NCBI GenBank assembly: GCA_017407205.1
Contig: JAFQXA010000019.1
Span: 41,210 to 105,209 of the forward strand
Length of the DNA stretch: 64,000 bases
Source of the DNA: Clostridia bacterium
Lineage (GTDB): Bacteria; Bacillota; Clostridia; Christensenellales; CAG-138
Direction: 5' to 3'
A program made the translations under genes and the position numbers. The notes under the pieces were generated by a model. The model had not been told where the DNA came from and ran no database searches. It saw nothing but the letters and a program-made list of their open reading frames with translations. Shown here piece after piece: positions 1 to 64,000 of the stretch (positions within the stretch are counted from its first letter, which is position 1; each line of letters begins with the position of its first letter).

Positions 1-2210
1 TCGGCTGTCATTTCGCTGCCCCAGAAACGCTCACGGCAACGTCTTACATACCAGTTTGAAAGGTCGTCCGTGAAACGCTGAAGCTCACGGCCTGCTTCTG
101 TTATCTTGAGAGCGTCGAGATTGTTGTCAACGCTTGCAACAAGACTGTAAAGGCGTGAAAGCAACCACTTATCCATGATTGTGAGATTTTCTTTTTTAAG
201 CTCATGCTTTGTGGGGTCAAAGCCGTCTATCTCCGCATAGAGGATATAGAAAGCATATGTGTTCCAAAGCGTTCCCATGAACTTACGCTGTGATTCGCTT
301 ACAGCATCAGCCGAGAAACGGCTGGGGAGCCAGGGCATTGAGCCTGTGTAGAAGTACCAGCGAACAGCGTCAGCACCCTGCTTGTCAAGTACAGTCCACG
401 GGTCAACAACATTACCCTTGTGCTTACTCATCTTCAAACCGTCCTTATCCTGAACAAGACCTAAAACTATGCAGTTTAAGAATGCCGGGTCGTCAAAGAG
501 ACAGGTTGATATTGCAAGGAGTGTGTAGAACCAACCGCGAGTCTGGTCAACAGCTTCGCTTATGTAGTTGGCGGGATAACGACGCTCAAAAGCTTCTTTA
601 TTTTCAAATGGATAGTGCCACTGTGCAAAGGGCATTGAACCGCTGTCAAACCAACAGTCAATAACTGCCTTTTCACGCTTCATCGTGCCGCCGCACTTTT
701 CGCACTTAAATGTTATGGGGTCAAGGAACGGCTTGTGAAGCTCAATATCCTTGGGTGTGTCGGGAGCGAGTGTGCAAAGCTCTTCACGGCTTCCTACAAC
801 ATGGATTTCACCGCAGTCTGCACATACCCAGATGGGCAGGGGAGTGCCCCAGTAGCGTTCACGTGAAAGTCCCCAGTCTATAACATTGTCAAGGAAGTTG
901 CCCATACGGCCTTCCTTGATGGATTCGGGAATCCAGTTCACGCGACGGTTGTATTCCATGAGCTTTTCACGGACAGCCGTCATCTTTATGAACCAGCTTT
1001 CGCGAGCGTAATAGATAAGCGGAGTATCACAACGCCAGCAGAAAGGATAGTTATGCTCAAAGGGAAGTGCTGCAAAAAGCTTGCCTGTTTCTTCAAGCTC
1101 TTTCAAAATGGGCTTGTCGGCATCCTTTACAAACATGCCGTCCCAGGGAGTTCCGCCACAGAGATTACCTGCTGCGTCAACGAGCTGAACGAAAGGCAAG
1201 TCGAAATTGCGGCCGACTCTTGCATCGTCCTCACCAAAAGCAGGTGCAATGTGAACGATGCCCGTACCGTCACTTGTTGAAACATAATCGTCTGCAACTA
1301 TGCGATGTCCGTCCTTTTTACCGCAAGCTGTTTTCGTACATTCAAACAAGGGAATATAGCGACGGCCAACGAGCTCGCTGCCTGAGAATTCGTTAACTAT
1401 CGTGATATCTTCTTCGCCGAGAACCGAAGCGATAAGCTCTTTTGCAAGTATTAAAACTTCACCGTTGTGTTTTACACGGCAGTATGTTACATTTTCGTTT
1501 ACGCAAAGACCTACGTTGCTCGGCAATGTCCAGGGAGTTGTTGTCCATGCAAGGTAGCTCGCGTCTTCATCTGCGCACTTGAAACGAACTGTTGCAGATG
1601 TTTCCTTAACATCTTTATAGCCCTGTGCTACTTCGTGTGATGAAAGTGCAGTTCCGCAACGGGGGCAATAGGGAACGATCTTATGTCCCTTATAAAGCAA
1701 GCCCTTGTCATAGATGGTTTTCAATGCCCACCATTCGGACTCAATATAATTGTCGTGATATGTTACATACGGATCGTCCATATCTGCCCAATAGCCTACG
1801 CGGTCACTCATCTGTTCCCACTCAGCCTTGTATTTCCATACGGACTTTTTACATTCGTCGATAAAAGGCATTACGCCGTATTCTTCGATCTGCTCTTTAC
1901 CGTCCAAGCCCAAAAGCTTTTCAACTTCAAGCTCAACGGGCAAGCCGTGAGTATCCCAGCCTGCCTTACGCAAAACATCGTAACCCTTCATTGTGCGATA
2001 ACGGGGAATAATGTCCTTCATTGCACGGGTTAATATATGACCAATATGCGGTTTTCCGTTAGCTGTCGGAGGACCGTCATAAAAAGTATACGGTTCTTTA
2101 CCGCGACTTTTTTCTACGCTTTTTTCGAAAATTTTGTTTTCTTTCCAAAATTCAAGAGTTTCTTTTTCGCGCTCTACAAAATCGAGCGATGTTGATACTT
2201 TTTTATACAT
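1..2210 (-). CDS. ileS: isoleucyl-tRNA synthetase (type 2 / eukaryote-like), C-terminal part cut by window edge
   Basis: Hand translation of the reverse strand from ATG (2210-2208) gives [72 protein letters not shown]. This shows the class I HIGH motif and an IleRS-type N-terminus. The frame stays open to position 1, so it is absent from the ORF track. Confidence 0.85.
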
Positions 2211-2240
2211 TGCGATATACTCCTTTTCCTACAAGTGTAT

Positions 2241-2269
2241 ATTATATAGTAGACTTTAAACTTTGTAAA
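2241..2269 (-). promoter_or_regulatory. sigma-A type promoter for ileS (TTTACA-17 nt-TATAAT on minus strand)
   Basis: The reverse complement of 2264-2269 is TTTACA and of 2241-2246 is TATAAT. The spacer is exactly 17 nt and the promoter lies about 30 nt upstream of the ileS RBS. Confidence 0.55.
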
Positions 2270-2291
2270 CATTTCAATCGCTATAATTTTA

Positions 2292-2320
2292 TTGACATTG
2301 CCCTGTTTTTGAAATAGAAT
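2292..2320 (+). promoter_or_regulatory. sigma-A type promoter (TTGACA-17 nt-TAGAAT) driving the cobalamin riboswitch operon
   Basis: TTGACA at 2292-2297, TAGAAT at 2315-2320, 17-nt spacer. It is divergent from the ileS promoter. Confidence 0.65.
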
Positions 2321-2329
2321 AGCCACAAC

Positions 2330-2490
2330 TAAATATATTGCGTACGATTATGCAGGAAGTCGGTGAAATGCCGACACAGGCTTGCCCCTACTGTATGCGG
2401 GGACTTATCAGGCGTGTACCATTGCTTAAAAAGCGAGAAGGTGCTTGAAAAAAAGGTTGATCCGCGAGTCAGGATATTGCATTTTTGTGC
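2330..2490 (+). promoter_or_regulatory. cobalamin (B12) riboswitch aptamer
   Basis: Three conserved core elements are present: GGAAGTCGGTGAAATGCCGACACAGGCTTGCCCCTACTGTA, a GTACCATTGC..GAGAAGGTG segment, and a B12-box-like GAGTCAGGATATTGC at about 2467-2480. Confidence 0.8.
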
Positions 2491-2545
2491 ATTTTACGTG
2501 CTTTTCGGGTAGGGAAAAATCGTATGACTTTTTACAGGATTTTAT

Positions 2546-2580
2546 CCGTACCCTCAAAAGCAGGGCGCGGATTTTTTGTC
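2546..2580 (+). terminator. intrinsic terminator / expression platform of the cobalamin riboswitch
   Basis: CCGTACCCT (2546-2554) pairs with AGGGCGCGG (2562-2570) with one mismatch and one G-U pair. It is followed by ATTTTTTGTCTTTTT. Confidence 0.6.
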
Positions 2581-2611
2581 TTTTTAATAAAAACAAAGGA
2601 GGAATTTTATC

Positions 2612-4204
2612 GTGAGATTTAAGAAAACTGCGGCGGTGCTTTTGCTTGCCTTATTGCTTTTATCGTGCAATACAGCATTTGCACTCAACATCAAGGCAGA
2701 CAGCAATGCAAAAATAAGCCTCTTTTCACAACTCAACAATTATCATACGGTAGAGGTTGAGCCTGTTTCGTCAAGGGCTGAGGGCGAAAGCACGGTATAT
2801 GCTTACGATGTTTCGAATCTTGCAGGAGTAACATACCGCGTGTCAAAAGACGGTTTTATAACGCAAGCAGGGTATATTGACGCTGAAAATCCCATTGATA
2901 TTGAAGTTGTTTTTGATAAACAAGAAAATGCACAGAGCTGTGAAAACAATGTTGAAGTAATAAATAAAAGACTTGAAAACAGCGTGCTTTTAGGTGTAAA
3001 CAGTAAAAACTTCGTACACCTTCAGGTGGGTGAGGATTATTCATATGCTGCGTATCGAGCTGCATGGCAGATAGTAAACCGAGATACGGGAAACATTGTG
3101 ATAGAGCCTGACTTTAAACACCGCACCGTGTATGGTGAGGGTTGTGTTTTTGTAAAAGACTTGGGAAGCGTTGGCAATGCACGGGATAACCGCGTAACAA
3201 TAACAGGTCAAAAAGAGGGCTTGGCGATAATCGAAACGGTGTATGAAGCCCTTGATATTTCCGGTGACAGCCGATATACGGGGCGATACGGAGCGAGCGA
3301 TGAAAACCGAAGCGGAATTTTAGTCGTAAAGGTGGGGGGCGAAAGCGTTTCACTTGATTGGGGCGTAAAATGGGACAGCGAACGCGATACGCTTTATTTT
3401 GTGGGTGAGGGAGGAAGCCTGAAAATAAAACCCTCTGTTTCAGATGATGAGGTGGACAGCATATCCGTTTTGAATATAGCAAGCGGCAAAGAATTTGAAA
3501 GCGTTTTAAAAGACGGTGAAGCATACAGCGTGCCGATAGGAAACGGAAACAATGTCATAAGAGTGAATTTAAAAAGCGGCAGGGAGGATTATCTTGTTGT
3601 ACGCGGAAAAAGGGTGACGGTAAGCATTGAAAATACCGCAGGGAGAAAAAATGTAAAGGCAGGGGATACTGTCAATATCCACATAGACGGATTATATATG
3701 CCGATACCCAAGATGAGTGCCGTGTATAACCCTTACAGAAATAAAATTGTCTATACCGATACGAGCTTGACGGAGCATATGAGTAAAGCACATCAGTATG
3801 ATTTGTCAGCTTCAAACAGCTTGAGTGTTGCTGTGCCGAGCGATTTTGAGGGGGATGTGTATACATTAAGCAACGGTCGCATTTATACCGAGATGTATTG
3901 TGCGCAGGATATAACGCACAGGGATATAACGGACAGCGGTGTTGATACAAACGTGAAAGCTGTGCTCATAAAGGAATTTTATTCGGTTTTGCCGGATATA
4001 GAAATCAAGCTTTCGCAGGATGATGCTCTTTCGGGCGATGTAAATCTTGACGGCAAGGTAAATTCGCGTGATATTGCCGTTTTGCAAAGACAGGTCATGG
4101 GAAGCGAAGAAAAGAACGAAAGTGGCGATGTGAACCTTGACGGCAAGGTGAATTCAAGGGATATAGCATTTCTGCAAAAACAGATTTTAGGAAATGAGGT
4201 ATGA
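2612..4204 (+). CDS. secreted/surface protein of unknown function with C-terminal type I dockerin
   Basis: GTG start 9 nt after AAGGAGG. Signal peptide MRFKKTAAVLLLALLLLSC. The C-terminus has duplicated GDVNLDGKVNSRDIA(V/F)LQ(R/K)Q calcium-binding dockerin repeats. Confidence 0.8.
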   Translation: MRFKKTAAVLLLALLLLSCNTAFALNIKADSNAKISLFSQLNNYHTVEVEPVSSRAEGESTVYAYDVSNLAGVTYRVSKDGFITQAGYIDAENPIDIEVVFDKQENAQSCENNVEVINKRLENSVLLGVNSKNFVHLQVGEDYSYAAYRAAWQIVNRDTGNIVIEPDFKHRTVYGEGCVFVKDLGSVGNARDNRVTITGQKEGLAIIETVYEALDISGDSRYTGRYGASDENRSGILVVKVGGESVSLDWGVKWDSERDTLYFVGEGGSLKIKPSVSDDEVDSISVLNIASGKEFESVLKDGEAYSVPIGNGNNVIRVNLKSGREDYLVVRGKRVTVSIENTAGRKNVKAGDTVNIHIDGLYMPIPKMSAVYNPYRNKIVYTDTSLTEHMSKAHQYDLSASNSLSVAVPSDFEGDVYTLSNGRIYTEMYCAQDITHRDITDSGVDTNVKAVLIKEFYSVLPDIEIKLSQDDALSGDVNLDGKVNSRDIAVLQRQVMGSEEKNESGDVNLDGKVNSRDIAFLQKQILGNEV

Positions 4205-4208
4205 GAAA

Positions 4209-4850
4209 ATGAAAAGATGGACTGTTTTTATTTTAATATTTGCGATGATGTTTCAAATGGTGGGCTGCAAAGACGCTGAAACGGATATTGAGGCATTAAG
4301 CACTCCCGAAGCGACTTTACAAAACACACCCATTGCAACAGCGGAAGCTCAGGAGAGTTTGAACCCGTCCATATGCCCTGTGCAGACGGAAAAAGTAACG
4401 GCAAAACCGGAAGAAACCGACAACAAAAAGACAGAGCCTCCAAAGACGGCAGAGCCGAAGAACATATGTTCACTGAAAGTCGATTGCTCCGTTATTTTTG
4501 ACAATATGGACGAATTTGATGAGAAAAAGCTCATTTTACTGCCCGATGACGGAATAATATATTCAAGCTCAGAAGCAGAGTTTAAAGAAGGCGAAACGGT
4601 TTTTGATGTTTTGCTCAGAGAGCTTAAAAACAATAAAATACATTTTGATTATACGTCCTCAGCCATGGGAAACAATGTGTATATCGTAGGTATAAACAAT
4701 ATTTACGAGCTTGACTGCGGCGGTATGTCGGGCTGGGTCTACTCCGTAAACGATGAATATCCCGATTGCCCTTGCAGTCAGTATGTACTCTCAAAAGGCG
4801 ATAGAATAGAAGTCGTCTATACTTGTGATATGGGGGAGAACATGGGATAA
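4209..4850 (+). CDS. DUF4430 (transcobalamin beta-domain-like) lipoprotein, putative cobalamin-binding
   Basis: The track ORF is 4194..4850; the start at MKRWTVFILIFAMMFQMVGC (lipobox) is preferred. The C-terminal GETVFDVL..MSGWVYSVNDEYP..YVLSKGDRIEVVYTCD matches the DUF4430 pattern. It is co-transcribed behind the B12 riboswitch. Confidence 0.7.
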   Translation: MKRWTVFILIFAMMFQMVGCKDAETDIEALSTPEATLQNTPIATAEAQESLNPSICPVQTEKVTAKPEETDNKKTEPPKTAEPKNICSLKVDCSVIFDNMDEFDEKKLILLPDDGIIYSSSEAEFKEGETVFDVLLRELKNNKIHFDYTSSAMGNNVYIVGINNIYELDCGGMSGWVYSVNDEYPDCPCSQYVLSKGDRIEVVYTCDMGENMG

Positions 4851-5012
4851 AGTTCAGAAAAAGGGAAGAACAGCAAATAAATGTGTCAAAATCTGAATTT
4901 CAACAAAAAACATTAAATCTTTTCACGCGCTTGTCACAATATAATATTTGAACAGTTTGGAAAACTGTGTTATTATGGGAGCAGTGTTCTTAGAAATTTA
5001 AGGAGGCACATT

Positions 5013-7046
5013 TTGAAAAAATTAAAAACACCGTTAATTTACGCAGGAATAATATTGGTGATAGTTCTTTTGGTATCAAACCTTAATTTGGCAGGTTCAA
5101 ACCCTAAAGAGCCTACCGAGTATACCGATTTTCTTGAAATGGTACAGAAGGGTGAGGTAACCGTTCTTGAACTTACCGGCAATACACTTGTCGGTTTAAA
5201 GGGTGAAAAAACAGAAGCTCAGCTTAAAAAGTTCCCCAAGCTCTATGACTTCTTTGTATATGTTCCGTCGGAAGAGCGTTTTGCTACGGATATGGCTGTA
5301 ATTGCAGCGGAGCTTACAGGTAAGGATGTTGAGCATATCACAAGCTCGGATTATGCTTTCACTTATACATACAATCCGCCTCCCGAGGCTTCAATCTGGG
5401 AAATCATACTTCCGTATATCATAATATTCGGTGCATTTGGTGTATTCTATTTCTTCCTCATGCGTTCCCAGGGTGGCGGAAATAAGATGATGAACTTCGG
5501 CAAGAGCCGTGCCCGCACGCATATTGACCCGAAGAATAAAGTGACGTTTGACCAGGTAGCAGGTGCCGACGAGGAAAAAGAAGAGCTTAAAGAAGTTGTT
5601 GAATTCATGCGTTCACCCAAACGCTTTACAGACATGGGTGCAAGAATTCCCAAGGGCGTTTTGCTCGTAGGCCCTCCGGGCACAGGTAAAACATTGCTTG
5701 CAAAGGCTGTTGCAGGCGAAGCAAATGTTCCATTCTTCTCAATCTCAGGTTCTGACTTTGTTGAAATGTTCGTAGGTGTCGGTGCAAGCCGTGTAAGAGA
5801 CTTGTTCGGCACAGCCAAAAAGTGTGCTCCTGCCGTTGTATTTATTGACGAAATAGACGCTGTAGGTCGTCAGAGAGGTGCAGGCTTAGGTGGCGGTCAC
5901 GACGAGCGTGAGCAGACCTTGAATCAGCTCTTGGTTGAGATGGACGGCTTTGCAATAAACGAGGGAATAATCGTTATTGCAGCTACAAACCGCCCCGATA
6001 TATTGGACCCTGCGCTTTTGCGTCCCGGCAGATTTGACAGGCAGATAACGGTTTCATATCCTGATGTAAAGGGCAGAGAAGAAATTTTGAAGGTGCACGC
6101 AAAGGGCAAGCCGTTTGCAGATGATGTGGATTTATCGGTTCTTGCAAAGCGTACTTCGGGCTTCACGGGTGCAGACCTTGAGAATGTTCTCAACGAGGCT
6201 GCGATTTTGGCTGCAAGATTCAAGAAAAAGAAAATATCTATGGTAGAGCTTGAAGAAGCAGTAACGCGTACAGTAATAGGTCCTGAAAAGCACAGCCGTG
6301 TAGTAACGGAAGACGATAAGCGTATCACGGCTTACCACGAAGCAGGTCACGCAATAGTTGCACGCATGATGAAGCATTGCGATCCCGTTCACGAGGTTTC
6401 AATAATTCCGCGTGGCAATGCAGCAGGCTATACAATGACAATGAGCGATGACGATATGCGCCATATGTCAAGGGGCAAGCTCCTTGATATGATAGCAATG
6501 AGCATGGGCGGCAGAGTCGCAGAAGAAATAAAGCTTGACGATATCTGCACAGGCGCTATAGGCGATTTGAAGCACGCAACCGAGGTTGCACGCAGAATGG
6601 TTGTTGAGTTTGGCATGAGTGACGATATAGGTCATGTATTCTTAGGCGGAGATGCTGAAGTTTTCATCGGCAAGGATTGGGGACATCAGCGTAATTACTC
6701 GGAAGAAGTTGCTGCAAAGGTCGATTCTGAAATCAGAAGAATACTTGAAGAACAGCATGACAGAGCAAAGAAAGTCTTGCTTGAAAATGATGAAGCACTT
6801 GAACGTGTCGTAAAAGCACTTTTAGAGTACGAACGCATAACAGGCGAAGAATTTGAAAAGCTGTTTAGCGGTGAAGAAGTAGAGATAACTTCCTACGCGA
6901 AGAAGAAAGAACAGCTTCAGACGGCTGACCCTGAAGTTTTGAAGCAGGAAGAAGAGGAAGCCAGGAAAAAGGCTGACGAAGTAGAACGCATACTTCGTGA
7001 GGCTGAACAAATCATAGGCGAGGAAAAGAAAGACGGAGAAAAATAA
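5013..7046 (+). CDS. ftsH: ATP-dependent zinc metalloprotease FtsH
   Basis: N-terminal TM segments, Walker [12 protein letters not shown] second region of homology, and HEAGHA zinc site. TTG start after GGAGG. Confidence 0.95.
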
Positions 7047-7939
7047 TGAGATTTTCCGAAGGAATTTCCAATATAAAAGATTCGGTAAGGGGCGATAATC
7101 GCCCCTTTGATTTTCATATTCATTCAAACATGTCGGATGGTACATACTCCCCAAGAGAGATTGTTTCACTTGCAAAAGCGGGCGGTGTATTTACGATTGC
7201 AGTTACCGACCATGATAATGTTTCGGGAGTAAGAGAAGCTCAAACAGCAGGTGAAGAAGAGGGCGTTCATGTTATAAGCGGAGTCGAAATAGATACCGAG
7301 TTTGAGTGCGAGCTTCATATTATCGGGCTTTGCATGAATATAAACAATCCGAATTTTGTACGCCTGCTTGAAGATGCCAAAGTGCACAGACAAGAGAGAA
7401 ACAAACTTATTATCGAGCGCCTTGAAAATATAGGTATTCCCGTATCTGAAAAAATAGAAAGCCAAAAAGATGCAACCGTGACAAGACTCAATATCGCAAA
7501 AGCAATAGTTGATTGCTCCTTCGCACAAAGCTTTTATGAAGCGTTTGAAAAGTATCTCAATAAAGGCAGAGCAGGCTATGTTTTTGTTGAGAGGACGGAC
7601 AAGATAAAAGCCGTAAAAACAATAAAAGAGGCAGGCGGAATAGCGGTTCTGGCGCACCCCTGCAAACTGCAATGCGATAAAAACAAGCTTGTGCATGACT
7701 TAAAAGAAGCAGGGCTTGATGCACTCGAAATTTATTATCCCAAGACAACTGAGGGGCAGTTAGGTGAGCTTATGTCGCTTGCAAACAGGTATGATCTTGA
7801 TGTAAGCAGTGGCAGTGATTTTCACGGCAAGAACCGAAAAAATACGGATTTGGGCTGTGCATATCAAAATGTTCATTGCCTGAACGCTTTTTTTGAAAAA
7901 GTAATGCTTAAAGAAGCAGAAAACAAGCGCTTAAGCTGA
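7046..7939 (+). CDS. PHP-domain phosphoesterase (TrpH/YciV-like)
   Basis: FDFHIHSNMSDG, AVTDHD, AHP and GSDFHG metal-binding motifs typical of the PHP family. Confidence 0.65.
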   Translation: MRFSEGISNIKDSVRGDNRPFDFHIHSNMSDGTYSPREIVSLAKAGGVFTIAVTDHDNVSGVREAQTAGEEEGVHVISGVEIDTEFECELHIIGLCMNINNPNFVRLLEDAKVHRQERNKLIIERLENIGIPVSEKIESQKDATVTRLNIAKAIVDCSFAQSFYEAFEKYLNKGRAGYVFVERTDKIKAVKTIKEAGGIAVLAHPCKLQCDKNKLVHDLKEAGLDALEIYYPKTTEGQLGELMSLANRYDLDVSSGSDFHGKNRKNTDLGCAYQNVHCLNAFFEKVMLKEAENKRLS

Positions 7940-7979
7940 CTTGTAAAACATGGGTGATTTGCTGTATAATAAACAGGTT

Positions 7980-8816
7980 ATGGCAAGAATAGAGATAAAA
8001 AACTTAACATACTTTTACGCAGACGGTGAAACGCCTGTTTTAGACGATGTTTCGCTTAATGTAAATGAGGGCGAAATACTTGCAATAGTCGGGCATAACG
8101 GAAGCGGAAAGTCAACACTTGCAAAGCATATGAATGCTTTGCTCCTGCCGTATTCGGGAACTGTGAAGATTGACGGAATGGACACCTTGAACGAAGAGAA
8201 TACATTGAGTATCCGCCAAAAGGTAGGCATGGTATTTCAAAATCCCGATAACCAGATTGTCACAACGGTAGTCGAGGAAGATGTAGGCTTCGGTCCTGAA
8301 AATCTCGGCATTCCGACCGATGAAATATTGAGTCGTGTTTCGTCTTCTCTTGAGGCTGTGCGCATGAGCGAGTTTGCAAAAAATGCACCGCATATGCTGT
8401 CGGGCGGACAGAAGCAGAGAGTTGCAATAGCAGGTATCCTGGCAATGATGCCCGAGGTTCTGATATTGGATGAGGCTACCGCAATGCTTGATCCAAAAGG
8501 CAGGCAGGACGTTTTAAACATAGCGAAAAAACTTAATACAGAATCGAATATGACGGTTGTCATGATAACGCAGTACATGGAGGAAGCGGTTATTGCAGAC
8601 CGTGTAATAGTTATGCACGAGGGCAAAATTGTAAAGACAGGAACTCCCAAGACAGTGTTTGCGTATGACAGCGATATAGAAAAGTACTCGTTGGAGCTTC
8701 CGCACATGGCAAGGCTTCGTGACGGGCTTATAGAAAAAGGCATCGAGATTCCCCACGATGCACTCTTGATTGAGGAGCTTGAGAAAGCACTATGTCCATT
8801 GTTGCAGAAAAACTGA
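7980..8816 (+). CDS. ecfA1: ECF transporter energizing ATPase EcfA1
   Basis: Walker A GHNGSGKST, signature LSGGQKQR, Walker B ILDEAT. The track ORF starts at 7950, but MARIEIKNLTYFY is the usual EcfA N-terminus. Confidence 0.85.
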   Translation: MARIEIKNLTYFYADGETPVLDDVSLNVNEGEILAIVGHNGSGKSTLAKHMNALLLPYSGTVKIDGMDTLNEENTLSIRQKVGMVFQNPDNQIVTTVVEEDVGFGPENLGIPTDEILSRVSSSLEAVRMSEFAKNAPHMLSGGQKQRVAIAGILAMMPEVLILDEATAMLDPKGRQDVLNIAKKLNTESNMTVVMITQYMEEAVIADRVIVMHEGKIVKTGTPKTVFAYDSDIEKYSLELPHMARLRDGLIEKGIEIPHDALLIEELEKALCPLLQKN

Positions 8817-9649
8817 CACATATATACCTTGAAGGAAGTCCGAACGAGAGTGTGGCAATAGACAGCATCGACCTTAAAATCGAAGCCGGAGAGTTTTGGG
8901 GAATAATCGGCCACACAGGAAGCGGAAAGTCAACACTTGTCCAGCACCTGAACGCACTTATGCAGCCCACATCCGGCAGGATTTGCGTTGACGGTGATGA
9001 CCTCAAGGATAAGAAAAACAGGCGTGAGGCACGAAAAAAAGTAGGCCTTGTGTTTCAGTATCCCGAATATCAGCTTTTTGAAGAAACCGTATTAAAGGAT
9101 ATAGCATACGGCCCCATGAATATGGGGGAAAGTACAGAAAAAGCATATGAAATTGCACGTGAGGCAATGGTGAGCGTGGGGCTTTCCCCCGATGAAATCG
9201 AGGGAAGATCGCCGTTTGAGTTGTCGGGCGGACAAAAACGCCGTGTGGCGATTGCAGGCATAATAGCGATAAGGCCGCGTTATCTCGTGCTTGATGAGCC
9301 CATGGCGGGTCTTGACCCCAGGGGCAGAAAAGATATTTTGAACCTTTTAAAGACATTGAGAGAAAAAACGGGCTGTGCAGTTATAATGATATCCCACTCG
9401 ATGGACGACATTGCACAGTTTGCAGACCATGTGGCAGTTCTGAATGAAGGCAAGCTTTACAAGGCAGGAAGTGTTGCAGAGGTCTTTTCGGATATGGAAG
9501 CACTGCGCAGAACAGGACTTGACATACCGCAGGCTGCAATTTTGGCAGAGAGACTCAAAAAACAGGGCATAGAAATTGACCGTTCGATATATACGGTTGA
9601 ACAAATGCTTGACTTTATAACAGAAAAGACGGGCGGTGTATCAGGATGA
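8792..9649 (+). CDS. ecfA2: ECF transporter energizing ATPase EcfA2
   Basis: Walker A GHTGSGKST, LSGGQKRR, LVLDEP. It overlaps ecfA1 and ecfT as in canonical ecfAA'T operons. Confidence 0.85.
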   Translation: MSIVAEKLTHIYLEGSPNESVAIDSIDLKIEAGEFWGIIGHTGSGKSTLVQHLNALMQPTSGRICVDGDDLKDKKNRREARKKVGLVFQYPEYQLFEETVLKDIAYGPMNMGESTEKAYEIAREAMVSVGLSPDEIEGRSPFELSGGQKRRVAIAGIIAIRPRYLVLDEPMAGLDPRGRKDILNLLKTLREKTGCAVIMISHSMDDIAQFADHVAVLNEGKLYKAGSVAEVFSDMEALRRTGLDIPQAAILAERLKKQGIEIDRSIYTVEQMLDFITEKTGGVSG

Positions 9650-10452
9650 AGGATATAACGCTCGGACAATATTATAATGTCGATTCAATAATTCATGCAC
9701 TTGATCCAAGAACAAAGCTCGTGCTTACTTTTGCGTACCTTATATTGGTCTTTCTCGTAAGTAAGCTGTGGGCTTTCGGTCTTGTCGCACTCTTTGCAAT
9801 CTCGATTATATACCTTTCAAAAGTACCCTTTAAGATGGTATTAAAAGCCTTGAAACCTATGCGTTTTTTGCTTGTGCTTATGTTCCTTTTAAACCTCTTT
9901 GCGGCAAAAAGCGGAGAAGTTCTCCTTAAGTGGTGGATATTTGAGATTACAGCAGGCGGAATAAGACAGGCAGTATTCATAGTAATAAGGCTTTTATTGC
10001 TCGTCGCAGGTACAACGCTTATGACGTTTACGACAACTCCTATATCCTTGACGGACGGGCTTGAAAAATTGCTTGCACCGCTTAAAAAAATAGGGTTCCC
10101 GTCACATGAGCTTGCAATGATGATGACGATAGCTTTAAGGTTTATTCCTACTTTACTTGAGGAAGCGGACAAGATAATGAAAGCGCAGCTCTCAAGAGGT
10201 GCGGATCTTGAAAGCGGTAATATAATAAAGCGTGCAAAGAGCATGATTCCTATATTGGTACCTCTTTTTGTGAGTGCTTTCCGCCGTGCGGACGAGCTTG
10301 CAATGGCAATGGAAAGCAGGTGCTATCACGGAGGCGAGGGAAGAACTAAAATGCGTGTTATAGCTTTCAAAAAGCGTGATGCGATTGCATTTTTGATTTT
10401 TGCCTCTGCATTTGCTTTGATTTTGGTTTTACAAAAGCTTGTAGTTTTCTAA
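9646..10452 (+). CDS. ecfT: ECF transporter transmembrane component EcfT
   Basis: Polytopic membrane protein with the ALRFIPTLLEEADKIMKAQLSRGA coupling-helix motif (Ala-Arg-Gly type). Confidence 0.85.
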   Translation: MKDITLGQYYNVDSIIHALDPRTKLVLTFAYLILVFLVSKLWAFGLVALFAISIIYLSKVPFKMVLKALKPMRFLLVLMFLLNLFAAKSGEVLLKWWIFEITAGGIRQAVFIVIRLLLLVAGTTLMTFTTTPISLTDGLEKLLAPLKKIGFPSHELAMMMTIALRFIPTLLEEADKIMKAQLSRGADLESGNIIKRAKSMIPILVPLFVSAFRRADELAMAMESRCYHGGEGRTKMRVIAFKKRDAIAFLIFASAFALILVLQKLVVF

Positions 10453-10471
10453 GACTTTTACGGAGCGTGCT

Positions 10472-10903
10472 ATGGAGCTTTCAAAGAAGATAAAAAGAAC
10501 AGTTTTGATAATAGTCGCAATACTCATTCTTGCGGCCGCTTGCCTTTACTTCATCGCGCAAAACAGCAATTCCTATAAATGGATAAGTGATGAGCTTTCA
10601 AGCTTTTCCGTGAATATCGATGAAAAAAACTTTGTTTATGAGGGCAACGCTTCAAATACGAGTATCAGTGAATTGCTTGTAACAGATGATGCTTCAAAGA
10701 TTGAGGAAGCAGTCAACGCAAGCAAAAAAAGCGGTTTTGCCTCCGATATGGATGCAATCGGAAATATTGTATTTATCACAAATCAAATTAACCAAGACGA
10801 AGTATTGAATTTATATATCTTTGAAAACGAAAGAACTCCCATGCACATTGCACTGTGCTATATACAAAACAGCATAAACGGCAAAGTGAGGGCTGTCGAA
10901 TGA
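10472..10903 (+). CDS. membrane-anchored hypothetical protein
   Basis: Single N-terminal TM helix and no recognisable motif. Its stop overlaps the truA start (ATGA at 10900-10903). Confidence 0.5.
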   Translation: MELSKKIKRTVLIIVAILILAAACLYFIAQNSNSYKWISDELSSFSVNIDEKNFVYEGNASNTSISELLVTDDASKIEEAVNASKKSGFASDMDAIGNIVFITNQINQDEVLNLYIFENERTPMHIALCYIQNSINGKVRAVE

Positions 10904-11664
10904 GAATAAGAACGGTTATAAGCTATGACGGCACGAATTACGTTGGCTACCAGGTACAGCTAAACGGAATAAGTATACAGGAAAAAATTGAAAAGGCACT
11001 GTTTGAAATAACGGGCGAAAAAATTGTTTTGCACGCATCGGGGCGAACGGATTCAGGTGTTCACGCAAGGGCACAGGTTGCACATTTTGATACGGAAAGT
11101 AAAATACCGCCCGATAAATTCAGCTTTGCACTTAATGCGCATTTGCCCAAGGATATACGCATTATGCACAGCGAGGAAGCAGATCGTGAGTTTCACTCAC
11201 GCTTTTCCGCGAAGAAAAAGACATATTGCTATACTGTGCAAAACGGTATACATGAAAATCCGTTCCTTCGAAATACCGCACTCTTTATTCATTCCGACAT
11301 AGATTTTGATGCAATGCAGAAAGAGGCAGAAGCGGTAGTCGGCACCCATGATTTTGCCGCTTTCCGTTCAACGGGTACAGTTAACAAAACAACGGTGAGA
11401 ACGGTGTTCGAGTCTTACTGGACAAAAAAAGAAAATCTCTATATTTATACTGTAACGGGTGACGGTTTCCTGTATAATATGGTTAGAATACTTGCAGGAA
11501 CAATGCTTGATGTAGGCACGAAAAGGCTCGAAAAGGGTGCGATAGCGCGTGCACTTGAGAGCACACAAAGAAGTGATGCAGGTGCAACAGCACCGCCTCA
11601 TGGACTCATGCTTTACCGCGTGGTCTATCCTGATTTTGATACGGAGGATGTTTTAAAAAAATGA
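10900..11664 (+). CDS. truA: tRNA pseudouridine(38-40) synthase TruA
   Basis: MRIRTVISYDGTNYVGYQVQ, catalytic GRTDSGVHA, and the usual position after ecfT. The start was moved from the track ORF (10855) to the conserved N-terminus. Confidence 0.9.
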   Translation: MRIRTVISYDGTNYVGYQVQLNGISIQEKIEKALFEITGEKIVLHASGRTDSGVHARAQVAHFDTESKIPPDKFSFALNAHLPKDIRIMHSEEADREFHSRFSAKKKTYCYTVQNGIHENPFLRNTALFIHSDIDFDAMQKEAEAVVGTHDFAAFRSTGTVNKTTVRTVFESYWTKKENLYIYTVTGDGFLYNMVRILAGTMLDVGTKRLEKGAIARALESTQRSDAGATAPPHGLMLYRVVYPDFDTEDVLKK

Positions 11665-12608
11665 AAGTAGTAGTATTGCCGCCCGTTGATGAGGGGCACA
11701 AAAAGACACTTCAAAGCGCTTGCGAAAGTGCACACTTTGTATATACAACACGAGAAAAAGTGAGCGAAAAAGATGTTTGCGATGCCGATATAATTTTTGG
11801 CAATGTGCCGTTTGACTTGCTTAAAAAAACGAAAAAATTAAAGCTTTTACAGCTTGCGGCAGCAGGGACTGACGGATATCTTGATACGCTTCCTCAAGGT
11901 GCTACCCTTGCAAATGTAACGGGTGCTTTCGGGCTTGCAATCGGTGAGCATATGCTTGGCGTAACGCTTATGATAATGAAGCGCTTGCACCAATACAGGG
12001 ATAACCAGCTAAAGCATGATTGGCGTGATATGGGCAATGTAAACTCAATCGAGGGCTCAACGGTGCTCGTGCTGGGCATGGGTGATATAGGCGGAAGCTA
12101 TGCTAAAAAAATGAAAGCGTTGGGTGCTTATGTGATAGGTGTAAGAAGAACCGACCTCACAAAGCCCGACTATGCAGATGAAGTTCATCTTACAAGTGAA
12201 ACGGACAAGCTTTTGGGTAGAGCCGATATAGTTGCAATGGCAATGCCTTCCATGAAAGAAACATATAAATTCATGGATAAAAGAAGGCTTGCACTTTTAA
12301 AGGACGGTGCAATACTTGTAAATGTAGGCAGGGGCAATGCAATAGATACGGAAAGCCTTGCGGATGAATGTGCAAAGGGCAGAATAAGTGCAGCCCTTGA
12401 TGTAACAGACCCTGAGCCCTTGCCGAGTGACCACAGGCTTTGGGATATGGAAAATGTTGTGATAACACCGCACATTTCGGGATTTTTCCACTTAAAGAAA
12501 ACGCTTGATAATGAAGTTGACATTGCAGCATACAACATAAAAGCACTTGCAGAGGGCAGGGAATTTAAAAATCTTGTTGACATGGAAACAGGCTATCTTA
12601 AGAAATAA
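11661..12608 (+). CDS. D-isomer-specific 2-hydroxyacid dehydrogenase family protein
   Basis: NAD-binding GMGDIGGSYA Rossmann motif, a VNVGRG segment, and the ITPHISG catalytic His region. Confidence 0.7.
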   Translation: MKVVVLPPVDEGHKKTLQSACESAHFVYTTREKVSEKDVCDADIIFGNVPFDLLKKTKKLKLLQLAAAGTDGYLDTLPQGATLANVTGAFGLAIGEHMLGVTLMIMKRLHQYRDNQLKHDWRDMGNVNSIEGSTVLVLGMGDIGGSYAKKMKALGAYVIGVRRTDLTKPDYADEVHLTSETDKLLGRADIVAMAMPSMKETYKFMDKRRLALLKDGAILVNVGRGNAIDTESLADECAKGRISAALDVTDPEPLPSDHRLWDMENVVITPHISGFFHLKKTLDNEVDIAAYNIKALAEGREFKNLVDMETGYLKK

Positions 12609-12629
12609 TCCTTTTTGAGGAGGAACAGC

Positions 12630-13919
12630 ATGGACAATATATTGCTTATACTGTGTATTTTACTGATGCTTATTTGCGTTGCACTTTTAATTGTACTCTT
12701 GGTGAAGCAAGGGGGCAATAAAAGCGAACAGGCGATTGAAGCTTTGAGACGTGAAAGTGCAGAGCGCGAGCGTGCCACGCGTACAGAGCTTAACGAAAAT
12801 CTGCGTGCAGGGCTTGGCATTATAAACGATAATGTTTCCGGCAAGGTTTCAGAGATTGATAACAACCTGATGTCAAAGCTTGAGATTTTAAACCAGAACC
12901 AGTACACGGCAAGCAAGAATCTTGAAAACCGCCTTGCAACTTTTTCGGGTGAGAATGAGCAAAAGCTTGAAAATATCCGCTTGACTGTTGAAAAACGCTT
13001 GAACTATATTCAGGAAGACAACAATAAACGCCTTGACGAGATCCGCACGATTGTTGATGAAAAGCTTCAGGAGCGTATGAATCAAAGCTTTGCCCTGGTA
13101 AGTGAAAGGCTTGAGCTTGTTTATAAGGGGCTCGGCGAAATGCAAACCCTTGCAGTTGGTGTGGGTGACCTTAAAAAGGTGCTTTCAAATGTAAAGACGA
13201 GGGGCGTTTTGGGCGAAATGCAGCTTGGTGCAATAATATCTGAAATACTTGCACCCGAGCAGTATGAAACAAATGTAATAACTGTCAAAAACAGCCGCAA
13301 TCCGGTCGAATATGCAATTAAAATGCCGGGCAATGACGGCGACTCGTTCGTATATCTGCCGATAGATGCAAAGTTCCCGTCCGATGCGTATTATGAGCTT
13401 ATGGACGCTTATGAAAGCGGTGATGCTGTGCGTGTAAAGACGGCACAGGACACCTTGAAAACGCGAATAAAGGGCTTTGCAAAGGATATAAAGACAAAGT
13501 ATATAGAGCCACCCAACACAACCGACTTTGCAATAATGTTTTTGCCGACGGAGGGCTTGTATGCCGAGGCCGTGAAACTTGGACTCATTGAAGCCTTACA
13601 GCGTGAACACAAAGTGAGCATAACGGGCCCGTCCACAATGGCGGCACTTTTGAACAGCTTGCAGATGGGATTCAGGACGCTTGCAATACAGAAGCGAAGC
13701 AGTGAGGTATGGAAAGTGCTGGGTGCTGTACGCACAGAGTTTGATAAATTTCATGAAGTGCTTGAAAAGACACAGGAAAAGCTTACAAAGGCAAACAGCG
13801 ACCTTGATGCACTCATTGGAGTAAGAACAAGAAAGATTATGAGCAAGCTTAAGGATGTTACGGCACTTCCTTATGAAGAAGCTCAAACATATTTGCCGAC
13901 AAATGATGATATAAACTGA
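12630..13919 (+). CDS. rmuC: DNA recombination protein RmuC
   Basis: N-terminal TM helix plus long coiled coil, then a C-terminal RmuC nuclease-like region (FAIMFLPTEGLYAEA). ATG at 12630 follows GAGGAGG. Confidence 0.8.
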   Translation: MDNILLILCILLMLICVALLIVLLVKQGGNKSEQAIEALRRESAERERATRTELNENLRAGLGIINDNVSGKVSEIDNNLMSKLEILNQNQYTASKNLENRLATFSGENEQKLENIRLTVEKRLNYIQEDNNKRLDEIRTIVDEKLQERMNQSFALVSERLELVYKGLGEMQTLAVGVGDLKKVLSNVKTRGVLGEMQLGAIISEILAPEQYETNVITVKNSRNPVEYAIKMPGNDGDSFVYLPIDAKFPSDAYYELMDAYESGDAVRVKTAQDTLKTRIKGFAKDIKTKYIEPPNTTDFAIMFLPTEGLYAEAVKLGLIEALQREHKVSITGPSTMAALLNSLQMGFRTLAIQKRSSEVWKVLGAVRTEFDKFHEVLEKTQEKLTKANSDLDALIGVRTRKIMSKLKDVTALPYEEAQTYLPTNDDIN

Positions 13920-13942
13920 ATTTTAAAGAGGAGGAATTAAAA

Positions 13943-14653
13943 ATGGCAACACCGCATATTAACGCAGAAAAGGGCGATTTCGCTAAAACCGTACTTATGC
14001 CCGGCGATCCGCTTCGTGCAAAGTTTATCGCAGAGAATTTTCTTGAGGATGCCCGTCTTGTAACAAGCGTAAGAAACATACTCGGCTACACAGGTACATA
14101 CAAGGGAAAGAAAGTATCCGTAATGGCAAGCGGAATGGGTATGCCGTCAATGGGCATATATTCATATGAGCTTTTCAACTGCTTTGATGTTGAAAACATA
14201 ATCCGCATCGGCACAGCAGGCTCGATAGCTCCCCAGGTTAAGCTCAAGAGCATTATAGTCGGCATGAGTGCAAGCTTTGACTCAAACTTTGGTGCACAGT
14301 TCAAAATGCCCGGCACATACTGCCCCACAGCAAGCTATAAGCTTTTAAAGGCTGCAACGGACACGGCAGAAGAACTTAATTTGAACATTCATGTCGGCAA
14401 CATCTTCTCAAGTGATTTGTTCTATGATGATGCTTCAACAACTCTCGATTGGCAGAAAATGGGAGTATTGGGCGTTGAAATGGAAAGTGCAGCCCTTTAT
14501 ATGAACGCAGCAAGAGCAGGCAAGAACGCACTTTGCATCTGCACAGTATCCGACGAATTGCCCACGGGCAACCGCTGCACAACAGAGGAGCGCCAGCAGA
14601 ACTTCACCGACATGATGAAGCTCGCCCTCGAAATGCTCGACAAGATAGACTGA
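13943..14653 (+). CDS. deoD: purine nucleoside phosphorylase DeoD-type
   Basis: MATPHINAEKGDFAKTVLMPGDPLRAKFIAENFL and GVEMESAALY are near-canonical DeoD sequences. Confidence 0.9.
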   Translation: MATPHINAEKGDFAKTVLMPGDPLRAKFIAENFLEDARLVTSVRNILGYTGTYKGKKVSVMASGMGMPSMGIYSYELFNCFDVENIIRIGTAGSIAPQVKLKSIIVGMSASFDSNFGAQFKMPGTYCPTASYKLLKAATDTAEELNLNIHVGNIFSSDLFYDDASTTLDWQKMGVLGVEMESAALYMNAARAGKNALCICTVSDELPTGNRCTTEERQQNFTDMMKLALEMLDKID

Positions 14654-14676
14654 TAACTAAAACGCAAAAGACACAA

Positions 14677-14706
14677 AAAACGCACGGATTTTTCCGTGCG
14701 TTTTTG
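14677..14706 (+). terminator. intrinsic terminator of deoD
   Basis: CGCACGGA (14681-14688) pairs with TCCGTGCG (14693-14700), followed by TTTTT. Confidence 0.85.
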
Positions 14707-14720
14707 CTTGTATTGAAAAT
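14697..14720. repeat. left copy of 24-nt imperfect direct repeat bracketing the accessory islet
   Basis: TGCGTTTTTGCTTGTATTGAAAAT compared with TGCGTTTTTGCTTACCTTGAAAAT at 17952-17975: 21 of 24 identical, including an exact 13-mer and an exact 8-mer in register. Confidence 0.6.
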
Positions 14721-14844
14721 TTTAGTCTGCGTTTTCCGGTTTCTGCTTGCTGAGTGGAAATATTGTGCCTTTAATATGTTGATTCAAAGGGATAGAACCT
14801 CACACTTCGATTATATAATTGACAAGGATAAGTGGGTTGTATAA

Positions 14845-14858
14845 CACAATATATTGTG
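14845..14858. promoter_or_regulatory. perfect 14-bp palindrome CACAATATATTGTG, candidate XRE operator
   Basis: Perfect dyad read directly from the sequence. It lies about 100 nt upstream of the HTH gene and next to TTGACA/TATAAT-like boxes. Confidence 0.45.
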
Positions 14859-14897
14859 CTATAATAAGCAATATAGACCAAAAAATATCAAAACAAC

Positions 14898-14926
14898 TTG
14901 ACAATGTTATAATTAAACAGTATGAT
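14898..14926 (+). promoter_or_regulatory. sigma-A type promoter (TTGACA-17 nt-TATGAT) for the XRE/ImmA genes
   Basis: TTGACA at 14898-14903 and TATGAT at 14921-14926, 30 nt upstream of the ATG at 14957. Confidence 0.55.
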
Positions 14927-14956
14927 TATAAATAAAGATTAAAGGAGGTTTGATAT

Positions 14957-15301
14957 ATGTCGGTATTTAGTGAAAGGCTTACGGCATTGATGAAAGCAAA
15001 AGGATTTTCACAAAAAGAATTTGCAAAGCGAGCGAATGTTACTGAATCGGCAATGTCTTACTATGTAAAAGGAGTACGTACTCCGAGTGGAGAAGTACTC
15101 GCAAGAATTGCAAGGGCACTCGATACAACGGCCGATTATCTTTTAGGTAGCACGGATAGCATCGAAGTGCCTGAAGAACAAAAAGAACTTAAATATCTGC
15201 AAAGAAATCTCGGCAAATTGGATGATAAACAATTAAAAACAGCAGAAAAAATGTTGAAATTGATGTTTAATGACATTTTTGAGGATGATGACGAGGAGTG
15301 A
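14957..15301 (+). CDS. XRE-family helix-turn-helix transcriptional regulator (ImmR-like)
   Basis: LMKAKGFSQKEFAKRANVTESAMSYYVKGVRTPSGEVLARIARALDTTADYLLG is a classic HTH_3 domain. RBS AAAGGAGG. Confidence 0.85.
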   Translation: MSVFSERLTALMKAKGFSQKEFAKRANVTESAMSYYVKGVRTPSGEVLARIARALDTTADYLLGSTDSIEVPEEQKELKYLQRNLGKLDDKQLKTAEKMLKLMFNDIFEDDDEE

Positions 15302-15305
15302 ATTT

Positions 15306-15971
15306 GTGGCGAGTAGTGCAAAACCAAATTTTTCAGCAGCATATTCAAAAGCTAATGAGATTTTAGTAAAATCCCTTGTTATTTCCATGTTTCCTTTTTC
15401 TCCTATTGAACTTGTGAAAGAACAATCCGCCATAATGTGCCGTACTTACAAAAAGGCTCAAAAGTATGGCATTGACATTACTGCTTTTGGCAGTGATTCG
15501 GCTACTATTTTTGAATGTGACGGAAGGCAGATCATATTTTACGATGACAGCAAAGTGATGACTCATGTAAAATACTCAATTTTACACGAGCTGGGACATT
15601 CTTTAATCAATCACGATTTTTCTGTTAATGATAAAGAAACTTACGGTCAATACGAGGTTGAAACAAACTATTTTGCTGCTCAATTGCTTATGCCGGAACA
15701 GGTGCTGCGAGAGTTTGCGAAGCGCGGAGCCCGTATCACAAAAGAGTTTCTGATGGAACATTTTGAAGTGTCGGAAACGGCTGCAAAAAAACGCATTGAA
15801 ACGCTTGCGAAAACAACGGCTGAGTGGCGTTCCCGTCAAGAGAAAGAATTTGATGATATTATTCTCTGTAAGTTCTCTGCTTTTATCAATAGCACTTGTC
15901 CTTATAGCAATGACTACTTTGATTTTGAGGACGAATATGAACGTCAGCGTACAAGAGATTCTTGGTTTTAA
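15306..15971 (+). CDS. ImmA/IrrE-family zinc metallopeptidase
   Basis: HELGHSLINHD HExxH motif in the ImmA/IrrE context, directly downstream of the XRE gene. GTG at 15306 lies 7 nt after GAGGAG; the track ORF is 15270..15971. Confidence 0.75.
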   Translation: MASSAKPNFSAAYSKANEILVKSLVISMFPFSPIELVKEQSAIMCRTYKKAQKYGIDITAFGSDSATIFECDGRQIIFYDDSKVMTHVKYSILHELGHSLINHDFSVNDKETYGQYEVETNYFAAQLLMPEQVLREFAKRGARITKEFLMEHFEVSETAAKKRIETLAKTTAEWRSRQEKEFDDIILCKFSAFINSTCPYSNDYFDFEDEYERQRTRDSWF

Positions 15972-16000
15972 TTGCAAGCTTAAAATATAGATTGGAGGTG

Positions 16001-16075
16001 ATGTTTATGATTGTAGATAAAGATAAAGAAAAAAGCATTTCGCAAGTTGCGCCAACAACGAACGAAACGCTTTGA
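16001..16075 (+). CDS. possible 24-aa leader peptide (MFMIVDKDKEKSISQVAPTTNETL)
   Basis: ATG follows GGAGGTG, and the ORF is followed by a structured region. It is too short to support by composition. Confidence 0.2.
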   Translation: MFMIVDKDKEKSISQVAPTTNETL

Positions 16076-16192
16076 GTGTCGGATATGCTATGATATCCAA
16101 CCAGTGGACAGGTTCATTGTAGCATATCCTTCGATGGTTGTAAATTTAAAAATTTATGCTGTCTATCTAAAAGATTAAGGAGGATATAAAAA

Positions 16193-16885
16193 ATGACAGA
16201 TAAAAAAACAAATAATTTATTCTATGACGGTTTTAACTCGAAACTGATCGAAACCGCATTTTTCGAGGGCTTTCTTGAAATTCCTATCTTGGAAGCTCCG
16301 AAAGAAATTATTATACCTTCGGTTGCTGTACCGTTTTCAAAAAGAAAGGAGCTTACTGACCCTTCGAAAGAAATGCTCGTTTTCTACGAGAAAGATCCCG
16401 TGTTTAGAGATTTCGTAAGTATACCGCAGAATTACATTGATGAACTGAAAAATGTCAAAATAATCACTACGCCTGATTGCTCTCTTTATCGAGACATGCC
16501 ACTTTGGTCGCAAATAGCGAACATTGGTGTGAGTCGCTCTGTAGGATATTATTTGCAACAGCAAGGAAAATATGTGATTCCCAATGTTCGTTGGGGAGAT
16601 GAGCAGACATACACAAAAGGTCTGCTGGATTATCCACCTGCATTTTCGGGTATACCGAAAAACAGTATTGTTTCAATCGGTACTTATGGATGCAGTCAAA
16701 AGAAAGAGGACAAATATTTTCTTGAAGCAGGGCTTGAAGTCATGCTTCAAGAATTAGCACCGCAGGTCGTTGTAGTGTACGGTTCGTATAACCCTAAAAT
16801 CTTCGGCAAATACGAGCGTTATACGCAGTTCCATCATTTGCCTGACTGGACTACATATGCCCACAATGGGAAGAGGGTGGTCTGA
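16193..16885 (+). CDS. DUF4417 domain protein (function unknown)
   Basis: The pattern FYEKDPVFRDF..KIITTPDCSLYRDMPLWSQIANIGVSRSVGYYLQQQGKYVIPNVRWGDE..SIVSIGTYG matches my recollection of the DUF4417 family. RBS AAGGAGG. Confidence 0.55.
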   Translation: MTDKKTNNLFYDGFNSKLIETAFFEGFLEIPILEAPKEIIIPSVAVPFSKRKELTDPSKEMLVFYEKDPVFRDFVSIPQNYIDELKNVKIITTPDCSLYRDMPLWSQIANIGVSRSVGYYLQQQGKYVIPNVRWGDEQTYTKGLLDYPPAFSGIPKNSIVSIGTYGCSQKKEDKYFLEAGLEVMLQELAPQVVVVYGSYNPKIFGKYERYTQFHHLPDWTTYAHNGKRVV

Positions 16886-16886
16886 T

Positions 16887-17378
16887 ATGGGAACGAGCAA
16901 AAGCGGACGTTATCTTAATACCAGGGGCTCCGGCAGAAGTGTCAGCGATTTTGCTTTGGTACATTCAAGCGAAGGTGCATTCACCCGTAGTCAAACCCGT
17001 GTCAACGGGGAAGTGGTTATTAAACTTCGGCTTAATAATGGTGGGCACAGCCAGAAAGGGATGGATTTGCTCGATAAATACGGCATTAACTATAATATCG
17101 TTAAAACCTATCCAAATGGCGTTCGTATTGGCAATATACCTAACCATATGCAACGCTCAAAGCGTAGTGGGACAAGTCAAGCGTGGTTCCCTAAATCGTG
17201 GACAGAAAAAGACATTCGACGAGCAGGAGAACACGTTTCCGGTCTTAAAGGCAATCGCCGTATCGCAGACGGCAAAAAAATATATGGTGTCTACAAAGGT
17301 GTGCGAGTTGGCGTTATTCGTACTAATGGAAAAATCGCCACAGTTTTCCCGGACTCTAATCAAAATAAACGGAGGTGA
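16887..17378 (+). CDS. stand-alone EndoU-like / polymorphic-toxin-type nuclease domain protein (putative toxin)
   Basis: The motifs NNGGHSQKG .. SQAWFPKSWTEKDIRRAG .. GVRVGVIRTNGKIATVFPD resemble the bacterial EndoU toxin signature (GGH .. K[ST]xFPxxW[ST]xxxI .. I.T.[FY]P). No N-terminal trafficking domain is present. The ATG at 16887 is 1 nt after the DUF4417 stop; the track ORF starts at 16857. Confidence 0.45.
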   Translation: MGTSKSGRYLNTRGSGRSVSDFALVHSSEGAFTRSQTRVNGEVVIKLRLNNGGHSQKGMDLLDKYGINYNIVKTYPNGVRIGNIPNHMQRSKRSGTSQAWFPKSWTEKDIRRAGEHVSGLKGNRRIADGKKIYGVYKGVRVGVIRTNGKIATVFPDSNQNKRR

Positions 17379-17383
17379 TATTT

Positions 17384-17713
17384 ATGCAGTTTGTTGAGTT
17401 TCGTGAAATAATCAAAAAACGTACTTTTATCGATGATGAGTGGTATACTGAAATTGAAAAATGTTGGAAAGAAATGATAGAACTTTTTTCGTTGGATATA
17501 GATAAGACCATTCGTTTCCTTGATGTATGTACCGCTGACGAGTTCTCTTGGCTAAGTGAAATTATGGAGGATATAGCTAAAAGAACTCACAACAAGGAGT
17601 TTATTAGTGCATTGAAAAAAACGGCAGATAAATATCCCGAAGAAACACAACGGTACAATATTGTTGATTTTATAGAGTCAGCAGAATGTATTGTTGTTGA
17701 CGAGCAGGAATAG
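17384..17713 (+). CDS. small acidic protein, candidate cognate immunity protein
   Basis: ATG lies 6 nt after GGAGGTG, and that RBS overlaps the toxin stop codon. The protein is 109 aa and acidic, in the canonical immunity position. No motif was recognised. Confidence 0.4.
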   Translation: MQFVEFREIIKKRTFIDDEWYTEIEKCWKEMIELFSLDIDKTIRFLDVCTADEFSWLSEIMEDIAKRTHNKEFISALKKTADKYPEETQRYNIVDFIESAECIVVDEQE

Positions 17714-17715
17714 TG

Positions 17716-17922
17716 ATGAAATTTAACACGCTAAAAGAGGCCATTCAGTTTCGCATAATAGAAAGTGAAGAGAATTATTGGGTTGACTATAATGAGTACG
17801 TGAAAAGCATAGAAGAAATTGGATATGCTAAAATCGTATTGCTGAATAAAATTGTCGCAGTTTTCCCAGACTTTAATCAAAAACGTACATTTATCGATGC
17901 TGAAAGTAGAATAGAAGAATAA
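17716..17922 (+). CDS. 68-aa hypothetical protein with a chimeric C-terminus (toxin tail + immunity head scar)
   Basis: The start overlaps the upstream stop (TAGTGATG). Its last 21 codons repeat 17331-17365 joined to 17410-17438. Confidence 0.35.
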   Translation: MKFNTLKEAIQFRIIESEENYWVDYNEYVKSIEEIGYAKIVLLNKIVAVFPDFNQKRTFIDAESRIEE

Positions 17923-17926
17923 ATCA

Positions 17927-17961
17927 AACGCAGCAAGAATGAAATCTTTGCTGCGTTTTTG
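17927..17961. terminator. intrinsic terminator at right end of islet (hairpin also faces the convergent VanW gene)
   Basis: AACGCAGCAA (17928-17937) pairs with TTGCTGCGTT (17948-17957), followed by TTTT. Confidence 0.8.
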
Positions 17962-17975
17962 CTTACCTTGAAAAT
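17952..17975. repeat. right copy of 24-nt imperfect direct repeat bracketing the accessory islet
   Basis: See 14697-14720. This copy ends 1 nt before the stop codon of the convergent gene 17976..19625. Confidence 0.6.
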
Positions 17976-19625
17976 CTATTCTTCTGCCTTAATCTCAAAT
18001 TCGGGGAGCAGGGGTTCGCCTGCATAGCCTGCCCATACATAGTAGCGTGCAGGGTGCATACGGTAGGTCGTGGTTGTGATAAACTTGCGATCCACTTCCT
18101 TGCCGTCCTTAAGATATGATTTGTATGTTTTGAAAACATAGCCCTTCTTTGCAGCGTTCTTTACCTGCCAGTAGGGAGCAGTTAAGCTGCTCTTTTGTAT
18201 GTATTCCGTTTCGGTGGGTGCAATGGGATCCTGCTCGTCTGAAATGAGATTTATTTCATCGAATGAATCACCGAAGGGCTCACCGTAAAGCTCGCACCAA
18301 ACCTCCTTGTTTTTCTTGTCAATCCATGTGAATACATAGACGGGGGAGGAGGTGTTATTTGTCCAGAGGAAGTCTATTCTTCCGCTGTCTATCGTTGCAT
18401 CAAGACCGCCCTTTACATAGCCGAGCTTGCTTGAATGGCCTTGGCGGTAATCCACCTGATAATCAGCTTTCAAAACCGCCTGGTAAATTGTACTTGAAAT
18501 CTGGCATACGCCGCCGCCAGGCTGATCCTCATTGGCTGCACCGCCGTCTATAACAGCAGGGGCAAGCTGCCAGCCGCTTGCAAGTGTGCGGTAACCGAGT
18601 ATTGTGTTTGCTGAGAACTGCTCACCCGGCTGTAAAACTGTGCCGTATACCAAGCCTGTTGCTTTTGTCATGTTGTGAACACGAGTTGATCTTCCGTAAT
18701 TACCGCTTGCATATGATGTTGAAACAGCAACACGCAAAACGAGCTTTGCTTTTATGTCTGCAACCGTTACGGAAGCAGGAGTTACCTTTGCAGGCAATTC
18801 AAAGTATGAAAAATCATTGTTTGCAATGCGTTCTTTGAGCTTTGAAATAAATTCGTCACGGTTGATTTCAATACCGTCTTTTTCTTCGATAAAGTCAAAG
18901 CGTAAATCTCTAAGGTCGGTTATCGAGCCGTCCTCGGGCAAGCCGATGTTGACTGTATCATATGCGTTTATGCCCTTTGTTTCGCTCATGGGGAGTTCTT
19001 TTACTGCAAATGAAGCGTTTGTGGGCGTTGCACCAAGCTCTTTTGAAAGATTGTCAAGGTATGTGTTTACCGTTTCTTCGTCAAGCGTGAGAGCAAGCGT
19101 GAATGTACGGCCGTTTATTTTTACGTCTTCGATTTCAGCCTCCATCTGGCGAAGCTTGCCTGTTCTGCCAAGAAGCATTGCTTCGTTTAAAACTTCGTCA
19201 ATATTTGCAACTATGCCAAGGTCAGCGCCCGATGCAACAATGTTGCCGTTCGTTGAGGTTATCGTGAGCATTATATCCTTTTCCATAGCGTTTGTGACGT
19301 TCTTGAGCGCATCCTTTGCCTCGTCAACCTTCATACCGCCTATTGCAACACCGTTTACCTTGATTCCCTCATGGAATATTCCGGAATTGATGATTTCCTG
19401 ACGCTTTTCTTCCTGCTTTTGTGTGACAAAGAGCAAACCGCAGTAAACAAGACTTAATACAGCAACCAAAGAAACAAGTGTTATGAGGAGCTTCTTTGAA
19501 CCGCTTGAAGCCTGCTTAACTTCCTTTTTAGGGGTTGCTTTTGCTGTTGATTTGTTGTTTGTCTTTGCGTTTGCTTTGCCCGTTGACTTTTTGCTTGTTT
19601 GAGCTTTCTTGTTCTTGCTTGCCAT
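17976..19625 (-). CDS. VanW-family protein with N-terminal membrane anchor
   Basis: Lys-rich N-terminus plus a TM helix. The VanW core reads YGTVLQPGEQFS..GGGVCQISSTIYQAVLKADY..GLDATI. Confidence 0.7.
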   Translation of the reverse strand: MASKNKKAQTSKKSTGKANAKTNNKSTAKATPKKEVKQASSGSKKLLITLVSLVAVLSLVYCGLLFVTQKQEEKRQEIINSGIFHEGIKVNGVAIGGMKVDEAKDALKNVTNAMEKDIMLTITSTNGNIVASGADLGIVANIDEVLNEAMLLGRTGKLRQMEAEIEDVKINGRTFTLALTLDEETVNTYLDNLSKELGATPTNASFAVKELPMSETKGINAYDTVNIGLPEDGSITDLRDLRFDFIEEKDGIEINRDEFISKLKERIANNDFSYFELPAKVTPASVTVADIKAKLVLRVAVSTSYASGNYGRSTRVHNMTKATGLVYGTVLQPGEQFSANTILGYRTLASGWQLAPAVIDGGAANEDQPGGGVCQISSTIYQAVLKADYQVDYRQGHSSKLGYVKGGLDATIDSGRIDFLWTNNTSSPVYVFTWIDKKNKEVWCELYGEPFGDSFDEINLISDEQDPIAPTETEYIQKSSLTAPYWQVKNAAKKGYVFKTYKSYLKDGKEVDRKFITTTTYRMHPARYYVWAGYAGEPLLPEFEIKAEE

Positions 19626-19831
19626 TATATTTTGAAAATCTCCGTAAAATAAAAATATACTAATTTAATATACAAACATATTATATTTATGCCTAATCGA
19701 TAAGTAAAGCGACTTGAAGATTTTTAACTTATAGTTCATACTTTGTCTTTTTATGCCGTTTTTTATTGGTTTTTTAATAAAAAAAGGACTTCTTTTTCAA
19801 AAAGTCCCAAGTAAAAATTGAAGCGCTGATT

Positions 19832-20581
19832 TCAAAGAACAAATCCTCCGTTTACGCTTATGACCTGCCCTGTAAGATAAGCTGAATCTTTTGATGCAAG
19901 ATGGAGCAAAAGTGAAGCTACCTCTTCGGCTTTTCCAAGCCTTCCCGACGGTATTTCCTCTCTGAGCTGGGTAAGCACATCCTCGTCGAGTGAGGCGTTC
20001 ATATCGGTATCAATAACGCCGGGGGCTACGCAGTTTACGGTTATGTTTGAGGGAGCAACCTCTTTTGCAAGTGCTTTCGTAAAACCGATTATTGCTGCCT
20101 TTGAAGCAGAATACGCGACCTCGCACGAGGCACCTGTCATACCCCATATCGAAGAAATGTTTATTATTCTTCCGCGCTTTTCGCTTATCATGGACGGAAG
20201 CACAATGGAAGTCGTGTTATATGCACCGTTTACATTTACCTTAAAAATTTCGTCCCATTTTTCGGGCGAAGTATCCTGGAAAACTCCATTGTAGGCAATG
20301 CCTGCATTGTTTATAAGCACGCTTATTTTGCCGAGTTTTTCAGTGACTTCATCGATGTTTTTCTGCATATCCTCAAGGGAAGCAACATTGCCCTTTACGA
20401 GCAGGCAAGTGCCGCCAAAGCTTGCAATCTCATCTGCAACCTTTTGTGCCGCCTCATCGTTTTTTAAGTAGTTAATGCCTACCTTGTAGCCTTTCTTTGC
20501 AAACGCTTTTGCACTTTCAGCTCCGATGCCTCGTGATGCACCCGTTATAAAAACAGTTTCGCCCATGGTGTATTTCCTCAT
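19832..20581 (-). CDS. short-chain dehydrogenase/reductase (FabG-like 3-oxoacyl-ACP reductase)
   Basis: TGASRGIG cofactor motif, NNAG, and the catalytic S..YSASK. An alternative start at 20566 (MGETVF) is possible. Confidence 0.75.
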   Translation of the reverse strand: MRKYTMGETVFITGASRGIGAESAKAFAKKGYKVGINYLKNDEAAQKVADEIASFGGTCLLVKGNVASLEDMQKNIDEVTEKLGKISVLINNAGIAYNGVFQDTSPEKWDEIFKVNVNGAYNTTSIVLPSMISEKRGRIINISSIWGMTGASCEVAYSASKAAIIGFTKALAKEVAPSNITVNCVAPGVIDTDMNASLDEDVLTQLREEIPSGRLGKAEEVASLLLHLASKDSAYLTGQVISVNGGFVL

Positions 20582-20632
20582 AATGATTAATTGAAATTAC
20601 GATACCATAATAAGCAAGGATTGGCAAGTAAA

Positions 20633-21472
20633 CTACTTCTGCTTTTGAACACCGTTTACGTCAATGTAAGTATCACCGTCAAGCAAAAGCTCGCTTATCG
20701 TTACAAATTCAAAGCCCTTTTTTTGAGCTTCCTCAATCAATGTCGGGAGATACTCCTTTATCTTAAAGCCGTTGTTGTGGCAGAGAATTATGCTGCCGCC
20801 TTTAAGCTTCGGAAGAACTGTGTCGAGTATGGTTTGCGCACTTCGTTCTTCTTTCCAGTCAATAGAGTCAATATTCCATTGAAGTACCTCATAGCCCAAG
20901 GAACGCACGGTCGTTATAACATTATCGTTGTATTCGCCGTAGGGTGCACGGAAAAGCTTTGTACGCTCGCCCGTGATGTTTACCATGAGCTTCTCAAAGT
21001 CGTCAATTTCTTTTTGTATTTCCTGTGCAGAAAGCTTATTCATATGAGGATGGGTTGCTGTGTGGTTGCCAAGCTCATGCCCTGCGTCATAGATTGCCTT
21101 GACATCATCTGCATATTTTTCAGCCCAGAATCCGCAGAGAAAGAAAGTTGCCTTTATGCCGTATTTGTCAAGTGTTTCAAGTATGAAAGGCGTCTTGTCG
21201 TCCTCCCATGCAGCATCTATCGTGAGAGCGATTTTATTGTCGTTTCTGTCTACTTCGTATACGGGCAATTCCTTCTTTTGACCGGCTAAAACGCAAAGCT
21301 CATAGTCTTCGCCCGAAAGTACGGTTTGTGTGCTTGTTGCCATAGCGTTTTCCCGTTTGCTTGTTGCACTGCCAAAGGAGAACGAGAGAAAGATTGCTGC
21401 AAGAACTATTGCAGATACAGCTACAGCAAGGGCGATTATGAGTGTGCGTTTTGTTATTACGAATATACGCAA
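20633..21472 (-). CDS. polysaccharide deacetylase (NodB homology domain), membrane anchored
   Basis: ALTIDAAWEDD, ATFFLCG and HELGNHTATHPHM NodB motifs, with an N-terminal TM helix. Confidence 0.8.
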   Translation of the reverse strand: MRIFVITKRTLIIALAVAVSAIVLAAIFLSFSFGSATSKRENAMATSTQTVLSGEDYELCVLAGQKKELPVYEVDRNDNKIALTIDAAWEDDKTPFILETLDKYGIKATFFLCGFWAEKYADDVKAIYDAGHELGNHTATHPHMNKLSAQEIQKEIDDFEKLMVNITGERTKLFRAPYGEYNDNVITTVRSLGYEVLQWNIDSIDWKEERSAQTILDTVLPKLKGGSIILCHNNGFKIKEYLPTLIEEAQKKGFEFVTISELLLDGDTYIDVNGVQKQK

Positions 21473-21545
21473 GGCATTTTACCTCCAAATTTTTATTTCC
21501 TAAACGGTGTAGGTATAGCATTTATATGCACCATGTGATAAAATC

Positions 21546-23750
21546 ATGCCGATGGAAATACAAGGTGTTATAAAAACAATAATATATCGTAATGAGGATA
21601 ATGGTTACACAGTGCTGGAGCTTGTGGACGAGTCGGGCGACGAAATAGTTGTCGTCGGCACGATACCGCTTGCTTCTGTCGGGGAAAAGATAATCGCGGA
21701 GGGCGATTACACACAGCACAGAGCCTATGGATTGCAATTTAAAGCAGAGAGAACGAAAACTCTTGCTCCTTCAACCTTGACGGCACTCGTGTCATATCTT
21801 TCGTGCGGACTTATAAAGGGCGTCGGCGAAGCAACGGCCGAAAATATCGTTGCGACTTTCGGCATGGAAACGCTTGATATACTTGAAAACGATCCTGCAA
21901 GGCTCAGCGAAGTGCCCGGAATAGGTGCATCACGTGCCAAAACGATAGCTGCTTCTTTCATGCTGCGTCGTGATATGCGTGATGTAATGCTTGCTTTAAG
22001 TGAGTACGGTGTCACGGTTTCCCAGGCAATGAAGCTTTATAAAATATACGGTGCAATGTGCCTTGCAAAATTAAAGGAAAATCCCTACCGTTTGGTCGAG
22101 GATGTAGAAGGAATAGGCTTCAAGACGGCGGATAAGCTTGCGCAGAATGTGGGCGTTGAAAAGGATTCGCCGTACAGACTTCGTGCAGGAGTAAAGTATA
22201 CTCTTTCGTGGGCAATGCATGAGGGGCATACCTGCCTGCCGTATGAAAAGCTTGTAAAAGTAGCGTCCGACATACTTGAGGCTGAAATATTACCCATTGA
22301 AAAAACAGTCGATGAAATGATAATGAGCCGTGAGCTTTCAAATAGGGTTGTTGACGGTGAGGATTGCGTGGCACTTCATGTGATGGACCATGTTGAAAAA
22401 ATGTGTGCGCGTTTTATAACAACGCTCAACACACCGCCCGTAAAAAATCCGTATTTTTCAATCGATGACGGAATTGCATCGCTTGAAAAAGAGTTCGACA
22501 TTGAGCTTGCGCCTTCGCAAAGAGAGGCGGTCGTGTCCGCACTTTCAAACGGAGTGATGGTAATAACGGGCGGGCCGGGTACAGGTAAAACAACAATATT
22601 GAGATTTATAATACGCCTTTTTGATAAGCTCGGGCTTGAGTGCGAGCTTTGTGCACCAACGGGCAGAGCTGCAAAGAGAATGAGTGAGGCAACGGGACGT
22701 GAGGCAAGAACTATCCATCGTATGCTTGAGCTTGGATACGGCAAGGAAGAGTTCATGCGTAACAGCGAAAATACGCTTGATGCAGATGCGATAATAATTG
22801 ATGAAGCGTCAATGGTTGACGTGCATCTTATGTATTCCTTGCTTCGTGCATTGAATGTAGGTACACGCCTTATTATGGTAGGCGATGCTGACCAGCTTCC
22901 GCCTGTCGGAGCAGGCAATGTACTGCACGATATAATCAAGAGCGAGGCAGTATGCGTTGTAAAGCTTGAGGATATATTCAGACAGAGCGAACGAAGTGCA
23001 ATAGTTTCAAACGCGCACAGGATAAATACGGGCAAAAAGATAGATTTATCAAATAAGACTCCCGATTTTATATTTGAAGAAATACAGAATGCGGACATGA
23101 CGGTTAAGCGCGTAACAGCGCTTTGCATGGGCAAAACAAATAAGCTTTTAACAAATGATACGCTCAAGGATGTCCAGGTCCTCGCACCAATGAAAAAAGG
23201 CGAAGCAGGAGTTTTGAACCTTAACTTAAAGCTTCAGCAGGCATTGAATCCGCCTGAGCATAAGAAGAAAGAGCGCAAGGTGGGCGATGTTGTGTTCCGC
23301 GAGGGTGACAAGGTAATGCAGATAAAGAACAATTACCGACTTGAATGGAAAAAGAGTGTGCGCGGTGAAATTGTTGAAACGGGCGAAGGCGTATATAACG
23401 GTGACATGGGTACAATCATGAGAATTGACAGTGATGCCCAGATAATGCAGATTCTTTTTGACGACGAAAAGCTTGCAGAATACGAATTTTCAATGCTTGA
23501 TGAATTAACGCTTGCGTATTGCGTTTCGGTGCATAAAAGCCAGGGCAGCGAATTTCCGATAGTTATATTGCCCCTTTTGGGCGGTCAGCCCCAGCTTATG
23601 ACAAGAAACTTGCTTTACACGGCTGTAACGAGGGCAAGGAGTCAGGTTTACATTGTGGGCAGGGAATATGCCGTTATGAATATGATAAGCAACACAAACG
23701 TAAAAAAACGCTACAGTGCACTGAAGGAATATTTAAAAGGTGAATATTAA
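21546..23750 (+). CDS. recD2: ATP-dependent RecD-like DNA helicase (RecD2)
   Basis: HhH region, Walker A GGPGTGKTT, IIIDEASMVD, VGDADQLPPVG, and the C-terminal SVHKSQGSEF..LLYTAVTRA SF1 motifs. Confidence 0.9.
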   Translation: MPMEIQGVIKTIIYRNEDNGYTVLELVDESGDEIVVVGTIPLASVGEKIIAEGDYTQHRAYGLQFKAERTKTLAPSTLTALVSYLSCGLIKGVGEATAENIVATFGMETLDILENDPARLSEVPGIGASRAKTIAASFMLRRDMRDVMLALSEYGVTVSQAMKLYKIYGAMCLAKLKENPYRLVEDVEGIGFKTADKLAQNVGVEKDSPYRLRAGVKYTLSWAMHEGHTCLPYEKLVKVASDILEAEILPIEKTVDEMIMSRELSNRVVDGEDCVALHVMDHVEKMCARFITTLNTPPVKNPYFSIDDGIASLEKEFDIELAPSQREAVVSALSNGVMVITGGPGTGKTTILRFIIRLFDKLGLECELCAPTGRAAKRMSEATGREARTIHRMLELGYGKEEFMRNSENTLDADAIIIDEASMVDVHLMYSLLRALNVGTRLIMVGDADQLPPVGAGNVLHDIIKSEAVCVVKLEDIFRQSERSAIVSNAHRINTGKKIDLSNKTPDFIFEEIQNADMTVKRVTALCMGKTNKLLTNDTLKDVQVLAPMKKGEAGVLNLNLKLQQALNPPEHKKKERKVGDVVFREGDKVMQIKNNYRLEWKKSVRGEIVETGEGVYNGDMGTIMRIDSDAQIMQILFDDEKLAEYEFSMLDELTLAYCVSVHKSQGSEFPIVILPLLGGQPQLMTRNLLYTAVTRARSQVYIVGREYAVMNMISNTNVKKRYSALKEYLKGEY

Positions 23751-24384
23751 AGAACTGATAAGGAAATATGTTTTCCCACAGCAAAACACTTGCCTTTTGT
23801 GCTTTCATGAGGCAATAACGGATGAGAATAATGTCTGCGAAGCTTGTATGGCAAGGTTTGAACCGTTTGATACGGTTATAAAAATCGGTGATATAGATGG
23901 TATGACAGCGGCTTTTGTCTATGATGGCGTAATAAAACAGGCTATTATGAATTTTAAGTACAATGGCAGAAAATATATTGCAAAACCGCTTGCACTGTTT
24001 ATGGAAGCAGATGACAGGTGGAACATTGACTTTGTAACTTTTGTGCCGATAACTCAAAACAGAAGGCTCAAAAGAGGTTATAATCAAAGCGAGGAGCTTG
24101 CAAGGCATTTTTGTGACAGGACAGGACTTCAACTAAGGGGAAACATCCTTACAAAGGTGCGTGATACGGATTCCCAGACCAAGCTTACACGTGAAGAAAG
24201 AAGAGCAAACTTAAAAGGAGCATTTAAAGCAACTCAAAGGGTGAACGGTTTTTCCGTGTTGCTCATAGATGATGTAATAACAACGGGTTCAACGGCTTTG
24301 GAGTGTGCACACACATTAAAAAGAGCAGGAGCAAAACGGGTTTATGTTCTTGCCGTGGCAGCTTCTGAAAAGAATTTGACTTAA
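23740..24384 (+). CDS. comFC: ComF family protein (ComFC, phosphoribosyltransferase-like)
   Basis: N-terminal CxxC..CxxC zinc finger and C-terminal LLIDDVITTGST PRTase motif. It overlaps recD2 as usual. Confidence 0.8.
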   Translation: MNIKELIRKYVFPQQNTCLLCFHEAITDENNVCEACMARFEPFDTVIKIGDIDGMTAAFVYDGVIKQAIMNFKYNGRKYIAKPLALFMEADDRWNIDFVTFVPITQNRRLKRGYNQSEELARHFCDRTGLQLRGNILTKVRDTDSQTKLTREERRANLKGAFKATQRVNGFSVLLIDDVITTGSTALECAHTLKRAGAKRVYVLAVAASEKNLT

Positions 24385-24449
24385 GAAAACTTATTCTATA
24401 AACAAACCTTCCGACATATGCATAAAGCATAGAGTTTCGGAGGGTTTTT

Positions 24450-24695
24450 ATGTATAGATATATTGAAGAACGCGTTTTGATGGCGGCACAATACATTATA
24501 GAAAATCGGGCAACGGTGAGAAGCTGTGCAAAGGTGTTTAATGTGAGCAAGTCAACAGTACATAAGGATATGGTGGAAAGGCTTAAAAGGATATCACCGC
24601 AGATGGCAGAGGAAGTACGGAGAATACTTAATCAAAACAAGGAGGAACGTCACATAAGGGGAGGCATGGCAACATACAGAAAATACAAGGGCTAA
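24450..24695 (+). CDS. spoIIID: stage III sporulation protein D (mother-cell transcription factor)
   Basis: IEERVLMAAQYIIENRATVRSCAKVFNVSKSTVHKDMVERL is near-canonical SpoIIID. The protein is 81 aa. Confidence 0.9.
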   Translation: MYRYIEERVLMAAQYIIENRATVRSCAKVFNVSKSTVHKDMVERLKRISPQMAEEVRRILNQNKEERHIRGGMATYRKYKG

Positions 24696-25519
24696 GTGCT
24701 CTGCTTGTTTTTTGAAAAATAGAGCGATATAAGGCCGAAAAATGAAGCGAGTATTGAAGCCAAGCGGTAGTACAAAGGATAGCCTGCAAAAAACGATGCG
24801 ACAAAGAGAAGAAAAGAAACGGTGAAGTATTTTTTAATACTGTCTTCCTTAAAAATATCTGACAAGCTCTTTTTCTTTTTTTCTTTAAGCTTGGTCACAT
24901 CCTCGATAATCAAATTGTCAATTTCGCTGTCGCTGACTGTATAACTCAAATACAGAGCAAGTTCTTTTGCGCAAATAAATAAGGCTTTACAATTTTCCTC
25001 ATGCTTTTTGACAAACTCGGTTGCCTCATCAGATATTTGAGAGGTATGAAAAAGAACAAAAAAATCGAGTCCGTCATTCAATGCTTCCTGATAAAATTTA
25101 AGCACATCATCAGCACTTACAGGTGCTGATTTTTGTAATAAAAAGAGTTTTGGATTTCCGGGGAAACGGTCGGGAAAGCTTTTTATATACTGACTTACTT
25201 TATCAAAAAGCTCCTGAGGATTTAAAAGAATAAAACGCTCACATAATATTTTTGTACGAAGTCTTTCTTTTTCTGCTTTGCAAAAACGCTCAAAGCGAAT
25301 ACTTTTAAAAAGTCGGAAAGCTATTGAAAGTACAGACATTGAAATAAGCGGAAGTAAAACACGGAGTACGGGATTTTTTAGAGTAGGCATGAACCAAATA
25401 TACAAAATTATGAAACCGATTGTGCGAAAAGCGATAAAATCAGTAATTCTTGCAAAGGCGTTTTTGCCTTTGTGAAATGTTGTTTTGTAGTATTTTTGTA
25501 TAATTTTTTGATTTTTCAT
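24692..25519 (-). CDS. hypothetical membrane protein
   Basis: Two N-terminal and two C-terminal TM helices flank a soluble roughly 150-aa domain. No motif was recognised. It overlaps spoIIID convergently by 4 nt. Confidence 0.5.
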   Translation of the reverse strand: MKNQKIIQKYYKTTFHKGKNAFARITDFIAFRTIGFIILYIWFMPTLKNPVLRVLLPLISMSVLSIAFRLFKSIRFERFCKAEKERLRTKILCERFILLNPQELFDKVSQYIKSFPDRFPGNPKLFLLQKSAPVSADDVLKFYQEALNDGLDFFVLFHTSQISDEATEFVKKHEENCKALFICAKELALYLSYTVSDSEIDNLIIEDVTKLKEKKKKSLSDIFKEDSIKKYFTVSFLLFVASFFAGYPLYYRLASILASFFGLISLYFSKNKQST

Positions 25520-25597
25520 AATAAAAACCTCCGTTTACATCTATTGTTGCCAAATGTGGGGATTTTCAAACCGGATTATATATTGTATAATATCAGC

Positions 25598-26767
25598 ATG
25601 AGAGTAGGAATTTTAGGCGGAAGCTTTAATCCGATACATTTTGGCCACTTGCAGCTTGCGCAGTGGGCGTTGAGTGAATACAAGCTTGATGAGATTTTGA
25701 TCATGGTGGCAAAACAACCGCCGCACAAAGAGATCGCAGGCGATATTGAACCTGGGCACCGCTTTGAAATGGTAAAGCGTGCTGTTGACGATATTAACCG
25801 CATCATCGCTTGCGATATGGAGCTTGCACGCGAGGGCATAAGCTATACTGTCGATACGCTCAGACAGGTTAAAGAGCAGTATAAAGATGCAAAGCTGTTT
25901 TTGGTATTGGGCGAGGATATGCTTTTCTCATTGCCGACATGGAGAGAACCTGAGGAGATTTTTAAGCTCTGTGATATCGTGGCATACGCAAGACCGCGTT
26001 GTGACGGTGATGAGAGAAAAGAAGCCGAAAAATTGGCTAAGGAGTATAATGCAAAAATTCATGTCGGTACTTTTACCGGGCTTGACATATCCTCCACAAC
26101 GGTGCGTGAGGCGGTATATAATGCAAAGCCGATATCGCATCTGGTTCCAAAATGTATAGAGGAGTATATCTATGAAAACGGTCTGTATCTGCCCGATGAT
26201 ATAAAGGCGATACAGCAGGATATAAAAAATACCGTAAAGAGCAAGCGTTACAGGCACACGATGGGGACTGTGCGTTGGGCTATAGAACTTGCCGACAGGC
26301 ACAAAATGGACACGAAGCAAGCAAGGCTTGCAGCACTTTTGCATGACTGTGCAAAGGTAGCACCCGAAGAACAGGTTATCGAAGCACAAAAGCACAATAT
26401 GGTGCTTACACCGATAGAGCAGGTTTCACCTGCACTTATCCATGCAAGGCTCGGTGCAGTGTATGCAAAGGAAAAGTATGGTGTTGAAGATGAAGAGATA
26501 ATTGAAGCAATACGCTGTCATACATTATGCAGATTGGGTATGACAAAGCTTGATAAATTGCTTTATATTGCGGACAAGACTGAACCTTTAAGGTCGTTTG
26601 GCGGAGTCAATACACTGCGTCGAAAGGCTTGGGAAGATATTGACGCAGGTACTGTTGCGTGTATGGATTACAGCATAGCACACACTCGAAATTCGGGCAA
26701 ACAGCTTGATGATACGATACTTGCGGCAAGAGAAGAAATAATAAAAAACGGAGGTAAGAAAAATTGA
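25598..26767 (+). CDS. nadD: fused nicotinate-nucleotide adenylyltransferase NadD / HD-domain YqeK protein
   Basis: The N-terminal half begins MRVGILGGSFNPIHFGHL (NadD HxGH motif). The C-terminal half has RYRHTMGT..ALLHDCAK (the YqeK HD motif). The start was moved from the track ORF (25472) to the conserved N-terminus. Confidence 0.85.
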   Translation: MRVGILGGSFNPIHFGHLQLAQWALSEYKLDEILIMVAKQPPHKEIAGDIEPGHRFEMVKRAVDDINRIIACDMELAREGISYTVDTLRQVKEQYKDAKLFLVLGEDMLFSLPTWREPEEIFKLCDIVAYARPRCDGDERKEAEKLAKEYNAKIHVGTFTGLDISSTTVREAVYNAKPISHLVPKCIEEYIYENGLYLPDDIKAIQQDIKNTVKSKRYRHTMGTVRWAIELADRHKMDTKQARLAALLHDCAKVAPEEQVIEAQKHNMVLTPIEQVSPALIHARLGAVYAKEKYGVEDEEIIEAIRCHTLCRLGMTKLDKLLYIADKTEPLRSFGGVNTLRRKAWEDIDAGTVACMDYSIAHTRNSGKQLDDTILAAREEIIKNGGKKN

Positions 26768-27126
26768 ACGAGAAGACACGTGAACAAGTAATTAAGCTTT
26801 GCGAAGTGCTCGACAGCAAAAAGGCAATGGATATCAAAGCAATATATGTTGCGGACAAAACGATTATTGCAGATTGGTTCATAATCTGCAGCGGTCGCGT
26901 GGCATCACAGGTCAAGATGCTTGCCGACGAGCTTGAGGATGAAGCTTATAAGTTGGGCCTTGAAACAAGGCGTAAGGAAGGATATCAGGAGGGACGCTGG
27001 GTTGTATTGGACTTTGCGGATATACTCGTGCACATATTCATTCCCGAAGAACGTGAATATTACAACATGGAACGCTTGTGGGCTGAAAATCCCGATGAGT
27101 GTATTTCCTTCGGTACGGAGGACTGA
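26764..27126 (+). CDS. rsfS: ribosome silencing factor RsfS (iojap-like)
   Basis: DIKAIYVADKTIIADWFIICSG..VVLDFADILVHIF..REYYNMERLW is typical RsfS, in the usual position after nadD/yqeK. Confidence 0.9.
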   Translation: MNEKTREQVIKLCEVLDSKKAMDIKAIYVADKTIIADWFIICSGRVASQVKMLADELEDEAYKLGLETRRKEGYQEGRWVVLDFADILVHIFIPEEREYYNMERLWAENPDECISFGTED

Positions 27127-27135
27127 TTTTTAAGA

Positions 27136-27159
27136 GAGGGCGGTTTTTCGCCCTTTTTG
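27136..27159 (+). terminator. intrinsic terminator after rsfS
   Basis: GGGCG .. CGCCC hairpin followed by TTTTT. Confidence 0.75.
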
Positions 27160-27187
27160 TGCTTAATACAAAAGACGGAGAATTTAA

Positions 27188-28048
27188 ATGGCAAGTGAGA
27201 TAAAAAAACAGACATATCATACGCACATAACTTCAAAGCATAGGATGCTTGATTTGAATCTCAAAGAGGTCTGGCGTTACAGGGATCTTATTTTGCTTTT
27301 TACAAAGAGAACCTTTGTGCTTACATATAAGCAGACGGTTTTGGGCCCTGCATGGATTTTCTTGAATCCCTTTATTACAAGTCTTATCTATACATTCGTA
27401 TTTGGCGGAATAGCAGGTATTGCAACGGACGGAGTGCCTCAGATACTTTTCTATCTTTGCAGCAACGCCATATGGCTTTTATTCTCAACGTCTGTTACCA
27501 ACAATGCACATGCATTTACGGCAAATGCAAATGTTTTCGGCAAAGTCTATTTCCCGAGGCTTACAATACCGATATCAAACATGCTGTCTTCCATAATACA
27601 GTTTGGTATACAGATGATACTCGTGCTTGCTTTCTTAGCATTCTATCTTTTCAAAGGTGAAGTGCATCCGAACTGGAGCGCTTGGGCTTTGATACCGTTT
27701 GCCCTTTTACACATAGGCGTTATGGGCTTGGGTTTTGGCATTATAATATCAAGCTTGACAACAAAGTATCGCGATTTGGCAATTTTGGTAACATTCGGCG
27801 TTCAACTGTGGATGTACATAACTCCCATTGTTTACCCCCTCTCGGCAATGGGTGGTGGAATAATGGAAATGATTATGATGTTCAACCCTGTAACGGCTCC
27901 TGTAGAACTTTTAAGGTACGCAATTTTGGGACAGGGCGTTGTAAGGCTTGATTATTACCTCATATCCATCGCGGTAACCCTGGTTGTTGCCGTGCTCGGT
28001 GTGATGCTCTTCAACAAGGTTGAAAAGACATTTATGGATACGGTCTGA
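27188..28048 (+). CDS. tagG: ABC-2 type polysaccharide/teichoic-acid export permease (TagG/Wzm-like)
   Basis: Six-TM ABC-2 permease with the N-terminal LWRYRDLILLFTKR motif typical of TagG/Wzm. Confidence 0.75.
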   Translation: MASEIKKQTYHTHITSKHRMLDLNLKEVWRYRDLILLFTKRTFVLTYKQTVLGPAWIFLNPFITSLIYTFVFGGIAGIATDGVPQILFYLCSNAIWLLFSTSVTNNAHAFTANANVFGKVYFPRLTIPISNMLSSIIQFGIQMILVLAFLAFYLFKGEVHPNWSAWALIPFALLHIGVMGLGFGIIISSLTTKYRDLAILVTFGVQLWMYITPIVYPLSAMGGGIMEMIMMFNPVTAPVELLRYAILGQGVVRLDYYLISIAVTLVVAVLGVMLFNKVEKTFMDTV

Positions 28049-28061
28049 GGAGGGCGAAAAT

Positions 28062-29372
28062 ATGAGTAAAGAGAATAACACAATGGTTCAAACAAACAGA
28101 CCGATAGCCATAAAAGCAACAAGTGTAAAGAAAAGATACAGGCTTGGCCAGATAGGCGGCGGTACGCTTACGGGTGATTTGCAAAGCTGGTGGGCAAGAG
28201 TAAGGGGCAAGGAAGACCCGAATACCAAAATCGGCACTGACCAGCGCCTTGTCGGTCAAACGTTCATGGCGTTAAACGGTATAGATTTGACTGTCTATCA
28301 AGGCGAAGCACTTGGTATTATTGGTGGAAACGGTGCAGGTAAAAGTACATTTTTGAAGCTCTTGAGCCGTGTTACAGCTCCCACCGAGGGCGAAATTGAT
28401 ATAAACGGACGCATAACGTCCATGCTTGAAGTAGGTACAGGCTTCCATGGCGAAATGACCGGTAGGGAAAATGTATACTTGAACGGTGCCATACTCGGTA
28501 TGACAAAGGCGGAAATAGATGCCAAGATGGAGGAAATAATAGAATTCAGCGAAGTTCGTGAATTTATTGATACCCCCGTCAAGAGATATTCAAGCGGTAT
28601 GTATGTAAAGCTCGCTTTCTCTGTTGCTGCACATCTTGATTCTGAAATAATGATAATGGATGAGGTCTTGGCAGTTGGCGATATGGCTTTCCAGAGAAAG
28701 TGCCTTGAAAGAATGCGTCGTGCCGCAAAGGACGAGGGCAGAACAGTTTTATATGTCAGCCATAACATGAATACGATCCGTCAGCTTTGCGACAGATGTA
28801 TAGTTCTTGACAAAGGCAAGATAATATTCTCGGGTGGTGTTGAAGAAGCTATTGAACTTTATATGGGAAAGGCGATAGATTGCCCGAAGCGTGTGGACCT
28901 TGCAAAGGCAGCTCGTCCGCACCATAAGTGTAAGGATGGAATAAAGCTTACGGCAGCAGAAATAGTAAATGCTGATGAATGGCGGATAAAGGTCGGTGAT
29001 AAGCTTCGCTATAACATAACGGTTAAAGCAACCAAGGATATGGAAAATGTGTGCTTCAAAACAAGAGTAATGACAGCCGATGAAAATTCAGTTTCATTGT
29101 TCTTGGCACCCAACCTTATCACTTGTAAGGCAGGCGAGGAGATTGAAATACCCTTGGAAGCAGATACATCGCAGCTTGTCCCCGGTAAATATTTGTTAAC
29201 ACCTGCTTTATATGACATAAATGAATTCGGTGAAATGATGTTCTTTGACCATGTCCATGCAAGTATAGGTCTTGAAGTAGAAACAAAGCTCGGTTTCTGC
29301 TCAAACATGAAATGGGATCAGCGCTGGTGGGGCAATATCAAATTACCCGATATAGTGGACTTGAGAAAATAG
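28062..29372 (+). CDS. tagH: polysaccharide/teichoic-acid export ATP-binding protein (TagH/Wzt-like) with C-terminal extra domain
   Basis: Walker A GGNGAGKST, signature YSSGMYVKLAF, IMIMDEVLAVGD, plus a roughly 190-aa C-terminal beta-rich domain. ATG at 28062 follows GAGGAGG. Confidence 0.8.
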   Translation: MSKENNTMVQTNRPIAIKATSVKKRYRLGQIGGGTLTGDLQSWWARVRGKEDPNTKIGTDQRLVGQTFMALNGIDLTVYQGEALGIIGGNGAGKSTFLKLLSRVTAPTEGEIDINGRITSMLEVGTGFHGEMTGRENVYLNGAILGMTKAEIDAKMEEIIEFSEVREFIDTPVKRYSSGMYVKLAFSVAAHLDSEIMIMDEVLAVGDMAFQRKCLERMRRAAKDEGRTVLYVSHNMNTIRQLCDRCIVLDKGKIIFSGGVEEAIELYMGKAIDCPKRVDLAKAARPHHKCKDGIKLTAAEIVNADEWRIKVGDKLRYNITVKATKDMENVCFKTRVMTADENSVSLFLAPNLITCKAGEEIEIPLEADTSQLVPGKYLLTPALYDINEFGEMMFFDHVHASIGLEVETKLGFCSNMKWDQRWWGNIKLPDIVDLRK

Positions 29373-29384
29373 AAAAACAGAATT

Positions 29385-29416
29385 GGGACGGAAATGGCTT
29401 TCCGTCTCTTTTTTTG
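29385..29416 (+). terminator. intrinsic terminator after tagH-like gene
   Basis: GGGACGGA .. TCCGTCTC hairpin followed by TTTTTTTG. Confidence 0.7.
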
Positions 29417-29512
29417 TTTTATATACCTGTTTGCCTTGACAAATTTCTTTGTTTTAGATAGACTTTACTATTAGAATAATATGTAAAGGAGTAGGCTTTT
29501 GCCGCTTTTTTT

Positions 29513-32143
29513 ATGAAGGATATGCCAAAAACTTATGACCACAGTGATGTGGAAAGCAGACTCTATGAAAAATGGGAAAGCTCAGGCTATTTCCATGCAG
29601 AACCCAACGAGAATAAACCACCCTATTGTATAGTTATACCCCCACCGAATATCACGGGTAAGCTTCATATGGGACACGCTTTGGACGAAACCTTGCAGGA
29701 CGTTCTTATTCGCTATAAGCGTATGAGCGGTTTTGAGACCTTGTGGCTTCCGGGTACTGACCATGCTTCGATTGCAACCGAGGTTAAAATCGTTGAGCAG
29801 ATGGCAAAGGAAGGTATCGACAAGCGTGACATCGGAAGAAAAGCATTCCTCGAGCGCGCTTGGGAATGGAAAAAAGAGTACGGCGGAACAATAGTTCAGC
29901 AGCTTAAGAAGCTCGGTTCATCAGCTGATTGGGAGCGTGAACGCTTCACAATGGACGAGGGCTGCAGCCGTGCCGTTACAAAGGTGTTCGTAGAGCTTTA
30001 TAACAAGGGCTTGATTTACAGGGGCGACAGAATTATAAATTGGTGTCCCGACTGCAAAACTGCACTTTCAGATGCAGAAGTTGAATATGAAGAGCAGGAC
30101 AGCTCACTCTGGCACGTAAGATATGATGCTCCCGATAAGAGCTATTCCATTATCTGCGCTACAACGCGTCCCGAGACAATCCCCGGTGACAGCGGTATTG
30201 CTGTTAACCCCGAAGATCCGAGATATAAGGATATCATCGGTAAGACGGTTGTTGTTCCCGTAATCGGTCGTGAGATTCCCATCGTTGCCGATGAATATGT
30301 AGAAATTGACTTTGGTACGGGTGCTGTTAAAATCACCCCTGCACATGACCCGAATGACTTTGAGGTCGGCGTAAGATGCGGTCTTGAGTCAATCAAGATA
30401 TTTACGGATGACGGCAAGCTCAATGAGTATGCAGGAAAGTATGAAGGTATGGACAGATTTGAGTTCAGAAAGGTATTCGTTGAAGAACTCAAGAACGCAG
30501 GCGCACTCGTAAAGACAGAGCCCTATAAGCACAATGTCGGTACTTGCTATCGCTGTCACGCAACTGTTGAGCCCATTGTTTCAAAGCAATGGTTCGTTGA
30601 CATGAAGCCCCTTGCAAAGCCGGCTATCGAGGCTGTAAGAAGCGGTGATATCAAGTTCGTTCCCGAACGTTTTGATAAGACGTATTATAACTGGATGGAA
30701 AAAATCAAGGATTGGTGCATTTCCCGTCAGCTCTGGTGGGGACATCAGATTCCTGCATATTACTGCGATGCTTGTGGTGAGATGACCGTATGCGAAGAAG
30801 TTATAGACACCTGCCCGTTGTGCGGTGCGCCCGTACGCCGTGATGAGGATGTTCTTGATACATGGTTCAGCTCAGGTATGTGGCCGTTCTCAACCTTGGG
30901 TTGGCCCGATAATACTGAAGAGCTTAAGTATTTCTATCCCACATCAACGCTCGTAACAGGCTATGACATTATCTTCTTCTGGATTGCAAGAATGATAGTA
31001 TTCGGCATGGAAGTAATGAAAGAAAAGCCGTTCAGCACAGTTTATGTCCACGGTATCGTCCGCGATGAGCTCGGCAGAAAGATGAGCAAGTCCTTGGGCA
31101 ACGGCATCGATCCTTTGGAAATCATTAAGGACTACGGTGCAGACTCATTGAGATTCAGCCTGATAACAGGTAACTCCGCAGGTAACGACATGCGCTTCCA
31201 TATCAAGAAGGTTGAAGCTGCACGTAACTTCTGCAACAAGGTCTATAACGCATCACGCTTTGTAATGATGAACCTCGGTGATGAAGAAGTTGGCGGGATT
31301 GACACTTCGATGCTTGACACGGCGGATAAGTGGATTCTCTCACGCCTCAACACGATAGTAAAAGAGGTTACATATAACCTTGATTCTTATGATTTGAATC
31401 TTGCCGCACAGAAGATTTATGACTTCATCTGGACAGAGTTCTGTGATTGGTATATCGAGATGGCAAAGCCCCGTCTCTATGGTGAGGACGAAGCACAGAA
31501 GAAGAACGTCCGTGCGGTATTGGTTCGCGTACTTGGCGATTCAATGAAGCTCTTGCATCCGTTCATGCCGTTCATAACGGAAGAACTTTACCTGAGCCTC
31601 AAGAGCAACTGCGAAACTATAATGCGTGAGGATTGGTGCAAGGAAACAAGCGAGTTTGACTTTGCTCAGGACGAGGAAAATATGGAAGGCATCATGGAGA
31701 TAATCCGCAGCGTCCGTAACGTGCGCGCAGAAATGAATGTTCCCCCGTCAAAGCGTGTAGCAATAACACTCGTTTCAACAGAAGAAAATAAGGCAATCTG
31801 CGAAGCTTGCACACCTTACATCATTCGCCTTGCAGGTGCTGAAACCGTTTCTGTTCAGCTTGATAAGAACGGTATTTCAGACAATGCAGTCGGTATTGTA
31901 TGCAGAATAGCAGAAGCTTATATTCCCCTTGAAGAACTCGTTGACCTTGAAAAGGAAAGAGAAAGAGTAACCAAGGAAATTACACGCATAAACGGTGAAA
32001 TTGCACGCGCACAGGGCAAGCTCAATAATCAAGGCTTTGTAGCAAAGGCTCCGGCACACGTCATCGAGGAAGAAAAAGTAAAGCTTGAAAACGCAAAAGC
32101 AATGCTTGAAAAGCTCGAAACACGCCTCAAAGATTTAGGCTGA
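29513..32143 (+). CDS. valS: valyl-tRNA synthetase
   Basis: PPPNITGKLHMGHAL (HIGH), KMSKSLGN, DVLDTWFSS, and a C-terminal coiled-coil arm. Confidence 0.95.
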   Translation: MKDMPKTYDHSDVESRLYEKWESSGYFHAEPNENKPPYCIVIPPPNITGKLHMGHALDETLQDVLIRYKRMSGFETLWLPGTDHASIATEVKIVEQMAKEGIDKRDIGRKAFLERAWEWKKEYGGTIVQQLKKLGSSADWERERFTMDEGCSRAVTKVFVELYNKGLIYRGDRIINWCPDCKTALSDAEVEYEEQDSSLWHVRYDAPDKSYSIICATTRPETIPGDSGIAVNPEDPRYKDIIGKTVVVPVIGREIPIVADEYVEIDFGTGAVKITPAHDPNDFEVGVRCGLESIKIFTDDGKLNEYAGKYEGMDRFEFRKVFVEELKNAGALVKTEPYKHNVGTCYRCHATVEPIVSKQWFVDMKPLAKPAIEAVRSGDIKFVPERFDKTYYNWMEKIKDWCISRQLWWGHQIPAYYCDACGEMTVCEEVIDTCPLCGAPVRRDEDVLDTWFSSGMWPFSTLGWPDNTEELKYFYPTSTLVTGYDIIFFWIARMIVFGMEVMKEKPFSTVYVHGIVRDELGRKMSKSLGNGIDPLEIIKDYGADSLRFSLITGNSAGNDMRFHIKKVEAARNFCNKVYNASRFVMMNLGDEEVGGIDTSMLDTADKWILSRLNTIVKEVTYNLDSYDLNLAAQKIYDFIWTEFCDWYIEMAKPRLYGEDEAQKKNVRAVLVRVLGDSMKLLHPFMPFITEELYLSLKSNCETIMREDWCKETSEFDFAQDEENMEGIMEIIRSVRNVRAEMNVPPSKRVAITLVSTEENKAICEACTPYIIRLAGAETVSVQLDKNGISDNAVGIVCRIAEAYIPLEELVDLEKERERVTKEITRINGEIARAQGKLNNQGFVAKAPAHVIEEEKVKLENAKAMLEKLETRLKDLG

Positions 32144-32168
32144 AATTCATCTCAAACATAAACAAATC

Positions 32169-32203
32169 AAAACTCAGTCACGATAATGTGACTGAGTTTT
32201 TTG
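32169..32203 (+). terminator. intrinsic terminator after valS
   Basis: AAACTCAGTCAC .. GTGACTGAGTTT hairpin followed by a T-run. Confidence 0.85.
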
Positions 32204-32264
32204 TGCTGCAATTACAGTACATGAACACATAAAAGCATGGCGGAATATTTTAATTAAAAAGGGA

Positions 32265-32756
32265 GTGAAAAAGGTGCGTCAAAGAATCTATGACAGAGAG
32301 GCTGCTAAAGAGTATGCGCAAAAGTGGGCGCTCGCAAGAAATCCTGCCTATTTCGATTTTGAAAACATAGGCGGTGACTGCACAAGTTTTGCTTCGCAAT
32401 GTATATATGCAGGAGCGAAAGTTATGAATTATACGCCCGTAGTCGGGTGGTTTTACAGAACTGCTTCCGATAGGACAGCTTCTTGGACGGGTGTTGAATA
32501 TCTTTACAATTTTCTTACTTCAAACAATTCTGTGGGGCCGTATGCGAGAGTGGCAACAAGGCGTGTGGCAGAGGTGGGGGATATAATCCAGCTCGGAAAT
32601 TACAACGACGAATTTTATCATAGCCTCGTTATAACCTCTATTTTTCCTACAATAAAGGTTTGTGCACACACCACAGACTCAAAAAACAGACCGCTTTACA
32701 CATACAACTACGAAACCGCCCGTATTTTGCACATTGAGGGTGTGAGGGATTGGTGA
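32265..32756 (+). CDS. putative amidase-domain protein (NlpC/P60-like fold, Amidase_6-type)
   Basis: YDREAAKEYAQKWALARNPAYFDF..GGDCTSFASQCIYAG..GDIIQL..HSLVIT resembles the family annotated as 'putative amidase domain'. Confidence 0.5.
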   Translation: MKKVRQRIYDREAAKEYAQKWALARNPAYFDFENIGGDCTSFASQCIYAGAKVMNYTPVVGWFYRTASDRTASWTGVEYLYNFLTSNNSVGPYARVATRRVAEVGDIIQLGNYNDEFYHSLVITSIFPTIKVCAHTTDSKNRPLYTYNYETARILHIEGVRDW

Positions 32757-32779
32757 GGAAATGTAACTGTTCAATACCA

Positions 32780-32809
32780 AAAAATCAGGCAATGCTTTGC
32801 CTGATTTTT
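32780..32809 (+). terminator. intrinsic terminator
   Basis: AAAATCAGGC .. GCCTGATTTT hairpin followed by a T-run. Confidence 0.8.
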
Positions 32810-32835
32810 GTTATGCACCCTTGTTTGTTTTTGGT

Positions 32836-32881
32836 GACTTTTTTAAAAAAAGTCAACGGGGTGTAAGGGGCAGCGCCCCTT
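32836..32881 (-). repeat. bipartite hairpin element, copy A (GC hairpin + ACACCCC + AT-rich palindrome)
   Basis: GACTTTTTTAAAAAAAGTC is followed by CGGGGTGTAAGGGGCAGCGCCCCTT. It ends 7 nt from the yhbY stop codon. A related copy lies at 36002-36048. Confidence 0.55.
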
Positions 32882-32887
32882 AAATAA

Positions 32888-33175
32888 TCATATCTCGATT
32901 TTGGGGTTTTCGATATTGCGACGGTAGAGGACGAATTTTCTGCCAATGCACTGTACGGGCTCTGCACAGACGGCACTTGAAAGCTCGTCCGATGCTTCGC
33001 GAGCAGTAAGGTCGCAGGTTTCAAGGATTGAAACTTTGATAAGCTCCCTCGTTCTTAAAGCGTTATCGATTTCAATTATCGTGTTTTCTGTTATTCCGCC
33101 TTTCCCGATTTGGAAAATCGGGGTGAGTGTATTTGCCATTGAACGCAATGCTGCACGCTGTTTACTTGTAAGCAT
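32888..33175 (-). CDS. yhbY: RNA-binding protein YhbY (CRM domain)
   Basis: LTSKQRAALRSMANTLTPIFQIGKGGITENTI..LRTRELIKV is canonical YhbY. Confidence 0.85.
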   Translation of the reverse strand: MLTSKQRAALRSMANTLTPIFQIGKGGITENTIIEIDNALRTRELIKVSILETCDLTAREASDELSSAVCAEPVQCIGRKFVLYRRNIENPKIEI

Positions 33176-33195
33176 AAATCTATATCCTTTCGCTG

Positions 33196-34458
33196 TTATT
33201 CTATAAAGTCAAATTCCCAGTCGCCCATACGGACAGTGCTTTCCTCGTTTGCACCCTTTTCACGCAGGGCATCTATTATGCCCTCCTTGATGAGGAACTG
33301 CTGGAACCTTCTCATTGACTCGTCATCCTCTGCATATGTCGTATCGAGAAGATATTCTATTGAACCGCCTGTTAATACGAATACTCCTTCCTCGTCAATC
33401 TCGATTTCAAAGCCCGGCACATACTTGTGCGACTCAATCATGTCTTCCTCATCAAATTCAAAGGTCTTGGGAAGCGTTGAGAGCGTTTTTATTACTTCGT
33501 CGAGCAATTTATCAAAACCGCTGACTGTTGCTGCAGAGACGGGGAATACGGGCACTTTGGCATGCTCCTGCAAACGCTTCAGGTTTTCATCGTCGAACAT
33601 AATGTCGGTTTTGTTTGCGGCGATTATCTGTGGAATGTGCGCAAGGCGTTCACTGTACTTTTCAAGCTCTTTATTTATACGGTCAAGGTCTTCGACAGGG
33701 TCGCGACCTTCGCAGCCTGAAACGTCAATTACATGAATGAGCATACGCGTGCGCTCAACGTGACGAAGAAAATCGTGCCCTAAGCCTGCACCGTCTGCCG
33801 CACCCTCGATAAGACCGGGAATATCCGCAAGCACGAATGTGGAGTCGTAACGCTTTACAACACCGAGGTTCGGTGTGAGGGTTGTGAAGTGATAGTTTGC
33901 AATCTTGGGCTTTGCACTTGTGAGTACGGAAAGAATTGTTGACTTCCCTACATTGGGCAAGCCTAAAAGACCGACATCGGCAATGGTCTTAAGCTCAAGC
34001 TCAACTTCATGCTCAAAAGTCTTTTGCCCTGGCTGGGAGAACTTGGGTGCCTGGCGTGTGGGTGTTGCAAATCTTGCGTTGCCCTTACCGCCCTTGCCGC
34101 CGTGAAGAACTACCTTTTGCTTGCCCTGATGAGTCATGTCGGCAACTATGCGCGAAGTTTCGATATCGCGAACAAGCGTACCAACGGGCACTTTTATTAT
34201 CATGTCCTTACCGTCTTTACCGCGTGACATTTTTGCCCTGCCGTTTTCACCGCGCTCAGCACGGTAGTGGCGCATGAAGCGAAAATCCAAAAGCGTGTTC
34301 ATATCCTTGTCAGCAACAAAGACTACGTTGCCGCCTTTGCCGCCGTCGCCACCGTCGGGACCGCCGCGCATAACATACTTTTCACGGTGAAAAGAAGCGG
34401 CACCGTCGCCACCGTCACCTGCTTTTATAAATATTTTTACCTTGTCTACGAATTGCAT
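33196..34458 (-). CDS. obg: GTPase Obg/CgtA
   Basis: MQFVDKVKIFIKAGDGGDGAASFHREKY Obg fold, G1 GLPNVGKST, DIPGLIEGA, NKTD, and a C-terminal OCT domain. Confidence 0.95.
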   Translation of the reverse strand: MQFVDKVKIFIKAGDGGDGAASFHREKYVMRGGPDGGDGGKGGNVVFVADKDMNTLLDFRFMRHYRAERGENGRAKMSRGKDGKDMIIKVPVGTLVRDIETSRIVADMTHQGKQKVVLHGGKGGKGNARFATPTRQAPKFSQPGQKTFEHEVELELKTIADVGLLGLPNVGKSTILSVLTSAKPKIANYHFTTLTPNLGVVKRYDSTFVLADIPGLIEGAADGAGLGHDFLRHVERTRMLIHVIDVSGCEGRDPVEDLDRINKELEKYSERLAHIPQIIAANKTDIMFDDENLKRLQEHAKVPVFPVSAATVSGFDKLLDEVIKTLSTLPKTFEFDEEDMIESHKYVPGFEIEIDEEGVFVLTGGSIEYLLDTTYAEDDESMRRFQQFLIKEGIIDALREKGANEESTVRMGDWEFDFIE

Positions 34459-35105
34459 TTTTTCTGTTTGTTGTACTCCTTACAAAATTCGGCTACACAA
34501 CAGGCGGTGCATTTGGGATTCCTTGCACTGCAAGTGCGTCTGCCGTGAAAAATAATCAAGTGGTGAGCAAGAGACCACATATCTTCGTCAATGTTTTGCA
34601 TAAGCTGCTTTTCCGTGTTTAAAACATCTTTCGAGTTTGCAAGCCCAAGCCTGTTTGCTACCCTGAAAACATGGGTGTCAACAGCAATCGCAGGCACTGA
34701 GAACGCATTTGACAAAACAACATTCGCGGTCTTGCGTCCCACACCGGGAAGTGCCGTGAGCTCTTCTCGCGTTGAGGGAACATTGCCACCGTGTGACTTT
34801 AATATTATACGGCTTGTATTTAATATGTTGCGACATTTCGTTTTATATAATCCGCACCCTTTAATATAAGGGGAAAGCTCGTCCTCCGTCAAGTCGGCAA
34901 ATTGCTGCGGAGTATTATATTTTTTGAAAAGTACAGCCGTACACTTGTTTACCTGCTTATCGGTGCATTGGGCTGAAAGCATGGTTGCCACCAAAAGCTC
35001 AAAAGGCGTGGTGAAATCAAGCTCGCACCGTGAATCGGGATATTCGTTTTTTAATCTCAAGAGTATTTCAAAGAAACGCTCTTTGTCTTTTTTTGTAACT
35101 CTCAT
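34446..35105 (-). CDS. nth: endonuclease III
   Basis: HhH-GPD LPGVGRKTANVV, catalytic Lys/Asp region, and a C-terminal 4Fe-4S CSARNPKCTACCVAEFC cluster loop. Confidence 0.9.
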   Translation of the reverse strand: MRVTKKDKERFFEILLRLKNEYPDSRCELDFTTPFELLVATMLSAQCTDKQVNKCTAVLFKKYNTPQQFADLTEDELSPYIKGCGLYKTKCRNILNTSRIILKSHGGNVPSTREELTALPGVGRKTANVVLSNAFSVPAIAVDTHVFRVANRLGLANSKDVLNTEKQLMQNIDEDMWSLAHHLIIFHGRRTCSARNPKCTACCVAEFCKEYNKQKKCNS

Positions 35106-35141
35106 GGCTTTAGTTTAGTTGATGCGGACAAAAAATGCAAA

Positions 35142-35543
35142 CTACTTTTTATTCATCATGCTCATAAGTCGTGCAAGCATGGCAGGATCGGGAGCGTTTG
35201 AAGCCCCTTTTGAAGAATTATTCATGTTTGACAGCATATTAAAAAGAGGAAGCGGATTAAATGAAGTCTGATTGTTTTTCATGCTGTCCTGTATGGGGGC
35301 TTGGGGTGCTTTTTTCTGAATACTCGGAAGCGACAACCTCGACGTAATGTGCATTCTTTCAGCAGGTGCTATAAAGGCTTCTATTGCAAGCAAAAACTCG
35401 GATGCCTTTTGTGCACCCTGTTCGTTTTTTATGCGTTTTGCAAGTAAAAAAGCCGGCGACTCGCTTGGCTGTTGCGGATTTGTGTTTTGAGTGTTTATGT
35501 TGACTTTATTGGGCGGTATCGGGGAACGAACCATTCTTTGCAC
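35142..35543 (-). CDS. hypothetical protein
   Basis: 133-aa ORF with RBS-like GGAGG upstream. It is low in complexity (Asn/Met/Pro-rich) and has no recognised motif. Confidence 0.4.
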   Translation of the reverse strand: MQRMVRSPIPPNKVNINTQNTNPQQPSESPAFLLAKRIKNEQGAQKASEFLLAIEAFIAPAERMHITSRLSLPSIQKKAPQAPIQDSMKNNQTSFNPLPLFNMLSNMNNSSKGASNAPDPAMLARLMSMMNKK

Positions 35544-35644
35544 AGCGTTTACCTCCGTTTTATTGAAGTACTATATAGTATGCAAAAAAAGTTTTTTGTG
35601 AACCTTTGAAAAAAGAGGGCATAAAATATGGGGAGGTGATTTTT

Positions 35645-35884
35645 ATGAAGCGTGACTTAAAAACATTTATGCGTGGCGAAACAGTTAACTCGGACGCACA
35701 GGAAACGATGGAAAAATACGGCTCAAAAAATGATGATGAGCTTATGAGTGAGCTTAATGCATTGAAAGAAAGCGGAGTTGTCAACAATCAGGAACTCTTG
35801 AAGATGGCAAAAACGATAGGGCCCATGCTCAACGAGAGCCAAAGAAAGAAACTTGATGATTTGATAGTAAAACTCATGGACTAA
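35645..35884 (+). CDS. hypothetical small protein
   Basis: ATG at 35645 follows GGGGAGGTG; the track ORF starts at a TTG at 35606. It is followed by two hairpin terminators. Confidence 0.45.
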   Translation: MKRDLKTFMRGETVNSDAQETMEKYGSKNDDELMSELNALKESGVVNNQELLKMAKTIGPMLNESQRKKLDDLIVKLMD

Positions 35885-35945
35885 AAGCCCTGAAGGGCTT
35901 AGGATAATAAGTTAGAAGTAATAATGAAATAGTGAATAAGTCAGG

Positions 35946-35985
35946 AAAAAACCTCCGTCACAAAAGCCGTGACGGAGGTTTTATA
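35946..35985. terminator. bidirectional-looking intrinsic terminator
   Basis: AAAACCTCCGTCAC .. GTGACGGAGGTTTT hairpin flanked by A-run and T-run. Confidence 0.75.
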
Positions 35986-36001
35986 TAGTTTACTTGTTTT
36001 T

Positions 36002-36048
36002 GATTACTTTTTACAAAAAGTAATCGGGGGTGTGGGGGCGGAGCCCCT
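36002..36048 (-). repeat. bipartite hairpin element, copy B
   Basis: GATTACTTTTTACAAAAAGTAATC is followed by GGGGGTGTGGGGGCGGAGCCCCT. It ends 6 nt from the iscU stop codon, in the same order and orientation as copy A. Confidence 0.55.
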
Positions 36049-36054
36049 GCACAA

Positions 36055-36432
36055 TTACTCGCCCTTTTTCTTGCGGTAATCGTCGATTGCGCTCTTTACG
36101 GCTTCCTCAGCCAAAACAGAGCAATGTATTTTCACGGGGGGGAGACCTTCAAGTGCTTCTACAACAGCCTGGTTTGTGAGCGAAAGTGCTTCGTCGATGC
36201 TCTTGCCCTTTATCATCTCGGTTGCCATTGAGGATGTTGCAATGGCTGCACCGCAGCCGAATGTCTTAAAGCCGACTTCTTCGATTATTTCATCGTCGTT
36301 GACTTTGATGAACATCTGCATGATGTCACCGCACTTTGCATTGCCAACCATGCCAACACCGTTTGCACCCTCTACTTCGCCCATGTTGCGGGGATTTGAA
36401 AAATGATCCAAAACTTTATCTGTATACATCAT
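36055..36432 (-). CDS. iscU: Fe-S cluster assembly scaffold (IscU/NifU N-terminal type)
   Basis: YTDKVLDHFSNPRNMGE..NAKCGDIMQMFIKV..FKTFGCGAAIATSS..IHCSVLA carries the three conserved Cys. Confidence 0.9.
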   Translation of the reverse strand: MMYTDKVLDHFSNPRNMGEVEGANGVGMVGNAKCGDIMQMFIKVNDDEIIEEVGFKTFGCGAAIATSSMATEMIKGKSIDEALSLTNQAVVEALEGLPPVKIHCSVLAEEAVKSAIDDYRKKKGE

Positions 36433-36449
36433 GTTGATTATTCTCCTTG

Positions 36450-37610
36450 TTATTTGTTATATAAGGGTGACATTGCACGAAGCGTCTTAACCGCTTTTTC
36501 CAAAACGTCAACCGTGTAATCGATTTCTTCCTGTGTCGTATTCTCTGAAAGCGTGAGCCTTACGCTTCCGTGAGCTACCTCGTGCGGAAGCCCCATTGCC
36601 AAAAGTACATGCGATGGGTCGAGCGAACCCGATGTGCAGGCACTTCCGCTTGAAGCTGCTACGCCATTAAGGTCAAGATGCAAAAGTATGCCTTCGCCCT
36701 CGATGTAACGGATACTGTAATTTACATTATTGGGCAAGCGGTCCGTTCTGTGACCGTTGAGCTTTACTCCGTCAATGCGGGCTTCGATTGAATTCATAAG
36801 CCTGTCACGAAGTGTGAGCATCTTTTGTGTGTTTTCTTCCATGTTCAAAACGGCTTCTTCAATAGCAGCACCCATACCGACTATTCCGGCTACGTTTTCA
36901 GTGCCTGCTCTGCGGTTTTTCTCCTGTGCACCGCCAACTATGAGGGAGGGGATTCTTATGCCCTTTCTTATGTAGAGAGCACCAACACCCTTGGGACCGT
37001 GGAATTTATGTGCAGACATTGAAAGCATATCAATGTTCATTGCCTTAACATCAACGGGAACATGACCGACAGCCTGAACAGCATCTGTGTGGAAGTAAAC
37101 ACCGCGGTTTTTGCAAACCTCGCCAATCTCAGTAATTGGCATTATTGTGCCGACTTCATTGTTTGCAAACATTACGGTAACAAGAATAGTCTTATCCGTG
37201 ATTGCTTCTTCTACTTGGTGAGCAGTTACCATTCCGAATTCGTCAACGGGAAGGTATGTAACCTCAAAGCCACGCTTTTCAAGCTCCTCGCAAGCATGAA
37301 GCACCGCATGATGTTCAACAGCGGTTGTTATTATGTGGTTACCCTTGTCACGAAGACGGGCTGCCGTGCCCATTATAACGGTGTTGTCGCTCTCCGTGCC
37401 GCCACCCGTGAAGAATATTTCTTCGGGCAAAGCACCGATTGCAGCAGCTACCTGTTCGCGTGCTTTTTCAACAGCACTCTTTGCAGTTCTGCCAAAAGCA
37501 TGAAAGCTTGAGGGATTACCGTGTATCTCGGTAAGGTAGGGCATCATGCTGTCAAGTGCCTTAGGAGATAAAGCCGTTGTTGCAGCATTATCAAGATAAA
37601 CTTTCATCAT
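36450..37610 (-). CDS. iscS: cysteine desulfurase (NifS/IscS)
   Basis: VYLDNAATT, PLP-Lys motif SAHKFHGPKG, and active-site loop SSGSACTSG. The start was trimmed from the track ORF (37649) to MMKVYLDN. Confidence 0.9.
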   Translation of the reverse strand: MMKVYLDNAATTALSPKALDSMMPYLTEIHGNPSSFHAFGRTAKSAVEKAREQVAAAIGALPEEIFFTGGGTESDNTVIMGTAARLRDKGNHIITTAVEHHAVLHACEELEKRGFEVTYLPVDEFGMVTAHQVEEAITDKTILVTVMFANNEVGTIMPITEIGEVCKNRGVYFHTDAVQAVGHVPVDVKAMNIDMLSMSAHKFHGPKGVGALYIRKGIRIPSLIVGGAQEKNRRAGTENVAGIVGMGAAIEEAVLNMEENTQKMLTLRDRLMNSIEARIDGVKLNGHRTDRLPNNVNYSIRYIEGEGILLHLDLNGVAASSGSACTSGSLDPSHVLLAMGLPHEVAHGSVRLTLSENTTQEEIDYTVDVLEKAVKTLRAMSPLYNK

Positions 37611-38061
37611 TACAATTTTCCTCACAATCCGTAATCGCTTTGCCCTCATTTAAGATATCGGCAAGCGTTGTTGTATTTAATACCTCGTCTATGGACGATT
37701 GAAGCTTTAACCAAAGCGGCCGTGTTATGCACGATGACGTGTTGCTGCATGAAGAACTTTCACCGCATCTTCCCACACAGTCTGCTACTGAAGTATTCCC
37801 CTCAAGAGCAAATAATATATCGCCGATGTTTATTTGCTGAGGCTCACGTGTGAGCATATAGCCACCGCCTGCACCGCGTATCGACTCAACAAGCCCCTCT
37901 TTTTTCAAAAGACTCATAAGCTGTTCAAGATACGCTTCACTTATGCCTTGCTTTTGTGCCAAGCACGATGCACTGACCACGCCTTTGCCATAATTCAAAG
38001 CGAGCTCAGCCATTGCCTTAATTCCGTATTTTCCACGTGTTGACACTTTTTTCATACTCAA
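37591..38061 (-). CDS. Rrf2-family transcriptional regulator (IscR/CymR-like)
   Basis: STRGKYGIKAMAELALNY..VSASCLAQKQGISEAYLEQLMSLLKKEGLVESIRGAGGGY, plus Cys residues in the C-terminal half. Confidence 0.85.
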   Translation of the reverse strand: MSMKKVSTRGKYGIKAMAELALNYGKGVVSASCLAQKQGISEAYLEQLMSLLKKEGLVESIRGAGGGYMLTREPQQINIGDILFALEGNTSVADCVGRCGESSSCSNTSSCITRPLWLKLQSSIDEVLNTTTLADILNEGKAITDCEENCNDESLS

Positions 38062-38096
38062 AATGATACGCCTTTATTACTCCTTTGTCAATAAAT

Positions 38097-38113
38097 CCAA
38101 GTAAATTACTTGG
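38097..38113. promoter_or_regulatory. 17-bp palindrome CCAAGTAAATTACTTGG, candidate Rrf2 operator
   Basis: Perfect 8-bp arms around one central base, about 40 nt upstream of the Rrf2 gene start. Confidence 0.5.
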
Positions 38114-38182
38114 GATTATTTTTAAAACAAAAGACTCCCTTTAAAAGAGAGCCTTTTGTTTTTTTAAACACGGATGTGTTTT

Positions 38183-39355
38183 TTACGGAATGAGCTTTTC
38201 TGCAACGTCTGTACGCTCCCAGGGGAGGTCGAGATCGTTTCTGCCGAAGTGACCGTAAGCTGCTGTCTGACGGTAGATGGGGCTTCTCAAATTAAGCCTC
38301 TCTATGATAGCTTCGGGACGGAGGTCGAAGTGTTCTTCAATAAGCTGCTGGATGCGTTCATCACTTACAACGCCTGTGCCGTCTGTATCAACGAGGATTG
38401 AAACGGGGCGTGCAACGCCGATTGCGTATGCAAGCTGAACTTCACAGCGTGAAGCGAGCTTTGCTGCAACGATGTTCTTTGCAACGTAACGTGCGGCATA
38501 TGCTGCACTTCTGTCAACCTTTGTCGGGTCCTTACCGGAGAATGCGCCACCGCCGTGACGGCCCATTCCGCCGTATGTATCAACGATTATCTTTCTGCCT
38601 GTGAGACCTGCATCGCCCTGAGGACCGCCGATTACGAAACGGCCTGTGGGGTTAACGTAAATCTTTGTATCTGTATCAAGATATTCAGCAGGGATTATGG
38701 GCTTGATAACATTTTCAAGGATATCAAGGCGAATCTTATTGAGGTCAACATCGGGATCATGCTGTGTTGAAATAACGATTGTATCAACACGGATGGGCTT
38801 GCCGTTGTCATACTCAACAGTTACCTGGCTCTTACCGTCGGGACGGAGATATGTCAAGATGCCGTCCTTGCGAACTTTGGTAAGTCTGCGTGTGAGAGCG
38901 TGTGCCAATGAGATGGGGAGGGGCATATATTCGGGTGTTTCGTCACAAGCAAAGCCGAACATCATACCCTGGTCACCTGCACCTGTTGTGAAGTTGTCAG
39001 TAGTTTCGCCGCTCTTTGTTTCGAGGGACTTGTCAACGCCCATTGCGATGTCGGGTGACTGTTCCTTGATAGCTGTGATAACTGTAAGTGAGCTGCTGTC
39101 AAAACCGTATTCGGGCTTATCGTAACCGATATCCTTTACAACATCACGAACGAGCTTTGTGATATCAACTTCACAGTTAGCTGTGATTTCGCCCATAACG
39201 AGCACTGTACCTGTTGTTGCTGCACACTCGCAAGCTACGCGAGCGTTCTTGTCCTGTGCGAAAATCGCATCAAGCACTGCATCGGATATGCAGTCACAAA
39301 CCTTATCGGGATGTCCTTCGGTTACCGATTCTGAAGTAAAGAGTTTTCTTGCCAT
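38183..39355 (-). CDS. metK: S-adenosylmethionine synthase
   Basis: [33 protein letters not shown], and [19 protein letters not shown]. The start was trimmed from the track ORF (39388). Confidence 0.95.
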
Positions 39356-39368
39356 TTTAAAAACCTCC

Positions 39369-39512
39369 AAAAATAAAATCAACCTCACACAGTGATGAGG
39401 TCAGATTATACATCGCTCATCTTTCAATGCGTGTGCATTGCCGGAATTGGCACCTTGCTGTAAGTAGGTTGCCGGGCTTCACAGGGCCGTTCCCTCTGCC
39501 TCTCTTGATAAA
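39369..39512 (-). promoter_or_regulatory. SAM-I (S-box) riboswitch with terminator, leader of metK
   Basis: The reverse complement reads TTATCAAGAGAGGCAGAGGGAACGGCCCTGTGAAGCCCGGCAACC..GGTGCCAATTCCGGCA..GAAAGATGAG. This is followed by an ACCTCA..TGAGGT hairpin and a T-run. Confidence 0.9.
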
Positions 39513-39640
39513 CTGTATTTGGTTGTTGCATGAATATTATCATAAAAAAACCGTTCGTGTCAATAGTTGCTTAGGGTGAATATGTGTATTATAATCAAAT
39601 AAGTCGCATTTTTTGCAAAGTTCACACGGAGTTTAATTTT

Positions 39641-40423
39641 ATGAAGCATGTTTTAGGGTGTATACGACGGGCTGACGAGCGTTTTAATATGATAAGGGAT
39701 GGCGACAAGGTGTGCGTAGGCGTATCGGGCGGTAAGGACAGCCTGCTTTTGATGTACGGCTTGAAGCTTTACCAGCGCTTTTCCAAAAAACGCTATGACC
39801 TTTGCGCCGTAATGCTCGACTTGGGGCTGAATGGCGAATCCTTTGACCCCGTTCAGGAATATGCAGACTCCATAGAAGTACCCCTTGACATAATAAAAAC
39901 CGACATCGGTGAGGTTGTATTCAATATCCGTAAAGAAAGCCACCCCTGCGCACTTTGCTCAAAATTAAGGCGTGGAGCCTTGAATGATGCCGCGGTTCAA
40001 AGGGGAGCTAACCTTGTTGCACTCGGGCATAACAGGGATGATGTTATAGAAACATTTTTCCTGAGCCTTTTATACGAGAGCCGTTTGAATACTTTCGGAC
40101 CTGTTACATACCTCGGAAGAAAGGATGTAACGGTTATCCGCCCGATGATTTTCCTGCCAGAAAAGTATGCCTTGGGCGTTGCACGAAAGCTTGAATTGCC
40201 TATAAGAAAGCCCAACTGCGAAGCTGCAGGGAACACAAAACGCGAGGACATGAAGGATATAATAAAATATCTTTCAAAGTTTGTTCCAAATCCCGAAGAG
40301 CGAATTATGAAGGCAATAGCGGACACTCATAAATACGGAATGTGGGACAGGCTTCGCTTGCCTCCGAGGGACTTGGCTGAAGGAATTGAGAATTTTATTT
40401 CGGAAGACTTGAATAATGACTGA
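39641..40423 (+). CDS. ttcA: PP-loop ATPase, tRNA 2-thiocytidine biosynthesis TtcA-like
   Basis: VGVSGGKDS PP-loop and a CALCSKLRRG CxxC motif. The start was moved from the GTG at 39584 to MKHVLG. Confidence 0.7.
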   Translation: MKHVLGCIRRADERFNMIRDGDKVCVGVSGGKDSLLLMYGLKLYQRFSKKRYDLCAVMLDLGLNGESFDPVQEYADSIEVPLDIIKTDIGEVVFNIRKESHPCALCSKLRRGALNDAAVQRGANLVALGHNRDDVIETFFLSLLYESRLNTFGPVTYLGRKDVTVIRPMIFLPEKYALGVARKLELPIRKPNCEAAGNTKREDMKDIIKYLSKFVPNPEERIMKAIADTHKYGMWDRLRLPPRDLAEGIENFISEDLNND

Positions 40424-40685
40424 AATTCTTTTGGGTATAACAGCAGTAATGAGCATAATTGCGTTTATTATGATGGGCGTTGACAAAAGCCTTGCAAGGC
40501 ACAATAAACGCAGAATAAGCGAAAAGGCACTTATGCTTTCAGCACTTTTGATGGGCGGTGTAGGTGCATATGTCGGAATGTATACATTCCGTCATAAAAC
40601 AAAGCACTTAAAATTCACATTGGGTGTACCGCTGATTATAGTATTAAATATTGCAATAATAATCGCCGCTTCAAAGTTTGCTTGA
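40416..40685 (+). CDS. DUF1294 membrane protein
   Basis: MGVDKSLARHNKRRISEKALMLSALLGG..GMYTFRHKTKH is the DUF1294 signature. Confidence 0.65.
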   Translation: MTEILLGITAVMSIIAFIMMGVDKSLARHNKRRISEKALMLSALLMGGVGAYVGMYTFRHKTKHLKFTLGVPLIIVLNIAIIIAASKFA

Positions 40686-40702
40686 AAGCGGCGAATTTTT
40701 TA

Positions 40703-41971
40703 TTATGCTATGCAGGACTTGTGCACATAGCCTGTGAATGAATCTGCCTGGCAATAGTACCAATTTCCTGATTTTGATATCACGTTTATTTCTGTGTTTG
40801 GTGCCAATACTGATATGACTTCACTGCTTGTGGAAGCCGTCAGTCTCATGTTTGCGCGGATATCGCTTCTTATAAATTTAATGTTTTCGGCAACTATGAT
40901 ATCGGAGCTTTCATACCCTTTAAGTACGGGATAGTTTACTGCAACCGTGCGTTTTAAATTGGCTGTTTTTACGTGCCCGTGTATGTATTTATCACCGCAC
41001 TTATATTCTATGACGCACCATTCCTTGTTGTATGGTGAAAGGTATTTTACCTGTGTTCCCTTGGGTGCCGTTGCTTTCAAAACCGAGTTTTCCCTTGCTC
41101 TTGAATAAATCTTCAATGTGTCCTTTGCACTGTAAACATCAACGGTGAGCTTGTAGTTGTTGGGTTCAAAAAGCAGGTACTGTGTTTTAACATAGCCTGT
41201 TTTACCGTTTAACAATTCTATTTTGCACCATGTGGGACTTATCTGCAAAAGTGAGCACTTTGTGTTCGCATTAAGATAGCCTATTGTTGTATCGTTAACG
41301 CTGCTTGAGCCTGTACGCAAGGGAGTGTTGTCCGCCTTTATAACTGCAGGAAGCTCAAGTGGCCAAGCCTTTGTGTCCGTGGGCTGTTTGTATTTTGAGA
41401 ATGAAGGCATTGTGCTTTTAACTTGCTTTACGAGTGCATCATTCTTTGCGCGCTTGACTATTTTACAGGTTGTTTCGGGAGGACAGTTGTAGAATATGAA
41501 TTTTGCCATGTCGGTAGTTGTTCTTACGCAGCCGTGCGAAGCCGCTGTGCCGAGTGTATTGTATGCCGAGCGTGACATGGATGATGTTTTTTGGGAAGAG
41601 TACATTACGGAGTGAATGTATATACCGCGTACAATCTGCGACCAGTACTGTGCGTATTCGCCAAAAGCGACAAAGTAACCGAAGCGCTCCTTCATGTGCC
41701 CAAGGGGGTATGTGCCTGCACCCGTTGGGGTTTCGGCCTTGCCCGTTGTGCAAAGTGCCTGCTTTACTATGCTGTTATCATGATTATCAATAACTGTGAT
41801 GATCTGATTTGTAAGGTCGATATCTATCGTGTATCTGTAAGGGTCAGTATTATCATAGTCAACCTTTGAGGTGAAGCCCGTTATATATTCTGCGTTTGAA
41901 ATAAGAGCAGGCGATAATACCGAAACAAATACAAGCAAAGCAATAAGCATGCAGGACAAGCGTTTCATCAT
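40703..41971 (-). CDS. L,D-transpeptidase (YkuD domain) with C-terminal SH3-like repeats
   Basis: Signal peptide, the YkuD catalytic stretch IYIHSV..AASHGCVRT, and three repeated roughly 70-aa SH3b-like modules. Confidence 0.75.
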   Translation of the reverse strand: MMKRLSCMLIALLVFVSVLSPALISNAEYITGFTSKVDYDNTDPYRYTIDIDLTNQIITVIDNHDNSIVKQALCTTGKAETPTGAGTYPLGHMKERFGYFVAFGEYAQYWSQIVRGIYIHSVMYSSQKTSSMSRSAYNTLGTAASHGCVRTTTDMAKFIFYNCPPETTCKIVKRAKNDALVKQVKSTMPSFSKYKQPTDTKAWPLELPAVIKADNTPLRTGSSSVNDTTIGYLNANTKCSLLQISPTWCKIELLNGKTGYVKTQYLLFEPNNYKLTVDVYSAKDTLKIYSRARENSVLKATAPKGTQVKYLSPYNKEWCVIEYKCGDKYIHGHVKTANLKRTVAVNYPVLKGYESSDIIVAENIKFIRSDIRANMRLTASTSSEVISVLAPNTEINVISKSGNWYYCQADSFTGYVHKSCIA

Positions 41972-42006
41972 AATACAATAACTCCCTGTAAAAAAATACG
42001 GTATTA

Positions 42007-42834
42007 TTATATGCCGTTTGTGTCCAACTTGTCCATAAAAAATGAAGCGAAAAATCCGAGAATCAAAAGAAATGTGTTTAATATCTGAATATATGACATT
42101 TCAATGCCCGGGAAAATCAAAACAACGGTACCTAAAAGTAAGCCGAATGATGTGTAATATGTTGCACAGCGATACTTCAAGAGCATCTTTCTTACGAATA
42201 TGAAAAGAAGTGCAGCCACAATGAGTCCGCCAAGGAGAGCAGATAAAAGCATGGGGATATCGAATGAATTGAGTGAGGAAAGCAAGGGTTCATAAAGCCC
42301 TACAAACATGAGCAGGAATGAAGAGCTTATGCCGGGAATTACAATGCCTGTGGCTATTACGCCACCGCAGAACATGGCGGTAAAGAAGTTAAACGGAAGT
42401 GCCTCGCCTGCAACAAAAGTTTTTTCGAGGAAGAAAAGACCTACAGCAAAGGCTATGCCTATTGCCGTGCCTATGAGATATCTGGGCTTGAACGCATTAC
42501 CATCATTTGCCTGCTTAAGAAAGGAGGGTACACCGCCAAGCACAAGCCCCATGAGGAGATATGTGAGCGAAACTTCGTATTTGCTCAAGAGCCATTCAAG
42601 AAGGAAGCTCATAGGCAAAAGCCCTATAAGTGAGCCGATTAGTAACGGGATAAGAAAGGAAAGACTCTTTTTAGTGTCTTTAAAAAAGTTTGCAATTGCA
42701 TCGAGTATTTTCTCATAAATACCCGTTGCTACTGCAAGTATTCCACCGCTTGCGCCGGGCAAAATTCCGCCAAAGCCAATTATTGCACCTTTGAAAATCA
42801 ATAAAAGGGTTTCGTTCTTCTTTTGTTTTTTCAT
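42007..42834 (-). CDS. DUF368 family membrane protein (candidate undecaprenyl-phosphate translocase type)
   Basis: GAIIGFGGILPGASGGILAV and a second GIVIPGISSSFLLM half-repeat are typical of DUF368. Confidence 0.65.
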   Translation of the reverse strand: MKKQKKNETLLLIFKGAIIGFGGILPGASGGILAVATGIYEKILDAIANFFKDTKKSLSFLIPLLIGSLIGLLPMSFLLEWLLSKYEVSLTYLLMGLVLGGVPSFLKQANDGNAFKPRYLIGTAIGIAFAVGLFFLEKTFVAGEALPFNFFTAMFCGGVIATGIVIPGISSSFLLMFVGLYEPLLSSLNSFDIPMLLSALLGGLIVAALLFIFVRKMLLKYRCATYYTSFGLLLGTVVLIFPGIEMSYIQILNTFLLILGFFASFFMDKLDTNGI

Positions 42835-42855
42835 TTGTACTTTTTATTCCTTTAT

Positions 42856-44850
42856 TTATCTTGCCTGATTTATTTTTGAAATGCCGACAACAGCCTGCGA
42901 AACAAGTGTTGCATCGTATACGTTGAGGCTTCCCGACGAGTCAATATCGGCAGCGAGTGCATAAGCGCCTTCAAGCTTCTTTATGCCAACAACGTGCTGC
43001 ATTATCAGGTTGGCATCTAAAATATTACAGGTGCCGTCACCATCAACGTCGCCGTATATAACTACGGTATATTGCTTGCCCATATAGCTTATTACCGAAT
43101 TTGTACCGATGAATTTTGGTTCAATGTGCCCAAATGACAAAAGATGTGCGCCATATATCGGAGCAAAAAATTCAGAAGGCGACAAGCTGTAACCAACATT
43201 TGTCAATGTTTGGATTTTATCGTTGAATATATAGTCGGATACGGGGGTGGTGGGTGTTGGTGTCGGCTTAGGTGTAGGTGTAGGTCGCGCCGTAGGAGTT
43301 GTCAATACGGGAGGCATTGTGAATATTGGTGCAGGAACAAGTTCGAAAAAACCAAGTGTTGCACCGGGGAAGAAGAATGCAAGGATTTCATCATATGTCA
43401 TATTGTATTTATCGCTTGCCATTATCTGTGCACTGCTTTGGCTTAAGCCTACTCCGTGACCGAAACGCCTGTGATAAACAGCATAGCCGCCGTCAACCTG
43501 TTGGACATTGTAGATGCGAAGCTCCGTTCTTGTCATTACGTTCAATGAATAAAGCTCCGACATTTTGAATGTGAAGGAGAATGTTATATCGCGTGTTGTG
43601 CGTTCTTCTTCAGTTTCTTTTAAGGCTGTGCTTTTTAAAACTGAATCGGTCAATTTTAAAGGTTCATTAAGTGTTAAAACGCCTTTTTTCAGTACGGTAT
43701 CCATTATTATATCGTCTGCAGTTACACTTGCATTGAGTGTTACATGAGCGTATACATGATCTACGGACTCCGTTGTGCCTTCTGCGTTTGTTGAATACAT
43801 ATCGCTTATGCTGTTTATGCTCAAAACCTGAGCATTCATTGTTGCAACACCTGCTGACACAAGTGCCTGACGCGTATAAGACAGGAGGAACGAATTTATT
43901 TTTTTATATGAGGAATACCATATGCCGTCATTCTTGGGTTGAGTTGTTTCGGTTAAGTATTTTGAGGTGTTTTCGGATGGGAAGAAGGCCATCTCAACAC
44001 GCGAACCGTTATTTTCAAGGTCGTAAGGGTCGCTTACCTGCTTGTAAGCTCCGTCATAATACGTGGGATATCCCCAGGCTTGTTCAGGCATAACTGTTTC
44101 GCCACCGTTGCTGTGAGAGTAGAAGGTGGGGAAGAGCTTGCCATCTAAATACATTGCTTCGTTTATAGTTGCATCAACTGCTGCGATACACTTTACAAAA
44201 GCAGGTGAGTAGCCCTCGTAAACCTGGTCCTGCGATGTATCCCTTGTGTCGTATATCGAAGATGATGAGGTGGTGTCTATTTTGTAGCAAACAAAGCCCT
44301 TGCTTGCGATAGCCTGACTCTTTAATGCCTCAAGCGGTGAGTATTCGGGCATTTCGTTGGGAACTACACCGTAAAGATAATGAAGCATGCATACCGTATT
44401 GATAAGGCGGAGATGATGCCCGGATGATGATTTATATGTGCGGATCGTAAGGTCACCAAGATAGTTGAGTGTGAGGTTGTGGTTTGTGTTGTAAAGAGAG
44501 AAGTAACCTGCCTCGATTTCAGCCTTTGTGCGACGCAAAGTCATGATATTGCCACTGTCGAATATCAATGTTGCCGAGCTTTCACTTCCGCTTGATGAAT
44601 AACGCACGGAGAGTATTCCCGTGTCTGAATCCGTTGAAATGTAAAGCTTTCCGTCCGTGACCGTTGAGTTTATTTCGGGTATGTAGTAAGTACCCTTGAG
44701 CGATACCTCTTTTTTGGTTTCATAATCGCCTATGCTGAGCTTAACGCGAACAGTGCTGTAATCTGACTTGGCACTTGCAGACATAAACGGAAGTGCAAGC
44801 GAAACAAGCAAAACAGCAAGCGTAAAAATCGCAATTATTCTGTTACGCAA
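42856..44850 (-). CDS. secreted SpoIID/LytB-domain protein with Pro/Thr linker and C-terminal dockerin
   Basis: LEALKSQAIASKGF, DQVYEGY, YSHSNGGET and FGHGVGLSQSSA are SpoIID-like motifs. These are followed by PTPTPKPTPTPTTP, then YGDVDGDGTCNILDANLIMQHVVG and ADIDSSGSLNVYDATLVSQAVVG. TTG start. Confidence 0.75.
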   Translation of the reverse strand: MRNRIIAIFTLAVLLVSLALPFMSASAKSDYSTVRVKLSIGDYETKKEVSLKGTYYIPEINSTVTDGKLYISTDSDTGILSVRYSSSGSESSATLIFDSGNIMTLRRTKAEIEAGYFSLYNTNHNLTLNYLGDLTIRTYKSSSGHHLRLINTVCMLHYLYGVVPNEMPEYSPLEALKSQAIASKGFVCYKIDTTSSSSIYDTRDTSQDQVYEGYSPAFVKCIAAVDATINEAMYLDGKLFPTFYSHSNGGETVMPEQAWGYPTYYDGAYKQVSDPYDLENNGSRVEMAFFPSENTSKYLTETTQPKNDGIWYSSYKKINSFLLSYTRQALVSAGVATMNAQVLSINSISDMYSTNAEGTTESVDHVYAHVTLNASVTADDIIMDTVLKKGVLTLNEPLKLTDSVLKSTALKETEEERTTRDITFSFTFKMSELYSLNVMTRTELRIYNVQQVDGGYAVYHRRFGHGVGLSQSSAQIMASDKYNMTYDEILAFFFPGATLGFFELVPAPIFTMPPVLTTPTARPTPTPKPTPTPTTPVSDYIFNDKIQTLTNVGYSLSPSEFFAPIYGAHLLSFGHIEPKFIGTNSVISYMGKQYTVVIYGDVDGDGTCNILDANLIMQHVVGIKKLEGAYALAADIDSSGSLNVYDATLVSQAVVGISKINQAR

Positions 44851-44977
44851 AATACAGCACCTCCATTATAATAAAAAGTCTTACACCAATTATAAATGAT
44901 GTAAGACTTTAAAGTAACGATTAGAGCTTTTAATTAACAATTCGTTAGCATATATGGAACATTTAGTACAACTTTAA

Positions 44978-46816
44978 CTATTTTTGGCTTACAATGTCGA
45001 TGCCTACAGCCTGTGACATAACAGCGGTTGCATCTGCCACGCTGATTGTTCCGTCGTGATTTGCATCAGCAGCATCGGTATATATGCCGTTTATTGTGTG
45101 TATGCCGACTATGTGGTTCATGATTGTTGAAGCATCTGCAACATCGAGAATACCGTTGCCGTTAAGGTCACCGTATATCTTTATTGTGTAGTGCTTGGGG
45201 GTTGATGAACCTTGGGTGTAAAGATACGCACTGCAACCTGTGCCGACATAGCTTCCCCTTGTGCCTATAATATTTACCGAAGTAAGGTTCGGTATTGATT
45301 CAAGTATAAGCTGCTCAACGCGTGAAGGCGTAGTGTTTGAGGGAATATTAGATATCGTTTTTTCTGCTTCGTTTATGATGCAGGCGGAATTGATATCTTT
45401 AAGTGTAACACCTATATACCTAAGCGAAGCCGAAGCATCGGACGAGGGGGTAAACACACGGTTTTTAGGCTTGATTACTATTGCACCTCCACCGTAAATG
45501 GTGGCAGAAGCGGATGAGGTGTAAAGAATGGGATTTACTGAATTGAACTTATCCGATGTGCCAAAGCCGTAAATACCGTCAAAATCATTCGGGTCGTTTG
45601 CAATAAGCGCAATTTTAAACGCAAGCATTATTTCAGAAAGCGTTTTGCCATCAAGTGCAGTACCCTCCAGTGCTGCCATTATAGCTTTTTCATCCGTGGG
45701 ATTTGCATCGTTGGCGAAAACATCAAGCAGTTTTTTGAAGGACTTATAGGTTCCTGTCTGCGCCTTTAAATACTGACCGAAAAGGCAGTTCATGCCGTAA
45801 CAGGAAATGTCGGACTCGTTCCATGCGTAAGCGGAGTAACCGCTTGCATAGGAAGCTCCGTATGTGTTGAGCTGGTCTATTCTGCTCTCAAGTGTTGAAT
45901 TGGGATAAACAGCTTCCTGGGCTGCCATTGAGCAGGCTTCATCAAGCCATGTGCTTGCCCATGCCGTGCTTCCCGATTGCGTATTTGTCCAATACTTTGA
46001 GAAGCTGATAAGGTGCTGCATTTCGTGCGCTATTGTGTGGAATACCGAGTCAAGCGACGATGAGCCGTTGAATGAGATGGAGGGGTATGTGTCCAGATGT
46101 ATCATGGCGGACATATTGCCGTATGTGGGAACAAGGTCACCGCTCCAGAAAAAGCCAGTGTGATAGCTGTTTGTTGTTGTGCCGAACCCATCCTGTAAAT
46201 CATATACGAGAATATTGAGCTTGCCCATGCCCTTGGGATCATAGAAAGTGCCGAAGTTTTCAGTCATTGCAGGTAAAATTTTGTTGTCATATTCGTCTGC
46301 AATTTCCTGTGCCTGTTCAAGCGTTATTGCATATTCTTCTGAGGGAATGTACCAAACATAGCAGTTTTTGCCTGTAAGAGCGAGAGTAAACGTCTTTGAA
46401 ACAAGCGTGTTGCTTCCAATGGTGGGAAATACGTTAAAAACGCGCTCCTGACCGGTTGCATAAGTTTTGATTGAGAAAAGCTGATTCAAAAGTGTGCTCT
46501 TTGCAGGATAAACCGTTTCGGGAGCTTTGAAGTGAACGCTTTTCATTTCATCTGTATTTTCATCCTTTTCAGAAACGGATGAGGATACGAGCTTGCCGCT
46601 CAATGAGCCAGTTGCCATTGAAGATGAAGCCACAGTTGAAGGATTGTAAATTACAACATAATCACCCTCATAACCGCCCGACGGATTCGTGTCAAGTCCC
46701 AAAATACCGTCATTTACGGGTACGGCATGGGAAGTAGTGAACGGAACGAGAGTTAATGACAAAAGCATTATTACGGAAAGAACGAACGCGGAAAGAGCTT
46801 TGATGCGTTTTTGCAT
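44978..46816 (-). CDS. secreted putative zinc metallopeptidase (HExxH) with C-terminal dockerin
   Basis: Signal peptide, HTIAHEMQHLISF, and a C-terminal YGDLNGNGILDVADASTIMNHIVG / ADANHDGTISVADATAVMSQAVG dockerin. Confidence 0.6.
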   Translation of the reverse strand: MQKRIKALSAFVLSVIMLLSLTLVPFTTSHAVPVNDGILGLDTNPSGGYEGDYVVIYNPSTVASSSMATGSLSGKLVSSSVSEKDENTDEMKSVHFKAPETVYPAKSTLLNQLFSIKTYATGQERVFNVFPTIGSNTLVSKTFTLALTGKNCYVWYIPSEEYAITLEQAQEIADEYDNKILPAMTENFGTFYDPKGMGKLNILVYDLQDGFGTTTNSYHTGFFWSGDLVPTYGNMSAMIHLDTYPSISFNGSSSLDSVFHTIAHEMQHLISFSKYWTNTQSGSTAWASTWLDEACSMAAQEAVYPNSTLESRIDQLNTYGASYASGYSAYAWNESDISCYGMNCLFGQYLKAQTGTYKSFKKLLDVFANDANPTDEKAIMAALEGTALDGKTLSEIMLAFKIALIANDPNDFDGIYGFGTSDKFNSVNPILYTSSASATIYGGGAIVIKPKNRVFTPSSDASASLRYIGVTLKDINSACIINEAEKTISNIPSNTTPSRVEQLILESIPNLTSVNIIGTRGSYVGTGCSAYLYTQGSSTPKHYTIKIYGDLNGNGILDVADASTIMNHIVGIHTINGIYTDAADANHDGTISVADATAVMSQAVGIDIVSQK

Positions 46817-46915
46817 GGTGAATACCTCCGAAATAATTATTTAAACAGTTAAAGTAATGTTTCTATAAAGTAATGTAATTATATCATTATAAAAAAATCA
46901 TGTCTACTGTAAACA

Positions 46916-47776
46916 CTATATAAGTTGTGATACAAAGCAAGGCAAAACGCCCACAATAAGACAGTAAACAATACAGCCGAAGTTTTCAACACGCAAAAGA
47001 CGGTGCCTTGTGTTTGAAAAGAAAATGCAGGTCATGCACGTTAAAAAAGCAAGTGCCGACAAAACATAGCAAAAAGGTGTTGAATTTAAAAATGTAAGTG
47101 CGATTACAAAGAATACAAAAGACAAAGCCGTTGACGCATATAAAAGTATGTGGCGTATATTCTTGAAATGCGAGGTTTGGGGGAGAGTACGCCTTAAAGC
47201 TATATCAAAAGCATAAAACGCAAAAAGTCTTGAAAGCATATAGCAAAGTGTGGGAAAAATATCGGGAACCTTTGATGCAGCAAAGGCTTGTGTGATGACG
47301 ATAAAAGCATCTGCAAAAAAGAGGTTTGCAGCTCTTAAAAATATAAAAAGCTCGGTACGCTTCAAGATATAACCCTTCATAAAAAAGGAAGAGGAGTTCA
47401 AAATACAAAAACCGAGAACAAATACAAGCGATATAATAAGATAGTATGAGAGAAAGAAAGTTGCAATCACGCAAAGAGCCGTGAAAGCAAAGCCTGCCAT
47501 CTTGAGTTCGGTCAAAGTAATAAGACCGCTCGGAACAGGACGATCCTTGTGATGAGCGGAGTCGTACTTGAAATCCCTGTGTTCATCGCCGATACGGGTC
47601 AGGGCAAACATGGTGAAAGTAACGAGTGAAGCACAAAGAAAGCTCCAAACCGAAAACGGAATGTCAAAGGGCGTGGTTGAATAAAGTGCCATGCCGAGAG
47701 TTATAAGAAAAGCAGTCGGCAAAAGGTACAGTATAGGAAAACGCTCTGATTGATATGTGGAAAAACGATTATCCAT
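46916..47776 (-). CDS. UbiA-family prenyltransferase-like membrane protein
   Basis: Polytopic membrane protein with GDEHRDFKYDSAHHKDRPVPSG, an Asp-rich motif plus the RP.PSG loop. The start was trimmed to MDNRF. Confidence 0.5.
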   Translation of the reverse strand: MDNRFSTYQSERFPILYLLPTAFLITLGMALYSTTPFDIPFSVWSFLCASLVTFTMFALTRIGDEHRDFKYDSAHHKDRPVPSGLITLTELKMAGFAFTALCVIATFFLSYYLIISLVFVLGFCILNSSSFFMKGYILKRTELFIFLRAANLFFADAFIVITQAFAASKVPDIFPTLCYMLSRLFAFYAFDIALRRTLPQTSHFKNIRHILLYASTALSFVFFVIALTFLNSTPFCYVLSALAFLTCMTCIFFSNTRHRLLRVENFGCIVYCLIVGVLPCFVSQLI

Positions 47777-47913
47777 GAAGGGCCCTTTTTGAAAAATAAA
47801 TGTCAAAATCAGCTATAATTATATTGCAAATACAAAATAAAGTAAAGTTGAATACAAAAAAGATAAAAAGATGTATTGCAAAATCAAAAAAAGTGTGATA
47901 CTATATTTCCCAC

Positions 47914-48000
47914 GCCGAAGTGATGGAATTGGCAGACGTGACGGACTCAAAATCCGTTGGTAGCGATACCGTGTGGGTTCGAGTCCCACCTTCGGCACCA
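47914..48000 (+). tRNA. tRNA-Leu (anticodon CAA), CCA encoded
   Basis: Acceptor GCCGAAG/CTTCGGC, anticodon arm ACGGA-CTCAAAA-TCCGT, long variable arm, T arm GTGGG-TTCGAGT-CCCAC, and a terminal ACCA. Confidence 0.9.
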
Positions 48001-48003
48001 AAA

Positions 48004-48036
48004 ACAAAAGCACCCGAATGGGTGCTTTTGTTTTTG
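48004..48036 (+). terminator. intrinsic terminator after tRNA-Leu
   Basis: AAAAGCACCC-GAAT-GGGTGCTTTT hairpin followed by a T-run. Confidence 0.8.
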
Positions 48037-48160
48037 GTATAAAAGGGACTCGAAGGGCGGAAAAGAAAACGCTCCGGTGTGAGCGTTTTCCCGCCCCGGG
48101 GAGCGAAAGGAGCGAGCGCGGGCAGTGCGGAGCACAAGTAAGCCGCGGATTGAGCGGAGA

Positions 48161-48216
48161 AGTCCCACCTTCGGCACCAACAACAAAAGCACCCGAGAGG
48201 GTGCTTTTTTGTTGGT
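48161..48216 (+). repeat. duplicate of tRNA-Leu 3' end (20 nt exact) plus its terminator
   Basis: AGTCCCACCTTCGGCACCAA is identical to 47982-48001. The following hairpin AAAAGCACCC-GAGA-GGGTGCTTTT matches 48006-48029. About 50 of 56 positions are shared overall. Confidence 0.8.
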
Positions 48217-48219
48217 GCA

Positions 48220-48289
48220 GTGAAATAAATCCCTGTCGGGATTTGTGAAATACGCTATGCGTGTGAAATATGGCTTCGCCATGTGAAAT
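48220..48289 (+). repeat. four direct GTGAAAT heptamers
   Basis: GTGAAAT at 48220, 48245, 48263 and 48283, mostly in a tGTGAAATa context. Confidence 0.8.
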
Positions 48290-48316
48290 GCCTGCGGGCG
48301 TGAGAGGATTTATTTT

Positions 48317-48395
48317 ATTTCACTTGATGCTTGCATCAAATTTCACAATGACAATAAGTCATTATTTCACATTTTGCGTGAGCAAAATATTTCAC
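48317..48395 (-). repeat. four inverted GTGAAAT heptamers (ATTTCAC on top strand)
   Basis: ATTTCAC at 48317, 48340, 48364 and 48389, spaced 23-25 bp. A TTGATGC-tt-GCATCAA palindrome lies at 48324-48339. Confidence 0.8.
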
Positions 48396-48448
48396 TTTAA
48401 CTCCTTTTGCAAACATGATATAACTATGGTAAGAGAGGTGGTGCTTGT

Positions 48449-48796
48449 ATGGCTGAATCTAAACTTCGTGAGCTCTCGACAGACTTTGCTGTTAAGATTA
48501 TAAAATTGTGTGAAGGTATAAAGGGACATCACTCACTTGTAAACCAGTTAGAGCGCTCGGCAACGTCGATTGGTGCAAATATCCATGAAGCAAACTATGC
48601 ACACGGTAAGCCTGATTTTATTGCTAAATTACAAATTGCATTGAAAGAATGCTATGAAACAGAATACTGGCTGGAATTATTTGTAAAATCCGATATCTTA
48701 AACAGAGAAACCGCAGGTAATCTTTATAACCAATGTGGTACTATTCGTCGCGTTCTGATTGCTTCCATCAATACTGCAAAAGAAAATACCAAATAA
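48449..48796 (+). CDS. four-helix-bundle protein (23S rRNA intervening-sequence protein / Avd-like family)
   Basis: LSTDFAVKIIKLCE..LVNQLERSATSIGANIHEANYAHGKPDFIAKLQIALKECYETEYWLEL is the family signature. Confidence 0.8.
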   Translation: MAESKLRELSTDFAVKIIKLCEGIKGHHSLVNQLERSATSIGANIHEANYAHGKPDFIAKLQIALKECYETEYWLELFVKSDILNRETAGNLYNQCGTIRRVLIASINTAKENTK

Positions 48797-48834
48797 TCAC
48801 ATACTGACAAATATGCTCCATGCTACTTCCCTCA

Positions 48835-48863
48835 TTGCACATACCAACATTTTAGTGTATAAT
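48835..48863 (+). promoter_or_regulatory. sigma-A promoter (TTGCAC-17 nt-TGtTATAAT extended -10) for the FMN riboswitch/ribU
   Basis: TTGCAC at 48835-48840 and TATAAT at 48858-48863, with TG at 48856-48857. Confidence 0.65.
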
Positions 48864-48865
48864 AC

Positions 48866-48990
48866 CTCATATCTTCGGGGCAGGGTGAAAATCCCTACTG
48901 GCGGTTAAAGTCCGCGAGCGAGCGTATGAGCTTGCTGATTCGGTGAAAGTCCGAAACCAACAGTAAAGTCTGGATGGAAGAAGATTGAAA
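48866..48990 (+). promoter_or_regulatory. FMN riboswitch (RFN element)
   Basis: CTTCGGGGCAGGGTGAAAATCCCTACTGGCGGT..AGTCCGCGAGC..GATTCGGTGAAAGTCCGAAACCAACAGT..AGTCTGGATGGAAGAAG matches the RFN consensus. Confidence 0.9.
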
Positions 48991-49085
48991 CGGTATATTT
49001 TTATTGAGGATTATTGCTTCTTTAGTACCTTTCTTTTTTCTTGCTTTGTCTTGAGATGAAAAAGTAGATACTAAGGAGTTTTTTT

Positions 49086-49694
49086 ATGGAAAAAAGTAAA
49101 ATGTTCAATGCAAGAAAATTGACAATGACAGCAATGTTCGGTGCAATTTCATTCATCTTGATGTTCTTTAAACTCAATATTCCGTTTTTCTCACCTGTTG
49201 CGGATTTTGACTTGTCGGCATTTCCCGAGCTTTTGGGCGGATTTATGCTCGGACCGATTTGTGCACTTGTGATTATTGTGATAAAGCTTGCTTTGAAGCT
49301 TGCAATACTCGGCACATCAACAATGTTCACGGGTGAATTACAAAACTTGCTTTTGAGCATAGCTTATGTATTGCCTGCGGTGCTTTACTACCGAAAGAAC
49401 AGGACAAAAAAGGGTGCTGTAATCGGCGTAGTAATCGGAAGCGTGGCAAGCATCATAATCGCCGTGTTTACGAATATTTATTTGATTTTTCCTTTTTATA
49501 TGGAAGTTTTTGGCATGGATTGGGAAAAAATAATCGGAATGTTTTCCGCAGCAAATTCTTACATAAAAGATGTTCCCACACTTATCGCCTTCTCAATAGT
49601 TCCGTTTAATCTCATTTCAAGAACGGTAACATCCCTGTTGACAATATTGCTTTATAAAAAGATAAGCGTCCCAATGAAAAAATGGATGGCGTAG
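49086..49694 (+). CDS. ribU: riboflavin ECF transporter S component RibU
   Basis: Six-TM S-component-like protein (KLTMTAMFGAISFILMFF..) directly behind the FMN riboswitch. Confidence 0.8.
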   Translation: MEKSKMFNARKLTMTAMFGAISFILMFFKLNIPFFSPVADFDLSAFPELLGGFMLGPICALVIIVIKLALKLAILGTSTMFTGELQNLLLSIAYVLPAVLYYRKNRTKKGAVIGVVIGSVASIIIAVFTNIYLIFPFYMEVFGMDWEKIIGMFSAANSYIKDVPTLIAFSIVPFNLISRTVTSLLTILLYKKISVPMKKWMA

Positions 49695-49749
49695 ATGGGA
49701 ACAATATGGGTGAGATTATAGTTAGGAAATCATAAGATTGTTTTTGAAG

Positions 49750-50091
49750 TTAACGAACGTATGGTAATATTTCATCCAAAAACTTTTCAACAACTGCAAT
49801 CTGTGTTGATGTGCAGTTTCGGAGTTTATCAAAAATAGGTTTAAGTTCAGCATCGGATAAATTGTTTTCCGATGCTTTTATATTTATTAAATCATCTAAA
49901 CCTACTTTGAAGAAATCGCAAATTTGGAGCATTTTTTGTATGTTAATCGGACGTTCTCCACGTTCGATGCTTCCCCAATAGTTGATATCATAATTTAAGG
50001 CTTCGCAAAATTTTTCTCTCGTTAAGCCGTGCAATTCACGCAAATGACGTACATTCCTTGCTATTTCAGAAGTTTGTTTATTGATATCCAT
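49750..50091 (-). CDS. XRE-family HTH transcriptional regulator
   Basis: IARNVRHLRELHGLTREKFCEALNYDINYWGSIERGERPINIQKMLQICDFF is an HTH_3 domain. The start was trimmed to MDINK. Confidence 0.8.
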   Translation of the reverse strand: MDINKQTSEIARNVRHLRELHGLTREKFCEALNYDINYWGSIERGERPINIQKMLQICDFFKVGLDDLINIKASENNLSDAELKPIFDKLRNCTSTQIAVVEKFLDEILPYVR

Positions 50092-50162
50092 GAAATCACC
50101 CCCTACACATATTGTATTGAAAAGGGGATTGGGTATACATATCTGCATTGCTAAAGTTACTA

Positions 50163-50191
50163 TTGCAAATTGCATAAGCGAATGCTATAAT
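50163..50191 (+). promoter_or_regulatory. sigma-A promoter (TTGCAA-17 nt-TATAAT) overlapping the palindrome TGCAA-a-TTGCA
   Basis: TTGCAA at 50163-50168, TATAAT at 50186-50191, and the dyad at 50164-50174. This is the probable operator of the divergent XRE regulator. Confidence 0.5.
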
Positions 50192-50217
50192 GTCGAAAAA
50201 AGAAAGAAGGTATATTT

Positions 50218-50664
50218 ATGGCGTGTTTTTATCATCAGGATCGTGTGGCAACTGCAGTTTGCAACACTTGCGGCAAGGCACTGTGTACAGAGTGTGGAAG
50301 CCGTTTTCAGCCTCCGACATGCATGGAGTGTGCAGAAGATTATGCAGAAAACGTGAAGTCAGAAATGAAGAAGAACATTATCATCAGCGTAGTTTTAATG
50401 GTAGTAGGAATCATTGTTACTATGAATCCGCTGGGATTCCTTTTGGCCGGCATACCGTGGGGCTGGAGTGCCTTGAATAAAATAACTCCTGCGATATTTT
50501 TGTGGCTACCGTTGATTGGTTGGGTTATTTATTTCTTAATAAAGTTAATCATTGCGTATGTTATCGGAATAGTGGCTCTGCCTGTTAAGCTTTATCAATG
50601 GACAAAAGAAGTATCAAAAATTAAAAAGTTGCAAGAAGATATTGCAAACAGCAGATGTGCGTAA
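50218..50664 (+). CDS. membrane protein with N-terminal B-box-like zinc ribbon
   Basis: CFYHQDRVATAVCNTCGKALCTECGSRFQPPTCMEC is followed by three TM helices. Confidence 0.55.
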   Translation: MACFYHQDRVATAVCNTCGKALCTECGSRFQPPTCMECAEDYAENVKSEMKKNIIISVVLMVVGIIVTMNPLGFLLAGIPWGWSALNKITPAIFLWLPLIGWVIYFLIKLIIAYVIGIVALPVKLYQWTKEVSKIKKLQEDIANSRCA

Positions 50665-50704
50665 AAGCCAAAACTTTATTTTAAACAAGTGAGGACAAGC
50701 TGAT

Positions 50705-51163
50705 ATGATAATAATAATTTCGTTGACTGTGCTTGGCGTAATAGCGTTTCTGCTTATTGGCTGGGGAACAATGATTGCAGCGTGGCTTTGGAGTCATGCG
50801 GTAGTCGTAGGAATTATTATATTTATACTTCATGGATTGCTGTCACTGTTGTGTGCAGTAAATTCAGCAAGTGAGTATTCCATTTTAGGATTGATACTGT
50901 CGCTCGTCCATTCTGTTATACCTGTAATCACACTGATAACGGCATATGATGCGTCATTTGCAGAGGGTGGAGGTTTTACCGTAAGCTTAATGCTGAATTG
51001 GATAATCATATTTTTTGTGATGATTGGAGTAGAATGGTTGTTTCTCACTGCAATTAATACAGATGGCGGAAGGTCATACGGCAAATTTATTCTGTTCAGC
51101 ATATTAAATATCGGCGCATCTGCCTTGCTGTTATCAATAGTTAAAACGGCAGGAATGGTATAA
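50705..51163 (+). CDS. hypothetical polytopic membrane protein
   Basis: Five predicted TM helices by eye and no recognised motif. Confidence 0.5.
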   Translation: MIIIISLTVLGVIAFLLIGWGTMIAAWLWSHAVVVGIIIFILHGLLSLLCAVNSASEYSILGLILSLVHSVIPVITLITAYDASFAEGGGFTVSLMLNWIIIFFVMIGVEWLFLTAINTDGGRSYGKFILFSILNIGASALLLSIVKTAGMV

Positions 51164-51257
51164 TTGAGTAACAAATAATGTTCGCTTGTTTTTGTATAGC
51201 TTTCTGATTTTTTAGGTAAACTATCCCTGTAATAATAATGACGGGAGGTAGTTTGGC

Positions 51258-51350
51258 ATGAAGAAGCAGAGTAAGAAAAAGAGCAAGCAGGGCGAAAGCA
51301 AAGAAAACAACAGCGTCCAGCAGATTTCAAATCAAAGTGAACAGAAATAA
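51258..51350 (+). CDS. 30-aa highly basic/polar small protein (MKKQSKKKSKQGESKENNSVQQISNQSEQK)
   Basis: RBS GGGAGGTAG lies 7 nt upstream and a strong terminator immediately downstream. Confidence 0.4.
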   Translation: MKKQSKKKSKQGESKENNSVQQISNQSEQK

Positions 51351-51361
51351 GCAATATAAAA

Positions 51362-51393
51362 ATATCGCAGCCTGTATGGGCTGCGATATTTTT
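51362..51393. terminator. bidirectional intrinsic terminator
   Basis: ATATCGCAGC .. GCTGCGATAT hairpin with a T-run on both strands. Confidence 0.8.
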
Positions 51394-51408
51394 GTGACGC
51401 ATTGAAAA

Positions 51409-53166
51409 TTACTTGATCTTTACGCCGTATATTTTCTCTGCACGGGTACCTATTACTATTGTATCTCCGAAGGCTGCGGGGCTTGCTTCAAAGTTGCCCT
51501 CAAGCTCAAGCATATCAAGCTTCTCGCCTGTTCTTCCGTCAAAGAGATACATCTTGCCGGCTGAGGTACATTCTACAATGTAACCGTCGCCATTGTCGTC
51601 ATAGATGATAAGGGGGGATGACCAGCTGTATGAGCCGAGCTCTTTTACCCAAACCTTTTCACCGTTTGCCTTGTTGTAGGCTACAAGAACGCCGCGTGTC
51701 TCTGTGTCAACCGTCATTGCGTATGCTACATATACGAGGTCGCTGAGGTTGTTCTTGCCAAGGGCTGCAGTATCCTGTATACCGCCCGATACGCTTGAGC
51801 GTGTGCAGCGGTAGCCCTGGTCCTTCCAGACTATTTCACCTGTCAAGGCGTTGATCTTCCAGAACGGAATGTAGCCGTAGTTGTTGCTGTCAACCGTCCA
51901 GTGAAGTGATGTTCCGATATAGATTGATGCTTCGCCCGTTTTTTCGTCTACTTCAAATACGGGGGAACAGTTTGTATCGTCCATAACATCCTGCATCCAT
52001 ACAACTTCGAGAGTGTTTATATCAATACAGAAAAGGTTGCCTGCGTTGTCGGATACATACATATAATGTCTCCAGATAACGGGGCTTGACTCGAAGCCGA
52101 GCCAGTAGGATGATGTACCGCCATCTCTTGAACGCGAGGTAGAATAACGCATCTTAACCGTATCTGACGGGTTTATACTGATTGTACCGTTTTGTGCATC
52201 GTAGTTTGTATTGAGCTTCATCTGGTAAACGATGCCGTTTTCGGCCGCATAAGTCAGAGTGTCGCTCTCTGTGTGTATGAGGGATGCAGGGTCAAAAGCT
52301 GTGAAGCTTCTCTGTGCAAACGGATCGCTTGCACCGTAGCTGTACAGCATCTTGCCGTCAATGAGTGAGAATATCATGTTTCGGGCAGCACCGTTGGGAC
52401 CGTCATCACCTGCGCCTACATACAAAAGCGGATAACCTCTCGGGTCAAGGCTTCCTGCACCCTTGAATGTCCAGCCACCGCTTATCTTGTCACGCGTGAA
52501 TGAACCGTCTTTTAGGTCGAGGAAGTAAATATTGCTGTTTTCTGTTGCGTAGATTATTTCAACGAGGTCTTGCTGTGCTTTCTTCTCGCTGTAAATATTC
52601 ATGTTGTTCTTGGTTTGCTCATCCCAACGCACGATGAGGGGCTGACCTGTCCAACCGCAGCCAAACCATGTGCCGGCACCGCTTTTGCTGATGCTTCCGC
52701 GAATTTCGGTTGTCCATGCAAGCTCAAGCTTCTTTTCACTTACCGTGCCTGCCGTGCCGTATGTCGGATCGTTTCTGTAATTGTTTCCGCGGAATGTCGT
52801 GACGCCAACCATATCTGTATAGCTTTCAGCATCGGGGAAAGTAAGGTCTGCGTGCCAGAGGTGAGTTGAAATTCTGCCGAATGAGTTTTCCTTCTCGGTC
52901 TCAAGCCCGAAGGTGTCCGGATGCGTTGATGCTACAGATGTAGGATCCGGGATCGGAACAGGAGTGGGAGTCAGCTCTGCCTGGCTGCTGCTGCCGGGGG
53001 TTGAGCTTGTACCTACCTGAAAAGGATCCGTAATGGGGTTTTCTCTGTTATGTGAACATGAAACTATAAGGAATATTCCAAGCAGGATTATTACTATGAT
53101 TATAAGGATAAAAAGAAAAAATCTCGGTGTGAGTCTGTATCTTTTTCTGCGTTTCTTTTGTACCAT
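51409..53166 (-). CDS. PQQ-like beta-propeller repeat protein, membrane anchored
   Basis: N-terminal basic region plus a TM helix, then repeated ..G.l..lD..tGe.vW.. propeller blades (NLFCIDINTLEVVWMQD, LTGEIVWKDQG, NGEKVWVKELG, FDGRTGEKL). The start was trimmed to MVQKKRRK. Confidence 0.6.
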   Translation of the reverse strand: MVQKKRRKRYRLTPRFFLFILIIIVIILLGIFLIVSCSHNRENPITDPFQVGTSSTPGSSSQAELTPTPVPIPDPTSVASTHPDTFGLETEKENSFGRISTHLWHADLTFPDAESYTDMVGVTTFRGNNYRNDPTYGTAGTVSEKKLELAWTTEIRGSISKSGAGTWFGCGWTGQPLIVRWDEQTKNNMNIYSEKKAQQDLVEIIYATENSNIYFLDLKDGSFTRDKISGGWTFKGAGSLDPRGYPLLYVGAGDDGPNGAARNMIFSLIDGKMLYSYGASDPFAQRSFTAFDPASLIHTESDTLTYAAENGIVYQMKLNTNYDAQNGTISINPSDTVKMRYSTSRSRDGGTSSYWLGFESSPVIWRHYMYVSDNAGNLFCIDINTLEVVWMQDVMDDTNCSPVFEVDEKTGEASIYIGTSLHWTVDSNNYGYIPFWKINALTGEIVWKDQGYRCTRSSVSGGIQDTAALGKNNLSDLVYVAYAMTVDTETRGVLVAYNKANGEKVWVKELGSYSWSSPLIIYDDNGDGYIVECTSAGKMYLFDGRTGEKLDMLELEGNFEASPAAFGDTIVIGTRAEKIYGVKIK

Positions 53167-53305
53167 AATATACCTCCAAACATACTTATTATACAACTGT
53201 CCCGATGCTAACACAAGTTAACTAACTGTAACGGATACAGATTGACTTATTACCTCATAATATGCTACGATTTACAAAATAGGTTTTGTTTCAAGGAGAC
53301 TGATT

Positions 53306-53923
53306 ATGAAAAGAATAATAGCAGTGATTTCATGTATAATAATGATGTTCGCATTTTGTGCCTGCGATGTTGAATACAATGGTGGAAATGCAAGTCAAGA
53401 TCTTGAGCCCGTCTTGGCAACTATAACGGTTGCAGGCTATGGTGATATAAAGCTTGAGCTTTATCCCGATATCGCACCCATAACCGTTGCAAACTTTGTA
53501 CAGCTTGCAAGCGACGGCTATTATGAAGGCAAAATATTCCACAGAGTCATGAAGAACTTTATGATTCAGGGCGGCTCAAGTGACGGATTTGGCTATGAAG
53601 GGTCAGAGCATAACATAAAAGGCGAATTTGATGCAAACGGCATTGAAAACAGTCTCAAGCACGAAAGAGGCGTTATCTCAATGGCGCGTTTGGAAAAAGA
53701 TATGGACAGTGCATCATCACAGTTCTTTATCGTGCATAAGACAAGTCCCCACCTTGACGGTGATTATGCGGCATTTGGCAAGGTAATTTCGGGCATGGAA
53801 ATTGTTGATGCAATAGCATCCGTTCAAACTGACGGATACAACAACAAACCGCTTACAGATGTTGTTATTGAAAAAGTCACAACAGAGGGCGGAGAATACC
53901 TCGTTCCTCAGTATGTAAACTGA
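53306..53923 (+). CDS. cyclophilin-type peptidyl-prolyl isomerase, lipoprotein
   Basis: Lipobox MMFAFCAC, then FHRVMKNFMIQGG, ISMAR and SQFFIV cyclophilin motifs. Confidence 0.85.
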   Translation: MKRIIAVISCIIMMFAFCACDVEYNGGNASQDLEPVLATITVAGYGDIKLELYPDIAPITVANFVQLASDGYYEGKIFHRVMKNFMIQGGSSDGFGYEGSEHNIKGEFDANGIENSLKHERGVISMARLEKDMDSASSQFFIVHKTSPHLDGDYAAFGKVISGMEIVDAIASVQTDGYNNKPLTDVVIEKVTTEGGEYLVPQYVN

Positions 53924-53960
53924 TATGGAACATTAATACAGACAAGAAGGAGTAAAGCGA

Positions 53961-54683
53961 ATGCTTATAAATGACGTTCTTGCAAAAATGCGAGAGGGCG
54001 ATGTTTCGGCTTTCAAAACATTGTTTGATAAATACGGCCGTCAGCTTTATCGCGAGGCACTTGTAAGCTGTAAGGGCGACCATAAGGCAGCTGCCAAAAA
54101 GGTGTTCGACGTTTTTAACGCCATCAATAATATTGCAAAGCGTGAGCAGAAGGCCGGCGACCAAAAGATAGCTGCTGTCTTATCAAAGGCTGAACAGGCA
54201 GAAAAGATAGAAAATGCCTGCCTCAATGCAGTATGGAGTTCATTGAGTAATTCGTTTGATGAGAATGTAAAAACTCAAAGAGCGATGGCAAACAGTGCTA
54301 TTGCAAATCAAAGTGCATGGATAAACGGCAAGAAGATGGAAACCGTTTCAGAACATGTAGCGCAGGTGCGTGCAGATGAAGAGCAAAGAGAAAAGGAACG
54401 GCTTGAGAACCCTGATGGCGAAAATGACTTTGAAAACAAAATTCCGAGCGACCTTTTATTACAGGCGTATCCCGATGATGTAATCGAGGGCTCTGAAATG
54501 GAGGCAAAACGCAAGAAGGTAAGCAAGAGAAGCGTTTTAATGCTTGTTGTGATAGTAATATTGGTGTTGTTCCTTCTTTGGAGCATACTTGGAATAATTC
54601 TTGCAGTAACACCTTCAACTGCACATATCGATATAGGCTTCGGTGGATTTATAAACGGCATAAAGCGCTTGTTCGGGTGGTAA
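53961..54683 (+). CDS. hypothetical protein with C-terminal TM helix
   Basis: The N-terminus faintly resembles sigma-70 region 2 or an anti-sigma N-terminus (REGDVSAFKTLFDKYGRQLYREAL). A single TM helix lies near the C-terminus. Confidence 0.45.
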   Translation: MLINDVLAKMREGDVSAFKTLFDKYGRQLYREALVSCKGDHKAAAKKVFDVFNAINNIAKREQKAGDQKIAAVLSKAEQAEKIENACLNAVWSSLSNSFDENVKTQRAMANSAIANQSAWINGKKMETVSEHVAQVRADEEQREKERLENPDGENDFENKIPSDLLLQAYPDDVIEGSEMEAKRKKVSKRSVLMLVVIVILVLFLLWSILGIILAVTPSTAHIDIGFGGFINGIKRLFGW

Positions 54684-54722
54684 ATTAAGGCGGTAACAAA
54701 AGAGGAAGGCTTATAAAAAATT

Positions 54723-56189
54723 ATGGCACACAGCAAGAAAACAGTAAAAACTCAGAACAATATTAAACCTATTGCATTGAAAAAACAGAACGTATTTACA
54801 GAGCTCCCGTTTTATGCAATGATAGGCTTCATGTTTTTGGCATATGTAATTTTGCATGAAGTAATGTTCAGTATGTTCGGACATGATGACAGAACCTTGT
54901 TTGGGCATAATTGGTGGGACAGTTATTCATACCAAGCGCAGATGTGGCTAAACGGCAGAGTGGACGTAGACCATCGCGCATGGCTTGAAATAGCACAGTA
55001 CGGGGATAAGTATTTTATATCGTTCCCTCCGCTTCCGTCGGTTGTTATGCTCCCGTTTGTTATACTGTTCGGCGGTGAGTTTGAAACTCCCAATAACCTC
55101 ATAATTGCTTTGTTTGGCATTATAACAGCTTGCTTTGCATATGCTTCGCTTCGCAAGATAAACATGAAAGCTTGGATAGCGGCATTCTGTGCGATGGCGT
55201 TTGTTTTCGGAAGCAATATGCTTTTCATCACCACAATGGGCGGTGTATGGTTCTTGGCACAGATGCTTGCTATACTTTTCTTGATGTGCATGATTTATTG
55301 TGCACAGTGCAACAAGAGAACTCTTGCATATGCAATGATTGCTTTAGCTGTCGGTTGCAGACCTTTTTCAATAGTTGCAGCAATACCCCTCTTTGCGTAT
55401 TTCACAGAGCGTGATATTGAAAACGGAGTCATTGCCAAAAACTCAAAGGGCTTCTTCAAGTACATACTCGGTCAATGCAAGTATTTAATAATCCCGTTTG
55501 TTATCGGATGTATATATATGCTTTACAATTATGTACGCTTTGACAGTCCCTTCCAGTTCGGTCACGATTATTTGCCCGAATTCATGTATGAATCCGTTGA
55601 CGGACAGTTCAATGTATCCTACATAAGCTCAAATCTTTATAAGCTCCTTGTGTATTTCCCCGAAATAACTTCAACGGGCTTGAGCTTCCCGATGTTTAAC
55701 GGATTTTTGTTCTACATTGCAAATCCGTTCTTCCTTGTTGTGATCATAAAGGTCGTAATTGACACAATAAAGAAACGCTTTGACTTATTAAGCATAGCCT
55801 CAATGATATTCATGCTTCTGTCGCTCGTATTCTTCATAGAGGAATACAACTACGGAAATGAAATCTTCAGAACCCTTGCACTCATATCAACGGCACTCGC
55901 AGTTGTACTGTTCCTTGTAAAGTTCATATATGATTTGTTCGTAGAAAAGAAAACAGGCACAGTTCGTATCGCTCTGATAGTTGCAATGTATATAGGGCTC
56001 ATATTCACCTGCTATCATAAGACATTGGGTGGCTGGCAGTTCGGTGCAAGATACACTGCTGACTTTTTACCGCTTGCATTCTTCTATATGCTTCTTGATA
56101 AGGAATGGAAGATTAAGTGGTACGAGTATGCGATAGCAGTATTTGCAATAGCATTCAATGTCTACGGTGCAATCATGGGACAGATATAA
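54723..56189 (+). CDS. polytopic membrane protein, putative GT-C-fold glycosyltransferase
   Basis: Twelve or more TM helices with an early extracytoplasmic loop (WWDSYSYQAQMWLNGRVDVD..YGDKYFISFPPLPS), as in ArnT/PMT-like enzymes. The assignment is tentative. Confidence 0.4.
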   Translation: MAHSKKTVKTQNNIKPIALKKQNVFTELPFYAMIGFMFLAYVILHEVMFSMFGHDDRTLFGHNWWDSYSYQAQMWLNGRVDVDHRAWLEIAQYGDKYFISFPPLPSVVMLPFVILFGGEFETPNNLIIALFGIITACFAYASLRKINMKAWIAAFCAMAFVFGSNMLFITTMGGVWFLAQMLAILFLMCMIYCAQCNKRTLAYAMIALAVGCRPFSIVAAIPLFAYFTERDIENGVIAKNSKGFFKYILGQCKYLIIPFVIGCIYMLYNYVRFDSPFQFGHDYLPEFMYESVDGQFNVSYISSNLYKLLVYFPEITSTGLSFPMFNGFLFYIANPFFLVVIIKVVIDTIKKRFDLLSIASMIFMLLSLVFFIEEYNYGNEIFRTLALISTALAVVLFLVKFIYDLFVEKKTGTVRIALIVAMYIGLIFTCYHKTLGGWQFGARYTADFLPLAFFYMLLDKEWKIKWYEYAIAVFAIAFNVYGAIMGQI

Positions 56190-56223
56190 AACAAATCAAA
56201 ACATTAAAAAGGAGAAAAATACA

Positions 56224-56727
56224 ATGGTAGTTATAGAAATGGAAGGCGGCGGCCGTATCACTTTAGAGCTTGATAAAACGGCAGCACCCAACACGGTCAC
56301 AAACTTTTTGAACCTTGCAGCAAAGGGCTTTTATGACGGCCTGACATTCCACCGCATAATCCACGGCTTCATGATTCAGGGCGGTTGTCCCGACGGAACG
56401 GGCATGGGCGGTCCGGGCTACAGCATAAAGGGCGAGTTCATAGGCAACGGCTTCAATAACCCCATTGAGCACAAGCGCGGCGTTATCTCAATGGCTCGTA
56501 CTTCATTCCCCGATTCGGCAGGCTCGCAGTTCTTTATTATGCATAAGGATTCACCTTTCCTGGACGGTCAGTATGCGGCTTTCGGTCATGTTGTTGAAGG
56601 CATGGAAGTGGTTGATGAAATAGCATCAATTCCTACTGATTTCAGAGATGCTCCCAAGGTAGCAGTAAGAATAAAGAAGGTTACGCTCATTGATGAGGAC
56701 GGCTCAAAAGAACCCGAAAAGTGCTGA
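56224..56727 (+). CDS. ppiB: cyclophilin-type peptidyl-prolyl isomerase (cytoplasmic)
   Basis: FHRIIHGFMIQGGCP, ISMAR, SQFFIMH. ATG at 56224 follows GGAGAAA; the track ORF starts at 56158. Confidence 0.85.
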   Translation: MVVIEMEGGGRITLELDKTAAPNTVTNFLNLAAKGFYDGLTFHRIIHGFMIQGGCPDGTGMGGPGYSIKGEFIGNGFNNPIEHKRGVISMARTSFPDSAGSQFFIMHKDSPFLDGQYAAFGHVVEGMEVVDEIASIPTDFRDAPKVAVRIKKVTLIDEDGSKEPEKC

Positions 56728-56770
56728 TAAAAACAGAATAAAATACTAAAAAAACGGGCAGTATATTTGC

Positions 56771-58345
56771 ATGGGAAACAAAGTTAAAAATGCAATAACT
56801 GCCTTTTTTGCACCCTCAAGCAAGGGGAAAGGAATCAATGATTATGAGATTTATCTGTCTGCTCAAAAGGAAAAGCATACAAAGCAGGATTTTGAGTATA
56901 AGCCCCTTATAAGCGTGGTTGTAAACAGGGCGGATAAAAAGCTTAAAGCATCACTTGAAAAACAAGACTATGATAATTGGGAGCTTGTCCAGAACGGTGA
57001 AAAGACATCGGGCGATTTTGTGCTTTTGCTCACGGATGACTGTGTGCTTGAAGAGGACGCTCTTTCTTGCTTTGCAGCGGAAATAAACAAAAATGCACGA
57101 ATCGATATGATTTATTCGGACGAGGATGAAATAAACGAAAAACAGGAAAGAGTAAATCCGCTCTTCAAGCCCGACTATTCCGAAATTACGCTTTTAAGCT
57201 ATAACTTTATAGGTGCTGCGATGTTGATAAGCAAGGAGATTTTTGCGAAACTGTCGGATGCGGATTTGTCAAACGAAGATTCTCTCTATGACACGGCGTT
57301 AAGATGTGTGGCATACTCTGATGTCATAATACACATAAAAAAAGTGCTTGTTTCGCGAAGAAAAAAGCGAGGCGTTATTTCAAAAGAGGGTGGACTTTAT
57401 GCGATAAAGTCATATCTTCAGTATAGGCGCCGTTCAATGCTTATGGATGAGGGATTGGTGAAAGGAACTTTTTGCGTACAGGAGGTCAGCAAAAAGAAAA
57501 AGTCGCTCGGCATAGTCATAGTAAGCGGTGGCGATATACTCGCCTTAAGACGGCTTCTTGAATCAATTGAGGAGTGCGTTTTCCATATGACAAAAAAGAT
57601 AGTTGTTATTCGCTTCGGTATAAATGATGCAAGGGAGAAAGCATACTGCGATTTGCTTGAAAAAAGCGGTGCTGTCAAGATGATTTACAGCGAGGAAAGA
57701 AATTACTCAAAGCTTTGCAATGTTGGAGCACGCGAAAATGACTGCGATGTGTTGATGTTTTTAAATCCCAATATGGAAATAATATCGCCGTTTCATATAA
57801 AAAATCTTATGGAGAATTTGAATTCCGAAAAAGTCGGTGCTGTTGCCTGTAAAATTGTCGATAAGGGCGGAAAACTTTCAGATTGCGGTATAACCGTTGG
57901 GCTTGACGGTACGTATGGCTGCCTTTATACGGGTGAAAAAAACGATTTTGAGGATGATGTAAAGAATAGGTTTGTAAATGTTAAGCGTGAGGTAACAGCG
58001 GTTTCTGCAAACTCGTTCACGATAAGGCGTGATGTGTTCTTTGATGCAGGAGGTTTTGACGAAACGATAAAAACTCCCGATGCAGCAATAGAACTGTCTT
58101 TGAGACTCAAGAGAAGAGGCTTTTTTAATGTTTATGACCCGAGAGCTGTTATGATAAAGCATGAAGACGGTTTTGAGTGGGAAAGAAGCGAGAATGACAA
58201 GATAAGAATGTATGATGCTTTAAGACAAATGCTGATTACAGGCGACCCGTGTTATAATCCGAACTACGATTATGCGTGCTTGATTCCGATGGTCGCGGTA
58301 AATGTCTATCCGCCGATTGAACTCAATGAAAATTACAGTAAATAA
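56771..58345 (+). CDS. glycosyltransferase, two GT2-like (GT-A) domains
   Basis: ISVVVN..LLLTDDCVL in the first half and IVIVSGGD..MFLNPNMEI in the second half resemble tandem family-2 folds. Confidence 0.55.
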   Translation: MGNKVKNAITAFFAPSSKGKGINDYEIYLSAQKEKHTKQDFEYKPLISVVVNRADKKLKASLEKQDYDNWELVQNGEKTSGDFVLLLTDDCVLEEDALSCFAAEINKNARIDMIYSDEDEINEKQERVNPLFKPDYSEITLLSYNFIGAAMLISKEIFAKLSDADLSNEDSLYDTALRCVAYSDVIIHIKKVLVSRRKKRGVISKEGGLYAIKSYLQYRRRSMLMDEGLVKGTFCVQEVSKKKKSLGIVIVSGGDILALRRLLESIEECVFHMTKKIVVIRFGINDAREKAYCDLLEKSGAVKMIYSEERNYSKLCNVGARENDCDVLMFLNPNMEIISPFHIKNLMENLNSEKVGAVACKIVDKGGKLSDCGITVGLDGTYGCLYTGEKNDFEDDVKNRFVNVKREVTAVSANSFTIRRDVFFDAGGFDETIKTPDAAIELSLRLKRRGFFNVYDPRAVMIKHEDGFEWERSENDKIRMYDALRQMLITGDPCYNPNYDYACLIPMVAVNVYPPIELNENYSK

Positions 58346-58422
58346 GCTCAAAAGACATATTTTATTCATTGCGTATAATTTCTTGAAATGGTATTATATA
58401 ATACAGCGAATTATAAATAAAA

Positions 58423-60981
58423 ATGAATGGATTTTGTCAGATGAGAAGAATTATAGCAACACTGTCAGCTTTAATAATATTACTTGTTTCGGTTCCGCTT
58501 TCGCTTGCGCAAAGTGCACCTTCATATTCCATTGCCGAAATAGGCTCATGTGCGTATGAGATATGTACTGCACAGGATTCAAAAAAGCCCATTCCGCAAA
58601 ATTTCAAAATAGCAGGGGACATATTAAATGTTGAGGAGTGTTTTCAGCTCATAACAGATGCGGTTTTGGCAGCTGAAAACAAACAAAACGTAAAAATAGA
58701 GTTGGCAGACAATCTCAAAAAACCGCTTGCTTCAAACGGAAACAACTTAAACATCTACGCAGAGCACGAAGAATATATTTCAATGGCGAAGTCTGTTTCA
58801 AACTTCATGGCACGCTACGGTCGGGTTCCCAATTACGGCACATCAAGGTTTGGAAAAATAAGCTACGAAACAATGCTCGTTTCTTTTGCAAGAGTGCTGA
58901 AAGACTACTTGGAAAACGGTACGCTTCCTTCGGTTGTACGATTGAAGTATCTTGCACCCTTTGAAGAACAGCAGGCAACAGAAACAGAAAAAGATACAAG
59001 AATAATCGGCAGAATTCCCCTTATGAACACGGCAGAGCGTATAGGAGCCGTGATAAAAATTCAGAATAAACTCCCGAAATATATTATGCTTGACGGCATT
59101 AGATACACAATGCCGGAGCTTTACTATGCCTTTGCAAAGCTTGTAATGGACTTTTCAGCGGGAAATGTAGGTGATATTGAAATTGTTGATGCACAACCCG
59201 GCGAAAGCAATGGCGAAAATCTTAAGGATGGCTCGCTTTCAAGGGGTGACTATATATCCGTTGCACGTGCGGTCTTAAAGGAAGTACAGGAAAACGGCAT
59301 GGTTCCGAGCTATTGCGAAACACCGCTCGGTGAGATGGGCATGGAAAGCGGCATATACTTCCTGAGCGAGATTATAAAGCATTATAAATACAGATATTAT
59401 TTGCCTGACACATTTGCTGTCACTACATGGAAAACACTTACGGGTGAGGAATTACCGCTTCCCGTTGAAACTGCAACACCTACTCCGAGGCCTACGCCTA
59501 CTCCGTATATCGGCAAGGGCGCAATGGAGGGTGATGAGTTTGAAACAGGTGCTGTCGGCGTATATGGTGCTGTTTCAAGTGCAAGCAAGTTTGCATCACA
59601 AATCGGCCTTGATATATTGAAAGCAGGCGGCAACGCTGTTGATGCTGCTGTGGCAACAATATTTGCAGTCGGTCTTTGTGAACCGTCCGGTTCGTCCGTT
59701 GGCGGTGGCGGTTTGTCCGTTATCTATCTTGCGGAACAGGCAAAATATATAGTTTTTGACTATATGTCCCAAACTCCGTCCGTTTTGAATGGAAGTGGCA
59801 GAGCAAACAAAATTGCAATTCCCGGCATTGTTCACGGTGCAATATCAATGCTTGAAAAGTATGGCACAATGTCACTTAAAGAAGTTCTTGCTCCCACAAT
59901 CAAGCTTGCACGCGAGGGATTTGAAGTAACCTCCACAATGGCGTACAAGATGACAATAATACCCACACAATATCCGTACGCAGTAAACCTTTATCGCAAT
60001 GAAACAAGTGATTTGTACAGCAAGGGTGATATTTATAAGAATCCCGACCTTGCAGATACTTTGGAGCTTATTGCAAACAGGGGTATTGAAGGATTTTACA
60101 ACAGCGAATTTACCGACATGATGTGTGATTATCTGATTGATAACGGAAGCTCGGTTTCAAAACAGGACTTTGCAAACTATACATCACTTGAGCGTGTTCC
60201 GCTTACGACTACGTACAGGGGTTACAAGGTGTATGCAGGCTCAGGTACGGCTCAGGGCGGTTCGAGAGTTATAGGTATGCTCAACAGCATGAGTCAGTAT
60301 GACCTTGCAGCCTTAGGCCATGACAATCCCGAAACAGTCAGAATAACGGCAACAGCGTTTGGCGTTCGTCCTGTATCAAATGCGATTTCGATACTTAAGC
60401 AGGAAGTTCTTGATTCTGTAGATCTTGAAAATTGCGATTGGTACGATATGAAGAGCACAACAATGCTTACAACGTATGATCGCTTTGGCAATATGGTGGC
60501 ATCGAACAATACTTTGGGTGATAATTTCGGAAGTGCTGTTGCAGTTCCGGGTACGGGCTTCTGCTTCAATTCCGGCATGAATACAAGCACGGGCAAACCG
60601 TCATCAAGAATACAGAGCACAATGGCACCTGTTATCGTGGCACACGAGAATGGCTTGCCGATGCTTGCAGCAGGTTCGCCCGGTAACAGTGCAATAATTA
60701 CGGCTACTGCAATAACCGTAAGCAATGTTATTGATTTTGGTATGAATGTAAGCCAGGCAATAAATGCTCCGAGATTTTACGGAAGCGGTTCAACGCTTAC
60801 TATTGAAAACCGTTATTCAAGATCGACACTCGATGCTTTGCGTAACATGGGCTACAGCTTGAGCACAGGTGAATCATACAGCCAGGGCGTTGGCTGTGTA
60901 TCTGCAATATATGTTGATGATGACGGAACGATATATGCAGGTGCGGACTACAGACGCGAATATATGGCGTATGCTTATTAA
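58423..60981 (+). CDS. secreted protein: N-terminal repeat modules (pseudomurein-binding-repeat-like) + Pro/Thr linker + gamma-glutamyltranspeptidase domain
   Basis: Signal peptide (probable start MRRIIATL at 58441), modules ending ..TTWKTLTGEELP, and the linker TPTPRPTPTP. The GGT core reads ASQIGLDILKAGGNAVDAAVATIFAVGLCEPSGSSVGGGG .. KSTTMLT .. AAGSPGN. Confidence 0.7.
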   Translation: MNGFCQMRRIIATLSALIILLVSVPLSLAQSAPSYSIAEIGSCAYEICTAQDSKKPIPQNFKIAGDILNVEECFQLITDAVLAAENKQNVKIELADNLKKPLASNGNNLNIYAEHEEYISMAKSVSNFMARYGRVPNYGTSRFGKISYETMLVSFARVLKDYLENGTLPSVVRLKYLAPFEEQQATETEKDTRIIGRIPLMNTAERIGAVIKIQNKLPKYIMLDGIRYTMPELYYAFAKLVMDFSAGNVGDIEIVDAQPGESNGENLKDGSLSRGDYISVARAVLKEVQENGMVPSYCETPLGEMGMESGIYFLSEIIKHYKYRYYLPDTFAVTTWKTLTGEELPLPVETATPTPRPTPTPYIGKGAMEGDEFETGAVGVYGAVSSASKFASQIGLDILKAGGNAVDAAVATIFAVGLCEPSGSSVGGGGLSVIYLAEQAKYIVFDYMSQTPSVLNGSGRANKIAIPGIVHGAISMLEKYGTMSLKEVLAPTIKLAREGFEVTSTMAYKMTIIPTQYPYAVNLYRNETSDLYSKGDIYKNPDLADTLELIANRGIEGFYNSEFTDMMCDYLIDNGSSVSKQDFANYTSLERVPLTTTYRGYKVYAGSGTAQGGSRVIGMLNSMSQYDLAALGHDNPETVRITATAFGVRPVSNAISILKQEVLDSVDLENCDWYDMKSTTMLTTYDRFGNMVASNNTLGDNFGSAVAVPGTGFCFNSGMNTSTGKPSSRIQSTMAPVIVAHENGLPMLAAGSPGNSAIITATAITVSNVIDFGMNVSQAINAPRFYGSGSTLTIENRYSRSTLDALRNMGYSLSTGESYSQGVGCVSAIYVDDDGTIYAGADYRREYMAYAY

Positions 60982-61017
60982 ACAATATATAAAATTGATA
61001 TATAAGAGGTGTGGGAT

Positions 61018-64000
61018 ATGAAAAAGGCGTTAGCAATTATTTTGGTTATAGCCATGATAATGGCGTATTTTCCTGCTACGCTTGCTGCAAGCGGATTTAC
61101 TGCAAATCAGGTTCTTGATGCTGCACAGGCGACAAAGCTTTATGTTGAGCAGAACGGCAAGCTTCCCGAGAGCGTTAAAATCGCAAGTGAAGATGTAGAA
61201 ATGCCCATGTTCTTTGGCGTGCTTTTGAAGACTACGCTTGCACTTAATGAAAGTGGCGATTTAAGCCAAAGCATAGTGGGTGAAAACTGTGGTGAAGCGA
61301 GTAACCCTCAGGATAAGGTAAAAAGTGTTAATATTGATAAGGACAAGTATCTTGAAATGGCACAAAACGGAATAACCTTTGTTTCAGAAAACGGCCGTTG
61401 TCCGAACTTTTTAACGGTTGTTTCCGGCACGAGGATTTCCTACAACAATGCTATTTATGTTTATTCGTCAATACTCACTTATTATAAAACATATGAGGCA
61501 CTGCCCGACAGTATAGATGTTGTTTCGTGGAAAGAGCTCACGGGTGATGATACAGGAAATTCCGTATCAACACCAAAGCCGACAGCAACCCTCAAGCCGA
61601 CGGCTGAGCCCTTGGGTAAATCCTATAAAAAGAGCGATATTGCAACAGCTGCAATAGCTATTGAACGCACACTCAAGTCAACGAAGGAGTTCCCTGAAAC
61701 TGTCATGGTAGCGGGTGACAGTATACAGTTTGCACAGTATATGTATATTGCGTCCATGGCAATATCTTATTACAATAGCGGAACTGATTCGGAAATACCG
61801 CTTAAGGATATCGCAACTGCTCCGTCACCTACACAAACCGAAACATCGGCTACAATTACAAAAGATGAATACCTTGTTTTGGCAGAAAAGGCTGTAACAT
61901 ATTCTGACAGCAACAGCAGAATGCCCAACTATTTCACATCGGAAATAGGTAGTGTAGGTTATCAATCCTTTGCTCTTGCAATTGTTACAATTCTTGCATC
62001 ATGCGCAAAGAACGGTGCATTGCCCGAAAGCATAAATCTTATTCCGTGGCATGTTTTTGCGACAATGGGTGGCTCAGCAGTTACCGCGGAGCCTGTAAAA
62101 GTGAATTTTGAAGCAGTGCGCCGAATTGCAGAACGTGTAGCCGTTGCAACAAGAAGGCAGAGTGAGCTTCCTATAAGTGTTTCTGTTTTTGGTGTGAAAG
62201 TATATATGTCAAGTTTGCTTTCGCTTTTTACAGATACAGTTGCAGGTCTGCAATCTGAAAAAGAGGAATTTGAAATCAAGAACATTCTTCCTGTTGTAAA
62301 GGGCAATGAAAGCCTTAAGGAAGGTGCACTTTCAAAAAATGAATATCTCATTTTGGCAAAGGATATACAGGAATACATATTATTTGAGGATGAAGCTCCT
62401 CAAAGCATGCTTTGCTCACTTGGTATGATGAGCTTTGAAAATCTTGTTTATACATACGCGAGCTTGCTTTCAGGAGCTGATGCAGACGGAGAGCTTGCAG
62501 ACAGCATTACCGTAAAGACTTGGGAAAATATAACGGGCGAAAAGCTTCAAACTCCGTCAACAGTTCCCGTATACACTCCGGTTCCCGAATTCTTGCCCGA
62601 AAAGGTACAAACACAAAGTTCAACACGGATAAAGACGGTAGCTTATAATGACGTAGCTCAAGCTGCCAAACGCTTGGTGTCAAGAATCAAATATTCAAAG
62701 ACGCTTCCCAAAACGGTTGCAGTCAGTGGCGAAACCATAAGTATCCCTGAATTCTTACTTCTTATGATGAACACTGTTTCCTATATAAACGGTAACATTC
62801 TATCAAGAGTGCAACGCGTTTGGGCTGACAGTCCTGAGGGTGACGGTGAGAATATTGCAAACGGCGTTACAATCACAAAGGAAGAATATGCACAAAAAAC
62901 AAAGGAAGCGGTAGCCTATACAAAGAGTACGGGTTTGGCACCGTCCTACATCATAACAGCTAAAGGTACAATGGGCTTTAAAACAAGTCTGTACTTCTAT
63001 GCCAAAGTGTTGTCTTCATTCCTTGACGAAGAGAAACTCCCCGATTCGGTGACTGTTGAAACATGGGAAAGCTTGACCGGCATGAAACTGCCGGCTCCCA
63101 TGATAACCTTATCACCTGTGCCGACTCCGGTCCCTACACCTTATAACGGCCCCGGTGTTATGGAGGGTGACCTTTACGGAACAAGCGGTGTAGGCACAAA
63201 TGGCGGTGTAGCAAGTGCAAGCAAATATGCTTCGAAGATTGGTGTTGATATCCTCAAGGCAGGCGGTAACGCTATAGATGCCGCTGTTGCAACTATTTTT
63301 GCGGTCGGTCTTTGCGAGCCTTCAGGTTCAAGCTTGGGCGGTGGCGGAATTACGGTAATCTACCTTGCAGAAGAGGATAAGTATATTACCATGGACTACA
63401 TGGTAGGTGGAACAGGCAAGGGAGGTGCAGGCATCCCGGGTATTCCCCTCGGTGCCGTAACAATGCTCGAAAAGTACGGTACAATGACCTTGCAGGAGAT
63501 ACTCAAGCCTGTCATTAAGCTTGCAAACGAGGGCTTTGCGGTCACAAATACATTTTGCAAAAAGTCAAAGCTTGTAGCAGATAAGAAAGATGAATATATA
63601 AGGACACTTTTCAGAAACAGCGAGGGCGAATATTTCAGCGAGGGTGATATATTCAAAAATGAAGACCTTGGTAAAGTGCTTCAGGCCATAAGTGATAACG
63701 GGATCTCATATTTCTATGACAGTGAATTTACTGATGAGCTGTGTGCGTATATGCAGAGCCGTGGACTCACAATGACTCGTGAGCTGTTTGCGTCCTATGA
63801 AGTAATTGAAGGTGAACCGAGAGTTGGAGAGTACAGGGGACACACCATTTACGCAGGCTCGGGTACGGCAACCGGCGGTGCAAGTGTGCTTTCAATGCTT
63901 AAGAAGATGGACGATTATGACCTTGAACTTTTGGGACATGACCATCCTGAAACAGTCAGGATAACTGCAACAAGCTTCGGCATTCGTCCCGCGAGCAGCT
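61018..64000 (+). CDS. paralogous secreted repeat-module / gamma-glutamyltranspeptidase fusion protein, 3'-truncated by window edge
   Basis: Hand translation from ATG 61018 gives MKKALAIILVIAMIMAYFPATLAASGF.. . Four modules end in W(K/E)xLTG motifs. The GGT domain starts about 63150 (ASKIGVDILKAGGNAIDAAVATIFAVGLCEPSGSSLGGGG). The frame is open to 64000, so it is absent from the ORF track. Confidence 0.7.
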   Translation, partial: MKKALAIILVIAMIMAYFPATLAASGFTANQVLDAAQATKLYVEQNGKLPESVKIASEDVEMPMFFGVLLKTTLALNESGDLSQSIVGENCGEASNPQDKVKSVNIDKDKYLEMAQNGITFVSENGRCPNFLTVVSGTRISYNNAIYVYSSILTYYKTYEALPDSIDVVSWKELTGDDTGNSVSTPKPTATLKPTAEPLGKSYKKSDIATAAIAIERTLKSTKEFPETVMVAGDSIQFAQYMYIASMAISYYNSGTDSEIPLKDIATAPSPTQTETSATITKDEYLVLAEKAVTYSDSNSRMPNYFTSEIGSVGYQSFALAIVTILASCAKNGALPESINLIPWHVFATMGGSAVTAEPVKVNFEAVRRIAERVAVATRRQSELPISVSVFGVKVYMSSLLSLFTDTVAGLQSEKEEFEIKNILPVVKGNESLKEGALSKNEYLILAKDIQEYILFEDEAPQSMLCSLGMMSFENLVYTYASLLSGADADGELADSITVKTWENITGEKLQTPSTVPVYTPVPEFLPEKVQTQSSTRIKTVAYNDVAQAAKRLVSRIKYSKTLPKTVAVSGETISIPEFLLLMMNTVSYINGNILSRVQRVWADSPEGDGENIANGVTITKEEYAQKTKEAVAYTKSTGLAPSYIITAKGTMGFKTSLYFYAKVLSSFLDEEKLPDSVTVETWESLTGMKLPAPMITLSPVPTPVPTPYNGPGVMEGDLYGTSGVGTNGGVASASKYASKIGVDILKAGGNAIDAAVATIFAVGLCEPSGSSLGGGGITVIYLAEEDKYITMDYMVGGTGKGGAGIPGIPLGAVTMLEKYGTMTLQEILKPVIKLANEGFAVTNTFCKKSKLVADKKDEYIRTLFRNSEGEYFSEGDIFKNEDLGKVLQAISDNGISYFYDSEFTDELCAYMQSRGLTMTRELFASYEVIEGEPRVGEYRGHTIYAGSGTATGGASVLSMLKKMDDYDLELLGHDHPETVRITATSFGIRPASS

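Follow-up and report, generated by a model that had tools for sequence, protein, structure and literature searches.

A two-gene operon in a 64-kb stretch of DNA from a Clostridia bacterium (64,000 nt, GCA_017407205.1 JAFQXA010000019.1:41210-105209; hereafter, the window) lies behind a genuine cobalamin riboswitch and encodes two proteins that probably assist an ECF-type B12 importer by capturing corrinoids outside the cell, under repression by B12, the first of them presumably tethered through a cohesin–dockerin contact. An earlier, sequence-only reading of the same DNA had proposed a cohesin-docked corrinoid-capture factor under B12 control, and as a whole its interpretation is partly supported by our analysis, which refers to the following features.

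2292..2320, + strand: sigma-70-like promoter, TTGACA-17-TAGAAT (consensus scan, 11/12 positions; pattern match only)
2317..2497, + strand: cobalamin riboswitch aptamer, RF00174 (57.8 bits, full-length model)
2459..2466, + strand: aptamer 3′ segment GAUCCGCG, putative antiterminator strand (pairs with 2566-2573 in the MFE fold)
2545..2585, + strand: intrinsic terminator, stem 2545-2553/2563-2571, 9-nt loop, U-tract 2572-2585 (consensus hairpin, three orthologues)
2612..4204, + strand: gene 1, 530 aa, signal peptide, B12-regulon β-sandwich module and dockerin (ORF, intact in three strains)
2612..2683, + strand: signal peptide, residues 1-24, putative cleavage after AFA (judged from sequence; AFA conserved in the orthologues P0002 and P0003)
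2684..4006, + strand: ~440-aa all-β module, residues 25-465, no Pfam or NCBIfam family (HMMER family and AF2 model)
4034..4189, + strand: type I dockerin, residues 475-526, two DVNLDGKVNSRDIA repeats (PF00404, E 1.3e-14)
4209..4850, + strand: gene 2, DUF4430 (transcobalamin β-domain-like) lipoprotein, 213 aa (PF14478; alternative start at 4194 giving 218 aa)
4590..4823, + strand: DUF4430 domain match, residues 133-210 in the 218-aa numbering (Pfam)
4851..5012, + strand: either the scar of a deletion or an intergenic stretch, at the place taken in relatives by ecfT, ecfAA′ and ecfS (synteny with L002 and L089)
4948-4976, + strand: promoter-like site for ftsH, inside 4851..5012
5013..7046, + strand: ftsH, a synteny landmark outside the system (ORF; FtsH_ext in the L002 neighbour)
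7950..10452, + strand: housekeeping ecfA1, ecfA2 and ecfT (ABC_tran twice plus CbiQ, then truA)

The Leader Is a Cobalamin Riboswitch with a Terminator Platform

When the leader was scanned with the Rfam model RF00174, as the sequence-only reading had suggested, positions 1-189 of the model matched the + strand of the window at 2317-2497 with a score of 57.8 bits (gathering score, 31.5; E 1e-11), the promoter-like site lying directly 5′ of the match. The orthologous leaders of loci L001 and L002 scored 68.8 and 67.1 bits, respectively.

A terminator hairpin was kept in all three leaders, with one compensatory pair in the alignment fold, and in the window it is followed by the U-tract TTTTTTGTCTTTTT at 2572-2585. 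A simple terminator scan had returned 0 sites, because its loop limit was 8 and the real loop has 9 nt. The MFE fold contained an alternative pairing of GAUCCGCG (2459-2466) with the 3′ arm of the terminator (2566-2573), and the alignment showed that these two strands co-vary across the three orthologues, namely the window, L001 and L002 (the pairs being CCGCG/CGCGG, CCGUA/UACGG and CCGCA/UGCGG). With a conserved hairpin, a U-tract and a covarying alternative pairing in place, the B12 riboswitch with a terminator platform that had been claimed for this leader is confirmed.

These sequences suggest how ligand-dependent switching would proceed. At low adenosylcobalamin, the terminator's 3′ arm would be occupied by pairing with the aptamer 3′ strand, letting RNA polymerase read through; with B12 bound, the same strand would be kept in the aptamer, the terminator would form and transcription would end.

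A Secreted Module–Dockerin Protein and a DUF4430 Lipoprotein

Gene 1 had been described as encoding a 530-aa secreted protein with a duplicated dockerin, and this description holds. Besides the signal peptide, we found a Dockerin_1 match (PF00404) at residues 475-526, with an E value of 1.3e-14 and 54.6 bits against a cut-off of 22.9. The two copies of DVNLDGKVNSRDIA are near-identical, and the domain contains two tandem F-hand repeats of ~22 residues each, with two D-x-N-x-D-G-x-x-N-x-x-D loops. Its NSRDIA motif is kept in P0002 and P0003, unlike in the two other dockerins of the window. No cohesin was found within the 64 kb.

The module of gene 1, to which an unknown fold had been ascribed, is predicted by AF2 to form about four β-sandwich domains (pLDDT 92.4, pTM 0.91). 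Foldseek searches of the PDB, made once with the complete module and once with just the C-terminal half, returned generic Ig arrays only (Ig, FN3 and S-layer type, TM ≤0.34). A module profile run against PDB sequences matched only SLH domains from accessory regions, and no chain for the module itself. Pfam found no DUF4465 in gene 1. Since this generic, tandem Ig-like fold comes without a match to BtuG, BtuH or transcobalamin, the module could be a stalk or an adaptor instead of a binder. It would then act as a rigid stalk, spacer or adaptor that places the real binders (DUF4430 or α-toroid proteins) through the wall, binding no corrinoid, and in the present species its sole task would be to keep the DUF4430 lipoprotein, or some other binder, at the surface. 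The module family bears on this alternative and is taken up below; in our preferred reading, the module itself may bind corrinoids.

The second gene was correctly recognized as encoding a DUF4430 lipoprotein (PF14478, E 1.1e-14; 55 bits, cut-off 23.8). The lipobox, MVGC, lines up with the G-C of the homologues (Cys codon at 4266-4268), and the block conserved among these homologues runs from about residue 95 to the C-terminus, beyond the Pfam stretch. The most likely translation start is the one at 4209, not that at 4194, because a GAGG lies 9 nt upstream of the former and the gene calls on strain contigs give 213 aa. Orthologues stand directly upstream of ecfT in L001, L002, L005 and L087, and the protein is 43-50% identical to P0156-P0161, whose genes abut CbiQ genes.

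When gene 2 was compared with PDB sequences, either as a single sequence or as a homologue profile, nothing meaningful was matched; consequently, its link to transcobalamin rests on Pfam and on published work (PMC1796856). The profile and structure searches that had been recommended for both proteins thus provided a predicted fold for gene 1, but neither a specific PDB match for gene 1 nor, at the level of sequence profiles, a PDB relative for gene 2.

The Transporter Genes Were Lost by Deletion

Strains L086 and L168, like the window, have no transporter gene between gene 2 and ftsH. The earlier observation that the operon lacks a transporter and is followed by ftsH is therefore true of this locus, but the lack is secondary and not a matter of design, because the orthologous operons, at the same junction, go on with ecfT, a fused ecfAA′ and the gene of a CbrT-like S component. 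L001 plus L089, L002 and L087 all carry genes for S, T and the ATPase. In particular, L001/L006 and L002 (51-54% identity) combine RF00174, a module–dockerin gene and a DUF4430 gene with a CbiQ-type ecfT and with genes for a double ABC ATPase and for an S component of the ECF kind; the S component, in the orthologous loci, matches ECF_trnsprt / ECF-ribofla_trS. The gene order is DUF4430, ecfT, ecfAA′, ecfS, ftsH in L002 and ecfAA′, ecfS, ftsH, PHP, ecfA, ecfA′, ecfT in L089, which shares its MAG with L001.

The relatives share the ileS(−)/ftsH(+) junction, and ileS directly adjoins ftsH in L088, the closest FtsH relative (87%), and in six others (L091, L094, L096, L097, L102 and L105), which makes the operon an insertion into the ileS/ftsH junction. 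The ancestral arrangement was probably a six-gene operon (module–dockerin, DUF4430, ecfT, ecfAA′, ecfS), of which the last three genes have been lost here. The deletion is common to three independent metagenome strains, whose contigs carry no insertion at 4851..5012.

Given that orthologous operons run into ECF genes, we take both proteins to be accessories of an ECF-type B12 importer, and with the last three operon genes gone, they would have to feed an importer encoded elsewhere. No CbrT-like S component occurs in the 64-kb window. A housekeeping ecfA-ecfA′-ecfT cluster lies 3.1 kb downstream of the operon, ahead of truA; it is a candidate energizer for an S component encoded elsewhere, and its connection with the operon is conjectural. 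The only S component in the window is a RibU-like gene behind an FMN riboswitch.

The absence of the three transporter genes of the nearest relatives raises the possibility that the pair is a functionless remnant of the ECF deletion, still transcribed from the riboswitch promoter but with no role in B12 uptake. The whole operon is missing from L088, so the locus is dispensable in the clade, and gene 1 varies more than its neighbours (1.1-1.8% nucleotide divergence; the initial 570 nt of ftsH show 0%). We nevertheless judge such a decay improbable, since both ORFs are intact, with no coding indel, in the three strains compared in full, and none appears in the contigs of four metagenomes as far as these cover the genes. 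Gene 1 is under purifying selection: its pN/pS of 0.25-0.30 is significantly below neutral (binomial p 0.001-0.008), although a value of ~0.3, based on 18-28 substitutions, indicates only moderate constraint. Neither the riboswitch nor the terminator is damaged, none of the family-invariant residues has been lost, and dockerin loci devoid of adjacent ECF genes recur elsewhere (4/6 of those with ≥6 kb of downstream sequence). These observations speak against a functionless remnant.

A Module Family Almost Always under Cobalamin Riboswitches

An exhaustive HMMER search gathered 641 representative clusters of the module at E ≤1e-3, and 167 at E ≤1e-30. A word-indexed protein search had given just 3-5 homologues of gene 1, because words from the dockerin dominated it. 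Over 20 module sequences, 16 columns were invariant (D, Y, K, N, H and R among them), mostly in the C-terminal half; gene 1, which as the query defines the family, keeps all of the invariant residues. Among the proteins listed, it is also about the smallest natural form of the family, consisting of signal peptide, module and dockerin, and this makes it a handy starting point for studies of binding and structure.

For the 80 related loci found through the module, the search for riboswitches relied on a covariance model trained on 12 Rfam-confirmed hits; nhmmer with three riboswitch seeds had given almost nothing. All matches (83/83) fell on the strand of the module gene. A cobalamin riboswitch, sometimes in tandem, was found upstream on the same strand in 60/80 loci, 52 of them with strong matches; of the 20 loci with no match, 12 are cut at the 5′ end. 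In a direct Rfam scan, RF00174 reached the gathering score in 15 of 26 loci, with L027 (28.2 bits) falling below it. In gut Clostridia, members of the module family are thus almost always under cobalamin riboswitches.

Such family-wide control (52-60/80 loci) points to a corrinoid ending as the sensed coenzyme, and DUF4430 belongs to a transcobalamin-like clade (PMC1796856). It is hence highly improbable that the system serves a different ligand or purpose, be it haem or another tetrapyrrole, the salvage of incomplete corrinoids, the stripping of B12 from host or dietary carriers or B12-dependent adhesion to B12 producers, even if the module has no known ligand and the homologous ECF operon of L. 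sakei was proposed to function in haem uptake (10.1101/864751). The link of both proteins with B12 acquisition, as first surmised, is supported by comparative genomics.

The module is fused to DUF4430 in 51/80 loci and fused or adjacent to it in 62/80, and ecfT is present in 33 of the 43 loci with ≥6 kb of downstream sequence. While the module stays, the wall anchor varies (SLH, CWB2 or dockerin). Canonical loci also encode an SLH-anchored protein in which Pfam recognizes SLH only, but whose N-terminal half carries DGGW-type motifs reminiscent of an α/α-toroid. The frequent fusions, where DUF4430 could supply the true ligand site, and these toroid-like motifs agree with a module that is just a stalk, as do the four predicted Ig-like sandwiches with their generic Ig, FN3 and S-layer matches. 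We consider a stalk rather unlikely, however, because 16 invariant positions exceed the usual need of a spacer and because some riboswitch-led proteins have no Pfam ligand-binding domain beside the module: L049 shows CWB2 repeats as its only Pfam matches, L074 has SLH plus cadherin-like repeats, and L017 no Pfam family at all. Gene 1, too, is without a DUF4430 domain, and purifying selection nonetheless acts on it. As L049 carries CWB2, a B12-riboswitch-controlled Cwp of C. difficile was sought as an experimental handle, and the C. difficile riboswitch review gives none.

In L003, L065, L066 and L083, cohesin proteins are co-encoded with module–dockerin proteins in riboswitch-led clusters. This co-occurrence under cobalamin riboswitches backs the earlier idea of a corrinoid-capture apparatus assembled by cohesin–dockerin contacts. 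The cellulosome- or amylosome-type setting suggested at the same time was not borne out, as the organism looks like a Christensenellales-type gut Clostridium.

Proposed Capture Route

In the reading that we prefer, gene 1 would be secreted and attach, by its type I dockerin, to a cohesin-bearing wall or membrane protein encoded elsewhere. There it would display a rigid module of about four β-sandwiches, most likely as the outer element that captures or presents corrinoids. The gene 2 product, a membrane-tethered DUF4430/SLBB protein, would most likely pass the corrinoid to a CbrT-like S component, and the importer so fed would plausibly be a solitary S component working on the housekeeping EcfAA′T 3.1 kb downstream.

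More tentatively, the module may represent a new fold for binding or extracting corrinoids and act as outermost receptor in a Gram-positive 'corrinosome', a surface relay under B12 riboswitch control that is anchored by cohesin–dockerin, SLH or CWB2 and hands cobamides through the DUF4430 lipoprotein to the ECF S component. On this bolder proposal, the capture layer would be modular enough to outlive, in this species, the loss of a dedicated transporter by means of a solitary S component on a shared EcfAA′T.

To our knowledge, ECF transporters have classically been described without extracytoplasmic binding proteins. Unlike in that classical picture, the DUF4430 lipoprotein is a nearly constant fourth component of the related loci, where the adjacency of DUF4430 and ecfT recurs; comparative genomics thus indicates that the ECF B12 importers of Clostridia are regularly paired with an extracytoplasmic lipoprotein. 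The same comparisons suggest a use of cohesin–dockerin connectors in nutrient capture, beyond the breakdown of polysaccharides.

Competition for vitamin B12 and related cobamides shapes gut communities. Extracellular corrinoid capture is known in detail only from Bacteroidota (BtuG, BtuH and BtuJ), and according to a 2026 review, the Gram-positive side is entirely uncharacterized (PMC13616437). The locus described here points to an abundant candidate for a B12-capture protein, namely an unnamed ~440-aa module found in hundreds of clusters from gut and rumen Clostridia.

Comparison with Known Systems

Surface proteins with SLBB/DUF4430 domains, encoded in Gram-positive operons with CbiO and CbiQ, were predicted in silico to scavenge B12 (Burroughs, Balaji, Iyer and Aravind 2007, PMC1796856). 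An operon of this kind often encodes several such proteins, secreted or anchored, along with ECF-type CbiQ and CbiO, and both gene 2 and the ancestral operon fit this description. The dockerin tether and the 440-aa β-sandwich module set the present locus apart, as does the loss of CbiQ/CbiO in the window. The novelty claimed by the sequence-only reading needs to be narrowed accordingly: our literature search found no paper joining a dockerin and a cobalamin riboswitch, but the operon type was already predicted in 2007, leaving the tether and the module as the undescribed parts.

Lactobacillus delbrueckii imports vitamin B12 through ECF-CbrT (Santos et al. 2018, PMC5997447), and in L. sakei the lsa1836-1840 ECF operon carries transcobalamin α- and β-like proteins (10.1101/864751). 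Similar to the former, the orthologous loci have a CbrT-like S component, a CbiQ-type T and a double ATPase under a B12 riboswitch; similar to the latter, they include a DUF4430 (β-like) protein within the operon. Unlike both, the operon described here is devoid of S, T and A genes.

BtuG, BtuH and BtuJ are surface corrinoid binders of Bacteroides thetaiotaomicron (PMC8941943; reviewed in PMC13616437). The proteins studied here resemble them as riboswitch-controlled surface accessories that presumably capture corrinoids ahead of a membrane transporter, and BtuH likewise joins Ig-like domains with a binding domain. They differ in their dockerin and lipid anchoring in a monoderm and in feeding an ECF importer instead of BtuB/BtuFCD. 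Homology to BtuG, BtuH or BtuJ was not detected, there being no PDB sequence match, no DUF4465 and only the generic Ig arrays (TM ≤0.34) from Foldseek, so the likeness to BtuG and BtuH first pointed out is a functional analogy only. Because a BtuH homologue of E. siraeum is encoded close to an ECF transporter (PMC8941943, PMC13616437), gene 1 was considered as a BtuH homologue and rejected, as similarity was not found.

With respect to cellulosomes and the R. bromii amylosome, the differences lie in the cargo, which belongs to a vitamin-uptake regulon and comprises no carbohydrate-active enzyme, and in the window having no cohesin. What is shared with them is the canonical, duplicated type I dockerin, together with the cohesins that are co-encoded in related B12 loci.

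Leader and Coding Sequences of the Operon

As the sequence-only reading had held, the leader contains a full-length cobalamin riboswitch (RF00174, 2317–2497, + strand), which scored 57.8 bits in the Rfam scan, above the gathering score of 31.5. Further downstream, a hairpin with a 9-nt loop (stem 2545–2553/2563–2571) is kept in the leaders of the window and of two related loci, L001 and L002. The alignment fold shows one stem pair preserved by change on both sides, and TTTTTTGTCTTTTT lies directly after the stem, at 2572–2585. This conserved hairpin and its 3′ tract form an intrinsic terminator, which our terminator pattern scan missed because the loop limit of the scan is 8. In the single-sequence MFE fold, the aptamer 3′ segment GAUCCGCG (2459–2466) pairs with the terminator 3′ arm (2566–2573). 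When read from the alignment, the two strands co-vary (CCGCG/CGCGG in the window, CCGUA/UACGG in L001, CCGCA/UGCGG in L002), and we read this helix as a putative antiterminator. Because the hairpin is conserved and the alternative strands co-vary, the terminator-type expression platform proposed earlier is supported. No RNA data on expression of the locus were found.

Promoter and first gene of the operon
2292–2320, + strand: promoter TTGACA-17-TAGAAT, a near-consensus pattern match
2612–4204, + strand: gene 1, 530 aa

The product of gene 1 consists of a signal peptide with a conserved AFA at its end, a module of about 440 aa (residues 25–465) and a type I dockerin (residues 475–526, E = 1.3e-14). 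Gene 2 most likely starts at 4209; a GAGG lies 9 nt upstream, and the gene calls of the strain contigs give a product of 213 aa. This product has a lipobox Cys and ends in DUF4430 (E = 1.1e-14), and ftsH comes next, at 5013. Domains and gene order of the two-gene operon are therefore those first described.

Both ORFs are intact in all three strains, the indels being confined to the leader. For gene 1, pN/pS among the three strains was 0.25–0.30 (binomial p = 0.001–0.008 versus neutrality), and all 16 columns invariant across 20 family members are retained, with Y303, K343, Y348, N349, Y372, H412 and R413 (module numbering) among the invariant positions; both genes are apparently still under constraint. 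Nucleotide divergence amounts to 1.1–1.8% in gene 1, 0.2–0.5% in gene 2 and 0% in the first 570 nt of ftsH. Gene 1 has a variable patch at residues 345–350 (about 3644–3661), where the differences R345T, K346R and A350R are common to two strain contigs of the same species (L086 and L168) and to contigs from at least three of four metagenomes. These differences mark a hypervariable surface patch of the module. For an exposed surface protein, such higher divergence together with a variable patch is usual.

Loss of Transporter Genes at the ileS/ftsH Junction

The only moderately close orthologues of gene 1 are P0002 and P0003 (51–54% identity). Each is preceded by RF00174, and their operons run on through DUF4430, a CbiQ-type ecfT (the T component of an ECF transporter), a double ABC ATPase and an ECF S component. 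In L002, the CbrT-like S component (5292–5984) is followed by ftsH (FtsH_ext). When the wider synteny was traced by searching with the FtsH of the window, L089, from the same MAG as L001, showed the order ecfAA′ (the fused double ATPase), ecfS, ftsH, PHP, ecfA, ecfA′, ecfT. At the locus of the closest FtsH relative (L088, 87%), ileS (− strand) adjoins ftsH (+ strand) directly, and the same was observed in L091, L094, L096, L097, L102 and L105.

Because relatives have ileS directly beside ftsH, the B12 operon is an insert at this junction, and three states of it exist: without the operon, with a complete six-gene operon, and with a truncated two-gene operon, the last being that of the window. 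The claim that the operon has no transporter thus holds as to the absence itself, but the comparison with L002 and L001/L089 shows a secondary loss rather than an original state. Gene order in both strain contigs is the same as in the window. Contigs of four metagenomes run from gene 2 to ftsH with neither an insertion nor a joint, and in two of these metagenomes one contig covers the whole stretch; the two-gene state is fixed in the species.

Other ECF genes of the window
7950–11664: housekeeping cluster ecfA1, ecfA2, ecfT, truA

At 48867–49694, the gene for an ECF S component of 202 aa (ECF_trnsprt, RibU-like) directly follows an FMN riboswitch (116.6 bits). The arrangement shows that solitary S components are in use with the shared EcfAA′T module in this organism. 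The window also contains a Gut-1 RNA (RF01706, 76.5 bits, 47914–48294), located about 220 nt after a tRNA gene and about 570 nt before the FMN riboswitch, and a SAM-I riboswitch (84.9 bits) upstream of metK, for S-adenosylmethionine synthetase (38183–39514, − strand).

The Module and Its Loci across Clostridia

Residues 25–465 of gene 1 had no match among Pfam or NCBIfam models. An exhaustive HMMER search yielded a family of 641 representative clusters at E ≤ 1e-3 (167 at E ≤ 1e-30), the majority of which sit within surface proteins of 1000–3700 aa. AlphaFold2, run on a 20-sequence alignment, predicted an all-beta unit of about four sandwich domains (pLDDT 92.4, pTM 0.91); the C-terminal half folded alone gave a pLDDT of 93.7. 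Foldseek against the PDB returned only generic Ig, FN3 and S-layer domain arrays (TM ≤ 0.34), and a profile search of PDB sequences returned nothing. In these structure and sequence comparisons, no homology was found to BtuG, BtuH, BtuJ or transcobalamin.

A search of species-representative genomes, made with the module alignment, returned 80 loci, picked by similarity to the module and nearly all from uncultured Clostridia of gut and rumen. A covariance model built from 12 Rfam-confirmed riboswitches matched 83 times in 1.32 Mb, always on the strand of the module gene. There was an upstream match in 60 of the 80 loci (strong in 52); 12 of the other 20 are truncated on the 5′ side or extend less than 1.5 kb upstream. 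RF00174 reached or exceeded gathering in 15 of 26 Rfam-scanned loci. The riboswitch of L027 (28.2 bits) falls just under this threshold, and L074 has a covariance-model match without an Rfam match at gathering.

Gene content was counted on six-frame ORFs with local profile searches. Fusion of the module to DUF4430 occurs in 51/80 loci, and in 62/80 the two are fused or adjacent; of the 43 loci whose downstream sequence runs to 6 kb or more, 33 have ecfT close by. A canonical locus starts with the riboswitch, after which come a giant module protein (DUF4430 present or not), an SLH-anchored protein of about 530 aa, the DUF4430 lipoprotein, ecfT and ecfAA′, to which an S component may be fused.

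Conserved ~530-aa DGGW/SLH protein, between the giant module protein and the DUF4430 lipoprotein
L019, 12989–14626
L052, 12817–14442
L008, 12784–14349
L007, 5046–6647

This protein has DGGW-type motifs in its N-terminal half and three C-terminal SLH domains, of which Pfam detects SLH only. The motifs are reminiscent of alpha/alpha-toroid repeats, as in the transcobalamin alpha domain. Across the loci the module is constant and the anchor is exchanged, being SLH, CWB2 or dockerin; the riboswitch of L049 is strong (113.8 bits), and in the protein that follows it Pfam detects nothing but CWB2 repeats outside the module.

Some loci carry two to four cobalamin riboswitches in series (L061, 3772–6374; L077, 3699–5962; L083, 1488–2296; L065, 1692 and 6081). 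Small DUF4430 ORFs (138 aa) lie between those of L077, and the first gene after the tandem riboswitch of L083 encodes a 434-aa FecR-domain and DUF4430 protein (2414–3715), a fusion suggestive of signalling or of anti-sigma-type corrinoid sensing.

Dockerins and Cohesins

In 13/80 loci the module protein has a dockerin fused or adjacent to it (Pfam-confirmed in L003, L016, L027, L065, L066, L071, L083 and L085). Cohesin-bearing proteins are encoded beside the dockerin proteins in L003, L065, L066 and L083, meaning that relatives hold both connector halves in a cobalamin-riboswitch-led cluster. The cluster of L003 (7304–16605) adjoins phage-type recombinase genes; its products are an HNH_repeat protein, a dockerin protein, a module protein of 923 aa and a protein of 1270 aa that has cohesin as well as dockerin. 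Adjacent ECF genes are rarer at dockerin-type loci (2/6, versus 31/37 in the rest), which makes capture operons without transporter genes a recurring arrangement.

The dockerin of gene 1 has an NSRDIA motif that is kept in the orthologues and is unlike two other dockerins in the window; this distinct conserved motif suggests a dedicated cohesin. No cohesin was found within the 64-kb window. At 42856–46816 (− strand), two further dockerin proteins are encoded side by side, one of 663 aa with a SpoIID domain and the dockerin at its C-terminus, the other of 611 aa with a dockerin only, and the organism appears to anchor non-CAZyme proteins in general by dockerins. Two adjoining large proteins with pseudomurein-binding repeats (PMBR) and a gamma-glutamyltranspeptidase domain are encoded at 58423–63999. 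A 488-aa ORF without a Pfam family (54723–56189) follows a DUF5113 protein, and near it is the gene for a 600-aa PQQ-like beta-propeller protein (51409–53214, − strand); beta-propeller proteins are present in the B12 loci L005 and L083, too.

Proposed Function and Comparison with Known Systems

What the analysis shows are the regulatory elements, the domains, the synteny with the deletion, the linkage across the family and the selection; the model given next is inferred. Through ligand binding and docking, the docked module protein and the DUF4430 lipoprotein would form a B12-repressed capture layer. The pair, formerly part of a six-gene ECF-type B12 import operon, would now have to pass its ligand to an importer whose genes lie elsewhere; a solitary S component working with the shared EcfAA′T is a plausible one. 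ECF-CbrT is reportedly the characterised B12 ECF importer.

The SLBB proteins (now DUF4430) that Gram-positive bacteria secrete and encode together with CbiO and CbiQ were predicted from genomes to be B12 scavengers that may form surface complexes (Burroughs et al. 2007, PMC1796856). In L. sakei, an ECF operon that includes proteins resembling transcobalamin alpha and beta has been studied for haem uptake (10.1101/864751), and a 2026 review of the Bacteroides relay calls Gram-positive extracellular cobamide capture "entirely uncharacterized" (PMC13616437). In the literature searched, no paper joined a dockerin to a cobalamin riboswitch.

The sequence-only reading was thus right in its observation and only partly supported in its interpretation. 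Its analogy with BtuG/BtuH would be one of function only, since PDB structure and profile searches detected no homology of the gene 1 module to BtuG, BtuH or BtuJ of Bacteroides. Riboswitch-controlled, ECF-linked surface B12 scavenging is a kind of system predicted long before; what is new is the dockerin tether, the unnamed and strikingly B12-linked beta-sandwich module, and the clean loss of the transporter genes in the species of the window.

Follow-up and report, generated by a model that had tools for sequence, protein, structure and literature searches.

A putative toxin/immunity operon inserted with target duplication into the deoD-VanW terminator of a Clostridia bacterium

Introduction

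How does a short, AT-rich gene islet that encodes no recombinase come to lie, between two direct repeats, in the gap that separates deoD from a convergent VanW gene? The islet occupies part of a 64,000-nucleotide stretch of Clostridia bacterium contig JAFQXA010000019.1 (hereafter the window), and an initial annotation took it for a minimal or decayed mobile cassette, or for cargo mobilised in trans. Two kinds of precedent bear on the question. CIMEs derive from integrative and conjugative elements (ICEs), retain the att sites of that ICE and need its integrase. Restriction-modification (R-M) genes, in work by Nobusato et al. in 2000, are also said to have inserted with long target duplication. 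This mode of insertion has been described for R-M gene complexes by Furuta, Abe and Kobayashi (2010; PMC2853133).

Results

The islet is bounded by the repeats TGCGTTTTTGCTTGTATTGAAAAT (14697-14720) and TGCGTTTTTGCTTACCTTGAAAAT (17952-17975), which are identical at 21 of 24 positions and share an exact 13-mer; the features between and around them are listed in Table 1. At up to 3 mismatches, the 24-mer matches only these two copies in the window and nothing in any of 100 shuffles, and the exact 13-mer has the same two sites, together with one 1-mismatch copy at 46804. Local alignment of the two 500-nt islet flanks, upstream against downstream, gives z = 6.2. Thirty-four metagenome matches of the 24-mer core proved to be unrelated chance matches. 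Both copies start within a terminator hairpin, in its 3' arm: on the left the hairpin of deoD, and on the right one at the islet end, for which the islet provides the 5' arm and the loop and the repeat the final ~7 nt of the 3' arm. The right 24-mer ends one base before the complement of the VanW stop codon (CTA, 17976-17978), and, judged by the empty-site allele of contig L008, the duplicated target continues in the left copy as far as 14724 (TTTTA, with the VanW stop complement in it). The two repeats differ at three adjacent positions, GTA against ACC, and both alleles segregate among empty sites. The islet and deoD terminators have 9-13 nt in common (TGCGTTTTT(GCTT)). A third, degenerate target copy lies just within the left end of the islet, with a gapped local alignment score of 16 that was exceeded by 0 of 1000 shuffles.

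Table 1. Features of the islet and its junctions (window positions)
Feature	Position	Strand	Details
deoD intrinsic terminator hairpin (resident target)	14676..14705	+	13-bp stem, 4-nt loop; single copy in empty-site contigs L007-L009
Left copy of duplicated target (24-mer + TTTA; GTA allele)	14697..14724	.	
Third, degenerate target copy (TTTTCCG---GTTTCTGCTTGCTGAGTGGAAATATT)	14731..14764	.	Gapped local alignment
Promoter region with 14-bp operator-like palindrome CACAATATATTGTG (14845-14858)	14819..14865	+	Read from sequence
Second promoter, TTGACA-17-TATGAT (11/12)	14898..14926	+	
XRE-family HTH repressor, CapH/ImmR-like, 114 aa	14957..15301	+	Pfam HTH_3 3e-13; PADLOC capH 2.1e-15
M78 Zn-metallopeptidase, CapP/ImmA/IrrE-like, 228 aa, HELGH motif	15285..15971	+	Pfam Peptidase_M78 1.4e-16; PADLOC capP 1.1e-15
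Structured leader upstream of DUF4417	16033..16129	+	Hairpin 1 16033-16072; hairpin 2 16081-16129
DUF4417 protein, 230 aa	16193..16885	+	Pfam 1.2e-41
Stand-alone EndoU-family RNase toxin, 163 aa	16887..17378	+	Pfam EndoU_bacteria 5.9e-15, above gathering score
Putative cognate immunity protein, 109 aa	17384..17713	+	Directly after toxin; phrog_19054 6e-8
68-aa patchwork ORF	17716..17922	+	Repeats D2 and D4; blastp to L020/L021 immunity residues 2-25 and 103-121
Islet-end terminator hairpin	17926..17958	+	-16.1 kcal/mol, z = -3.6
Right copy of duplicated target (ACC allele), into VanW stop-codon complement	17952..17978	.	

The compositional contrast, which hand counts of a few lines had put at 28-38% against 45-50% GC, is real and smaller than those counts: the islet interior (14721-17951) has a GC content of 37.9%, compared with 43.2% for the remaining window, and only 0.4% of same-size windows (standard deviation 1.7 points) are as low. 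GC3 is 0.30-0.40 in the islet genes scored in frame, the M78 gene being left out, and 0.44-0.52 in flanking genes; the EndoU gene alone has 45% GC.

The islet consists of one intact, co-oriented operon with decayed immunity and toxin scraps at its end. The palindrome sits within the spacer of a TTGTAT-17-TGcTATAAT promoter and keeps its position, with symmetric variants, in the aligned cassettes L031 and L030 (three cassettes in all), and blastn DNA homology to other cassettes starts at the second promoter. The M78 gene is also called as a gene in L005. The leader, folded across six cassettes with RNAalifold, has 91% of cells paired and 7 pairs with compensatory changes, a result reached by 0 of 500 shuffles, and it has no match in Rfam. 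On the aligned sequences, DUF4417 is the constant and most conserved component of the cassette family, with amino-acid identities of 76-83% across six aligned cassettes and of 74% for the seventh locus, L070 (P0171). The EndoU toxin, which starts 1 nt past the DUF4417 stop, is 69-85% identical in other cassettes, the putative immunity protein is 38-45% homologous to the post-toxin ORF in every related cassette, and the order toxin then immunity is kept in all of them. The 68-aa ORF is a second immunity gene (of the 130-aa type) with an internal deletion, and behind it come fragments of the C-terminus of a toxin and the N-terminus of an immunity protein. Neither DUF4417 nor EndoU matched a PADLOC model, and domain and profile searches of the islet found no integrase, transposase or replication domain. 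The parts read at the outset (the hairpin-anchored repeats and their abutment on VanW, the repressor, protease and perfect palindrome, the toxin cassette, and the lack of mobility genes) are confirmed.

Empty sites were found in three conspecific contigs (L007, L008 and L009), which match the window at 98.1-98.5% identity across 4-15 kb and which read from the deoD stop through 67 nt with one repeat copy to the VanW stop, precisely the ancestral junction that the initial annotation had predicted; in the sister species L002, used as outgroup, deoD is likewise followed directly by VanW. The 13 islet-bearing contigs are 99.97-100% identical, and in all of them the islet occupies the deoD/VanW locus. 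The 3,255 bp that separate the repeats represent an insertion specific to this lineage, lying in the bidirectional terminator of the convergent deoD and VanW genes, and 24-28 bp of the target were duplicated with it, from the 3' arm of the hairpin behind deoD up to the stop codon of VanW.

In Clostridia, the DUF4417-EndoU-immunity core was further found at six more chromosomal loci, all unrelated (seven with the window), among them Lachnospiraceae copies that are 75% identical to the window cassette in nucleotide sequence. As the regulator-DUF4417-EndoU-immunity operon is intact at unrelated loci in other Clostridia, the description of the islet as decayed does not hold. At L020/L021, a 48-nt terminator hairpin stands on both sides of a Fic-DUF4417-EndoU-immunity cassette (z = 25-31); at L031, a 32-nt terminator hairpin is duplicated between a 2-oxoacid dehydrogenase gene and a convergent YbbR gene (z = 18); and at L032, a 107-nt stretch from the 3' end of spoIVB is present in two copies that are 72% identical (z = 18). 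Position alone suggests target duplication at these three loci. The flanking repeats are thus local host sequence in four of the seven contexts, at a terminator hairpin in three of these four, and they are unrelated in sequence, with lengths of 24-28, 32, 48 and 107 nt. The other three contexts (L023-25, L026-30 and L070) have no significant flanking repeat. The cassette termini, read from sequence, differ between loci, and the gene tables of the seven chromosomal contexts call no recombinase gene beside the cassette; the wider L022 island holds IS transposases.

Discussion

We consider it probable that the islet arose by host-mediated insertion, with target duplication, of a damage- or phage-induced toxin/immunity operon. 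Because the repeats vary in sequence and length from locus to locus, they argue against a dedicated att site, by which the cassette probably does not move, and fit insertion with long target duplication. As in the R-M insertions (PMC2853133), a small (<20 kb), strain-variable selfish or defence block that has no mobility gene and a GC content below that of its genome lies between direct repeats that reproduce a sequence single at the empty site, overlap a flanking gene at its 3' end and vary in length from case to case. The islet differs from them in its cargo (an RNase toxin and immunity operon under repressor/protease control), in its targets (mostly intrinsic terminator hairpins of convergent genes) and in its hosts (gut Clostridia). 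The window repeat of 24-28 bp also falls short of the >30-bp operational threshold of those authors, which counts against the target-duplication reading, as do the three contexts without repeats and the third, degenerate target copy. The difference between GTA and ACC counts against fresh duplication of one template, unless conversion followed, and would fit an attP x attB exchange.

Such an exchange would make the repeats attL and attR of a non-autonomous, CIME-like or satellite-like element, with a tyrosine or serine recombinase supplied from elsewhere in the genome, a helper phage or an ICE. The copies do not match perfectly, and a different natural allele is found in each, as if an element-borne attP had supplied half of each; a crossover could fall in the exact 13-nt core (candidate att core TGCGTTTTTGCTT); the target has the dyad symmetry typical of many att sites; and in a phage-like scaffold a resolvase gene adjoins a related XRE-M78-DUF4417 cassette. 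CIMEs, too, are short elements with imperfect direct repeats and no recombinase of their own. However, one recombinase would not use repeats of 24 to 107 nt with no common sequence, and the inconstant termini and the gene tables, in which the nearby mobility genes are only the IS transposases of L022, also speak against it. Unlike those of CIMEs, the repeats here are different at each locus, and neither a related ICE nor an integrase turned up; viral contigs did not contain the 24-mer core, and the surroundings of the window's only tRNA hold no integrase, both of which count against att sites. Judged from a 64-kb window, mobilisation in trans, as originally proposed, is unlikely.

Nor is it likely that ordinary homologous recombination of the core genes on either side brought in the islet and its repeats from a different strain or species, the deoD/VanW gap being a variable hotspot and the repeats older and made elsewhere. 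This would account for the spread of the cassette but not for the origin of the duplicated target. The species does recombine (the empty contigs differ mutually by 1.9-2.5%, with a SNP mosaic near the insertion site), a relative with 72% VanW identity carries other cargo downstream of VanW (an XRE gene, a Band_7/zinc-ribbon gene and others), and the downstream copy at L032 is a foreign-looking, 72%-identical spoIVB fragment, as if flanks travel with the cassette. Yet SNP density beside the islet is no outlier (17 differences over the ~260 nt leading up to the junction, where peaks in other parts reach 25-29 per 300 nt), and the islet was found at deoD/VanW in no other lineage or species.

It is very unlikely that the cassette inserts itself by means of DUF4417, as a novel DNA-joining enzyme that acts on either side of terminator hairpins and so duplicates them. 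The constancy of DUF4417 across families, a fold with no solved relative (the AF2 model, pLDDT 83.5, has no PDB match at E < 1e-3), the terminator hairpins at three of four duplicated targets (two of them exactly hairpin for hairpin) and the frequent fusion of phage homologues to ParB-like nuclease or methylase domains (10.1101/2025.10.10.680097) would suit such a role. Against it, the cassette ends offer an enzyme no conserved sequence or inverted repeat to recognise, the duplication varies in length and is missing at three loci, the protein's weak structural similarities are to TIM-barrel enzymes and phage queuine tRNA-ribosyltransferase-like proteins rather than to nucleases or integrases, and DUF4417 is common in phages amid DNA-metabolism genes. 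Least credible of all is an ancestral islet lost from the 'empty' contigs by recombination between the repeats: GTA and ACC both occur among empty sites, as if deletions had resolved to the left or right of the variable triplet, but the outgroup L002 is empty, the islet is compositionally foreign with relatives at unrelated loci in other families, the empty contigs are of diverse lineages whereas the carriers are near-clonal, and the L008 allele would require a crossover with ~2 nt of homology on the right.

For host-mediated insertion, the most likely course is that host recombination or repair links the incoming DNA to a hairpin-forming target at two positions staggered about it; microhomology for the right-hand joint may have come from the 9-13 nt common to the two terminators. 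The repeats, once in place, would permit the cassette to be lost, to circularise or to re-enter the homologous site in relatives by a Campbell-type event. Comparison between loci suggests that the cassette is mobile; its presence in this species at only one locus and in one near-clonal lineage counts against this.

The regulators resemble those of CapH/CapP operons, in which an XRE-type repressor and then an M78 Zn-peptidase (HEXXH) head a toxic effector operon with a palindromic operator in its promoter; control by an HTH repressor and M78 protease is shared with the ImmR/ImmA and DdrO/IrrE switches (10.1101/2022.04.27.489752; PMC13228613). Both islet proteins match the PADLOC capH/capP models, although the likeness to CapP covers the protease part only (profile positions 42-153 of 242), the effector is DUF4417, EndoU and immunity rather than CBASS or DISARM, the regulators are co-oriented, and probably co-transcribed, with the effectors, and a Fic protein replaces the regulator pair in some members of the family. 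EndoU_bacteria toxin domains (PF14436) reportedly occur, from work by Zhang, Iyer and Aravind in 2011-2012, in polymorphic toxin/CDI systems with immunity and orphan modules downstream. The islet shares with these an EndoU-fold RNase followed by a small, fast-evolving immunity gene and decayed orphan fragments, whereas its toxin is stand-alone and cytoplasmic, with no secretion or delivery domain. Being a stand-alone toxin under a damage-responsive repressor, it resembles a type II toxin-antitoxin or abortive-infection module and not an interbacterial weapon. With no PADLOC match for DUF4417 or EndoU, a defence role for the cassette is putative, by association. The likely function is that of a damage- or phage-induced toxin/immunity module: the XRE repressor would hold the operon off until DNA damage or phage-derived ssDNA activated the M78 protease, which would cleave the repressor, and the EndoU RNase would then be made and, should it outrun its immunity protein, would bring about cell arrest or death by abortive infection or addiction.

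Empty sites and lineage distribution of the islet

The initial annotation predicted that related genomes would hold an empty site, with deoD followed directly by the convergent VanW gene and a single copy of the flanking repeat. Such a site was found in three contigs (L007, L008 and L009), located through three near-identical VanW variants in public assemblies; in each, the deoD stop codon, 67 nt and the VanW stop codon follow one another, with one repeat copy between the genes. These contigs are 98.1–98.5% identical to the window over 4–15 kb and differ by 1.9–2.5% among themselves, and therefore represent other lineages of the same species. The VanW gene also lies directly after deoD in a sister species (VanW 76% and deoD 92% identical). 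The exact DUF4417 protein of the islet is encoded on 13 contigs, all 13 of which carry it at the deoD/VanW locus and are 99.97–100% identical to the window where they overlap it. SNP density beside the islet is not an outlier, giving no sign of raised divergence from imported flanks.

The low GC content ascribed to the islet is real, but the contrast is smaller than the first hand counts had suggested: the interior has 37.9% GC versus 43.2% in the rest of the window (a value as low occurs in only 0.4% of windows of the same size), and GC3 is 0.30–0.40 in the islet genes (scored in frame) versus 0.44–0.52 in the neighboring genes. Together, the empty sites, the sister species, the near-identical carriers and the composition indicate a single gain of the islet, within one near-clonal lineage. 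The islet is a genuine insertion with sharp limits, specific to that lineage, and holds an intact toxin/immunity operon but no recombinase.

Other small differences were observed among the relatives. Contig L069, with a VanW gene of 72% identity, carries an RloB/AAA_21 (OLD/Abi-like) gene set beside spoIIID that is absent from the window lineage (contig L010), and has different cargo downstream of VanW, including an XRE gene and a Band_7/zinc-ribbon gene. These relatives thus differ from one another by several small accessory insertions.

Coordinates and properties of the islet and of other features discussed (window positions unless a contig is named)
Feature	Positions	Description
deoD terminator	14676–14705	13-bp stem
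deoD terminator loop	14689–14692	4 nt
Left repeat copy	14697–14720	24 nt
Third target copy	14731–14764	degenerate, just inside the left end
Palindrome	14845–14858	14 bp, CACAATATATTGTG, in promoter spacer
XRE repressor		Pfam HTH_3; PADLOC capH 2.1e-15
M78 peptidase		Pfam Peptidase_M78; PADLOC capP 1.1e-15; HELGH read in translation
Spacer/leader		220 nt between regulators and DUF4417
Leader hairpins	16033–16072, 16081–16129	before DUF4417
DUF4417 protein		Pfam 1e-41
EndoU_bacteria toxin		starts 1 nt past DUF4417 stop; 56.2 bits vs Pfam gathering cut-off 25.3
Putative immunity protein		109-aa ORF directly after toxin
Remnant ORF		68 aa; second immunity gene with an internal deletion, patched together with scraps of toxin C-terminus and immunity N-terminus
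Hairpin at right repeat copy	17926–17958	different from deoD terminator
Right repeat copy	17952–17975	24 nt
Second low-GC stretch	46500–49500	38.6–39.7% GC
tRNA-Leu(CAA)	47914–48000	
tRNA-Leu/terminator repeat, copy 1	47982–48034	53 nt; last 19 nt of tRNA-Leu and next terminator hairpin
tRNA-Leu/terminator repeat, copy 2	48161–48213	91% identical
Second DUF4417 module	L022 13512–17034	
DUF4417 module of phage-like scaffold MT835627	L068 2475–5617	
spoIVB fragment and tandem repeats	L032 8804–9563	downstream of cassette
RloB/AAA_21 gene set	L069 2810–4740	beside spoIIID
Corresponding region of window lineage	L010, around 18258–19327	gene set absent

Gene content and regulation of the operon

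Of the gene content first read from the islet, the XRE repressor, the peptidase (M78) and the toxin (EndoU) were upheld by Pfam, the two regulators also by PADLOC. All six genes are co-oriented, and scans of the six ORFs with Pfam, PHROG and PADLOC returned no integrase, transposase, replication or other mobile-element gene. The two regulators have the features of a CapH/CapP pair: the operon opens with an XRE HTH protein and, next to it, an HEXXH-bearing M78 metallopeptidase, and the effectors follow. The PADLOC capP profile aligned over positions 42–153 of 242 only, which covers the protease part and not the C-terminal GAF-like ssDNA-sensing domain, with its cysteine-switch loop, that is typical of CapP. 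The small ORF after the toxin keeps its position at seven of seven loci with related cassettes and is homologous in the six cassettes that were aligned. The palindrome is kept, with symmetric variants, in two other cassettes, as expected if it were the putative operator of the XRE repressor.

The leader hairpins are conserved upstream of DUF4417 in six cassettes (window, L020, L023, L026, L031 and L032), with 91% of cells paired and 7 covarying pairs with compensatory changes, which none of 500 shuffles equaled. Their G-U pairs fall on the sense strand only, and the structure is kept even where Fic replaces XRE/M78; in the window and in L031 the leader is overlapped by a short ORF, and the two ORFs have a RICYD motif in common. 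Rfam gave nothing above gathering score on the islet (best 27.6 bits versus a threshold of 114).

In CapH/CapP systems, ssDNA from DNA damage activates the peptidase, the repressor is cleaved and the immune operon is de-repressed (10.1101/2022.04.27.489752; PMC13228613). By analogy, damage or infection would switch on the islet operon and release an EndoU RNase that the immunity protein otherwise restrains; the operon may thus constitute an abortive-infection or addiction module. The regulators alone match the PADLOC 2.0 catalogue, which has no match for DUF4417 or EndoU, and no characterization of DUF4417 was found in the literature searched. Sequence searches of the PDB with DUF4417 and EndoU gave nothing useful, including no solved EndoU homologue. 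The AlphaFold model of the DUF4417 protein (pLDDT 83.5) had no Foldseek match in the PDB at E < 1e-3, the best being TIM-barrel enzymes at a TM-score of about 0.4; against BFVD it matched only phage DUF4417 relatives and, weakly, queuine tRNA-ribosyltransferase-like proteins, a resemblance of the model that offers a lead rather than an assignment. A search of viral contigs gave no close relatives of the protein.

Two further modules bear on the role of DUF4417. A second module in L022 has DUF4417 followed by proteins of 133, 93 and 97 aa instead of EndoU and its immunity protein, and the phage-like scaffold MT835627 has it followed by proteins of 132 and 198 aa; XRE and M78 genes lie nearby in both. 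As these downstream small proteins are unrelated to EndoU and its immunity protein, DUF4417 looks like the fixed component of modules whose effectors can be exchanged.

Flanking repeats and junctions

The 24-mer direct repeats that had been reported to bracket the islet lie where they were placed and are identical at 21 of 24 positions (core: TGCGTTTTTGCTT). With up to three mismatches allowed, the 24-mer occurs only twice within the 64-kb window, and no match of any kind arose in 100 shuffles; these counts, together with the single copy in the empty sites, dismiss chance or generic terminator similarity as its source. Both copies do begin in the 3′ arm of a hairpin: the left one in that of the deoD terminator, the right one in that of another hairpin, to which it supplies the final bases. 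The right copy adjoins the VanW stop as described, ending 1 base before the stop-codon complement. Judged against the L008 allele, the duplicated target reaches 14724 (TTTTA, including the VanW stop complement), so that the duplication in the window measures 24 nt (21/24), or 27–28 nt when extended, and the net insertion is 3,255 bp.

The three mismatched positions read GTA in the left copy and ACC in the right, and the same alleles segregate among the empty sites (GTA in L008, ACC in L007 and L009). The mismatches are not random decay and, as both alleles segregate among the empty sites, the copies do not resemble the fresh product of duplicating a single template. Two origins would account for this: one copy was part of the DNA that arrived, or recombination with another lineage converted a copy afterwards. 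The third, degenerate target copy scores higher than any of 1000 shuffles. The islet terminal hairpin and the 3′ arm of the deoD terminator have TGCGTTTTT in common, a plausible candidate microhomology for the right-hand joint. The loop of the deoD terminator is flipped between lineages, reading TTTT in the window and L009 and AAAA in L007 and L008, with identical stems.

Related cassettes at other chromosomal loci

DUF4417 homologues at 63–84% identity are numerous in Clostridia assemblies and, among the contexts that could be read, the cassette occupies six further independent chromosomal loci. We compared the 500 nt upstream with the 500 nt downstream of each cassette and found significant flanking direct repeats at four of the seven loci.

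Cassette loci, with flanking genes, head genes and flanking direct repeats (z, local alignment of the 500-nt flanks)
Locus	Flanks	Head	Repeat
Window	deoD / VanW	XRE-M78	24–28 nt, z = 6.2
L017–L022	MmeI / infC or Schlafen	Fic	48 nt, z = 25–31
L023–L025		XRE + 161-aa protein	none, z about 0
L026–L030	upstream of cytosine/purine permease	XRE-M78	none, z = 0.4
L031	2-oxoacid dehydrogenase / YbbR	XRE-M78	32 nt, z = 18
L032	spoIVB / spo0A	XRE-M78	107 nt, z = 18
L070	def / cupin	Fic	none, z = 0.6

The L020/L021 repeat is a whole 48-nt terminator hairpin (copies 96% identical), that of L031 a whole 32-nt terminator hairpin between convergent genes (97%), and that of L032 comprises 107 nt of the spoIVB 3′ end (72%); a weak 16-nt repeat in L026/L030 is not significant (z = 0.4). 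Between the four loci the repeats have no sequence in common and vary in length, and the ends of the cassettes are likewise not conserved. In the gene tables, none of the seven loci has a recombinase gene called next to the cassette. IS transposases are present in the wider L022 island. In L032, the 72%-identical spoIVB 3′-end fragment lies downstream of the cassette, and two tandem 98-nt repeats (85% identical) separate it from spo0A.

A further duplication was observed elsewhere in the window, at tRNA-Leu(CAA), where a segment comprising the tRNA end and the next terminator hairpin recurs after about 126 nt. No integrase was found nearby; the repeat may have been left behind by an element formerly integrated at the tRNA, or may be a further case of small-scale terminator duplication. 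The second low-GC stretch, comparable to the islet, lies around this tRNA and a 23S rRNA-intervening-sequence-protein gene.

Mode of insertion

Furuta, Abe and Kobayashi described "insertion with long and variable target duplication" for restriction-modification genes, with cases that include 46-bp repeats overlapping gene 3′ ends and inserts without mobility genes (PMC2853133). The islet shares with these cases a presence/absence polymorphism with one repeat copy at the empty site (L007, L008 and L009) and an insert below 20 kb (3,255 bp) without a mobile-element gene. The duplication in the window falls short of the >30 bp of the published definition (PMC2853133), which those of L020 (48 nt), L031 (32 nt) and L032 (107 nt) exceed. 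The pattern of the cassettes matches this mode of insertion. Four unrelated cores of four lengths would not fit a single site-specific recombinase, and no such enzyme is encoded nearby; the repeat pattern, the lack of a nearby recombinase and the match to the published cases therefore favor host-mediated joining. The host would have joined the incoming DNA at two positions, staggered around a target that forms a hairpin, and later spread or loss could proceed through the repeats or flanking homology.

A reading of the islet as a decayed element, or of its repeats as att sites, is not favored, given the intact operon, the flanking repeats that are unrelated between loci and the lack of a nearby recombinase. 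A site-specific recombinase acting in trans on the islet repeats keeps some probability, and the GTA/ACC pattern of the two copies would suit it; the four loci, however, share no att core, and no tyrosine or serine recombinase lies in the islet or was called beside any cassette. The 24-mer core had no match in viral contigs, and its 34 matches in metagenome contigs, none otherwise similar to the locus, are attributable to chance, so that no donor attP was found; cassette DNA likewise matched nothing in plasmid and phage collections, and no vehicle was identified. We consider it very improbable that the DUF4417-EndoU cassettes are unrecognized small self-inserting elements that target and duplicate terminator hairpins between convergent genes, with DUF4417 as the source of a new activity that breaks and joins DNA or marks the target, and with retention secured by the toxin-immunity pair.

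Other routes were rejected. For an IS or transposon, there is no long inverted repeat pairing the islet ends and no transposase, and the duplication length is variable rather than short and fixed. An integron cassette (attC with R′ = GTTRRRY, in an IntI array) does not suit hairpins that are perfect-stem intrinsic terminators, and GTTTTTG does not fit GTTRRRY; in L020 and in L031, both hairpins reproduce the terminator of the host itself. A dif/Xer (IMEX) origin was dropped because the repeats differ between loci; the islet repeat is, moreover, presumably unlike the Firmicute dif site. In L020 and L031 the loops of the two hairpin copies are direct, not inverted, which excludes simple cruciform resolution.

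Significance

How small defense or toxin cassettes without mobility genes arrive between housekeeping genes is poorly understood. The locus analyzed here is a clean case, with occupied and empty alleles in one species, junctions resolved to the base pair and a signature repeated independently in other genera. With it, a toxin-immunity operon joins the restriction-modification genes for which insertion with long target duplication has been documented so far, and terminator hairpins are indicated as favored places of entry. The novelty is one of variation on known kinds, in both the insertion mode and the regulator-toxin architecture; the main points of interest are the recurrence of the terminator-duplication signature across genera and a module that is uncatalogued. 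That module, widespread in gut Clostridia, is defined by a CapH/CapP-type switch, a structured leader, DUF4417, EndoU and an immunity protein; it gives the uncharacterized DUF4417 family a consistent genetic partner and is a candidate stress- or phage-induced suicide system.

Follow-up and report, generated by a model that had tools for sequence, protein, structure and literature searches.

A DUF4417-linked cassette with a tagged EndoU-family toxin from a Clostridia bacterium: a candidate three-component polymorphic toxin-immunity system

Polymorphic toxin systems are classed by the way in which their toxins are trafficked (T5SS, T6SS, T7SS, MuF, S8-PTS, and others), and the interbacterial and phage-bacterium weapons of gut and rumen Clostridia are poorly known. 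A compact gene cluster of a Clostridia bacterium, in which a stand-alone EndoU-type toxin follows directly on a protein of the DUF4417 family, both lying behind an XRE/ImmA-type regulatory pair, raises the question where such a toxin belongs: is it the effector of an intracellular addiction or abortive-infection module, as the original prediction had it, or a weapon turned on other genomes? The window, i.e., the whole stretch of 64,000 nt of contig JAFQXA010000019.1 under analysis, supplies all coordinates given here, and about 150 related loci (numbered with the prefix L) formed the comparison set.

All four genes of the window cassette are real, and the cassette is one copy of a type widespread in bacteria (Table 1). 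The genes are tightly packed, with the TGA of the DUF4417 reading frame at 16883-16885 and the next ATG at 16887, the TGA of the toxin gene (17376-17378) placed within GGAGGTGA, the ribosome-binding site of ATG 17384, and genes 3 and 4 joined at TAGTGATG; these stop/start junctions are exactly those of the original prediction. The description of the region as an AT-rich islet holds for the regulator genes and the 3' end of the cassette (GC 0.33-0.40, flanks 0.43-0.50), but not for the 3' end of DUF4417 and the EndoU gene, with GC values of 0.45-0.46. Integrase and structural genes are absent from the window islet. An islet-free allele was sought via the exact DeoD sequence, and all contigs returned carry the islet. 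The species has at least six more contigs in which, as in the window, none of the three core genes is disrupted.

Table 1. Features of the islet and its boundaries (window positions).
Feature	Position	Strand	Basis
Bidirectional hairpin terminator 3' of deoD; upstream boundary of the islet	14676..14705	.	13-bp stem, T-run on both strands
Putative sigma-70-like promoter of the regulator genes, TTGACA-17-TATGAT	14898..14926	+	11/12 consensus matches
XRE-family HTH repressor, 114 aa, ImmR/CapH-like	14957..15301	+	Pfam HTH_3 3e-13; PADLOC capH 2.1e-15
ImmA/IrrE-type Peptidase_M78 metalloprotease, 228-233 aa	15270..15971	+	Pfam PF06114 1.4e-16; PADLOC capP 1.1e-15
Conserved leader 5' of DUF4417	16033..16129	+	small hairpin and 13-bp inverted repeat
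DUF4417 protein, 230 aa, constant cassette partner	16193..16885	+	PF14386 1.2e-41; AF2 barrel-like fold
Toxin N-terminal tag, residues 1-20, MGTSKSGRYLNTRGSGRSVS	16887..16946	+	motif common to toxins with unrelated C-terminal domains
Tagged EndoU-family RNase toxin (predicted), 163 aa, pI 11.0	16887..17378	+	PF14436 5.2e-15; conserved residues
Candidate cognate immunity protein, 109 aa, pI 4.5	17384..17713	+	position 3' of toxin, diversification, paralogue arrays
Mosaic relic ORF, 68 aa	17716..17922	+	similarity to L058 immunity and EndoU 3' end
Operon-closing hairpin terminator, also serving the convergent VanW-like gene	17926..17958	.	RNA fold -16.1 kcal/mol, then UUUUU

Nucleotide homology to related cassettes starts at about 14810-14897, and the sequence found 30 nt 5' of the XRE start may function as the promoter of the regulator genes, to judge from its match to the consensus. 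The XRE/ImmA switch proposed upstream of the cassette could be recovered in both of its components by their Pfam domains. In NCBIfam, the XRE protein is RstR-like (2.5e-15), a match under the cut-off of that model. The translation of the M78 gene shows a HELGH motif; its start is uncertain, being placed at 15270 here and at 15285 in public gene calls (L146). The leader 5' of DUF4417, whose inverted repeat is made up of GGATATGCTATGA (16081-16093) and TCATTGTAGCATATCC (16114-16129), is kept in 13 loci, with or without XRE/M78; its repeat pairs show compensatory changes in two of the 13, plus G-U changes, and it may function either at the RNA level or as an operator in the DNA. A search of the leader in Rfam matched no family. 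The sole sub-threshold Rfam match with E < 0.01, BSnc120 (27.6 bits vs. a cut-off of 114 bits), could be traced to the deoD terminator. The hairpin closing the operon reaches z = -3.8 vs. shuffled sequences.

The two family assignments on which the original prediction was built, DUF4417 and EndoU, proved correct. The second protein of the cassette matches the EndoU_bacteria profile with 56.4 bits vs. a Pfam cut-off of 25.3; a second Pfam domain, a hydrophobic N-terminus, a signal peptide, and LXG, WXG, Rhs, CdiA, PT-TG, or MuF regions were all looked for and are absent, as largely foreseen. Stand-alone EndoU relatives of 163-169 aa number more than 1000. Across divergent tagged relatives, H26 and H54 are invariant and K92 and T152 nearly so; H87 varies in one subclade. 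From homology, an EndoU-fold, metal-independent RNase is expected, which would cleave RNA to leave 2',3'-cyclic phosphate ends. Sequence and profile searches against PDB chains gave no significant match, and the AF2 model, calculated from a shallow alignment, attained a pLDDT of 58.6, with Foldseek matches in the PDB (all E > 0.1) that were meaningless and discarded. As a consequence of this poor model, the assignment of the fold is based on the Pfam profile and the conserved residues.

The special feature of the toxin is found at its N-terminus. By comparison, its first ≈ 20 residues constitute a constant tag, with an exchangeable domain behind it: the motif MG[TS][SG]x[SN]G[RN]Y.NT.GS precedes toxins whose C-terminal domains are unrelated to each other, among them EndoU, Ntox50 (1e-27), Tox-REase-3 (4e-17), DUF6883, i.e., BECR-Tox3 (1e-12), and ADPrib_exo_Tox (3e-20), together with at least three types without a Pfam match; in all, at least nine unrelated domains were counted behind one tag. 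All 79 sequences have G2, and 75 of the 79 have G7 and G14; once Met is removed, the tag consists of an N-terminal Gly followed by a G/S/T-rich stretch. Every synonymous codon is used at the invariant residues, and this free choice of codons places the conservation at the level of the protein and rules out that the tag is only a DNA recombination site. DUF4417 proteins of the phage clade pair with a tag variant, MGGxxGGGGFG, regardless of the toxin type.

Each toxin type has its own small immunity gene 3' of it. Tox-REase-3 is paired with Imm7 (2e-40), DUF6883 with DUF4926 (5e-14), and EndoU with the family of gene 3, the starts and stops overlapping or lying close to each other. A homologue of gene 3 directly follows the toxin in essentially every EndoU-type locus, in agreement with the toxin and acidic immunity pair that had been proposed; most likely, the acidic 109-aa protein would block the toxin by direct binding. 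The family diverges fast, with a mean pairwise identity of 38% for the immunity protein vs. 71% for the toxin, and nucleotide homology between cassettes ends where the toxin gene ends. The 109-aa protein belongs to no Pfam family, Imm families included, and has no recognizable DNA-binding domain; it matches phrog_19054 (6e-8) and, in PADLOC, gave only marginal matches with E near 1e-3. Tandem immunity arrays of three to four paralogues occur in L123 and L124.

Gene 4 was likewise expected to encode a small acidic protein, but is by its composition a mosaic relic of earlier cassettes and no intact gene. Its pieces are a second immunity subtype carrying an internal deletion, 35 nt derived from an EndoU 3' end, and part of an immunity 5' end: the N- and the C-terminus of the 126-aa immunity protein of L058 are matched by residues 1-23 and 24-36, respectively, and positions 17848-17882 share 29 of 35 nucleotides with the EndoU 3' end at 17331-17365. 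A second immunity protein is ruled out by this deletion and fusion. Further EndoU 3' fragments were found in L001 and L034, and truncated or frameshifted copies in L007, L013, L021, L045, L050, and L062.

DUF4417, the constant partner, scored 142.6 bits vs. a Pfam cut-off of 28.9 and belongs to a family of 2127 clusters at 50% identity (E <= 1e-3). Beyond PF14386, similarity to any family could not be detected at the sequence level; sequence and profile searches against PDB chains gave no significant match, and NCBIfam gave zero matches for the three core proteins. The structural check proposed for the cassette was productive in part: the AF2 model of DUF4417 (pLDDT 86) describes a (beta/alpha)7-8 barrel-like, i.e., TIM-barrel-like fold, but a confident match was not obtained for it, nor a useful model for EndoU. 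The fold search in the PDB returned generic TIM barrels alone, with no match below 1e-3 (best E 1.7e-3, TM 0.3-0.43), aldolase and epimerase barrels ranking above TGT (rank 48, E 0.17). In the viral structure library, the best matches after true DUF4417 homologues were phage proteins annotated as queuine tRNA-ribosyltransferase (E 3e-3 to 5e-2, TMq 0.38-0.47), which is weak, and MuF proteins were absent among the best 50 matches of the model. The conserved residues are D95, S97, Y99, R133, W134, G135, D136, and E137, and the model would place the conserved Asp, Arg, and Glu at the C-terminal strand ends. The RWGDE motif is missing from streptococcal phage members of the ParB type. Since DUF4417 and the toxin retain 63-93% identity across hundreds of clusters, both are under clear purifying selection.

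The linkage of DUF4417 and the toxin exceeds chance by far. Anchored on the toxin, DUF4417 is present in the same operon in 40 of 44 genome loci; of the exceptions, L010, L036, and L042 are cut by a contig end, and L046, likewise at a contig end, holds only part of an EndoU copy, the 6 kb upstream being devoid of DUF4417. Anchored on DUF4417, an adjacent tagged toxin was found in at least 97 of 113 distinct loci, the outcome of a neighborhood comparison that the original prediction had called for. The toxin starts at -17 to +7 nt relative to the DUF4417 stop, all three relative frames being seen, and 11 loci have the alternative order toxin-immunity(xN)-DUF4417, the tag accompanying DUF4417 under either order; both the three frames and the second gene order rule out a single frameshift or readthrough product. 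The only recurrent neighbors are XRE plus M78 (at least seven divergent M78 clusters, more than 40 loci) or Fic-wHTH, and the same cargo is also found without any regulator; a secretion system, a receptor-binding domain, or a lysis gene was not linked to the cassette among these recurrent neighbors. Most copies, that of the window among them, form small islets in the chromosome, away from any phage structural genes, and they occupy unrelated chromosomal sites. On a few viral contigs only, DUF4417 takes a position in the packaging module, with the arrangements portal-DUF4417-REase3-Imm7-scaffold-major head protein (L057) and terS...DUF4417...portal (L141); in L056, an internal virion protein adjoins DUF4417. 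RM systems, like other defence genes, often adjoin the cassette, some copies lying inside or beside Type I or MmeI-type RM systems, ABC-3C, or AbiEii-like genes. PADLOC gave no significant match for DUF4417 or the toxin. Along with these contexts it may be recorded that the cassette is common in gut and rumen Clostridia.

Exchanged toxin domains, immunity arrays, and orphan relics are expected of toxins that arrive from outside the cell and are atypical of classical toxin-antitoxin modules. Because one tag is combined with many domains, because Imm7 and DUF4926 occur as partners, and because immunity arrays and orphan relics accompany the cassette, we read it as a new three-component polymorphic toxin type rather than a simple intracellular toxin-antitoxin pair, and consider it more likely than not that the window locus is a member of such a system, composed of DUF4417, toxin, and immunity protein under an XRE/ImmA switch. 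The XRE/ImmA pair would silence the operon until a stress signal is received, e.g., DNA damage or induction of an element. DUF4417, enzyme-like and of the TIM-barrel type, may recognize or process the tag and could thereby be the shared factor by which whichever toxin is attached gets loaded, delivered, or activated. The toxin would be turned on other genomes, those of competing bacteria or of incoming and resident phages, most likely after its exit from the producer, with the immunity protein shielding the producer and its kin. Release with phage particles is plausible, since phage-borne copies sit in the terminase-portal-scaffold module, as do MuF toxins; a colicin-like release on lysis is plausible as well. 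The earlier argument, which excluded a conventional exported effector and hence assigned the toxin to addiction or abortive infection, is incomplete or probably wrong in view of the polymorphic-toxin hallmarks in related loci. Against a polymorphic toxin speak the lack of linkage to a secretion system, signal peptide, receptor-binding domain, or lysis gene, the chromosomal location of most copies away from phage structural genes, the DUF4417 fold without a confident functional match, the poor structural model of the EndoU protein, and the RM and defence neighbors, which fit a defensive intracellular role equally well.

In such a defensive role, for which we see a real but lesser chance, XRE/ImmA would sense infection or DNA damage, the derepressed EndoU protein would arrest the cell, and the immunity protein would serve as antitoxin, with DUF4417 as sensor or regulator of toxin release in an abortive-infection or addiction module. 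The match of the regulators to CapH/CapP, the defence genes around or beside the cassette, its lack of an export signal and linked secretion system, and its shifting among unrelated chromosomal sites in the manner of defence islets are all in line with this proposal. It is difficult to reconcile, however, with immunity arrays of three to four paralogues and orphan relics, neither of which suits a self-contained toxin-antitoxin module, and with the common repressed promoter of toxin and immunity gene, from which induction yields both proteins together. Effector swapping with the cognate Imm7 or DUF4926 is a signature of polymorphic toxins, phage-borne copies are found among virion genes, and a significant defence match in PADLOC is lacking for DUF4417, toxin, and immunity protein alike. 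The intracellular reading is not the best-supported one. The tagged toxins and their partner also admit an extension of the polymorphic-toxin reading, which we regard as speculative and rather unlikely: DUF4417 and the invariant N-terminal Gly tag would form a general cargo-loading system, in which DUF4417 binds or couples the tagged toxin via the free Gly and directs it into phage capsids or another released particle. Chromosomal islets would be induced by the ImmA-type protease at the same time as resident prophages and supply their toxins to phage particles in trans, and the immunity arrays would be the host answer to phage-injected toxins. The T4 capsid-targeting sequence and MuF would be comparable, but carrier and cargo would here be separate proteins.

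On the other hand, DUF4417 itself might be a nucleic-acid-modifying enzyme, a base-exchange or glycosyl-transfer TIM barrel comparable to DpdA/TGT with a ParB-like partner, that labels RNA or DNA as self, or else generates or hides what the toxin acts on, the trio then resembling modification-dependent restriction. The queuine tRNA-ribosyltransferase proteins in the viral library and the position of the conserved Asp, Arg, and Glu point in this direction, as do the phage DUF4417 proteins that are often fused to ParB-CTPase domains alongside DNA methyltransferases (bioRxiv 10.1101/2025.10.10.680097). The fold matches are weak, though, being outscored by aldolase and epimerase barrels in the PDB, and lack a counterpart at the level of sequence families or PDB chains; the ParB-type members of streptococcal phages are devoid of the RWGDE motif, and one tag and one partner for RNases, a DNase, and an ADP-ribosyltransferase would be left unexplained, which makes a modifying enzyme improbable in our judgment. 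Least of all do we expect a decaying prophage or ICE moron without current function, in which DUF4417 and toxin are neighbors merely by joint inheritance. Such decay would account for the missing integrase and structural genes, the mosaic pseudogene at the end of the window islet, and the six truncated or frameshifted copies; the intact core genes in the window and at least six contigs of the same species, the purifying selection on DUF4417 and toxin, and a linkage that persists when genes change their order and when regulators and toxin domains are swapped argue against it.

A description of DUF4417 coupled to a toxin was not found in the literature searched, as the original prediction had surmised, and the cassette is apparently undescribed so far. 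If the polymorphic-toxin reading is true, a class defined by DUF4417 (≈ 2100 clusters at 50% identity) and a 20-residue tag is added to the polymorphic toxins, and DUF4417 receives its first functional context. The tag is short and portable and may target arbitrary cargo; the loci also point to three or more candidate toxin domains and several immunity families that are new. Furthermore, the cassette offers a simple three-gene system to ask how small cytoplasmic toxins without secretion signals get to their targets.

CapH/CapP gate CBASS and other defence operons, and ImmR/ImmA are found in ICEBs1 and prophages. The window locus shares with them the HTH repressor and M78 protease directly upstream and co-directional, with capH and capP matches in PADLOC; the cargo, in contrast, is no recognized defence system and also occurs behind Fic-wHTH or no regulator. 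Type II toxin-antitoxin modules are defined as two-gene autoregulated operons with a labile antitoxin that usually has a DNA-binding domain; here, three conserved genes are accompanied by a separate XRE/M78 or Fic regulator and by tandem immunity arrays. Colicin and pyocin SOS operons are closer in that a stress-inducible operon (as may be supposed here) encodes a nuclease toxin and an acidic immunity protein that binds it tightly, the pairs diversifying together, but domains for receptor binding or translocation are missing from the present toxin, and a DUF4417 partner takes the place of a lysis gene. The EndoU toxins of CDI, T7SS, and Rhs systems (PF14436) have in common with it a score above gathering, conserved His, His, and Thr, a basic toxin, and an acidic immunity gene next to it; they differ in that the toxin here stands alone with 163 aa, without an LXG, WXG, Rhs, CdiA, or PT-TG region, and in that its immunity family lies outside the Pfam Imm families.

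The domain repertoire of the tagged toxins is the same as in MuF and T7SS toxins. MuF polymorphic toxins of temperate phages (Zhang et al. 2012, PMC3482391; Jamet et al. 2017, PMC5576092) include Ntox50 and EndoU (PMC5576092) as well as DUF6883 (bioRxiv 10.64898/2026.08.28.747851). Both systems employ EndoU_bacteria, Ntox50, DUF6883/PBECR, and ADP-ribosyltransferases, each followed by a small immunity ORF, both are plentiful in gut Firmicutes, and DUF4417 on phage contigs takes the muf slot by portal and terminase, which is true of L057 and L141 but not of the window or most chromosomal loci. Unlike MuF toxins, the present ones have no MuF domain (no match of the Pfam PF04233/PF06152 kind), the DUF4417 model being a beta/alpha barrel; instead of being fused as a C-terminal domain, the toxin is encoded as a small protein of its own that bears the 20-residue tag, and most copies reside in chromosomal islets under XRE/M78, with no phage genes nearby. 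The S8-PTS, a three-component polymorphic toxin system of Gram-positive bacteria (Li, Tan and Zhang 2022, PMC9424270), is likewise built of three linked genes, for an accessory enzyme that stays constant, for a polymorphic toxin in which BECR or REase domains are exchanged, and for immunity; its accessory S8 subtilase/peptidase is replaced here by DUF4417, and its signal peptide and BetaH receptor-binding domain by the short Gly-rich tag. Measured against polymorphic toxin systems in general (Zhang et al. 2012), an N-terminal trafficking domain or linked delivery apparatus was not found, whereas a constant N-terminal part with exchangeable toxin domains, a co-varying immunity gene directly 3' of the toxin, and orphan cassettes and polyimmunity arrays (L123, L124, L001, L034, and gene 4 of the window) are all present.

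Comparison of related loci shows DUF4417 to be the fixed companion of a polymorphic toxin family, in which exchangeable toxin domains follow a conserved N-terminal tag. The original prediction had described four closely packed, co-directional open reading frames in the window; all are present, with positions and junctions exactly as described, and the Pfam matches of the first protein to DUF4417 (1.2e-41) and of the second to EndoU_bacteria (5.2e-15), both far over the curated cut-offs, bear out their identities. The TGA of the EndoU frame lies inside GGAGGTGA, 5 nt ahead of the gene 3 ATG. The XRE/ImmA switch described upstream was recovered as an XRE HTH gene and a Peptidase_M78 gene (Pfam, PADLOC). 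Housekeeping genes flank the islet, with rmuC and deoD at one end and a VanW-like gene at the other, and no prophage was found within the 64-kb window. Its supposed AT-richness holds for the regulators and the 3' end, and not for EndoU, the GC content of which is not low. A sub-threshold Rfam match to BSnc120, a Brucella sRNA (14653-14723; 27.6 bits, gathering score 114), is most likely due to chance; the stretch coincides with the deoD terminator hairpin.

Features of the islet (window positions) and two distant phage DUF4417 genes (positions in the named records)
Feature	Position	Strand	Remark
Hairpin terminator	14676-14705		unit border
Promoter	14898-14926		near-consensus TTGACA-17-TATGAT, ahead of XRE gene
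XRE HTH gene	14957-15301	+	also PADLOC capH match
Peptidase_M78 gene	15270-15971	+	also PADLOC capP match
22-codon ORF	16008-16076
Non-coding leader	16033-16129		5' of DUF4417
Inverted-repeat arms of leader	16081-16093 and 16114-16129
DUF4417 ORF	16193-16885	+	stop TGA 16883-16885
EndoU ORF, 163 aa	16887-17378	+	ATG at 16887
Gene 3 (immunity candidate)	17384-17713	+
Gene 4	17716-17922	+	junction with gene 3 at TAGTGATG
Hairpin terminator	17926-17958		unit border
Distant DUF4417, phage L5 (Z18946.1)	507-992
Distant DUF4417, phage A25 (NC_028697.1)	10704-11387

DUF4417 alignment scans yielded 79 metagenome and 15 viral loci. ORF walks over 113 non-identical DUF4417 regions placed the start of a tagged protein at -17 to +7 nt from the DUF4417 stop in 86 of them; 11 have the order toxin-immunity(xN)-DUF4417, in two the contig ends directly past DUF4417, and in 14 no tagged toxin was found, several of these being pattern or frameshift misses and a few being phage loci truly without one. 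The domain behind the tag is EndoU in one toxin type and Ntox50 (1e-27), Tox-REase-3 (4e-17), ADPrib_exo_Tox (3e-20) or DUF6883 (1e-12), the latter known as BECR-Tox3 (bioRxiv 10.64898/2026.08.28.747851), in others; at least three further tagged types have no Pfam match. The downstream gene varies with the toxin: Tox-REase-3 is followed by Imm7 (2e-40), DUF6883 by DUF4926 (5e-14), and EndoU by the gene-3 family. The second cassette of the related locus L041 consists of XRE, M78, DUF4417, a protein of 171 aa that is unmatched in Pfam and a small acidic ORF, and the start of its middle protein, MGSGISGNYSGTSGS, resembles that of the window toxin, MGTSKSGRYLNTRGSG.

Among 79 distinct tag sequences, G2 is invariant (79/79), G7 and G14 occur in 75 each, and Y9 and T12 in 69 each, with all synonymous codons in use at the conserved residues. 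This free codon use rules out a purely DNA-level recombination site, and the tag appears to be a functional peptide. Translational fusion or recoding of DUF4417 and toxin is likewise ruled out, since the toxin starts in all three relative frames and the gene order is reversible. The EndoU domain proper begins at residue ≈20; within it, divergent relatives show no variation at H26 and H54 and almost none at K92 and T152. DUF4417 proteins of the phage clade share 36-39% identity with that of the window and are paired with the variant tag MGGxxGGGGFG for both Ntox50 and Tox-REase-3 toxins; therefore, the tag tracks DUF4417, not the toxin. On some viral contigs (L140:1222-3106, L141:4603-5504) a Gly-rich tagged ORF (MGGRG...) lies 5' of DUF4417, not 3'; that of L141 (≈50 residues) has no recognisable toxin domain.

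The AF2 model of DUF4417, a confident one (pLDDT 86), comprises seven to eight beta/alpha units and, with conserved D95, S97, Y99, R133, W134, G135, D136 and E137 at the C-terminal strand ends, the predicted protein looks enzyme-like. Foldseek against the PDB returned generic TIM barrels only, none below 1e-3; against a viral library, the true homologues were followed by weak hits on phage proteins of queuine tRNA-ribosyltransferase type, a likeness of the model that may serve as a lead only. The family comprises 2127 clusters at 50% identity (E<=1e-3) and 75 at E<=1e-30. The literature searched on DUF4417 holds no tie to toxins, its sole functional remark being a ParB-CTPase fusion in phages.

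The window toxin has a basic pI of 11.0, gene 3 an acidic one of 4.5. Averaged over all pairs among 38 distinct EndoU-type triples, the immunity proteins are 38% identical, against 67% for DUF4417 and 71% for the toxins. Two immunity paralogues are present in several loci and three or four, arranged in tandem, in L123 and L124; EndoU 3' fragments lie downstream in L001 and L034. Gene 4, originally counted as a small acidic protein of the operon, proved to be a relic assembled from three pieces: residues 1-23 and 24-36 correspond to the N-terminal and C-terminal ends, respectively, of an immunity subtype of 126 aa (L058-like) with the middle deleted, the middle piece is a 35-nt stretch with 29/35 identity to the EndoU 3' end, and the last resembles the gene 3 5' end.

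Relatives of the EndoU protein fill more than 1000 90%-identity clusters; among the 120 listed, mostly from gut and rumen metagenomes, nearly all are stand-alone (163-171 aa). One exception, P0032 (285 aa, L007:291-1148), is an in-frame fusion of an internally deleted DUF4417, of which residues ≈7-90 and 198-230 are kept, with a full EndoU toxin, and looks like a decay product, not a functional architecture. Nearly all of 44 genome loci found by toxin search have DUF4417 directly 5' and a gene-3 homologue directly 3'; of the four exceptions, L010, L036 and L042 are cut by the contig end, and L046 has a partial EndoU copy at the contig end and 6 kb upstream without DUF4417. The trio forms a conserved and mobile unit: its copy in L001 lies within a Type I RM/mobile island, that of L003 behind a Fic gene, and those of L148-L152 adjoin an MmeI-type enzyme 5' of infC. 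The window's exact DeoD sequence occurs on six contigs, with the same islet in all six. Nucleotide homology with the window extends from ≈14810-14897 to 17353-17364, the toxin gene end, and is lost beyond it in most loci because the immunity gene is exchanged. The L070 contig holds two tandem copies of the whole XRE-M78-DUF4417-EndoU unit (278-2947 and 3744-6150). In L041:1-9120 a single MmeI-family RM gene lies between two cassettes, one of EndoU type and one of type B, both with an XRE/M78 pair of their own; the MmeI-Fic-DUF4417-EndoU block seen there returns in L148-L152.

The leader is strongly conserved across related loci, be it with XRE/M78, with Fic or without any regulator. It contains a small hairpin and a 13-bp inverted repeat with a spacer of ≈20-25 nt (20 nt in the window), compensatory changes in two pairs and G-U changes in several; a TTGTCA-like box lies 3' of the repeat. 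The leader, for which Rfam gave no family match, may be either an operator or an element that acts as RNA. The 22-codon ORF (MIVDKDKEKSISQVAPTTNETL), preceded by a strong GGAGGTGATG ribosome-binding site, overlaps the first hairpin; ribosome-binding site and start are kept in XRE/M78-type loci, the peptide sequence is not; a leader peptide or an attenuator is a possible role of this ORF.

Among 452 clustered flanking ORFs, strong recurrence is confined to few: XRE HTH and Peptidase_M78 (M78 falls into at least seven clusters divergent from one another, in more than 40 loci altogether), Fic_N-Fic-wHTH (nine loci) and a Tpt1/KptA RNA 2'-phosphotransferase (six loci), which adjoins the type B toxin (≈171 aa, motif NQSGHFRP), for example at L107:2514-3128 on the minus strand (PF01885, 6e-44) and in five similar loci. 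This adjacency is a hint at action of the toxin on RNA ends, or at KptA serving as a second, enzymatic immunity. Defence or mobility genes (ABC-3C, AbiEii-like AAA_21, resolvases, RM systems) are scattered; no secretion system recurs among these ORFs. True phage contigs carry DUF4417 among their packaging or head genes: L057 reads portal-DUF4417-Tox-REase-3-Imm7-scaffold-major head protein, L141 integrase-terS...tagged small ORF-DUF4417-x-portal, and in L056 it adjoins an internal virion protein. Distant members stand ParB-fused or solo just upstream of terS in streptococcal phages and prophages, and, in about 385 records of L5-like mycobacteriophages, open the left end of the genome as gene 1; these copies are without the RWGDE motif (checked in A25), and none has an adjoining tagged toxin.

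DUF4417 would serve as a common handler of tagged toxins, with the XRE/ImmA pair as a stress-inducible gate on the operon. Where the toxin acts can be read in two ways, each favoured by some evidence: the phage settings, the range of toxins and the arrays of immunity genes point to other cells or phages as targets after release, while the defence-island neighbours, and the fact that no export machinery was found, favour an abortive-infection device acting within the producing cell. The features that define polymorphic toxins can be recognised, namely an N-terminal part that stays constant, toxins that are exchanged, immunity genes cognate to them and orphan arrays; a recognisable trafficking route is the one feature without a match at the locus, which is therefore filed as a new, three-component polymorphic-toxin variant. 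Of described systems, the closest are the MuF toxins (PMC3482391, PMC5576092), which have an equal range of toxins, small immunity ORFs and a place in the phage packaging module, and the three-component S8-PTS (PMC9424270); both are without DUF4417 and without the tag.
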